Assembly (NCBI GenBank): GCA_003990765.1
Contig: RBNJ01000287.1
Coordinates: 1-34,048, forward strand
Direction: 5' to 3'
Length of the DNA stretch: 34,048 nt
Source of the DNA: Jimgerdemannia flammicorona
Lineage: Eukaryota
Shown here piece after piece: positions 1 through 34,048 of this stretch. The notes beneath the pieces are model-generated. The model ran no database searches, was not told the origin of the DNA, and saw nothing but the letters and a program-made list of their open reading frames with translations. The stretch's first letter is position 1, and each line of letters begins with the position of its first letter. The position numbers were made by a program, and so were the translations under genes.

Positions 1-2418
1 AAAAAAAACGAAACAGCAAGCCGTTCGCTGACATTCAAAAAGTAGGGTTTTCCGGAGTAATTATAACAATTATATATATTACCTGGAATAGTCGGAGTGG
101 ATGGACGGACAGACAAGCGAAACGCAAATCAAAAATGAAATAGAAAGAGTGGGCCGTCAAGAAAATGAGGAAAGAAATGAGGTTTGCATGTTTGCCGAAT
201 TAAATAGACGTAGAAAGAGGCGCATGATATATTCAAATGCGTACCTTAGTTGGCAATGGAGAGAGCGAGGCAAAGTTGCAAAAGAGCAAGAGTGAACGGT
301 TAAGAAATGAAATGGCGACGAAAGAAGTGTGGCATTGGTGCGAGCGGGAAAGAAATGAAAGAGTAAGAGAGTGGTTTCGAAACGAGTTAAGATATGTTCT
401 TTTACGCAACCGCTTGCCGAAAATCGATGAGTACTTCGATGTCAAAGTCAGCATAGAAACCAAGGAGAATAGCAAAAAGGAACAACGAAATACATACCTT
501 GGGGAGCTACTGATGGTGACAGAGAGCAATTCACGAACGAGGCAAAAGAAATAGACAAAAGAGTATCACATTAGTTTAAAAACGATTCAAAATGTGTGTG
601 ATAAAGTAGCAATCGGATGGATGGATGGATGAATGTACAAAACAAAGTTTAGATATGGATGGATGCCATGGATAGAGGAGTCGATGGATGGATAGGATTG
701 AGGATAAATGAGAGGGAGAAAAGCAGGAAGTTAAGAAATCAGGTGATAGTAAGTGTGCGGGGCGAAGGATAAGTATGACGGTAGAGATGGGTGTATAAAT
801 GACAAAAAGTAAGCAGCAGGCTGTCCGCCGACCAAGCAAAAAGTAGATGTACGCGACACTTACCAGAGCCGCTGACGAGCCCCTTAGCAACTTTTAGATC
901 GTTAACTAGTTGTTCGATTCCTGCTGCTGGTCCGGCTTTCAAGTTGTACGGCTGTGTGATAAGCTTTTGTTCCGAAAGTGTGAGTAAAGCTATGCCAGCG
1001 ACTTCTTGTTCTTGAATGACTATAATGTGTTCTTCTCCGAACTGGGTATTTTTGTTGGCATCCAGGAAGGTAGAAACCTCATCGGTGTTCCAATCCCGGA
1101 CGTTTTTTGGTTGGAGAAAATCGGGGATGACGGGGGTAAAAGAGGCGGAGGAAGATTCCGCGGTTGAGGGTGAGGCTTTTCCGAAAGTCTGCCAAGCCAT
1201 GACATAACGTTGTATTTGCAAAGGTCATTAGTGTTACTAACTCTTAATAGTTTGAAACATGTATATCATATAATACATATAACGCAGTAATGCACCTCGA
1301 TCTCTTCAGCAGCTGCAGGTCTTCGTCTCTTTAATGGCTGGCCAGTTTTTGTTGTTCTTGCCTTAGTGACCTGGGTTCCGGATGCCTACAAAGCCATTAC
1401 ATAATGTAACGAACGGTATTTGTGATAATGTTACGATAACATATCGTCAGGTTTAGGACGGAGGAGAGATTCATTGTTACTTTACTTCTGGAGCAATATT
1501 ACTGCTTTCCGTCATTTGGTCATCGTCGATGTCGGAGGTAGTTTTCTTGGGTGGGACGAGGACAGTCTTGTGCTTCTATGAGGCCATAACAGCGAATGTT
1601 AGGAGTGCAACCGGCAAATAGAACGAGATGAAGGTTTTACACCTTACGCCGATATCTCTTGGCTCTAACCTCGCCACGATCCTGCATTTCATTCGTCGAC
1701 GCCTTTCCTGAGATCGCCTTCCCTGAGATCGATGATGCCGTGAAGTGAAGAAACCAGCACGAATGATCAGATATGTTGTCATAACTGGACATTCAAGAAT
1801 ATGAAGCTCTACATTACTATGGTTCCTAGCCCCTTTCTCCCATTGCTGAAAACGCACTGCCGAATAGAAATTGGTACTCTAACCATTCGAATGTCTGTTC
1901 GCTTACTTCGTGCTTTGGACGTTCTGGCCTTTTTTTTCACAAGGTCATCGCCGGCCTCACCCTCAAGTCCTATGCGTAGAGAAGTGGGTTAAGAGGGGAT
2001 GTGAATAAAAGACGGCAAGTTGCAGAGGGCTTTCTTGGAAAGCTGAGCAGCATGTTCGACTCCACAAAGGCAAAGTCAAATCACGACCACTGGGAGAAAC
2101 AGGCCACAATCGTTTCCCAGAGTGCACCAAATACTCAAACTAAACCAATATAGTTGTTAGTATAAGTTATACGTACCTGGCGAAGGTGATTGCCGGTTGC
2201 AACCTGTTGAAATAAAAAGTTTGAGTTAGTGCATATAGCTTACATTATCATCGCTTGGCACAGCAAAGAACAGGTCAGTTTCAAGGTAACAATTTACCTT
2301 GAGCGGCCTCCTCACTATCCGAGAGTTGACGTTTCTTTTGGTTCCTTAATTTCATTTGAATAACAGGGACTTTGTCTTCGTTCTTTGATCGCTTTCTCAC
2401 TGTGTGTGGTTTGGGCAT
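1..2418 (-). CDS. Multi-exon host gene with a SAM-like domain exon (exon structure only partly resolved; probably continues past the left window edge)
   Basis: Candidate ATG at 2418 (MPKPHTVRKRSKNEDK...). Minus-strand GT donors at about 2297, 2176, 863, 496, 244 and 82, with CTAAC-type branch sites and YAG acceptors. Exon ~864-1220 encodes VRDWNTDEVSTFLD...IQEQEVAGIALLTLSEQKL...YNLKAGPAAGIEQLVNDLK, which fits the SAM pattern. CpG content is normal, unlike the repeat block. Could be two genes. Confidence 0.6.
615..694 (+). repeat. Imperfect (GGAT)n microsatellite, probably intronic
   Basis: ggatggatggatggat at 615-630 with further GGAT units to ~694. Confidence 0.6.
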
Positions 2419-2539
2419 GGTGGTGGTGGTGGTTTAGGCAGCGGCGTATATCGCACCAAATATGGTGGAAGCCAGACCAATTTGACTTCACAAATCGATG
2501 ACGTATTACTAAGTCAATTCGATTTCATTATACATGTAT

Positions 2540-3809
2540 TTTATTTACTGATATTTTTATTTAGTTATAAATATAAAGATTAACTCTTTTAAAAGTTGTT
2601 ATTTATAAATTTAAAATTTCTAATAATATTCAAGATATCATAATTAAATATTTTTAAATTAAATAATATATATTATAAATAACTAATTAATTTTTTTTTT
2701 TAAAGATTTTGTATTTAGATATATTTATCTTAAAAGTATAATAATATGTAATTACAATCTACTTTAATACTTATGTTTTTAATTATAATAATTTCCATTA
2801 ATGAAATATATTTATATTTATATAATATAATATAGATTAAATTTAAATTAATATTATAATTAATAGCTTAAACTTTATACTTTAATCTTATATATATAAC
2901 TTAAAATAATAAGAAAAGCTTAGTAAAATAAGAGTAATTTAATAATAAAATATTAAGATATATTATTTTAAATTTTAGTTTATTTTAATAGTTTAGTAAT
3001 AATATTTCTAAATATTATTATTAAGTATATTTTATTATTAACTTTAAAGTTAAAAATAATTTTAAAGATATATTTTTTAAGTTATAAAAGAACTTAATAC
3101 TTATTAACTAATAAATAAAAAATAAAAATTATTAATTATTAATTTATCTATATATTACTTATCTTTATATTTATTATTATTAAATTATTATAGATATATA
3201 ATTTTACACTATTCTACTAGTTTTATATTATTAGTAATTATAATTAGTATTTGTAAATAAATCAAATTAAGTTTAAATTAAACTAAGATATTATTTAATT
3301 TAATTTAATTTAATTTAATAACTAATTTAATTTAAATTTTTACTATAAATTCAAATATAATAACTTAATAAAAATATAACTAAATTTAATATTATTTATT
3401 ATATTAGATTTACCTTAATAATATATATATCTAATAAGCTAAAATTTATAAAATTTAGATATAGTTTAGTTAAGTTATTTAATTTAAATAAATAAAATCA
3501 AATTAAGCCTCAATTTGAATTAAATCTAATTTAATTAAATTAGATTAAATATAATATAATTTAATTTATTATAATTATTAATTATTAAAAAATATAATAT
3601 ATATTATTGAAAAATTACTTTCACTTTAACTATATAAATTAAAGTTATATTAGTACTAAATATTTTTAAATAAATATATAAAAATATTAGTAAATTATAA
3701 TAAACTAAGATTAGTTTAATAATATATATAAATATAGATATATTTGTTATAAGTATTTTAATAATAATAAAAGTAGTTTTTATTATAATTATAGATATAA
3801 TCAGTATAT
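2540..3809. repeat. Extremely AT-rich relic, probably a repeat eroded to saturation by C>T/G>A mutation
   Basis: Very few G/C, abundant TpA, no ORFs, abrupt boundary with the GC-balanced gene region. Original identity cannot be recovered by eye. Confidence 0.6.
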
Positions 3810-4409
3810 TGTGAGAGTTAATATGAACTAGTAATATGAATTAGAGAAATAGATATTTAATTATAGTACCTAAATCTAATTTATTCTTAAATATAATATA
3901 GTCTTACAAATAGTAGTTATATTTCACAAATATAGAAACTTTAACAGATATTAAAATATTTAAAGATATTAATGTATTTATAAATGTTAAAGTATTTATA
4001 GATATTAAAGTTTTGATAATTATTAATAATTTAGTAGATATTAAGAATTAATACTTATAAAGAATGATTTATAGGAAACAGCTATCTTATAACTAACAAA
4101 CTTGTATAAATATACCTAATATCTAAAGTGAATAAACCTAAGATCAAAATAGTTTAAAAAAAAGAAAAAATATAAGAACTAGTAAGTCTGTGAGCAAATA
4201 TACTTCAAACTTACCTATCTCTATATTCTGAAAACTCAGTAGAATCAAAGAAGATCAAGTTTTTAAAATATAGAAATCTGAAATACTTATATGTATAGTT
4301 ATATGTCTACTATATTATAACTTAGTATTTATTAGTTAGGAATTTAAGATGAATCTCTCACTTTTAAGCTAAATAATAAATAACTACTACCATCTGAATA
4401 ACTATATAA
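3810..4409 (+). mobile_element. Gypsy copy 0: degenerate 5' LTR (3810-4319) plus PBS/leader relic, interrupted by copy 1
   Basis: Begins TGTGA after ATAT. R/U5 (cttgtataaat...gtgaataaacctaagatcaaaatagttt) matches the other LTRs. 4320-4409 is a transition-mutated version of the leader at 22520-22610. Confidence 0.8.
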
Positions 4410-7400
4410 TGTAACATAGCAGACACTTACTCTTGAAAGTATATTGGATTTCTGTATCTTGAAAACTTGACTGTTCTGACTCTCACAGAGTCTCTTGAGT
4501 TGTAGGAGAGGGTGGGTGAGTTCAAAGTATATCTGCCTGCAGGCTTAAGTTCCTTTGCTATCTCTTTACTTTTGAACTATTTCAATCTAAGGTTTATTTA
4601 CTCTATGATACTAGATTATTTATACAAGTTTTGCTAACTATAAGGTAGCTAAGTAATGGCTCATTTCACAAGTGTTGAATCTTTTAACATCTGCTAAGAT
4701 TTTGCTAATCACAAAGATTCTAACATCTTCTAAATCTTTACAGACATTAAAGTTTCTGTGCTTTGCAAAATATGGCTGCTATTTTATAAGGCTAAGCTAT
4801 ATTAGGAATTAGATTCAAGTACCATGATCAAATGTCTAATTCCCCTAATTTATATTACTAATTCGGATCAGCCATCACATCTTCCTCCTGAATAGGTAAT
4901 TTATCTCAGAAGTATCCTATTCACTCAAATTTCCAGACTTCTACAATTTGTATTTTCTTATACTGTGTAATTTGTATCATTATATCCTTCCAGTGTTGTC
5001 TCTTATTATATCCAAAGTCTCCTGGGGTTATTTCTTGAAAATGGGCTAAGGCTAACTTGTTATCTTTGAATAACTTATACACTCTTTTTGCAATTGTGAT
5101 CTGAGTGTAGGAGAGCTGACATTCTCTGATTCAGTCTTCTTTTCCCATCTTTGGTCTTGAATTCAGTAGCTGTCCCAACTTGAAGTATTCCTGGAACTCA
5201 GTTTAGTTCTGGTAGGCCTTGAAATATAAGATTCGTGACAAGTATGTTTATACTATACTCTGGATGCTGTCAAAGGATTCTTCCATTGTTGGTGACTCTG
5301 TGGAATACTACTGTCTTTTGATGGCTCACTAGGCCATGCTAGTAATTCTGAGGGCAATAGTATTACTTCATTGACTGGTTATAATACTTCTTGAGTCAGT
5401 TTCAGTGGATGGTAGTTGGGATGATTGTGCCTGAGAGTTTTTGTAGCCAAAAGGTGGTTCCTTTTATATCTTGCACAAGGTAAGGTCTTTCCCACTTGGG
5501 CTCCAGTTTTCGTGACCATGAGACTTCTACCATATTCCAATATACCAGAACTTTGTCTCCTATCTTGATAATCTTCAGAGATTTGTGAGTTTTTTCTATA
5601 TTCTTCCATTGTAGTGCCTATGCCTTCATTATGTAATTCTCAGCCTTCTTAATTTGGTATAGTCTCCATATTTCTCTATCTATATGTTTCCATATAATAT
5701 CCCTATTGGATGATAGGGTTTCTTGAGAACTTTCTTCTCCAAACAACATTTCTCAAGAGGTAAAGTGGGTACTTTATGATCTGATATCTCAGAGAGCAGA
5801 TAATGCTATCGGCAGATAGTAATCTCAGCTTTCATAGTTATTACAGATCTTGGCAATAATATTCTTGAGGGTCTTATTGGTCCTTTCTACTTATCAGTTT
5901 TCTTGAGAGTAATAGGCTGTAGTCTGAATGTGCTGGATCTTGTACTTCTTGTAGAGGACCTCAAGAACTGGTTCACAAATTCTGTTCCTCTATCTATAGT
6001 TACTTGCATTGGGGTCTTGAACTGGCAGATGATTTCTTTGTAGAAGAAATCAGTAATTGACTATGTATTGGCTTCCTTGAGGGGTCCTGCTTCTATCTAT
6101 TTTGTAAAAAGATCTATGATGACAATAATATATCAGTTACCAGTCAAGATCAAGGGTAGAGGGCCAATTATATCTATTGCTATATGGGCGAATGGTACTG
6201 GTTCTATATGTACTGATCCTGGAGCTTGGTTTTGTTGGTCTTACTTCTGTTTCTGGCATTTGTCACAGATTTTGACAAATTGTCTGATATATTCTTCCAT
6301 TTCTGGCCACTATATCATTCTTCTTGCCTTGTCATATATATTTGTTCCTCCTAGATGGCCAAGTTCATGTACTGATTTCATTGCTTACTCCTTCTTATGT
6401 TCTGGTATGATAAGTAGTTTTCCTTTCTTTAGTATTTCTCCATTGGTTTCAAATTGTTTCTATGTTCTGTTGATAATCATTTGCATCCATTCTTTCAGAT
6501 GTTGGGGCATATTTTGCTGCTCCAGATATGTAATGATTCTATAGTAGAGCTCTTTATTCATAATTGATTTGTTGATTGGAGGTATTTTGAGGTATCCATG
6601 AGAGAGTATCTGCATTGGAATTTGTTCTTCCAGGGTAGTGTATAATAGTTACATCATAGGCTTGTAACTTCATTATCTATCTGGCATAGATTTCTTTGGG
6701 TTGTCCAGTTGTCAGTAGCTAGGTCAGAGCTGAGTGGTCTATCTGAATGGTGAAGTGTCTTCCAGCCAGATAGTAGTGGGACTTTTCCACAGCTCAGATG
6801 ATTGCGAGATATTCTAACTTATAGGATTCATATTCTTTTTCAGCTCCTCAGGTTCCTCAGCTTAGATATATAATGATATACTCTTTTTTGTCTTCCTTTT
6901 GAGCTAGAACTACTCCTAGTCTTTGTACACTTGCATCTGTCTGAAGAATAAATTCTTGAGTCCAATTGGGTCATCTGAGGATAGGTGCCTGGGTCAGTCT
7001 GACCTTGAGTTCATCAAATACTTTTTGTTGTCTATCTGTCTAGTTGAATTTAGTATCCTTCTTGTTGAGTTCATAGATTAGACCTGCAATATTGGAGAAT
7101 CCTCTGATAAATCTGCAATAGTAGAAGGCAAGTCCCATGAAGACTTGGGCTTCTGTGACAGTGGTGGGCCTTGGTATGCTGCTACTGCTTGTATTTTGAG
7201 GGGGTCCATATATATTCTATCTCGATTGATAACATGACCAAGATAGGAGATCTTGATTTCTACAAATTTGTATTCTTAGGCTTGATATACAGGTTATGCT
7301 TTCTCAGTCTTTCCATTATCTGCCATATATACTACAGGTGTTCCTCAGATGTCTTACTGTAGATGATTACATCATCAATATAGACCATCATCTATCTTCC

Positions 7401-9362
7401 CATATTATAGTGGAAGATTTTGTTTATCATTTGTTGAAAGCTTACTGGTACATTGCACATCCCGAATAACATTCATAGATAGATGTAGGTTCTGTCTAGG
7501 GTGATGAAGGCTGACTTTTTACTTGCCATCTCTGTGAGTTCAATTTGGTGGAATTCTGAGGATAAGTCCAAGGTACTGTAGTACTGTGCTTTGTCTCCCA
7601 GTATTATAAGGATGTTGCTGATGAGAGGCAGTGGTTGGCGATCCTTCTTGGTAACTGCATTGAGCTTTCTGTAATCGATACAGAGTTTTGGAGTGAATTC
7701 TCAAGGTTTGCTTCCTTTTTTCGGAGCTAGTACAACTGGTGAAGACCAGGGACTGCTGGCTTCTTTGATAATACCAGCTTCTTCCATCTGCTTGATTTCT
7801 TCTCTGAGCCATTCTCGGTAGACTGGTGGGACAGATCTTACCTTCTGGTAAATTGGTTCAGTGTCTCCAGTATCTACCTCATGATAGTAGTGTGGGGTCT
7901 TTCTCTTGATATCTTTGAAATCTATGGTGAGGATATCCTCGAATTTGTGGAGTATTTTCTTGAGTTCCTCCTTGAGTGGAAATTCATTTCCAATAGTATA
8001 ACTGTGCTTATTTGTGATTTCCTCCTTCTTATACTCCAGTTCAGTGATCTTGATACTAGTGAATACTCCTCTTTCTGTGGATCCAAATCCTTTCTTCCTC
8101 TTTTCGTTTCCTCTAAATTCTTGACTTCTGTGATCCTTGGTTGTAGGATTGGAAAGATTAATATCTGTGCCAATTGGTCCTTCTTCTTGACTGGGAATAG
8201 AATTGTAAGATTGTGATTCCTAGCAATGAGCAGGATTTCTCCAGTATAATCAGAATTGATGACTCCTCCTTCAATTGTAATTTTGCTTCTGGCCAGGCTG
8301 CTTCTTGTCTTGAGGATCCCAACATGATATTTTGAGATAGTCATCTCCAGTCCAGTTACGAGTAGAGTGGTTGTTTGGGGTTTTAGTACGGCTTCTTCTA
8401 CTGTGGCAATGTCCATTTCAGCTGCATTTTCTGACTTGTATTCTGGCAAGACTGCATCAGGGTGGGTCCTTCAGATCTTGAGCTTAATTTCTTCTTCATC
8501 ATTATTATCCTCCAGGAGGACTGGTGATTCATTATCTACCTCCTCTTTCTCTTCTCTAATCTATTTTTTGAGAGCTTTCTGTCTTCTTTCCTGGTGGATT
8601 TTCTTGATTCTGATGATGCACTGGTAGCCATCATTGATATGCTCCATATAGTACATCTTGATCTCATGAGAACAGACTCTGTGTGATATATAGTCTTTTG
8701 CAATCTTCTTACACTATTCTTCTTTGCTCATCCATCCAACTTTCTTCTTCAGAGTAGTTACCATATAAGCTTCCTCTTGCTTGCTCTCTTCTTCCTCCAT
8801 ATCAGGCAAGACTTCTTTATTGATATTGATGGGAATTCATATCTTCTGTCCCTGGTAGATAATTTGCATTTTCTGAGCATTAAGACCGATTACTGCCCTG
8901 GCTTTGTAAAGCCATTAATTACTGATGAGGATGTCATAGTTGTTGGCATTGATTATGATTACATCTACTGGGATGGTTGCTCCTCCAAACTTGATGGGGA
9001 CTTCTCAGATCTTTCCCAGAGGGGTGGCTCTTATGTCATCTGCTGTGACAAAAACCAACTTGGTTGCTTCTTCAACTTCCCAGCCTAGGTGGTCTGCTGC
9101 TTTCTTGCTGAGAAGACATCCTCCTACTCCAGTATCAATGATGGCTTCAAAGACTCTATCTTCAATTTGGTATTTTGCATAGGCCGAGGTTTTGCAATTG
9201 TCTTTACTTTCTTCTCCTGAGTTCTCTTGAACATTATTGGCCTCAGTTATCTTCCATCCTTGCTCCTTAGTTGTTTTGGTAAGTCTGAACCTCATTTGTT
9301 GTCTAAATGTTGGGATTTCTGTGAGCTGACCAAAGGTTGTATTGACCTTTTGTTGGCTAAGG
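4410..9362 (-). mobile_element. Gypsy copy 1: 5'-truncated dUTPase-bearing Ty3/gypsy retrotransposon (pseudogenised), 3' LTR 4410-4879
   Basis: Minus strand reads gag 3' part, protease (AIIDTG), dUTPase (7922-8449 ORF), RT (YIDD ~7371-7382), RNase H, integrase, ORF3, PPT (4880-4890) and LTR TGTGATGG...TTACA. Colinear with 23815-28861. Many stops. Confidence 0.92.
4921..5382 (-). pseudogene. ORF3 (env-position ORF) of gypsy copy 1
   Basis: 462-nt frame homologous to 27895-28356. Start codon mutated ATG>ATA; internal stops explained by transitions; ends ...VWKFE-TGA. Confidence 0.8.
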
Positions 9363-9638
9363 TGTCCTGAGTAGTTCTTTGATGATACTGTCACTTGGAC
9401 AGTTGGATTTTCTGACCATCTCTTATTTGCTAGTTTGATTTTTAGCTGGCCTTTCTTTCTTCATCATATGTCAGACCTCTGTTGCATATTCTAAGCTCAC
9501 CTGGATTGGTATAGCAAGTCTTACAACAACTCTATCAGACCCCTTATTGAGTTAAGCACCTTTCACCAGTAACATTCAGGTGACACAAGACTTAGAGAGC
9601 ACTTTTTACAACGTTTTTGGTGTCTGATGACTAACAAC

Positions 9639-11556
9639 ATGGATGGCAACGATCAAACTGGTGAGTGTACTGGCCAGGGGGGTGGCGGTGCCTTTGGCTG
9701 GCAATAGGTGGGGAGGAGGGGAGATGGTTTGGGGATGCCAGGGGCCTCGATGGCTAGCCGAGGCCCCAGCAGCAGAGGGAGGGGAGGACTGAGGCAGAGA
9801 GGAGGGGAGAGGTTGACTTTTGCTGACAAGGTCAGGTTGGGGAAGATGGCTTCTGGGCTGGATAGTTGGCTGGGCCTGGGGAAGGCATCAATGGCTACTG
9901 CCGGGGGTCTGGGAGGTGTACCCCAGGGAACTTCTGGTGGTAGAGAAGGGGCTGGAGTAGGGGCTGGAGATGTGACTGTTGATGAGGCTGGGACTAGGGA
10001 TCTGGCAAAAAATCCAGATATGACGGTGATTGGTAATTCGGGACTTGGAGTGGGCACGAGGTCTGGGGACCTGGTGGATGGGGTGACGGGCATGGTGTCG
10101 GCCCCGTTACTCAAGAAGTCGAGGTCCGAATTCGTGGTCACAATGTGCTTCTGGGGCTTGGCAGTGACGGCGAGGATGATTTTTGGGGCTGGTGGTACAG
10201 GAGGCTAAGGGAGCAGCATCGGTGAAGTTCTTGAGGGGAAAGGAAGGGGTTGAGGTGGGGTTTGAGGAGGAAGACACATTGTTGGCAGCCATGGAGAAGG
10301 GGGTGATGGTTGGCAGGGTTGTGGTCCCTATGGCCCGGTGTATATACTGGGACCCCTGGGTAGTGCAGTTGACAGTGTTGGACCTTTCTACGGTGTCGAA
10401 GGAAAGGACCAGAGAGTTGGTTGTGGAGGTGATCAAGGAGTATGGCGAGATTGTGGATGTTGGGTTCAAGGTCTGGGAGGGCACAGAGCTTCGAACCGGA
10501 GATGTCAATGTCAGGGTGAGACTGGCTGGAAAGGAGAATATGGGGAAGTCGAGGGACTGGCCAGCAGCACTGAGGTGAGGACCGGTGGAGTGTAAGGTCT
10601 CTAGGGTGAAGGGGACTCAGGAGGAGGAGGAGGACCTGTTGGAGGCTCTGGAGGACCTGGAAGGGGCGGTTGTAAGGAGGAGATTAGCCTGGAAGGAGTT
10701 TGAGGCCAGGACGGTGGTGGGGGAGATGGATGGGAAGAGGGTTCGGATGGAGAAGGGAGCCTGGGAGAAGATGCAGGAGAGGAGGATTCAGAAGGAGTTG
10801 TTGGTAAGGTTGGGTGGGGATAAGGCTGGTGGAAGCTCCGGGGAGGGAGCTGCAGGATTGCAGGAGAGCACCTGGGCTGAAGGGAGAGAAATGGCCCAGG
10901 GCGGGGCTCCGATTGGAGTTGGAGAGGGGAGGGAGGATATCTTGAAGGTGGATGCCGAAATGGGCGAAGGTGGGCACTCTCAGTATAGTGTTCCGAATGG
11001 AGCAGGAGGTGAGGAGGAGCTGATGGATGTGGCAGATGAGGAGTGGGATGAGTCAGTGTGGAGGAGCACGCTGGTGGACCCCAAGGTGGATGGGGGACAA
11101 ATTGCTCAGGGGGCAGCGGAGGCAGTAGATGAGGAGAAGTGGATGTGGAAGACTCTGGAAGGGGTAGCAGCTGAAGAGCTGGGGGGTGAGGACTTCAGGG
11201 TGATGGAGGAGAGACATTCGGAGGAGATTCTATGTAGGGAAGAGGTGCCAAGGAAGATGAGGAATGAGATCCTGGCTGTCCTCCTGGAGTCTGTTGAGTA
11301 TCAGGTGGATGATCAGCATGAGGAGGAGCTTAGAAGGATTGCGAGTGACAGGGCACTTGTCTTGTGGAACTCAAGGAAGGGACTAGAGAAGTGGCATATG
11401 GTCTGCTTGGATTATAGGGTGGATATGGAGGAGGTGGACAGGGTGGAGTATCAGGAAATCTTGGGGGCACTGGATGTACGGGATATTGCAGAGGGTGAAT
11501 TGGAGGCTGAGCAGCTCTTGGACTTGGCGAGGGATGAGATGAGCATGGAATTATAG
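9639..11556 (+). pseudogene. LINE ORF1 (gag-like), disrupted
   Basis: ATG at 9639 is in frame with ORF 9708-10208 (TAG at 9705). Frameshift near 10190, then 10183-10578 and 10585-11556 share a frame. Contains a TFADKV motif typical of LINE ORF1 and lies directly upstream of ORF2. Confidence 0.75.
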
Positions 11557-11587
11557 GTTGAAGTCTCTTCTACATTATCTACTCAAT

Positions 11588-14500
11588 ATGAACAGTATAA
11601 CTAGGATATTCTCATTGAACGTTAATGGGTTATGGGGGGCGGCTAGGAGGAAGTACATCTTTGGCTGGCTTCGTGGTCTGGATGCGGACCTCTTCTTGTT
11701 GTAGGATGTTTGGTATGATGCTGATGTAGATTGACAGGATTGGACTAGGGAATGGGGGAGTGCGGCAGTATGGCAGGGGAAAGTGGGTATTCTTGTCTAG
11801 AAAGGGATGGGGGACATTGGGGACATTGGACATTAGGGGTCACGGGTGGTGTGGGGAGTGTGGAAGAGGCCTGGATGGGGCTCGCTGATGGTTGGGTCTT
11901 GTTACTGCCCGGCTGAGAGAGGAGAGAGGGTAGATTGGATTCGCAGATTGAAAGAGACTGGTTCATTGAGAGAAGTTGGGTTTGACTGTATGGGGGGGGA
12001 CTTCAACATGGTGCAGGAAAAGGAGTTGGACAGAACTGATGGCGGGAGAGGCATGCGAGGTGAAAGTGGTGGGCTGGCGGACTGGTTGGAAATAGAAAGG
12101 TTGTGTTCGTTAGTGGACTCTGGGAGACATTTTTGGGCTGATCGGCGGGTGTATACCCATTGGGCAGCAGGACTGGGCTCTAGGATTGATTGGGTTCTAA
12201 CAGCAGAGTGTTGGGGAGCAGATGTCTGGATGGTGCTGGGAGTTGTATGGTGTCCATGGTCTGATCACTGGGGGTTGCTTGGAGGGGGGCGGTTTGGGGG
12301 AAATGAGGATGGGCCCAGACATTGGTGGCTAAATTCATCCTTGCTGGAGGATAGGGCATTGTGGGAGGGTTGGGAAACAGAGGTGATTGGAGATATCGGC
12401 AGGTGGCGGGATTAAGGACTGCCAATTGGGGATCGCTAGAGAAGGTTGAAGGTGAAGGCTCAGGGGTATTGGAGAGAGGCAGGGAAGGGAAAGAGTACTC
12501 AGCGAAGGCGGCAGGTGATGTGAGCCTCATGGCATTTGGCGGTGCTCATGGAGAAATGGGCAGGTGTGCTGGAGGATAGGGCCGAGACTAATTGGCATAT
12601 TGTGAGAATCCGGCAGGAGGTGGGGGAGCTCAAAGGGGTGCTACAGAGGGAGGAAGAGGAGTAGCTGCAGGGGATGGTGGCCCGCCTGCGATGGCAGGGG
12701 CTTGAGGATGGGGAGAGACCTACCAGGTTCTTGTCGTGGTTGTTGCAAGTGCGACAAACAAGGCAGCAGTGGGAGGGAGTTTTGGATGAAAATGACGAGC
12801 TGGTGGTGGGGACCCTGGCAATTTTGGGCCTATTGCAATCCCAGTGGGGGAACCTTTGGAGTGAGGATGAAGGAGGACTGGATGCTCTGGACATTGAAAG
12901 GCAGCTGCGGGATTGGCACCTGGACCCTGCCATGGGACTTGTGGCGCTGGGGGACCCGGTGAGCGGCGAGGAGATTTGTAAGGTGGTGGCCTCTACGAGT
13001 AAAGAGACAGCCCTGGGAGAGGATGGACTCCCCTGGGATTTTTGGAAGAAGATGACAGGGGTGCATGAGGTACTGGAGGAAATGATGGCTATGTGTAATG
13101 AAGTTCTTCAGTCTGGTGCCTGGATTGGGGGACAGCACTTGGGGCTGGTCTCCTTGCTATATAAGAACAAGGGCAGGAGGGAGGATTGGAAGAACTGGCA
13201 GCCGATCATGCTTCTGGACATGGACCGCAAACTGGTAACGAAGATCTTGGTATTGCAGTTGCAAGGGATTGCACAGCAGGAGCTTGGCTTAGAGCAACGT
13301 GAGTTTGTCAGTAGTCGGTTGATTCGAGATGAGATGGCCTGAGTTCATAGAGTAATTAAAGGTGCCTGGGCTACCGGAGTGGATGGCAGATTAGTATTTC
13401 TGGACCAGGAGAAGGCTTATGATAGAGTGCGGAGAGAATGGCTGGAGGGAGTGCTGAAGTGGATTGGTATCCCCCCAGGGTTCTGAGGTTCATTGATCAG
13501 CCTCTTGGAGGACAGTCAGGCAGTATTGGTCATCAATAGCCACTGGGGGGTGACCTTCCCCCTGGGTCGTGGGGTGCCACAAGGGGACCCCTTGTCACCC
13601 ATATTGTATGCTCTTTCCCTGGAGCCACTACTAGATAGGATTTGGCATAAGATTGGGGGTTTGGACATTTTAGGGGTGAACTAGAAGGTGGGGGCCTTCG
13701 CCGATGATATGGTGGTTGGATTGGGTTCCTTGGGGGATGTTGGCAAGTTGCAGAGGATGGTGGAATAGTACGAGCGGGGTTCTGGGGCCCAACTGAACTG
13801 GCACAAATGCGAGACGTTGGTGCTGGGTGCTGGAATTGTCGGTGGTGATGTTATTGGAAAGGTGGTTCCAGCTGGTGAACCAGTGTGCTACTTGGGGATC
13901 TACTTCTCGGTGTTCGGATATCTTCTTCCCTGAGCATGGTGGGACCATAAACTGCTGGAGTGGGGTGATGTCTTGATGTATTGGGGAGGCCGGCATATGT
14001 CCCTTGCTGGAAGAGTGATGGTGTTGAATGTGTACTGGATGACGAAGCTGTGGTATATTGGATATCATTTGGATTTTCCACCATGGGTGGTTACGAGGTT
14101 GCTGAAGATGGCGAGGTCATGGATTTGGGGAGGGCAGTGGAGCCAGGTTGGTTGGAAGGTGCTCACACTGCCCTTGGAGAGTGGTGGATTGGGCTTAGTG
14201 GACTTTACTAAGCAGCTTTTATGTCTGAGAGCCTGGTGGCTAAGGAGGGTGAGTGAGCTCAGAGGTTGGGAGTGGGTGCCACTCATGCAGAGGCTGTGGG
14301 AGGTTCGATACTCTCCACGTGGTGGCTCTGGTGACCTGCTTGCAATGGTGGCCATGGAAGGGAACTGGAGGATGCAGTTTACGGGCTTTTGGTGGGGAGC
14401 AGTAGATGGTGCTAAGAAAATTGGCCTTCGGTGGTGAGGTGATGAGGACGAGGAGGTTTGGGGACCGCAGATGTAGAGATGGGACAGGCTCCTATTGGGT

Positions 14501-15319
14501 GGTGCTCTGGTGGAGGACTTTCAGCTTGGCAAGGGTCTGGAGTGCCTGTGAGGCCTAGGTGGAGACCTGTGGCCTGAAGCCTGGCAGAGAGTTGGAATCA
14601 GGGAAGAGTGGGATTGGAATAGGCTCTAGCTTTGGAGCAAACAGGTGAGACAGTGGCTGCCCCCCAAGTTCTGGTTGGAATGATGGCAGATCCTACGGCG
14701 GAATGTGATGCTGAACTATCGGTCTGGTCACTTGGTAGATGGTGGGGTATTCAAGTGTGAGGATTGTTTCAATGTTAGTCAGGTGGGAGGGGTGGTACAA
14801 ATGCCTGAACATTGGCTTGGTGAGTGTGAGGTTTTGGGGGAGTTTTGGGGATGTATAAGGGACAGGTTAGGGTTGGGGGCTGGGGGAGAGGAGGGAGGGG
14901 GGAGATGGGGAGAGCTTCGCCAGTGATTAGTGGGTGGGGTTGGGGATGAATGGCTGACCCTTGGCTGGGCCTTGGCTATGTGGATTGGGTTGGTGGGGCA
15001 TTGAGTGCATGTATTTGAGGATGGGCATCGGGTTGGGGTTGGTGAAAAGGTGGCATGGTGGGAATGGTTGCTGTTGGACATTTTGAATAGCTGGTGGTGG
15101 GGTGGGGATATGGGTGGGGGGTACTACAGGGGTTTGGTGCAGTATATCTTCCAGAAGAGTAGTGGAAGGGTTCAGGTAGTGTGGGGTTGGGTGGTGCTTG
15201 GGCAGGGGGAGGTTGAGGGATGGGGGTTGGGCCCCTGGGGCATTGGTTGAGGGAGTGGGTGACATTATATTGTTAATACTATAGACTTCAGGAATAAAGG
15301 GCAGTTCAAGAGACTATAA
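11588..15319 (+). pseudogene. LINE ORF2: APE endonuclease + reverse transcriptase + C-terminal CCHC, disrupted
   Basis: APE motifs MNSITRIFSLNVNGL, GGDFN, SRIDW, WSDH. RT-region motifs WWLNSSLL, GEDGLP, NWQPIMLLDMDRKL, LDQEKAYDRV, GVPQGDPLSP, FADD, LNWHKC, YLG. L1/Tx1-type GRVMVLN and LPLESGGLGL. C-terminal CEDC...HWLGEC. Exact end uncertain. Confidence 0.9.
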
Positions 15320-16345
15320 AAAAAAAAAAAAAAAAAGACCCCTTAGTGAGTACTTTGTCATATATCTCATAAGTTCTATTATTGATAATTTCTAGTAATG
15401 GACCTTCTGGCTTAACTTCCTTAACTGATACTGGGACCTTCATCCATAGGTCTATAAGACTCACTTGCTCTATACCTTTCTTCAGTTATTTCTCCAGAAT
15501 TAGCTACTCTAAGAATGGGTGTCCTCTTTCCAGGCACTCATTTGATACATTACACCCAAAGACTGCTTTCTGTCTAGGAGTGCTAATTGTGTCCTCTTCT
15601 TTCCCCTTAGCTTATATATTCTGCCCTTATCTAGTACTATGGCTATTTTGGCCAACCCTACCCCTGCTCCTATAGAGATAAGTTATTTCATCATAGTGAT
15701 CTTCATAGGTATAGTCTTTTTGATAGTTCATATTCTACTTTCTAAGGAAATTCTGATTGTGATGAATAACTTGATTAGTTTACCAATGATAAATAGCAGA
15801 AGGAACTTCACATATACTCTCTTTATACTCTCCACAAAACAGCCTACTATGTTATAGATGTAATATATAATTCTGGTAGCTATCTTATAGTTGGATTTGG
15901 CCTGATTGAGATTATGAAGATACTTGAGTAATTGAGTGATCACTCCTTTTCTTTATTTCTTTCTTTTCTCTTATTTATCTTGGTTGGTTTCCTTATTATT
16001 GAGAGTATATTGAGTTATATATCTCTCATCAGTCATTTGGTTTTTGAGTGTTGATATTGTTTCTATAGTTGGTAATAAGAATTTGTATATTTTATCTTAG
16101 CTTCTTTTTTTCTTGCTTTTTATATTTATTATCTCTATATCTATAACAAAATAGTTTATCCAGCCCATCTATAGAGTGGTCATCTCTTTGGCCTTTATTT
16201 TATTCTTCTTAGCTAGTTGTTTACTTCACTGGTCTCTTTTTGTTTTACTCATCTTAGAAGTCTTAGCTATTTATTACTTAGATGTAGCTTATTTTCTCTA
16301 TAATGAATATATTCTTACTTACAGCCTAACCCTAACTCTAATCTA

Positions 16346-19129
16346 TAATTTTTTCTTTTGGATAGCCTTGGCTTTACTACCAAAGCTATTCCAAATTAAG
16401 AAAGCAGTCACTTTGATTAGCAAAGCCTCATTTCAGATATATATACTCATTTTTTATTAATTTTTATTATACAACAAAGATTACATAATCTGTATTTTAT
16501 AATTTTACAAATATAAACAAATATCCCAGCTTATTTTAGCAATGTCAGCCATCTCCTCTGTCATCAGTGATGATATATCACTACCTGTCTCTTTATAAAC
16601 TTCAGTATATCTTTTTACTATTTCAAGTATCATAGTATTGGCCTTCTTTCTCTTGGCTTTAGTGAGGGTTTCCTTATAGAAATGTGTAGATTGTACAGGG
16701 ATGTATAATCAATATTGGTAATTTATTTTTACTATATGATATTGAGAATAATGAAAAGATTATAATCTCTTCTAATTCTGATCATGATACTCAGTATATC
16801 TCTTACTCTTCTATGCTCTTGCTCTCACTCACAATAAGTATAGTCACCTGAATACTAGTTTGAGAGTAACTCTTATATGTATAGGCCCTTTAGTTGGCCC
16901 TGATTTAGTCATAGAGATGACTATGATAAGAATGTAAATCTCAGATCTACTGACTCAAGTAGCTGATTTGGCCAAAATCAATGCCCAACTAATGATATAG
17001 TTTGCTATACAATCTGTACCCATCACTCTCTAATCATCTGGTACTTCTTCAGAAAGAACCTCTATCATCTATCTATTACTGCTTTCCTCAAGTCTTCAGC
17101 ACCTCCTCCTACTAGTCCTGCTGTGAACATATGGTCAAAGGCCTAAAAATAAGCAGATGAGCAGACTACTAAAGATACTATATCTTTAGCTAGAGTGATA
17201 TCTTAGGAGGCAACTCCCATAATTACACTAATGGCACTGAAGTCTGTATACCTCAAATAGAGTATAGGTAAGATATTTCTAGTACTTCAGGCTATGCTCA
17301 TGGGTCCTAGTATCACTGGTCTATCTATATTCTCTTCTTCAATCCTCATGATCTACAAATTGTATGCCACTGTATCAAGAAGATTTCTATCAAAGATAGA
17401 ACTCAGGCCTACCCCAAGATGAAAAGAGCTGCTACTGTTGTAGCTCTTTTGTAAATAAGCTACAAGCTATTCTCTCATTTATCACTAACTAAGAAGGATA
17501 TATAGCTATAGCACATCTCTCTCTTGGGCTCTTATTTGCTTATAATACATATCACTGTTGCTTCTTATACTACTACTGAGTATCAGAGAATAATTGACTT
17601 TTATAAAGCTTAGCTCACAGTAAATAGCATAGAGCTCAATCTCAAGATATATAATTATATTGACCCAGCTAACTGTACTGTACTGATTGAGGATGAGCTA
17701 TATCTATAACCCTCCTCCTATATGTACCTGGGCATACTATATATAAAGAAAGGATTCGACTTTATTGATCTTGTATTATGTAATGCTATAAAGGCAGAAT
17801 GAACTCTTGGGTTCTATTATGCCTGATCACCAATAATCAGGCTAGATATCATATATATATATCATTATTAGGCCTTAGTTAGAGTATGGGCTTTCACTCT
17901 TATAAGCTTCCTATCTAACTACTACTATGAGACTTCAGGTGTTAAAATATTCTTAGCAGGTCTTCAATAATACTATTGCTTGGACAGTTGGGTTTTCTGA
18001 CTTTCTCTTACTTGGTAGTTCTATCTTTAGTCTTTCTTTATTCTTTTGTTGAACATTGGATCTTACTATTTATTCTAAGCTTATTTGGATTAGTATAGCA
18101 AGTCTGGCAACAACCTTATCACTCCTCTTAGTGAGTACTTTGTCACATATCTCCCAAGTTCTATAATTGACAAGTTCTAGCAATAGACCTCTTATATAGC
18201 TTGACTTCTTCAACTAGTACTGAGATCTTAGTTCTCAGGTCTATAAGACTTACTCACTTCACTTCTTCCTCTAGTCCTTTTTTTAGGATCAATTGCTATA
18301 GAAATGGGCCTTCTCCTTCCAGGCTCCCATTTAGTATATCACACTCTATAGTTACTTATAGTTAAGAAGAGCTAATTATGTCCTCTCCTTCCTCCCCAGC
18401 ATATGTTTTTACTTACCTGGCATTATGACAACTTTGGCCAACTCTGCCATTACTCTATAAAGATAAGTTTTATCATGCCTATCTCAATAGGTATAGTCTT
18501 TTTGACAGTTCATATTCTGCTTTCTAAAGTAATTCTGATTATAATGATCAGCTCAATTGATTTATCAGTGAGGAAGAGTAGAAGAAACTTTATGGCTACC
18601 CTCTTCATGCTCTTTATGAGATAGCCTATCATACAATAATGCTATAGGCAATTCTGGTAGCCATCTTGCTATTTGGTTCTGCTCTACTGAAATTACAAAA
18701 ATACTTAAGTGATTAAGTGATTATATATTTTCTTTATATTTTTTCCTTCTCCTCATTCACCTAGTTGGTTCTCTTGTTGTTGAGATTGTACTAAGTTATA
18801 TATCTCATGTTAGTCATGATATTTGGGTGTCAATATTATTTCTATAGTTAGTACTGAGCTTATATATATTTTATTTAGCTTCTCTTTTCATTGCTTTTCA
18901 TATTTATTATCTTTTTAACTATTTCAAAATGGTTTATCCAGCCCATCTATAAGGTGATCAGCTCTCTAAACTTTATTTTATTCTTCTTAGCTATTATTTA
19001 CTTCACTGGCCTATTTTTTGCTTTTTTCATCTTAGGAGTCTTTGCTGTTTATTGCTCTGATATATCTTATCTTCTCTATAATAAATAAACTCCTACTTGA
19101 AGCATAACCCTAACTGTAACCCTAACCCT
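16346..19129 (+). mobile_element. Telomere-repeat-tailed non-LTR element, unit B (probable 5' UTR + ORF1, internal deletion, RT C-half, 3' end)
   Basis: Candidate ORF1 from ATG 16542 (KCVDC; coiled-coil-like ISDLLTQVADLAKINAQL). RT remnant LFA-x-x near 17535, LTVNSIELNLK, and intact YMYLGI at 17719-17736. Tail cataaccctaactgtaaccctaaccct at 19103-19129. Confidence 0.72.
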
Positions 19130-21660
19130 CTATTACAATAATCTTTGGTCTCTGATACCATTTGTGGTTTTAAGTGAGCATACTACTCTATTCCTCTCAC
19201 TATCCTCCAATCTTACTCTCCTGCTCTCTCAGTATTTGAGAATGTGATTTTCTATTTTATTACTATCTTTGGCTAATCAAATATCTCCTTATACCTTAAT
19301 AACTCTGAGTACATCTTCTTCTGGCCCTTGGACTGCAGTCTTGGTTTGACCAACCTATAGATTAGAGGGTCATCTATAGCAACTCTCTCATAAATGCCTA
19401 CTGTACTGACTCCTTATATTTTCAGATCCTTTGAGTAATAGTAGGTAAGAAAGATACCCCCTATAGTCTGATGAAAGTCTTATTCTTTTTCTTCCAGATA
19501 TGTATGGTTTGGGGGCTTACTCTTTACTTCTAGAACTCTACCATCATTACTCCTATTTCCAAGGAGGAGGAATTATAACCAATTGATGATTTTTACCCTA
19601 TTGCTCTCACTGAAATATTTTGCTGACTCTTCAAATTATACTTAGAAGTTATATCAAATTCCAAAACAGTCTGACAGAAATGTTGTACTGCCAGAATGGC
19701 TTCTGAACCTGTTTCTTATACCTTTCCTATGTCTTATCCTCAGATAAGATATAGAATAAGAGGTAGGACTACTATATCTTTCTTAACCTTTAGTAGACAT
19801 ATGCCAAGTTCCCCTCAAGCTCATTCTTTCTTGACTTGAGGTATGAGGAGCCAATGTAGCCCTCCTTAGTATTATTTGTAGTCTCTTCAACTACTATTCC
19901 TATCAGATAGTTATTAATGGCCTTATCACCCCTCTGGTCTCCACTGAGTGCAGTCTCTGTCAGAGCTCTCTTTACTCTTCCTGGCTCTTCAAATTTTATT
20001 GACCTTCTCACTATCACTTTTGATAACTAGTTTAAGGAGTATGACTTCTCTATTAGGCTCTTCTTTACTAATAATATTGCTCTCACCCCTTGTACTGCCA
20101 CTGAGGGTCCAAGGATGATTGACTTTTATAAGAATTGACTTATGGTAAATAGTATAGAACTCAATCTCAAGAGTATAGTTATGTTAGCCCAGTCAACTGT
20201 ACTATATAGATTGGGGGTAAGCTATATCTGTAACCCCTCTCCTATGTATATCTGGGCATACTGTATACCAACAAAGAATTTGACTTTATTAGTTTTATAT
20301 TGCAAAATATAAAATATGATAAAGGCAGAATGAACTCTTGAGTTCTATTATACCTATAGTCCTCTCTAATTATTAATAGTCAAGCTGACCATCATATATT
20401 CTTTTATCAGACCTCAGCTATAATATGACCTCTCTCTTCTATGAGCTTCCTATCTGGCTAATACTATAAGACTTCAGATATTGAAGCATCCCAAGCAGAT
20501 CTTTGATGATACTATTGCTTAGATGGCTGGATTTTCCAGCTGACTCCTGTTTGATAGCTCAATTCTTGGTCTCTCTTCCTTTCTTTATCCCATATCAGAC
20601 CTTTGCTATATATTTCAAGCCCACCTGGATTGATGTAATAAGTCTGACAACAACTTCATCAATACTCTTAGTGAGCACTTTGTCACATACTCTCCAGATT
20701 CTATTATTAATAAGTTCTGGTGATAAAACTCTTAGCTTGACTTCTTTGACTAGTACTGAGATCTCTATTCTCAGATTTATAAAACTCACTCACTCTGCTC
20801 CTTTCTCCAGTCTTTCTTTTGAGATCAGTTGCTATAGAAATGAGTCTTTTCCTCTCAGGCTCTTATTCAGTATATTATTCTCCATAGCTAGTTATAGTTA
20901 TAGGAGGCTGATGGTATCCTCTCCTCCTCCCTCTGGCTTATATGCTCTACTTATCAGGCACTATGGCTATTTTGACCAATCCTGCCTCTGTCTCTGTAGA
21001 GATAAGTTTCATTATAACTATCTCTATAAGTATAGTCTTCTAATAGTTTCTATTAGACCTTCTGAGAATAATAGTCATAAACAACTTGACTGATTCACTA
21101 TAATGAGTGGTAGGATAAACTTTATATCTACCCTCTTCATACTCTTCATGAGATAACCTACTATATTATTATTGATATATATAAATCTGGTAACTTCCTT
21201 GGAGTTGGGTTTTGTTTAACCAAAATTATAAAGATACTCAGATGATCAAATGATTATAAATTTCTTTATATTTTTTTCTCCTTCTAATTATTTATCTTGG
21301 TTGATTTCTTTGTTATTGAGAGTGCATTGAATTATTCATCTCATATTAGTAATATGGTATTTAGTTGATAATACTAGTTCTATATTTAGTATTAGACTTA
21401 TGTAAATTTTATTTTAGCTCTTCTCTTCTTTACTTTTTGCATTTATTATTTATTATCTTTATGGCTGTGACAAAATGATTTATCCAGTCTAACTATAGAG
21501 TGATCACTTCTCTAGTTTTTATTTTGTTCTTCTTAGCTAGTTATTTACTTTACTAATCTCTTTTTATCTTTCTTATCATAGAGTCTTTGTCATTTGTTGC
21601 TCTAATATATCATTTCTTCTCTAGTGAATTAATTCTTACTTGAAGTCTATCCCTAACCCT
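19130..21660 (+). mobile_element. Telomere-repeat-tailed non-LTR element, unit C (5'-truncated; RT domain and C-terminus)
   Basis: Transition-eroded RT motifs in the correct order: NSTIITPISK 19534, DDFYPIALTE 19585, QNGF* 19692, IFLNL**TY 19776, SLCQSSLYS 19952 (GLRQGSP-like), FTNNI 20064 (FADDI after G>A), NSIELNLK 20148, YLGI ~20250. Plus-strand ORF 20503-21093 contains CLCRDKFH. Tail ctatccctaaccct at 21647-21660. Confidence 0.85.
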
Positions 21661-21722
21661 TATCAATGAATAAATTCTTACTTGATCCTAACCCTAACCC
21701 TAACCCTATCCCTAACCCTAAT
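21647..21722 (+). repeat. Interstitial telomeric (CCCTAA)n tracts flanking a 24-nt copy of the element's 3' terminus
   Basis: ccctaaccct (21651-21660), then atcaatgaataaattcttacttga (21662-21685), then cctaaccctaaccctaaccctatccctaaccctaa (21687-21721). Confidence 0.85.
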
Positions 21723-22247
21723 TCAAACCAAATTAATTGTTATCTCCCCTCTATTACTCTTGAAGATTTAGTAAGCTTTACTTTAAGAGTAGATAATATA
21801 TTATTATAATAAAAGATATATTAATAAATATTAATATAAAAGCTTTAATTTAGATATTTTCTTAGTTACTAAAGATTCCTCAATTTACTTGGGAATAGTT
21901 TAATATACTTAGTTGGTTGATTAATTCTACTCTTAATATTCTTTTTATTATAAATACTATGTTATATTTTAATATATATTTCTATATTCTTTTATATATT
22001 CTTAATATTAATTTATTTATTATTATATTATAATTGTATATTCCTTACATATTGTGATGGTATAGCCAGATTCAGAGAAGGAAATAGGGAATAGACACTT
22101 GATTGCACCCAGTCCCCAAAGTAGTATAACCACATAGTTAACAGTCCTCAATTTCGCAACTTGCTAAATATTTCACAAAGTGCAAGATTGAGCTCCCTGA
22201 TATAGTATAGCATTTCACAACTGGCAAAATATTTCGCAAAGTGTTAA

Positions 22248-22334
22248 ATGACTCATAACTTAGCCATGTAACCCAGTAACCATCTCATAGCTAGCAAACT
22301 TGTATAAATAACCCAGTATCTTCAAGTGAATAAA
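22248..22334 (+). promoter_or_regulatory. LTR regulatory core: ATGACTCAT (Gcn4/AP-1 consensus), TATAAATA box, AATAAA
   Basis: ATGACTCAT 22248-22256, TATAAATA ~22304, AATAAA 22329-22334. Same arrangement in the LTRs at 28394, 28940 and 33738. Confidence 0.55.
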
Positions 22335-22633
22335 CCTCAGATCAAAATAGTTTAAATCAAAGAGATAGCAAAGGAACTAGTAAGCCTGCAGGCAGATATA
22401 CCTTGAACTCACCCACCCTCCATTGCAACTTCAAGAGACTCTGTGAGAGTCAGAACAGTCAAGTTTTCAAGATACAGAAATCTGATGTACTTTCAAGAGT
22501 AAGCATCTGCTACATTACAACTTGGTGCCAATTGGCTGGTGATTCAAGATGAATCCCTCACTTTCAAGCTGAACAATGAACAACCGCCACCACCCGAACG
22601 ACCATACAAACTGAGCTGTAATACCCAGACAAG

Positions 22634-25600
22634 ATGGATATGAGACTACCAGTATTCCACAGATATACTTCAGATGAATCAATTATCACCTTCATTGACG
22701 ATTTCAAGTAGTATGCTGCTGTAATGACCCTGATAGCAGCACAGCAAGTAGCCCTCATGCCCTTTAGCCTACGAGGCCCTGCTAGAGTAGTATTCATAGC
22801 CGCAACCCATGCAGAAAATGATGCCGATAATATACTGATAGCACAGAAGACCTGGCTCCAAAATACATATTATACATATGAGATCAAGCAAGCTCTAAAG
22901 GATCAGCTCAATACAATATGCCAAGGAATGAGTAAGGATCCAAACACATTCCATACCAGAATTTGATATCAGATAATCCTGGCAGATTATGCTGCTGCTA
23001 TCCGAGATTAAGTAGCCAAGACAACCTTTATAAAAGGAGTCCACCCAGAAATAGCTATGGCTATCTGCTCATCACCAGTAATTCTGGATCTACCACAAAA
23101 GGTCACCTATGCTCAGCGATACTAGATAGCCAGACATCCACAAGACCATACAATGGAAAGGATCACAGGAGTCAGAATCAAGGCACCCAAGGCAACTAGT
23201 GTGATCCCTACCACAATGATCAATCAAAATACACCTCAGCCAAAAGCTACAAAGCAGCAAAAGAATAGTGACCCTATGGAGGAACTCACCAAAAGGTTTG
23301 CCAAAATGACTGCCCATCTGGGGGATATGGTAAAAGAAATTCGAGGAAGAGACCACCGCCCTGTCCAGAAGTTTGTTACTGCCTCAGACAAGAAGAAAGG
23401 CACCTGCTATACTTGCAGAGAAGAAGGCCACTACTCCTATGAATACATGAGCGAAACCAAGCACAAGGCTCAACCAAGCAATGCTATATGAAACAAGGAG
23501 TAGGCCAATATAATTACCTTCGAGGAGATTGGAGATTCTGATGAAGAAGAATGGGAGGCCTATCCTACTCAGACTACCAAGAAGGATGCTCGCAAAGAGT
23601 CCTACAAGAGACCACCAGGAAGACTCAAGAAGAACCCAGTGGAAAAGCAGATAGAAACTACCACAGAAAGCCAAGCCAAAGAGATGGACCAAGATACAGA
23701 GCTGGAGCAAGCAGTTCAAGATATCATCTGAGGAACCACTCTAGCCAGTGAAGGAGAAAAAGAAAAGAAGCTTCGCAAGACCAAGACCTTCAAGTATGAT
23801 ATCTTCAAGGATCTCAGCCAACAAAAGGTCAATGCAACCTTTGGTCAGCTTGCAGAAATCCTAACATTAAGACAGCAAATGAGGTTTGGACTTGTCGAAA
23901 TAACTAAGGAACAGGGATGGAAGATAACTGAGGCCAATAACGTTCAAGAGGACTCAGGAGAAGAAAGTGAGGACAATCACAAAACCTCTACACATGCAAC
24001 ATGCTAAATCGAAGATAGAATCTTTGAGACCATCATTGATATAGGAGCAGAAGGATGTCTCTTCAGCAAGAAGGCAGCAGACCACCTAGGTTGGGATGTA
24101 GAAGAAGCAACTAAGCTAGTGTTTGTCATAGCTGATGGCACAAGAGCCACACCTCTGGAAAAGATCTGAGATGTTCCCATCAAGATTGGAGGAGCAACCA
24201 TCCCAGTAGATGTAATTGTAACTAACGCCACCAACTATGACATCCTCATTAGCAATCAATGGCTTTACAAAGCCAAGGTAGTAATCGATCTCAATGCCCA
24301 GAAGATGCAGATCACCTACCAGGGACAGAAGATATGAATTCCCATTAATGTCAACAAAGGAGTCCTGTCTGATATGGAGGAAGAAGAGAGTGAGCAAGAG
24401 GAAGCTTATATGGTGACTACTCCAAAGAAAAAGAAAGTTAGATAGATGAGTGAAGAAGAATAGTGTAAGAAGATCACAGAAGATTATACCCCACAAGGAG
24501 TCTGTCCTCATGGGATCAAAATATACTACATGGAGTATGTCAATGATTGCTACCAGTGCACTATCGGAATCAGGAAGATCCAGGAAAGTAGGCAGAAAGC
24601 TCTCAAAAAACAGATCAAGGAAGAAGAGAAGGAGGAAGATGATGAACCACCAGCTCTCCTGGAGGACAGTGATGATGAAGAAGAAATCAAGGTCAAGATC
24701 CAAAAGATCCACCCTGATGCAGTCTTGCCAGAATACAAGTCAGAAAATGCAGCTGGAATGGACATTACTACAGTAGAAGAGACTGTACTGGAACTCCAGA
24801 CAACCACCCTACTTGCAACCGGATTGGAGATAACCATCCCAAAGGATCATGTTGGGATTCACAAGACAAGAAGCAGCCTGGCTAGAAGCGAAATTACAAT
24901 CGAAGGAGGAGTCATCGATTCAGACTACACTGGAGAAATTCTACTCATTACTAGGAATCACAATCCAACAATCTCATTTCCAGTCAAGAAGAAGGACCGA
25001 TTGGTGCAAATGTTGATCTTTCTGATCTTACAACCAAAGATCATAGAAGTTAAGAAGCTGGAGGAAACAAGAAGAGGAAAGAAAGGATTTGGATCCATAG
25101 GAAGAGGAGTATTCACCAATACCAAGATTACCGAACTCAAGTATAAGAAGGAGGAAAACACAAGCAAGCTCAGCTATATCATTGGAAATGAATTTCCATT
25201 TAAGAAAGAACTCAAGAAAATACTCCACGAATTCGAAGATGTCCTTGCCACAGATTTCAAGGATATCAAAGGAAAGACCCCATACTACTATCATGAAGTA
25301 GATACTGGAGACACTGAACCAATTTATCAGAAAGCAAGACCTGTCCCACCAGCCTACCGAGAATGGCTCAGAGAAGAAATCAAGCAGATGGAAGAAGCTG
25401 GTATCATTAAAGAAGCCAGCAGTCTCTGATCCTCACCTGTTGTACTGGCCCCAAAAAAAGGTAGCAAGTCTGGAGAATTTGCCCCAAGACTCTGTGTTGA
25501 CTACAGAAAACTCAACATGGTTACCAAGAAGGATCACCAACCCCTCATCAATGACATCCTCATAACACTGAGAGACAAAGTACAATACTACAGCATCTTG

Positions 25601-26746
25601 GACTTATACTCAGGATTCCACCAAATCAGACTCACAGATATGACAAGTGAAAAGTCAGCTTTCATCACTCCAGATGGAACCTATGTCTACCTATGAATGC
25701 CATTTGGAATGTATAATGCACCAGCAAGTTTCCAGTGAATGATGAATAAAATCTTCTGCTATGATATGGGAAGATGGATGATAGTCTACATCGATGATGT
25801 AATCATCTACAGTAAGATATCTGAGGAATATCTGCAGCATATATAGCAGATAATAGAGAGACTAAGACAAAATGACCTTTATATCAAACCCAAGAAGTAC
25901 AAGTTCACAGAAATCAAGATCTCCTATCTCGGCCACATCATCAAGTGAGATGGAACAAACATGGACCCCCTCAAGATACAAGCAGTTGTAGTATACCCAA
26001 GACACACTACTGTTATGGAAGCCCAAGCCTTCATGGGACTCGCCTCCTATTATCACAGATTTATTAAAGGATTTTCTAATATTGCGGGACCAATCTATGA
26101 ACTTAACAAGAAGGATATCAAGTTCCTGTGAACTGGCAAACAACAAAAAGCATTTGATGAACTCAAGGTCAGACTGACCCAGGCACCCATCCTCAGAAGA
26201 CCTGACTGGACTCTAGAATTCATCCTACAGACTGATGCAAGTGCACAAGAACTAGGAGCAGTCCTAGCTCAAAAGAAAGAAAAAGTGGAGTATGGCATCA
26301 CATATCTCAGCTGCGGAACCCGAGGAGCTGAAAAAGAATACGAATTCTACAAGTTGGAATGCCTCGCAGTCATCTGGGCTATAGAAAAGTTCCACTACTA
26401 CTTGGCTGGAAGACAATTCACCATCCAAACAGACCACTCAGCTCTCATCTGGCTACTGACAACTGGACAACCCAAAGGAATCTATGCCAGATGGATAATG
26501 AAGTTGCAAGCTTACGATGTAACTATCGTATACCACTCTGGAAGAACCAATGCTAATGCTGACACCCTCTCACAGATACTCTGAAAGACCCCACCCCTAC
26601 AAAATCATCATGAATAAGGAGCTCTACTATGGAATTATCACATATCTGGGATAGCGAAAGATGCCCCAATATCTGGAAGAATGGACATAAACGATTATTA
26701 ACAGAACATGGAAACAATTCAAAACTGACAGAGGAACACTGAAGAG

Positions 26747-26838
<92 letters not shown>

Positions 26839-27905
26839 CACTGAAGAGAGGAAAACTACTAGTCATACTAGAACACAAGAAGGAGCAAGCGATGAAATCA
26901 GTACATGAACTTGGCCATCTAGGAGGAATGAATACATATGACAAGACAAGGAGAACAATATGGTGGCCAGGGATAGAGGAAGATATTAGACAATTCGTCA
27001 AGACCTGTGACAAATGCCAGAAACAGAAATAAGACCAACAAAATCAAGTCTCAGGATCAGCACACATAGAACCAGTACTATTCGCCCACATTGCAATGGA
27101 TATAATCAGCCCCCTATCCTTGACCTTGGCTAGCAACTGATACATCATCATCATCATAGACCTCTTTACAAAATGGATAGAAGTAGAACCTCTTATGGAA
27201 GCCAATATACAGTCAATTACTGATTGCTTCCACAAGGAAATCATCTGCCAGTTCAAGACCCCAACACAAGTAACTACAGATAGAGGAACCGAATTTGTGA
27301 ACCAGTTCTTTGAAGTTCTCTACAAAAAGTACAAGATCCAGTATATTTGGACCACAGCATATTACCCTCAAGGAAATGGACAAGTAGAAAGGACCAACAA
27401 AACTCTCAAGAATATTATTGCCAAGATCTGCAATAACTATGAGAACTGGGATCACTATCTACCAATAGCATTATCTGCTCTCCGGGATATCTGATCACAA
27501 AGTACCCACTTTACCTCTTGAGAAATGCTGTTCAGAGAAGAATGTTCTCAGGGAACCTTGTCATCCAATAGAGATGCTGTATGGAAACATATGGACATAG
27601 AAATATGGAGACTATACTAAATCAGGAAGAAGGCTGAGGATTACATAACTAAGGTGCAGACATTATAACAGAGGAATGCAGAAAAGACCCACAAACCCTT
27701 GAAGATTATCAAGATAGGAGACAAAGTCCTGGTGTATCAGAATATGGTTGAAGCTTCATGGTCATGAAAACTGGAGCCCAAGTGGGAAGGACCTTATCTC
27801 ATGTAAGATATAAAAGGAACCACCTTTTGGCTATAAAAACCCTCAGGCACAATAATCACCACCACTATTCATTGAAACCGACTCAAGAAATATCATGGCC
27901 AGTAA
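22634..27905 (+). pseudogene. gag-pol polyprotein: Gag (CCHC), aspartic protease, dUTPase, RT, RNase H, integrase
   Basis: CYTCREEGHY knuckle; IIDIG; dUTPase motifs AAGMDI/TRSSLA/GVIDSDYTGEI/RRGKKGFGS (~24680-25105); YIDD 25787-25798; LQTDAS and TDHSAL; HLG...CDKCQ; TDRGTEF; GQVERTN; WEGPY. RT-RH-IN order is gypsy. Many transition-derived stops. Confidence 0.95.
26747..26832 (+). repeat. Solo 86-nt poly(A) insertion with ~16-bp target-site duplication inside integrase
   Basis: GAGGAACACTGAAGAG (26731-26746) and GAGAAACACTGAAGAG (26833-26848). Copies 1 and 3 carry a single copy of the site and no A-run. Confidence 0.88.
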
Positions 27906-28356
27906 CAAAAGTACTGTGATGGTACTCAAGATCACTAGTGCTGCCCAAAGAGCCATCGAGAGACAATGGTGCACCACTGAGCCTCCCACCATAGAGGAGT
28001 CTTATGACAGTATCCAAAGTATCATGCAGACTCATCTCTCTCAGATCTCACACTTCAAGGCCTATCAGCATTGGAACGAATTCCAAGAGTACTTCAAACT
28101 CAGCCAAGTACCCAACCAAGACCCAGAAATGACAAAAGAAAATTGGATCACAGAATACCAGCTCTCCTATTCCCAGATCACCATTGCCAAAAGAATCCAC
28201 AAGCTATTCTGAGAGGATGAATCAGCACTAGCCCACCTGCGAGGAGTGCCTCTCTCAGACTTCGACCGAGTCAAGTGACATCATTGGGAAACAGTGATAC
28301 AATAAATCATGCAATACAAGACCATACAGACCATTGAAGCTTGGGAGTTTGAATAG
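27895..28356 (+). pseudogene. ORF3 (153 codons, unknown function) between integrase and PPT, copy 2
   Basis: ATG overlaps the pol stop by 11 nt. Reads MASNKSTVMVLKITS...IAKRIHKLF...AWEFE-TAG with three transition-type internal stops. Confidence 0.85.
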
Positions 28357-29508
28357 ATGCTTAAGGGATGAGATCATCTATTCAGGAGGAAGTTGTGATG
28401 GTATAGCCAGATTCAGAAGAAGGAAATAGGGAATAGACACTTGATCGCACCTAGTCCCAAAAGTAGTATAGCCACATAGTTAACAGTCCTCGATTTTGCA
28501 ACTTGCTAAATATTTTGCAAAGTGCAAGATCGAGCTCCCTGATATAGTATAGTATTTTGCAACTGGCAAAATATTTTGCAAAGTGTTAAATGACTCATAA
28601 CTTAGCCATATAACCCAGTAACCATCTTATAGCTAGCAAACTTGTATAAATAACCCAGTATCTTCAAGTGAATAAACCTCAGATCGAAATAGTTCAAAGC
28701 AAAGAGATAGCAAAGGAACTAGTAAGCCTGCAGGCAGATACACCTCAAACTCACCCACACTCCCCTATAACTTCAAGAGACTCTGCGAGAGTCAGAACAG
28801 TCAAGTTTTCAAGATACAGAAATCCGATGTACTTTCAAGAGTAAGCATCCACTATGTTACAATATATTAAACTATTTTATTATATATATAAGTCCTCTGA
28901 TGATCTCTTCTATATATTCTTTTATTTTAAAAAGTATATTGTGATGGTATAGCTAGATTCAGAAGAAGGAAATAGGGAATAGAGACTTGATCGCACCCAG
29001 TCCCAAAGTAGTATAGCCACTTAGTTAATAGTTCTCAATTTCACAACTTACTAAATATTTCACAAAGTGCAAGATCAAGCTTCCCAATATAGTATAGCAT
29101 TTCGCAACTTGCTAAATATTTTGCAAAGTGTTAAATGACTCATAACTTAGCCACGTAACCCAGTAACCATCTCATAGCTAGCAAACTTGTATAAATAACC
29201 CAGTATCTTTGAGTGAATAAACCTCAGATCGAAATAGTTCAAAGCAAAGAGATAGCAAAGGAACTAGTAAGCCTGTGGGTAGATACACTTCGAACTCACC
29301 CACCCTCTCCTGCAATTTCAAGAGACTCTGTGAGAGTCAGAACAGTCAAGTCTTCAAGATACAGAAATCTGATGTACTTTCAAGAGTAAGTGTCCACTAC
29401 ATTACAACTTGGTGCCCATTGACTAGTGATTCAAGACAAATCCCTCACTTTCAAGCTGAACAATAAACAACTGCTACTACACAAACCAAGCCCCAATACC
29501 CAGACAAG

Positions 29509-32500
29509 ATGGATATGAGACCACCAGTATTCTATGGATATACCTCAGATGAATCAATCATTACCTTCATTGATGATTTCGAGCAGTATGCTGCTGTAAG
29601 GACCCTGACAGCAGCACAGCAAGTAGCCCTCATGCCCTTCAGCCTACGAGGCCCTGCCAGAGCAGTATTCATAGCTGCAACCCATACAGGAAATGATGCC
29701 GATGCTATACTGACAGCACAGAAGACCTGGCTCCGAAATACATATTACACAGATGAGATCAAGCAAGCCCTGAAGGATCAGCTCAATATAACATGCCAAG
29801 AAATGAGCGAGGATCTAAACACATTCTATACCAGAATTCAATATCAGATAATCCTTGCAGACTATGCTACTGCTATCCAAGATCAAGTAGCCAAAGCAAC
29901 CTTCATGAAAGAAGTCCATCCAGAAATAGCCATGGCCATCCACTCATCACCAGTGATTCTGGATCTGCAACAGAAGGTCACCTATGCTCAGCGATACTAG
30001 ATAGCCAGACATCCACAAGACCATTCAATGGAAAGGGTTACAGGAGTCAGAATTGAGGCACCCAAGGCAACTAGTGTAATCTCTACCACAATGATCAATT
30101 GAAATACACCTCAGCCAAAAGCTACAGAGCAGCAAAAGAACAGTAACCCTATGGAGGAACTCGCCAAAAGGTTTGCTGAAATGACTGCCCACCTGGGAGA
30201 CGTAGTAAAGGAAATTCGAGAAATAGACTGCCACCTTGTTCAGAAGTTCGCTGCCACCTCAGAAAAGAAGAAAGGTACCTGCTATACTTGTGGAGAAGAA
30301 GGCCACTACTCCTATGAATGCATGAGTGAAACCAAGCGCAAGGCTCAACCAAGCAATGCCACACTAAACAAGGAGCAGGCCAATACAATTACCTTCGAGA
30401 AGATTGGAGATTCTGATGAAAAAGAATGGGAGGCCTATTCTGCTCAGACCACTAAGAAGGATGCTTGCAAAGAACCCTACAAGAGACCACCAGGAAGACC
30501 CAAGAAGAACCCAGTAGAAAAGCAGATGGAAACGGCCAACAAAAGCCAAACTGAAGAGATGGACCAAGATATAGAGCTGGAACAAGCAGTTCAAGATATT
30601 ATCCAAGGAACCACTTCAGCCAGTGAAGGAGTAAAAGAAAGGAAGCTTTGCAAGACCAAGACCTTCAAGTATGATATCTTCAAGGACCTCAGGCAACAAA
30701 AGGTCAATGCAACCTTTGGTCAGCTTGCAGAAATCTCAACATTCAGACAGCAAATGAGGTTTGGACTTGCCGAAACAACTAAGGAACAGGGATGGAAGAT
30801 AACTGAGGCCAATAACATTCAAGAGGACTCAGGAGAAGAAAGTGAGGACAATTGCAAAACCTCTGCATATGCAACATGCCAAATCGAAGATAGAATCTTT
30901 GAGGCCATCATTGATATGGGAGCAGGAGGATATCTCCTCAGCAAGAAGACAGCAGACTGCCTAGGTTGGGATATAGAAGAAGCAACTAAGCTGGTGTTCA
31001 TCACAGCCGATGGCACAAGAGCTACACCTCTGGGAAAGATCCGAGATATTCCCATCAAGATAGGAGGAGCAACCATCCCAGTAAATGTAATCGTAACCAA
31101 TGCCACCAACTATGACATCCTCATTGGCAATCAATGGCTTCACAAAGCCAAGGCAGTAATTGATCTCAACACCCAGAAGATGCAGATCACCTACCAGGGA
31201 CAGAAGATATGAATTCCCATCAATGTCAACAAAGGAGTCCTGCCTGACATGGAGGAAGAAGAGAGCAAGCAAGAGGAAGCTTATATGGTGACTGCTCCAA
31301 AGAAGAAGAAAGTTGGATGGATGAGTGAAGAAGAATGGTGCAAGAAGATGGCAGAAGGCTATGCACCACAAGGAGTCTGTCCTCACAGAATCAGGATATA
31401 CTACATGGAGCATGTCAATGATTGCTATCAGTGCATCATCGGAATCAGGAAAATTCACCAGAAAAGAAGGCAGAAAGCTCTCGAAAAACAGATCAGGGAA
31501 GACAAGAAGGAGGAAGATGATGAACTATCAGCCCTCCTGGAGGACAGTGATGATGATGAAGAAATCAAGGTCAAGATTCGAAAGATCCACCCTGATGCAG
31601 TCTTACCAGAATACAAGTCAGAAAATGCAGCCAGAATGGACATTGCTACAGTAGAAGAGACTGTACTGGATCCCCAGACAACCACCCTACTTGCAACTGG
31701 ACTGGAGATGACCATCTCAAAGGATCATGTCGGGATTCTCAAGACAAGAAGCAGTCTGGTTAGAAGCAAAATTACAATCGAAGGAGGAGTCATCAATTCA
31801 GAATACACTGGAGAAATTCTACTCATTATTAGGAATCACAATCCTACAATCTCATTCCCAGTCAAGAAGAAGGACTGATTGGCACAAATGTTGATCTTTC
31901 CGATCCTACAACCAAAGATCATAGAAGTTAAGAAGCTGGAGGAAACAAGAAGAGGAAAGAAAGGATTTGAATCCATAGGAAGAGGAGTATTTGCCAACAC
32001 CAAGATTACCGAACTTGAGTATAAGAAGAAAGGAAAACTACTAGTCATACCAGAACATAAGAAGGAGTTCTACTATAGAATTATCACATACCTGGGACAG
32101 CAAAAGATGCCCCAATATCTGGAAGAATAGACACAAATGATTATCAACAGAACATGGAAACAATTTGAAACTGATGGAGAAACACTGAAGAAAGGAAAAC
32201 TACTAGTTATACCAGAACACGAGAAGGAGTAAGCAATGAAATCAGTATATGAACTTGGCCATCTAGGAGGAACAAATACATATGATAAGGCAAGAAGAAC
32301 AATATGGTGGCCAGAGATAGAGGAAGATATCAGACAATTTGTCAAGACCTGCAACAAATGCCAGAAAAAGAAACAAGATCAATAAAATCAAGCCCCAGGA
32401 TCAGTACACATAGAACCAGTACCATTCACCCACATTGCAATGGATATAATCAGCCCCCTACCCTTGACCTTGACTGGCAACTGATACATCATCGTCATCA

Positions 32501-33249
32501 TAGACCTTTTTACAAAATGGATAGAAGCAGGACCCCTTATGGAAGCCAATACACAGTCAATTGTCGATTTCTTCCACAAAGAAATCATCTCCCGGTTCAA
32601 GACCCCAATACAAGTAACTACAGATAGAGAAACAGAATTTGTGAATCAGTTCTCCGAAGTTCTCTACAAGAAGTACAAGATCTAGCATATTCAGACTATA
32701 GTATATCACCCTCAAGAAAACGGACAAGTAGAAAGGACCAACAAAACCCTCAAGAATGTTATTGCCAAGATCTGTGATAACTATGAGAACTGGGACCACT
32801 ATCTACCAATAGCATTATCTGCTCTCTGGGATATCCAATCACAAAGTACCCACTTTACCCCTCGAGAAATGCTGTTCGGAGAAGAATGTTCTCAGAGAAC
32901 CTTGTCATCTAATGAAGATGCTGTATGGAAACATATGGATATGGAAATACAGAGACTACACCAAATCAGGAAGAAGGCTGAGGATTACATAACTAAGGCG
33001 CAGACACTACAACAGAGGAATGCGGAAAAGACCCACAAACCCTTGGAGATTATCAAGATAGGAGACAAAGTCCTGGTATATCAGAATATGGTTGAAGCTT
33101 CATGGTTACAAAAACTGGAGCCCAAGTGGAAATGACCTTACCTTGTACAAGATATAAAAGGAACCACCTTTTGGCTATGAAAACCCTCAGGCACAATAAT
33201 CCCCACCACTATTTATTGTAACTGACTCAAGAAATATCATGATCAGTAA
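29509..33249 (+). pseudogene. gag-PR-dUTPase-integrase fused reading frame (RT/RH deleted), disrupted by stops
   Basis: ORFs starting at 29509, 30151, 31249 and 31879 and the TAA at 33247-33249 share one frame. CYTCGEEGHYSYEC; AIIDMG; dUTPase runs directly into integrase at ~32025. Confidence 0.9.
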
Positions 33250-33700
33250 CAAAAGTACTATGATGGCACTCAAGATCACTAATGCTGCCCAAAGAGCCAT
33301 CGAGAGACAATGGTGCACCACTGAGCCTCTGACCATAGAGGAGTCTTATAATAGTATCCAAAGCATCATGCAGACTCACCTCTCTCAGATCTCACACTTC
33401 AAGACCTATCAGCATCGAAACGAATTCCAAGAGTACTTCAAACTCAGCCAAGTACTTAACCAAGACCCAGAAATGACCAAAGAAAATTGGATCGCAGAAT
33501 GCCAGCTCTCCTATTCCCAGATCACTATTGCCAAAAGAATCCACAAGCTATTCCAAGAGGATGAATCAGCACTAGCCCACCTGCAAGGAGTGACTCCCTC
33601 AGACTTTGACTGAGTCAGGCAATACCATTGAGAAACAGTGATATAACAAATTGTGCAATATAAGACCATATAGACCATTGAAGCTTGGGAGTTTGAATAG
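33239..33700 (+). pseudogene. ORF3 (153 codons), copy 3
   Basis: 462-nt frame homologous to 27895-28356; open for 124 codons; ends AWEFE-TAG. Confidence 0.85.
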
Positions 33701-34048
33701 ATACTTTAGGGATGAGATCATCTATTCAGGAGGAAGTTGTGATGGTATAGCTAGATTCAGAAGAAGGAAATAGGGAATAGACACTAGATTGCACCCAGTC
33801 CCAAAGTGGTATAGCCACATAGTTAACAGTTCTCGATTTCACAACTTGCTAAATATTTCACAAAGTGCAAAATCAAGCTTCCCAATATAGTATAGCATTT
33901 CGCAACTTATTAAATATTTCACAAAGTGTTAAATGACTCATAACTTAGCCATGTAACCCAGTAACCATCTCATAGCTAGCAAACTTGTATAAATAACCCA
34001 GTATCTTCGAGTGAATAAACCTCAGATCGAAATAGTTCAAAGCAAAGA

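Follow-up and report, generated by a model that had tools for sequence, protein, structure and literature searches.

Telomere-Repeat-Associated Retrotransposons

To our knowledge, few retrotransposons target telomeric repeats: TRAS/SART, MoTeR/FoTeR/Cnl1, GilM/GilT, and Tx1-1_ACar. TRAS and SART elements end in poly(A), and their ORF1 contains CCHC knuckles. TRAS1 and SART1 of Bombyx mori (R1 clade) are described as APE-type LINEs that target a single, fixed site in the telomeric repeat, in one orientation per family, and form arrays (PMC7265360, PMC2868851). The locus described here, at positions 9363-21722 of a 34,048-nucleotide window (the whole stretch analyzed, from contig RBNJ01000287.1 of Jimgerdemannia flammicorona), resembles TRAS1 and SART1 in its fixed repeat position, single orientation, and arrays within telomeric repeats. 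In contrast to TRAS/SART, copies in the window lack poly(A) at all four termini, the ORF1 of their relatives lacks CCHC knuckles, and the target is TTAGGG rather than TTAGG.

Kojima and Jurka reportedly described Tx1-1_ACar as a telomere-specific LINE of the green anole in Repbase Reports in 2013. A passage of PMC10088271 cites this L1-like LINE of the Tx1 clade as inserting in (TTAGGG)n. Compared by that description only, it is the nearest known telomere-specific case in the L1 superfamily, with a vertebrate as host. The fungal elements MoTeR1, FoTeR, and Cnl1 place the sense strand ahead of a few TAACCC repeats and form chromosome-end arrays with truncated copies, according to PMC12857005. 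The repeats after the sense strand, the truncated copies, and the array layout are found here too; however, MoTeR1/FoTeR/Cnl1 have a single ORF with a C-terminal REL (PD-(D/E)xK), whereas no such motif is seen here and relatives have an ORF1 and an APE-like N-terminus.

Zepp elements carry poly(A) and tend to insert into other Zepp copies. The Zepp element of Chlorella vulgaris is an L1-like LINE tied to telomeric regions, as PMC10088271 relates. Unlike the window element, Zepp is not known to have a fixed junction to telomere repeats. Athena and Coprina elements have 3′ ends on reverse-complement telomeric repeats, 5′-truncated copies, and a PLE-type reverse transcriptase (RT) related to telomerase, with no endonuclease. 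These endonuclease-deficient Penelope-like elements reside at chromosome termini (PMC8557442). The window element shares their 3′ ends on telomeric repeats and 5′ truncation, but its RT is LINE-type and its relatives have an APE-like domain.

Anatomy of the Array

The array consists of three copies of one element (units A, B, and C) and a stub of 22 nt, which share one orientation, along with four telomere-like tracts and two inserted or adjoining segments, as follows.

9357-9551, + strand: 5′ piece of unit A, from the region after the RT; similar to B and C from 9356-9358 onward
9552-15336, + strand: nested unrelated L1-like LINE, G-rich, with an APE motif and RT, from sequence and an RVT_1 match (E 1.5e-23)
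15351-16324, + strand: unit A, 3′ piece (C-terminal ORF, 3′ UTR, terminus ...TTCTTACTTACAG), from P0213 tblastn and the terminal motif
16325-16344, + strand: telomere-like tract 1, CCTAACCCTAACTCTAATCT
16345-17514, no strand assigned: segment X, after tract 1, running directly into unit B at its 5′ end without an intervening tract
17515-19102, + strand: unit B, 5′-truncated just before RT motif C (FADD), with the C-terminal ORF to ~18710, 3′ UTR, and terminus ...CTCCTACTTGAAG, from homology to C
19103-19129, + strand: telomere-like tract 2, CATAACCCTAACTGTAACCCTAACCCT
19130-21645, + strand: unit C, the longest copy, terminus ...TTCTTACTTGAAG, from profile and motif alignment and P0213 tblastn
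21646-21664, + strand: telomere-like tract 3, TCTATCCCTAACCCTTATC
21665-21686, + strand: micro-copy of only the last 22 nt of the element, between two tracts, AATGAATAAATTCTTACTTGAT; the fourth terminal-motif match, with two mismatches
21687-21721, + strand: telomere-like tract 4, the longest (35 nt), (CCTAAC)n with one variant

All four copies share the 3′ terminus ...TTCTTACTTGAAG on the + strand, and degenerate CCTAACCC repeats follow directly after each, so that one fixed junction register and one orientation are seen at four of four termini in the window. The 23-nt terminal motif AATGAATAAATTCTTACTTGAAG, allowing up to three mismatches, has four matches (ends at 16324, 19102, 21645, and 21687), all on the + strand, compared with 0.00 expected from 100 shuffles. 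Exact CCTAACCC words occur seven times in the window, all on the + strand and all within the four tracts (0.87 expected; largest 4). These tracts are short and degenerate, only two to six repeats each, and no poly(A) or other A-run precedes the tract at any of the four termini.

The 5′ truncation points differ: C begins upstream of the RT, B at RT motif C, the stub comprises 22 nt, and A breaks off at 9357. The N-terminal RT half is retained in unit C alone; there, RT motifs 0-7 lie at ~19450-20270, the C-terminal ORF extends to ~21239, and the 3′ UTR spans ~406 nt. Homology between B and C begins at 17515 in B and 20044 in C, leaving unit B 1.6 kb long. Identity is 75% between A and B, 73% between A and C, and 63-77% between B and C over their common part. 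Transitions account for 351 of 443 polarizable differences among units, and the commonest “polarized” class is T>C (116/443). At its left edge, which is the 5′ edge of unit A, the array abuts a truncated gypsy element instead of a telomere; gypsy homology stops at 9361-9363.

The nested LINE is not part of the telomeric element. It comprises 5785 bp, 47% of the span, and splits unit A; it has a poly(A) tail (15318-15336) and a 14-bp TSD, GACCCCTTA[T/G]TGAG, at 9538-9551 and 15337-15350, and PF00078, PF03372, and PF13966 are present in its relatives. Segment X resembles neither unit C nor anything else in the window, and neither of its strands yields an RT, ORF1, or ORF2 signal; comparison with the metagenome units considered below and a six-frame Pfam search likewise gave no match.

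A preliminary description of this DNA had recognized three homologous units in the same orientation, with variable 5′ ends, no poly(A), and one terminal motif running straight into CCCTAA. All of these properties are borne out, the last at four termini rather than three, but the map is revised: unit A is split by the nested LINE, a fourth copy of 22 nt is present, and what had been drawn as unit B was segment X plus the 1.6-kb copy, B-C homology beginning only at 17515 (true B, 17515-19102). The earlier map had shown neither the nested LINE nor segment X nor the 22-nt copy.

Reverse Transcriptase of Unit C

The + strand of unit C encodes a LINE RT, and the + (C-rich) strand is the sense strand. 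In a profile alignment tolerant of frameshifts and C>T/G>A changes, unit C scored 135.4 bits against a LINE RT profile, compared with 53.2 ± 6.0 for 60 dinucleotide shuffles (largest 69.2) and 51.5 for the reverse complement. The segment at 19133-20043 scored 98.1 (shuffles 29.2 ± 3.9; z 17.6) and the segment at 20044-20330 scored 26.0 (z 4.1), with none of 100 shuffles as high in either case. RT motifs 0-7 follow one another in order along the + strand of unit C, including PK...RPIAL, VNG...RQGSP.SP.LF, and FADD. The signal is visible only when frameshifts and C>T/G>A reversal are allowed, since raw translations in six frames gave no Pfam match and no RT match in PDB. In unit B alone the RT signal is marginal, with 8 of 100 shuffles scoring as high.

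These results agree with the preliminary description, which had read ordered non-LTR RT motifs on the plus strand after C>T/G>A reversal, taken the C-rich strand as sense, and classed the RT as LINE-type.

Intact Relatives in Metagenomes

A profile built from the C-terminal frames of the three copies retrieved one protein, P0213 (E 4.5e-43), from among 1,835,955,588 proteins. P0213 is far less decayed than the window copies and was the only such relative found by this profile. In tblastn searches it matches all three units on the + strand: unit A at 9330-9545 (residues 27-98; E 1.1e-15) and 15339-15925 (E 1e-9 to 2e-16), unit B at 17873-18710, and unit C at 20376-21239 (E 2.5e-35). Among 215 proteins P0213 matches only P0215 (E 6e-12), with which it shares 26% identity over 239 residues (blastp; E 3e-13) and the motif ...AWR.G.FG...C.CGERF.R.H. 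The P0215 profile in turn aligns to unit C through its C-terminus (188.3 vs 99.1 ± 7.5) and reaches z 3.2 on unit B.

P0215 and P0216 derive from metagenome loci L018 and L014 and match RVT_1 (E 3.8e-29). With an L1/Tx1-like RT profile P0215 reaches 180 bits, and the best solved-structure match of the RT is L1 ORF2p (1.9e-14), followed by R2 (1.2e-12). ORF1 is separate from the RT ORF, and the ORF1 product P0217 has no CX2CX4HX4C-like motif. The Cys/His motif of P0213 and P0215 reads CxCx7Hx2-4C; their C-termini have no Pfam match, including to zf-RVT (PF13966), and the window C-terminal regions are not significant against L1 profile nodes 600-775. By eye, no conserved PD-(D/E)xK is present in the ~65 residues after the Cys/His motif of P0213 and P0215, and these residues have no Pfam match. 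The preliminary description had likewise seen no obvious match to MoTeR/Cnl1, and as judged from sequence the window element is not one of these CRE-clade elements.

Intact relatives exist in arrays similar to that of the window: metagenome contigs carry same-oriented arrays of elements with ORF1, an APE-like N-terminus, RT, and the C-terminal Cys/His motif. The metagenome LINE ends read ...ACTTGATT followed by CCTAACCC. Across five metagenome loci, six of six LINE termini read ...ACTT[AG]A[TC]T followed by CCTAACCCTAA, with tracts all in one direction and no occurrence of GGGTTAGG on the opposite strand; as these loci were picked by a pattern requiring telomere repeats, the frequency of repeat-less relatives is not readable from this count. 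The 3′ UTRs of the window copies give no DNA alignment with that of L018, and only ~7 terminal bases look alike. A second kind of unit, ~0.8 kb long, retroelement-like but unrelated to the LINE, occurs in the metagenome arrays; it ends in GCTCGGGG and sits in CCTAAC repeats in the LINE's insertion register.

All window copies are truncated before the endonuclease region, and the relatives offer the only view of this domain. Seven L1-type APE domains can be aligned with the N-terminus of P0216 so that each catalytic motif (N, E, Y-P, GD-N, D, and D-H) falls in the same columns. The accompanying statistics are weak: hhalign gave a probability of 0.6%, hmmsearch returned 4.4 bits, a score reached by 3 of 500 shuffles, a single-sequence fold had a pLDDT of 31, and the relatives' N-terminus had no APE match in Pfam up to E 10 or among PDB sequences. 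The window's own family probably carried an APE domain, judging from relatives whose C-terminal domain is only ~26% identical to P0213.

Origin of the Array

The locus is best explained as an old, decayed array of 5′-truncated copies of a telomeric (TTAGGG/CCCTAA)n-specific APE-type LINE that inserted by target-primed reverse transcription, a reading to which we assign a probability of roughly 0.6. An APE-type endonuclease would nick the G-rich strand at one fixed repeat position, and the 3′ end released at the nick (...GGGTTAGG-3′) would serve as primer for reverse-transcribing the element RNA, which lacks poly(A), from its 3′ end. The nuclease would set target specificity, and early stops of reverse transcription would leave variable 5′ truncations. 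Newer copies would land in the repeat tract next to older copies or distal to them, producing a head-to-tail array with few repeats between units; insertion in the order C, then B, then A would fit the layout. Later, CpG-centered C>T/G>A decay, indels, the L1-like element that landed in unit A, and gypsy elements inserted at the flanks would have disabled the copies and made the array internal.

The preliminary description had proposed the natural G-rich overhang as the primer. Such endonuclease-independent, end-primed addition would pair the RNA 3′ end with the TTAGGG overhang and add successive units with telomerase repeats between rounds, making the locus a fossil telomere. Endonuclease-bearing LINEs can also use free ends, and end-priming accommodates the uniform orientation (the polarity expected at a left chromosome end), the fixed junction register, the repeats preceding truncated 5′ ends, the 22-nt copy as an abortive event between two tracts, and the element side facing the contig end in four metagenome loci. 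However, nick-primed insertion into a telomeric tract would produce all of these features equally, and the aligned APE catalytic motifs of the relatives, every one in place, favor nick priming as in TRAS/SART, within the weak statistics given above. The brevity of the tracts, the kilobases of non-telomeric DNA after tracts on the relatives' contigs, and the distal array edge, a truncated gypsy junction with no repeats, also make end-priming unlikely. The preliminary description is upheld for anatomy, sense strand, LINE RT, and the lack of a MoTeR/Cnl1 match, but not for natural-overhang priming, the fossil chromosome end, or its unit map.

Tandem or segmental duplication of one insertion together with its telomeric tract would account for the closeness of the units and their similar degree of divergence (about 72-77% identity). 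Yet 3′ ends that all lie on CCCTAA-type repeats without poly(A), combined with differing 5′ ends (C at 19130, B at 17515, and a 22-nt stub), argue against a simple segmental duplication. The four tracts are also unlike in length and sequence, segment X stands beside one unit only, and many C/T and G/A sites were independently mutated in two of the three copies, T>C being the commonest class. Duplication is very improbable.

There is similarly little chance that this is a CRE-clade fungal element of the MoTeR/FoTeR/Cnl1 type with a C-terminal restriction-like endonuclease. Head-to-tail arrays of truncated units would suit such an element, as would the shared orientation and the 3-7 TAACCC repeats after the 3′ ends that PMC12857005 describes in FoTeRs. 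Against this assignment are the short tail free of a conserved PD-(D/E)xK, the APE-like N-terminus and separate ORF1 of the relatives, the ranking of L1 ORF2p ahead of R2, and the score of P0215 against the L1/Tx1-like profile. A Penelope-like element of the Athena/Coprina type, lacking an endonuclease and with 3′ ends bearing reverse-complement telomeric repeats, would share the terminal anatomy and telomere-repeat association but has a very low probability. In the comparison with the LINE profile, the reference used, the RT aligns full length with LINE-typical motifs, and ORF1, an APE-like domain, and the C-terminal Cys/His motif are all present in the relatives.

Implications for Telomeric LINEs and Chromosome Ends

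The window copies are dead, and no current function is evident for them. The nick-primed, telomere-specific LINE favored here may, at somewhat under even odds, represent an undescribed lineage of telomeric-repeat-specific APE-type LINEs with its own C-terminal domain (...AWR.G.FG...CxCGERFxRxH...C) and without poly(A), distinct from both the fungal CRE-clade elements and the R1-clade TRAS/SART. Its intact members would live in environmental eukaryotes, sharing arrays and the CCTAAC insertion register with the unrelated retroelement-like unit of ~0.8 kb. That unit, ending in GCTCGGGG, may be a non-autonomous partner, and mixed arrays of the two may build or buffer chromosome ends.

Telomere-repeat-targeting elements serve the study of how LINEs find their targets and of the role of mobile elements in chromosome-end maintenance. 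The LINE family of the window would add a further independent solution, probably with an APE-type nuclease, without poly(A), and with a single TTAGGG register, and its intact relatives lend themselves to expression and testing. A consequence for genome annotation is that a short interstitial CCCTAA tract in a repeat-rich region can be the relic of such an element instead of a chromosome fusion.

Structure of the LINE array

Three decayed and mutually homologous LINE copies (units A, B, and C) lie in the same orientation in the window, each joined at its 3′ end to a short, degenerate telomere-like tract. The preliminary description had drawn three such units across 9363-21722, a span that sits inside a pile of transposable elements. 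The homology of the units holds, with pairwise identities of 75% (A-B) and 73% (A-C) and with transitions making up 351 of the 443 polarisable differences among the three copies, but the boundaries had to be redrawn because unit A is interrupted, unit B is shorter, and there is a fourth copy.

Features of the array and its surroundings (coordinates of the gypsy copies are partly approximate)
4500-9362, − strand: Ty3/gypsy copy
9357-9551 and 15351-16324, + strand: unit A
9552-15336: nested G-rich L1-like LINE, with poly(A) at 15318-15336, RVT_1 (E 1.5e-23), and an APE motif
16325-16344, + strand: telomere-like tract 1
16345-17514: segment X
17515-19102, + strand: unit B
19103-19129, + strand: telomere-like tract 2
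19130-21645, + strand: unit C
21646-21664, + strand: telomere-like tract 3
21665-21686, + strand: fourth copy, 22 nt only, between tracts 3 and 4
21687-21721, + strand: telomere-like tract 4 (tracts 1-4 hold all seven exact CCTAACCC words of the window)
22052-28935, + strand: Ty3/gypsy copy
28936-34048, + strand: Ty3/gypsy copy

Unit A is split by the nested LINE, which is unrelated to the telomeric element and makes up 47% of 9363-21722. Window-by-window identity between units B and C as first drawn was 0.41-0.48 upstream of B 17500/C 20029 and 0.63-0.77 downstream, and a transition-tolerant local alignment starts the homology at B 17515/C 20044; the alignment of the units upstream of 17515 is spurious. 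A de-mutated consensus of the three units contained no long ORF and scored 36 bits, below unit C alone.

Segment X fills the 1.17 kb between tract 1 and unit B, whose truncated 5′ end it meets directly, without an intervening tract. Nothing in the rest of the window resembles it, both strands lack any RT, ORF1, or ORF2 signal, and comparisons treating it as the LINE family's inverted or 5′ portion, or as the 0.8-kb unit of metagenome arrays, gave no signal either. It could be a template-switch piece, a transduced piece, or a separate element.

Termini and telomere-like tracts

The 23-nt terminus AATGAATAAATTCTTACTTGAAG, with up to three mismatches allowed, has four matches in the window, all on the + strand and ending at 16324, 19102, 21645, and 21687, with one copy directly 5′ of each tract and no match in 100 shuffles. 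The word CCTAACCC occurs seven times in the window, against a chance expectation of 0.87 and a largest count of 4 in 100 shuffles. The register is constant at all four junctions, the terminus being followed by C[C/A/T]TA[A/T]CCCTAA, and no A-run was found in the sequence at any of them. That the units end at a common motif running into CCCTAA repeats, without poly(A), as previously described, is thus upheld at four of four termini and in one register. Further to the right, 25 nt beyond tract 4, …CTCTATTACTCTTGAAG at 21745-21766 resembles the element terminus …TTACTTGAAG, with no telomere repeats after it; this could be one more decayed remnant or a chance likeness.

The homology of unit A begins at 9356-9358, and that of the − strand gypsy copy to its sister copies stops at 9361-9363, where this copy is cut off and unit A begins. 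These limits make the left edge of the array a junction between a 5′-truncated unit A and a truncated gypsy element, with an overlap of a few bases; this edge is not a telomere.

Reverse transcriptase

Searches with raw translations gave nothing: a six-frame Pfam search of the units, in which stops were read as X, recognized no family up to E 1, phmmer with the raw 177-aa frame of unit C found no RT among PDB sequences and returned a chance match to a chloroplast protein (E 0.38), and phmmer with the RT of the nested LINE found no match in the units. A profile-to-DNA alignment was therefore built, using a profile of 65 of the 72 L1/Tx1-like RT proteins retrieved for the nested LINE and a purpose-written aligner that allows frameshifts and lets T count, at a cost, as a mutated C and A as a mutated G.

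On the + strand, unit C scored 135.4 bits, compared with a mean of 53.2 (sd 6.0, largest 69.2) for 60 dinucleotide shuffles, 51.5 bits for the reverse complement, and 56.0 bits for the reversed sequence. Motifs 0 to 7 align in order and with normal spacing, and the series FRPIAL, QNGF, FLDL..AY, GLRQGS, FADDI, and YLGI, earlier read by reversing C>T/G>A changes, is recovered in unit C, in agreement with the original assignment of a LINE-type RT whose sense strand is the C-rich strand. The part found only in unit C (19133-20043) scored 98.1 bits (shuffles 29.2 ± 3.9, with 0 of 100 reaching it), the part of C in common with B (20044-20330) 26.0 bits (0 of 100), and the matching part of B (17515-17800) 20.6 bits, which 8 of 100 shuffles reached. 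Interpretation of the C-terminus as zf-RVT or as having a ‘GGLG’ box was dropped, as it was not significant against the L1/Tx1-like profile.

A less decayed relative of the C-terminal ORF

In a word-indexed protein search with residues 287-585 of unit C, none of 1200 candidates reached E ≤ 1. When the C-terminal pieces of the three units were aligned in frame (alignment A2) and the resulting profile was scored against 1,835,955,588 representative proteins, two matched at E ≤ 0.001: P0213, a protein of 289 aa encoded on a 1357-bp assembled contig (E 4.5e-43), and a long repetitive protein (E 3.7e-4) taken as a chance match. By tblastn, P0213 aligns on the + strand with units A (9330-9545 and 15339-15925), B (17873-18710), and C (20376-21239), with E-values from 1e-9 to 2.5e-35, and represents the C-terminal ORF of the units in a much less decayed state. 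The limits of the match place the end of this ORF in unit C at about 21239, followed by about 406 nt of 3′ UTR, and P0213 also reveals the Cys/His motif CPCGERFSRRHLRTC. No family in Pfam and no match in PDB was found for P0213; the Atlas returned only unnamed clusters and a structural likeness to regions downstream of the RT in various RT proteins. Scanning metagenome contigs for P0213 by protein pattern gave 98 pattern matches, none of which was confirmed.

Relatives in metagenome arrays

A DNA scan of metagenome contigs for an R/Y-degenerate terminus joined to CCTAACCCTAACCC yielded 29 loci, 22 of which resemble variant telomere arrays without a link to the LINE family. Seven loci (L006, L010, L014, L017, L018, L024, and L029) have a common terminus, …GCTCGGGG followed by CCTAACCC, which is the end of a unit of about 0.8 kb and not of a LINE.

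L018:6015-6803 (3921-4709 in element orientation), − strand: unit of about 0.8 kb, also in L010, L014, L017, L024, L006, and L029

This unit ends in …GCTCGCTCGGGG, joined to CCTAACCC in the register of the LINE, and is found 5′-truncated (122 bp in L024); although its terminus is unlike that of the LINE, it may be a non-autonomous retroelement that targets telomeres. The window terminus CTTGAAG was considered as a decayed CTCGGGG, a derivation that was rejected because metagenome LINEs have ACTTGATT-like ends and CTCGGGG belongs to the different unit.

LINE copies are present in the same arrays as the 0.8-kb units. L018 contains an open frame of 1089 codons (P0215; RVT_1 E 3.8e-29), and L014 contains the 5′ part of a LINE near-identical to the L018 copy, with a separate ORF1 of 316 codons (P0217) and the first part of ORF2 (P0216). 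P0213 aligns with residues 796-1023 of P0215 at 26% identity (E 3e-13), and the motif …LAWR.G.FG…C.CGERF.R.H..C is common to both. Compared with a set of 215 proteins, some 90 of which belong to L1-like LINEs, P0213 matched P0215 alone (E 6e-12; next best 0.23), and by this comparison the two are specifically linked. The P0215 profile scored 188.3 on unit C versus 99.1 ± 7.5, in an alignment reaching the C-terminus, and gave a z of 3.2 on unit B.

The metagenome LINEs end in …ACTT[A/G]A[T/C]T followed by CCTAACCCTAA at six termini (three in L010 and one each in L017, L018, and L024), in the same junction register as the window's …ACTTGAAG followed by CCTAACCC. This likeness was not imposed by the search pattern, because the pattern matched the 0.8-kb unit. 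All tracts in the five larger loci run in one direction, with GGGTTAGG found 0 times on the opposite strand, and truncated LINE copies alternate with 0.8-kb units, with 11-25 nt of repeats between them. Since the selection pattern contains telomere repeats, these loci are uninformative on the frequency of relatives without such repeats. At the DNA level, the 3′ UTRs of the window copies could not be aligned with that of L018.

P0213 and P0215 continue for about 65 residues after the Cys/His motif, in which no shared PD…(D/E)xK was seen by eye; PMC12857005 presents this signature as characteristic of MoTeR, FoTeR, and Cnl1, which belong to the CRE clade. The first 240 residues of P0216 hold the APE motif series MNANSL, FIAE, VYYPP, LGDIN, PDH, and TDH, and every motif falls in its catalytic column when P0216 is aligned together with seven L1-type APE domains. 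An APE domain in the relatives is probable, with weak statistical support: this region had no match in Pfam at E up to 10 or among PDB sequences, an hhalign probability of 0.6%, an hmmsearch score of 4.4 bits (3 of 500 shuffles as high), and a pLDDT of 31 in a single-sequence AlphaFold model. The P0215 RT is best matched among solved structures by L1 ORF2p (1.9e-14) and then by R2 proteins (1.2e-12), and scores 180 bits against the L1/Tx1-like profile.

Neighbouring elements and decay

The nested LINE is flanked by a 14-bp target site duplication, GACCCCTTA[T/G]TGAG, at 9538-9551 and 15337-15350, and its relatives carry APE and zf-RVT domains. It has a strong strand asymmetry (G 40%, C 14%), and its ORF2 frame stays in register over about 3.7 kb, interrupted by point stops only. 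Its nearest relatives are metagenome proteins (up to 70% identity), followed by those of Mucorales, one basidiomycete, and plants. The gypsy element has a dUTPase domain between protease and RT, and a search with its pol gave at most 47% identity, with animal records among the matches; an Atlas look-up for this element gave a weak indication of Basidiomycota. The two + strand copies adjoin each other, and their LTRs start at about 22052, 28393, 28936, and 33737. The first of these copies contains an uninterrupted stretch of 86 A (26747-26832) in its integrase region; the coding frame picks up again beyond it, where a short peptide is duplicated, and the stretch resembles an insertion or a slippage artefact.

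CpG has all but vanished from the units, where the observed/expected ratio is 0.00-0.02; the ratio reaches 0.10-0.23 for the gypsy copies and 0.33 for the nested LINE, whereas the first 2.6 kb of the window stand at 1.0. Among the ‘polarised’ changes of the three copies, T>C is the most frequent (116 of 443), meaning that two copies often have T where the third keeps C and therefore that the same sites were hit independently. Methylation-type CpG decay seems to fit this pattern better than Neurospora-type RIP, and the window copies of the LINE are dead. Two extremely AT-rich stretches (2600-4500 and 21760-22040; GC down to 10%, many short tandem repeats) have no CpG, low CpA/TpG, and high TpA, and are more RIP-like than the other repeats of the window. 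Positions 1-2600, the only part with undepleted CpG, matched no Pfam family in six frames, are rich in purines on the + strand over their first kilobase, and may represent unique DNA that is unmethylated.

Probable mode of insertion

Because CCTAACCC follows the sense strand, the primer of the first cDNA strand would be a 3′ end of the G-rich strand, …GGGTTAGG-3′. All four window junctions and all six LINE junctions of the relatives have one identical register, which points to either a nuclease cutting at one repeat position or pairing of the RNA 3′ end with the repeat. As the relatives probably have an APE domain, the simplest explanation would be nick-primed insertion of the LINE into telomeric tracts, by analogy with TRAS/SART as presented in PMC7265360 and PMC2868851, with frequent early termination giving rise to the truncated copies and the 22-nt stub. 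The preliminary description inferred priming from the chromosome-end overhang; this model, taken as endonuclease-free, predicts the same anatomy as nick-primed insertion and is a less likely alternative, which nothing here demands. Simple tandem duplication of one insertion is argued against by the differing truncation points, the differing tracts, and the presence of segment X.

Relation to known telomere-targeting elements

Telomere-specific LINEs are a known kind of element, including TRAS/SART (R1 clade), MoTeR/FoTeR/Cnl1 (CRE clade), GilM/GilT, and Zepp, and the LINE family of the window works like them. The CRE clade has a REL domain, of which no sign was seen in P0213 or P0215, whereas the relatives have an APE-like domain and a separate ORF1 instead, consistent with the earlier remark that the element does not obviously match MoTeR/Cnl1. 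TRAS/SART are marked by poly(A) and gag-like knuckles, neither of which is found in the present family. The nearest described analogue, judged by description rather than sequence, is probably Tx1-1_ACar, presented in PMC10088271 as a Tx1-clade telomere-specific element of the green anole. In the literature outside Repbase reports, no APE-type telomere-specific LINE was found described in fungi. The interest of this locus lies in the LINE family itself, its intact relatives, and the mixed arrays with the 0.8-kb unit.

Follow-up and report, generated by a model that had tools for sequence, protein, structure and literature searches.

The question raised by this locus is whether a protein was once encoded between the integrase and the polypurine tract of a retrotransposon that is represented by three copies in a 34,048-nucleotide stretch of DNA (hereafter the window) and, if so, how it was expressed and what it did. 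The initial annotation had recognized a third open reading frame (ORF3) in this env-like position, and had proposed that it specified an accessory protein maintained by selection. ORF3 was studied in three ways: the window copies were aligned with each other and with relatives from public sequence collections, the junctions with the upstream genes were compared between copies, and the predicted protein was screened by sequence and structure searches.

The element belongs to the Ty3/gypsy group (Metaviridae), as indicated by LTRs starting with TG, a polypurine tract and an integrase located after the reverse transcriptase. Pfam analysis of copy 2 and of a near-complete element on a metagenome contig (L001) revealed RVP_2, RVT_1 and RT_RNaseH followed by Integrase_H2C2 and rve, that is, the order PR-RT-RNaseH-IN; the gag of L001 also matched zf-CCHC. 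Both possess a dUTPase domain (PF00692; E-value=4.4e-23 in copy 2 and 5.3e-28 in L001) between PR and RVT_1, the arrangement which defines dUTPase-bearing gypsy elements. In copy 2 the gag, PR, dUTPase, RT and RNaseH share a single frame, the integrase is in the +1 frame, with stops and an 87-nt A-rich insertion breaking it up, and ORF3 is in another +1 frame. Members of the LTR repeat family begin at nucleotides 22052, 28394, 28939 and 33737. The polypurine tract, which in copy 2 lies 28 nt downstream of the ORF3 stop, is kept in four copies. The only Pfam find in the remainder of the window was a LINE-type RT.

Searches for Chromo gave zero matches in the three forward frames of copy 2 (E≤0.01), in L001 (E≤0.001) and in ORF3 itself (E≤10), in agreement with the initial opinion that ORF3 is not a chromodomain. 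Membership in the chromoviruses was likewise rejected, the C-terminus of the integrase lacking a chromodomain and the protein stopping right after ...HRNRLK(K/R)YHG. A fungal nature of the element is plausible because the window copies show a RIP-like CpA>TpA bias and because dUTPase-bearing gypsy elements have been reported from fungi (PMC2864245).

Table 1. Features of the Ty3/gypsy element copies in the window
Feature	Position	Strand	Remarks
ORF3 frame, copy 1	4921..5382	-	7 internal stops (codons 5, 18, 19, 25, 45, 60, 84); start mutated to ATA
Element, copy 2	22052..28756	+	Pfam domains in frames
5' LTR, copy 2	22052..22414	+	repeat-supported part
RNaseH/integrase junction, ATGAATAA	26610..26617	+	integrase ATG, +1 frame, 8-nt overlap with TAA of the gag-PR-dUTPase-RT-RNaseH frame
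Integrase frame, copy 2	26610..27905	+	H2C2 zinc finger, rve core, GPY/F-like C-terminus ending HxNRLKKYHGQ-stop
ORF3 frame, copy 2	27895..28356	+	153 codons + TAG; internal stops at codons 106, 128, 137
ORF3 ATG/integrase TAA overlap, copy 2	27895..27905	+	11 nt, ORF3 in +1 frame; read from sequence
Polypurine tract, AGGAGGAAG	28384..28392	+	read from sequence; immediately 5' of copy 2 3' LTR
3' LTR, copy 2	28394..28756	+	repeat-supported part; begins TGTGATGG
ORF3 frame, copy 3	33239..33700	+	153 codons + TAG; internal stops at codons 125, 131, 136, 145
3' LTR, copy 3	33737..34036	+	repeat; reaches window end

ORF3 measures 462 nt in all three window copies, and the alignment confirmed the 153-codon, indel-free frame that had been described, the first gap appearing after the stop codon. 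This uniformity includes copy 1, which represents a diverged subfamily with 64% nucleotide identity to copies 2 and 3. The common W(E/K)FE-stop terminus was also found, copies 2 and 3 ending in AWEFE-stop and copy 1 in VWKFE-stop. The term "open reading frame" had to be abandoned for the window: with three, four and seven internal stops in copies 2, 3 and 1, respectively, none of the frames is open, and the three copies are dead, RIP-like-mutated relics. Including the terminal codon, the ORF3 frame contains 4, 5 and 8 stops versus 5–13 in the other five frames, and is within the window alone hardly better than chance; the signal arises from comparison. All 14 internal stops are private to single copies, with sense codons at the same positions in the others.

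Intact versions of the protein, of 153 amino acids each, are present in public metagenome data (P0004, P0045 and P0049). P0049 is the product of L001:5795-6256 (462 nt), a fourth DNA copy which is indel-free relative to those in the window; in this near-complete element ORF3 lies between the integrase and the LTR, and the 1258-aa gag-pol ORF is intact. Neither subfamily yielded further DNA copies in viral or genome contigs, and the metagenome contigs gave a single locus. A profile search against 1.84 billion representatives returned only seven matches, three to the protein's own subfamily and one to a sister subfamily. The other three, internally repeated proteins aligned over 5–6 short stretches, were taken as spurious. 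The sister subfamily, known here from protein sequences alone, could be aligned to ORF3 over 109 columns (hhalign probability=97.1%, E-value=5.5e-11), with the initiator methionines matching to within a few columns even though the two groups are only 17–26% identical. Common to both is a C-terminal motif, [DE]-x-W-[DE]-[FLV], seen as EAWEFE at the end of the ORF3 proteins and as DEWDL/V at the end of their sisters. The ORF3 subfamily is neutral overall and its acidic/aromatic end comprises only six residues (EAWEFE). In the sister subfamily the acidic tail extends to approximately 45 residues with an abundance of W, F, L and I, the net charge is −10 to −14, and the acidic C-terminal part sums to −9 to −15. 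Relatives of the ORF3 protein are detectable only within these two sister subfamilies.

Comparison of the DNA copies showed that ORF3 evolved under strong purifying selection as a protein, in line with the coding selection originally claimed. An excess of third-position differences was observed in all five between-subfamily pairs (chi-square p 1e-6 to 1e-7); the differences between copy 2 and L001 at the three codon positions number 36, 30 and 81 (p 1e-7). The raw pN/pS between subfamilies is 0.24–0.28, with pS values of 0.68–0.84 which indicate saturated synonymous sites. Where dS could be computed, Nei-Gojobori dN/dS is 0.05–0.10 in the ORF3 frame versus 0.7–1.7 in the two shifted frames. 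The integrase served as a control for dN/dS in comparisons of copies 2 and 3 with L001, copy 1 being excluded because a one-codon indel misaligns the ungapped comparison. Neither a dN/dS near 1 nor frequent frameshifting was encountered, zero of the four DNA copies containing a frameshift. We read ORF3 as the remains of a genuine, lineage-specific accessory gene of a chromodomain-less, dUTPase-carrying Ty3/gypsy lineage.

The manner of its expression was approached through the junctions. The reported 11-nt overlap of the ORF3 start with the pol stop, in the +1 frame, was found in copies 2 and 3, and did not hold for copy 1, in which the overlap is 20 nt and a single G>A change has converted the start to ATA; in L001 it is 44 nt. 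The ATG is kept in three of four DNA copies, with A at −3 and G at +4. Past this ATG the integrase frame has a tail of variable length (a further 3, 6 or 14 codons), in contrast to the conserved ORF3 frame, and upstream of it the ORF3 frame is free of stops over 17 codons (27 in copy 1). The RNaseH/integrase junction is arranged in the same way, with an 8-nt overlap in all three copies which retain it (L001, copy 1 and copy 2). At both places a downstream start lies near an upstream stop, as coupled translation requires, and the identical layout indirectly favours stop-start coupling. Translation of ORF3 probably began at its own ATG, located 8–41 nt before the integrase stop and in the +1 frame. 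Ribosomes ending the integrase would reinitiate there (coupled termination-reinitiation), and the RNaseH/integrase junction appears to use the same device. RNAalifold analysis of the region upstream of the ORF3 ATG gave 13 pairs, none compensatory, at −5.3 kcal/mol, four sequences being too few to exclude a structure. None of the sequencing runs listed as containing the stretch is of RNA. The contigs of four runs (soil metagenomes and one organism, from two studies) contained many short related pieces, 80–95% alike, with the middle of ORF3 (28103–28250) almost uncovered.

ORFs at the env position are usually expressed from a spliced subgenomic mRNA, as is the env of Drosophila gypsy, and ORF3 could be a genuine accessory gene of this type, its overlap with the integrase stop being incidental. 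Fungal introns are, however, mostly short, and splicing fits poorly with the ATG-before-TAA layout at the RNaseH/integrase junction, which is hard to explain in this manner because the integrase is normally part of Pol. An acceptor-like CCCTCAG/G, noted by eye, is located approximately 50 nt 5' of the ATG in all four copies with no intervening ATG, in a region that is also under integrase-coding constraint. A precedent exists in the CERV protein of the Cer1 element, which comes from a spliced mRNA (PMC10309623). Expression by splicing is a tentative proposal, less probable than that of reinitiation at the ORF3 ATG.

A programmed +1 frameshift would instead make ORF3 a C-terminal extension of the integrase, a targeting module replacing the chromodomain of related gypsy elements. 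The +1 position of ORF3, its overlap with the end of the integrase and the 17–27 open codons 5' of the ATG are what such a fusion would look like in an element devoid of a chromodomain; the integrase is likewise +1 relative to RNaseH, and therefore the element must already have some recoding or restart device. The fusion is nevertheless rather doubtful, since an ATG in a good initiation context occupies the homologous position in both subfamilies in spite of their low identity, and the integrase-frame stop varies in position. In addition, a +1 slippery heptamer of known type was not recognised by eye, and no integrase-ORF3 fusion scored among 214 longer candidate proteins, which counts only weakly against the fusion.

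The product of ORF3 initiated at its own ATG is predicted, with moderate confidence, to be soluble and all-helical, as the initial annotation had supposed. The maximum of the 19-residue Kyte-Doolittle mean is 0.19 in the intact homolog P0004 and 0.74 in P0021 of the sister subfamily, far below that of a membrane span. A retroviral or errantiviral Env was ruled out on the grounds that the protein has only 153 amino acids, no transmembrane stretch and no Env Pfam match, which bears out the earlier view on this point. AlphaFold2 with 22 sequences produced an all-helical best model (pLDDT=76.9, pTM=0.72), the other four models scoring 42–60; a first run with 11 sequences had given 52.9. Prediction of a complex between the C-terminal part of the integrase (P0050) and ORF3 returned no verdict (score 0.00).

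Nor did the searches provide a confident match to an already described retroelement domain. With Pfam the three window copies gave zero matches at E≤10, and 22 family members gave sub-threshold ones only, to TBK1_ULD in six (best E-value=0.016) and to HTH_Tnp_Mu_2 in two (best E-value=0.031). The single match of the PDB sequence profile, to a prolyl-tRNA synthetase (E-value=0.29), was judged to be due to chance. Foldseek returned no matches at E≤0.001 from the PDB or from BFVD, a collection of viral structures. In the ESM Atlas P0004 led only to unnamed or unrelated clusters, and P0021 to no usable named match. VIA-align against 48,161 chains reached a best Z of 4.1, none being at or above 5; 1115 chains had Z≥2, among them the DNA-binding domains of KorB (Z=3.6) and Spo0J (Z=3.4). 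These two, together with the HTH_Tnp_Mu_2 matches, are the points in favour of a strongly diverged known domain, such as a DNA-binding domain of the helix-turn-helix type or a gene acquired from the host. Since nothing significant emerged from Pfam, the PDB profile, Foldseek or VIA-align, and the seven matches of the profile search were to the two subfamilies or were taken as spurious, this origin is improbable. That ORF3 was never a gene, being a chance frame or a cis-acting RNA or DNA element conserved beside the polypurine tract, might be argued from the in-frame stops in all three window copies and from a stop count barely below that of other frames, but is scarcely credible because it is already contradicted by the shifted-frame dN/dS, the private nature of each stop and the third-position excess (with pN/pS near 1 in shifted frames), and also by the intact copies elsewhere and the distant sister subfamily detected at the protein level.

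Taken jointly, the data are best read as describing a selected, helical accessory protein of 153 amino acids with its own ATG and coupled reinitiation, which would act as an adaptor to a host factor through its C-terminal peptide; we give this reading a probability of roughly 55%. The helical body would be the adaptor proper, and the C-terminal acidic/aromatic peptide may dock the host factor, a weaker inference drawn from its composition and position. In the sister subfamily this docking peptide would have been enlarged into the tail of some 45 residues, which resembles an acidic activation domain. The composition of such a domain fits the C-terminal part of the sister proteins, and in the ORF3 subfamily only the last six residues. 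If the adaptor reading is correct, the protein may possibly have been a nuclear regulator boosting expression of the element, by transactivation or by handling of genomic RNA; a role as an integrase cofactor for targeting is less probable, that of an antagonist of host silencing is less probable again, and some other function accounts for the remainder. The most far-reaching version, for which the odds are low, is that of a tricistronic LTR retrotransposon with two successive +1 termination-reinitiations, whose third protein would be a transactivator or anti-silencing adaptor of new fold using a C-terminal acidic-tryptophan peptide, and hence the equivalent, in a fungal element, of the accessory regulators of retroviruses.

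Coupled termination-reinitiation is known from the UAAUG overlap of the non-LTR element SART1 and from the overlaps of fungal totiviruses and hypoviruses. As in those systems, the downstream ATG of ORF3 lies from a few to approximately 40 nt from the upstream stop and in another frame, here at two successive junctions; it differs in that the ATG is up to 41 nt ahead of the stop in L001, and in that an rRNA-complementary motif or RNA structure is not demonstrated. Tas/Bel1 of foamy viruses, a retroviral transactivator with an acidic activation domain, is a small accessory protein whose gene lies downstream of pol. ORF3 is likewise small and 3' of pol, and resembles it in the acidic-W-acidic-hydrophobic end of both subfamilies and the acidic tail of the sister; in contrast to Tas, it has no recognised DNA-binding domain, is neutral overall, and shows no relation in sequence or fold. 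The chromodomain of chromoviruses occupies the same spot, right after the GPY/F region of the integrase, and the choice of integration site is a plausible analogous role, but ORF3 lacks the chromodomain signature, is predicted to be all-helical rather than to adopt the chromo fold, and occupies a frame distinct from that of the integrase, with an ATG of its own.

ORF3 is a new family within a class that is already known, that of extra retrotransposon ORFs at this position. Full-text literature searches found the protein undescribed; the supplement of PMC2864245, which lists the fungal elements with an 'add. ORF', may bear on its novelty. In that paper, Novikova et al. (2010) mention an 'add. 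ORF' with unknown function in some fungal Gypsy LTR retrotransposons. Elements of the PosPlaTy3-5 type described there are, like this one, fungal-type Ty3/gypsy elements with a dUTPase between PR and RT; they differ in that the elements treated in the paper bear a chromodomain, the comparison being one of descriptions. CERV of the Caenorhabditis elegans Ty3/gypsy element Cer1 is described as regulatory for the element, acting in nuclear export of its genomic RNA (PMC10309623). CERV is comparable to ORF3 in not being an Env, in having homologs confined to a narrow host group and in diverging fast. As described in the same paper it is a 517-aa protein of three domains, produced from a spliced mRNA of five exons with exons in common with gag, whereas ORF3 specifies 153 amino acids in one frame that has an ATG of its own. 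The seven profile-search matches of ORF3 included no relatives of CERV. Diverse ORF3s also occur in LTR retrotransposons of bdelloid rotifers (Rodriguez et al. 2017, PMC5408684), where dUTPase lineages (PR-dut-RT-RH-IN) have acquired ORF3s that are peculiar to each family, some of them of a non-enzymatic coiled-coil type. The paper portrays these as separately expressed units of Env-like, GDSL, DEDDy, TM or CC type, in contrast to the present ORF3, and their hosts are animals; no search performed here revealed similarity between the two.

As of now ORF3 is an annotated orphan family and no surprise of kind. It is a tractable one: the protein is short and clearly selected, intact copies exist, and the sister subfamily highlights a candidate docking motif. 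The paired +1 overlaps, RNaseH/integrase and integrase/ORF3, could reveal an unusual expression of Pol products in an LTR retrotransposon. Were the protein to prove a regulator, or a cofactor in targeting, it would illustrate how fungal elements devoid of a chromodomain control their expression or integration.

Repeat analysis and Pfam scans of stop-read-through translations revealed one Ty3/gypsy-type LTR retrotransposon, present in the window in three copies, with copy 3 lacking approximately 1.5 kb of the RT-RNaseH region relative to copy 2. In copy 2 the protease, dUTPase (E-value=4.4e-23), RT and RNaseH domains share one frame, in that order; next, in the +1 frame, come the integrase zinc finger and core, and ORF3, the 153-codon frame before the 3' LTR, lies beyond them in a further +1 frame. 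Pfam detected no chromodomain in any forward frame of copy 2. By its defining features the element is a Ty3/gypsy retrotransposon of the dUTPase-bearing type; it does not classify as a chromovirus, nor does its ORF3 classify as an Env.

Coordinates of the element copies, their ORF3 frames and the RNaseH/integrase overlaps
Feature	Position	Strand	Source
Copy 1	~4500-10000	minus	
Copy 2	start 22052; 3' LTR from 28394		repeat analysis
Copy 3	28939 to window end		repeat analysis
ORF3 frame, copy 1	5382-4921	minus	
ORF3 frame, copy 2	27895-28356		
ORF3 frame, copy 3	33239-33700		
ORF3, metagenome contig L001	L001:5795-6256		
RNaseH/integrase overlap, copy 1	6561-6554	minus	
RNaseH/integrase overlap, copy 2	26610-26617		
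RNaseH/integrase overlap, L001	L001:4612-4619		

Copy 2 ends in a 3' LTR that stands nearly head to tail with the 5' LTR of copy 3 (28394–29480), and the short AT-rich flank preceding each 5' LTR of these copies ends in ...ATAT. Copy 2 alone carries an 87-nt A-rich run (26747–26833), reading as poly-Lys, within the integrase N-terminal region; the same short word, AACACTGAAGAG, occurs on both sides, and the run resembles a small insertion that duplicated its target. No host gene was revealed by Pfam scans in the rest of the window, only a GC-rich non-LTR (LINE-type) reverse transcriptase (RVT_1, E-value=1.6e-23) with a poly-A run at its end. This stretch (approximately 10000–15320; 52–57% GC, strong G skew with GC skew up to +0.54) adjoins copy 1 at its 5' part and differs sharply in composition from the AT-rich DNA around it. 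Three AT-rich tandem units of approximately 2.5–2.8 kb each (15408–21582; repeat families D3, D4, D9 and D10, 67–77% identity) gave no Pfam match in any frame. Just past the 3' end of copy 1, a 1-kb block (3001–4000) with only 10% GC has the look of repeated DNA after extreme C-to-T decay.

The initial annotation reported ORF3 as a 462-nt frame in each copy, with a common W(E/K)FE-stop terminus and a start overlapping the pol stop by 11 nt. Frames of that length do lie in all three copies, where they were placed, and align gap-free, the first gap coming after the stop codon, but none is open: copies 2, 3 and 1 contain three, four and seven internal stops, respectively, and copy 1 has ATA in place of the start codon. 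Copies 2 and 3 terminate with AWEFE-stop and overlap the integrase stop by 11 nt; for copy 1 the terminus is VWKFE-stop and the overlap 20 nt. The observation was real yet overstated, since the window copies are relics. Within the window alone, the ORF3 frame (4, 5 and 8 stops including the terminal one) hardly beats the other frames (5–13).

Intact relatives were found outside the window. A protein search returned P0004, an intact 153 amino acid homolog (E-value=2.8e-71, 76% identity over the full length), and seven partial homologs, while a cluster look-up gave P0045 and P0049, both of 153 amino acids. P0049 is the ORF3 product of L001, a metagenome contig with a near-complete element comprising an intact 1258 amino acid gag-PR-dUTPase-RT-RNaseH ORF, an integrase in the +1 frame with one stop, and an ORF3 intact from ATG to stop immediately before the LTR. 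At its start (L001:1-39) the contig carries the final 12 codons of a further ORF3 (KTIQTIEAWEFE-stop), and the LTR and gag come next; this reflects either tandem elements sharing an LTR or a contig circularly permuted through LTR collapse by the assembler.

All 14 internal ORF3 stops are private to one copy, the other copies having sense codons there, and a single transition separates most of them from CAA, CAG, CGA or TGG. Derived changes are mostly C>T (72 in copy 2, 60 in copy 3) and G>A (38 and 50), with C>T enriched at CpA (45/72 and 30/60, versus 42% of CpN in the background) and G>A at TpG (19/38 and 25/50, versus 25%). This RIP-like pattern is consistent with a fungal host, but is not proof of one. 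Between copies 2 and 3, 36 of the 39 differences in ORF3 are transitions, spread evenly over codon positions, and reflect post-insertion decay. Many short pieces related to the window stretch occur in contigs from four public runs (two studies, covering soil metagenomes and one coded organism), mostly with C or G where the window reads T or A (X1 versus the window: T>C 36 and A>G 23, against 17 each of the opposite C>T and G>A), in keeping with decay of the window copy.

Copy 1, which shares just 64% identity with copies 2 and 3 across ORF3, differs from them at 46/35/87 sites over codon positions 1/2/3. Nei-Gojobori estimates for all five pairs between subfamilies were 0.17–0.23 for pN and 0.68–0.84 for pS, and dN/dS, where dS was computable, was 0.05–0.10 in the ORF3 frame versus 0.7–1.7 in the two shifted frames. 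For copies 2 and 3 against L001 (copy 1 was left out of this control, as a one-codon indel misaligns it), pN/pS was 0.14–0.17 in the C-terminal part of the integrase and 0.28 in ORF3, which is therefore constrained, yet evolves at replacement sites at about twice the integrase rate. The coding selection proposed initially is borne out by pN/pS, codon-position differences, private stops and intact homologs, and the reading of ORF3 as a gene despite its stops is strongly supported.

The ORF3 protein has no significant Pfam family, no sequence relative in the PDB (best E-value=0.29) and no informative neighbour in the ESM Atlas. A profile search of 1.84 billion representatives gave seven proteins at E-value ≤ 0.001: three are members of its own subfamily, three are internally repeated proteins matched over 5–6 short stretches and taken as spurious, and one, P0014 (E-value=2.9e-5), led to a sister subfamily of distant relatives (11 clusters, 152–169 amino acids), which hhalign joined to the ORF3 subfamily over 109 columns (97.1% probability, E-value=5.5e-11). 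Both have the initiator Met at the same aligned position and a common core, IEE..., EFQ.Y(F/Y)..G...N and R(I/V)(H/Y).LF.D...AL.H..G(I/V).P.DF, and end in an acidic-Trp-acidic-hydrophobic peptide: EAWEFE in the ORF3 subfamily, DEWDL/V in the sister (DEFDI in one member), where EGEYPPFIDFG... is inserted ahead of it. The sister proteins carry a net charge of -10 to -14, mostly in the C-terminal part; neither subfamily showed a transmembrane segment. AlphaFold2 gave a pLDDT of 52.9 with 11 sequences and, with a 22-sequence alignment, 76.9 (pTM 0.72) and eight helices; the remaining four models reached only 42–60, so the fold is provisional. Foldseek returned no match at E-value ≤ 0.001 among PDB or viral models, and VIA-align nothing above noise among 48,161 chains (best Z 4.1).

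The ORF3 ATG, with A at -3 and G at +4, precedes the integrase stop by 8 nt in copies 2 and 3, 17 nt in copy 1 and 41 nt in L001, always in the +1 frame; the integrase tail past it varies in length while the ORF3 frame is conserved. The same ATG-before-stop layout occurs at the RNaseH/integrase boundary (ATGAATAA), where the integrase Met (MNKELYY...), in the +1 frame, comes 5 nt ahead of the TAA that ends the gag-PR-dUTPase-RT-RNaseH ORF, giving an 8-nt overlap. These recurring +1 junctions are the most unusual feature of the element. Three copies that are 70–79% identical overall (L001 and copies 1 and 2) keep the RNaseH/integrase layout; with integrase conserved out of the Pol frame in all three, its production requires a restart or a +1 shift. 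Integrase being needed for movement, whatever device serves that junction is available as well at the integrase/ORF3 junction. We favour termination-reinitiation as the probable route to ORF3. A +1 frameshift, which would yield an integrase-ORF3 fusion, is a less likely alternative, and so is a spliced subgenomic mRNA, by which env-position ORFs are usually expressed. No conserved RNA structure was seen upstream of the ORF3 ATG, and no RNA run was listed as containing the stretch.

Its position directly after integrase, the small, soluble and predicted helical body, the conserved acidic/aromatic peptide at the extreme C-terminus and the sister subfamily's acidic tail, which resembles an activation domain, suggest that the ORF3 protein may be an adaptor to which a host factor docks via the C-terminal peptide. 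Among guesses at its role, we rank first a nuclear regulator (transactivation or genomic RNA handling), second an integrase cofactor for targeting, which would fit an element without a chromodomain, and third a silencing antagonist. CERV, the env-position ORF of Cer1, has a regulatory role, shown in the handling of genomic RNA (PMC10309623); PosPlaTy3-5 shares the dUTPase between PR and RT (PMC2864245), bdelloid rotifer elements with dUTPase also bear ORF3s, which are diverse (PMC5408684), and for fungal Gypsy elements Novikova et al. 2010 list, in the legend to Fig. 3, an 'add. ORF' whose function is unknown (PMC2864245). Full-text literature searches, supplements apart, turned up no description of the ORF3 protein family. 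Extra ORFs in this place form an established class, and ORF3 adds a new orphan family to this known kind of accessory ORF in retrotransposons.
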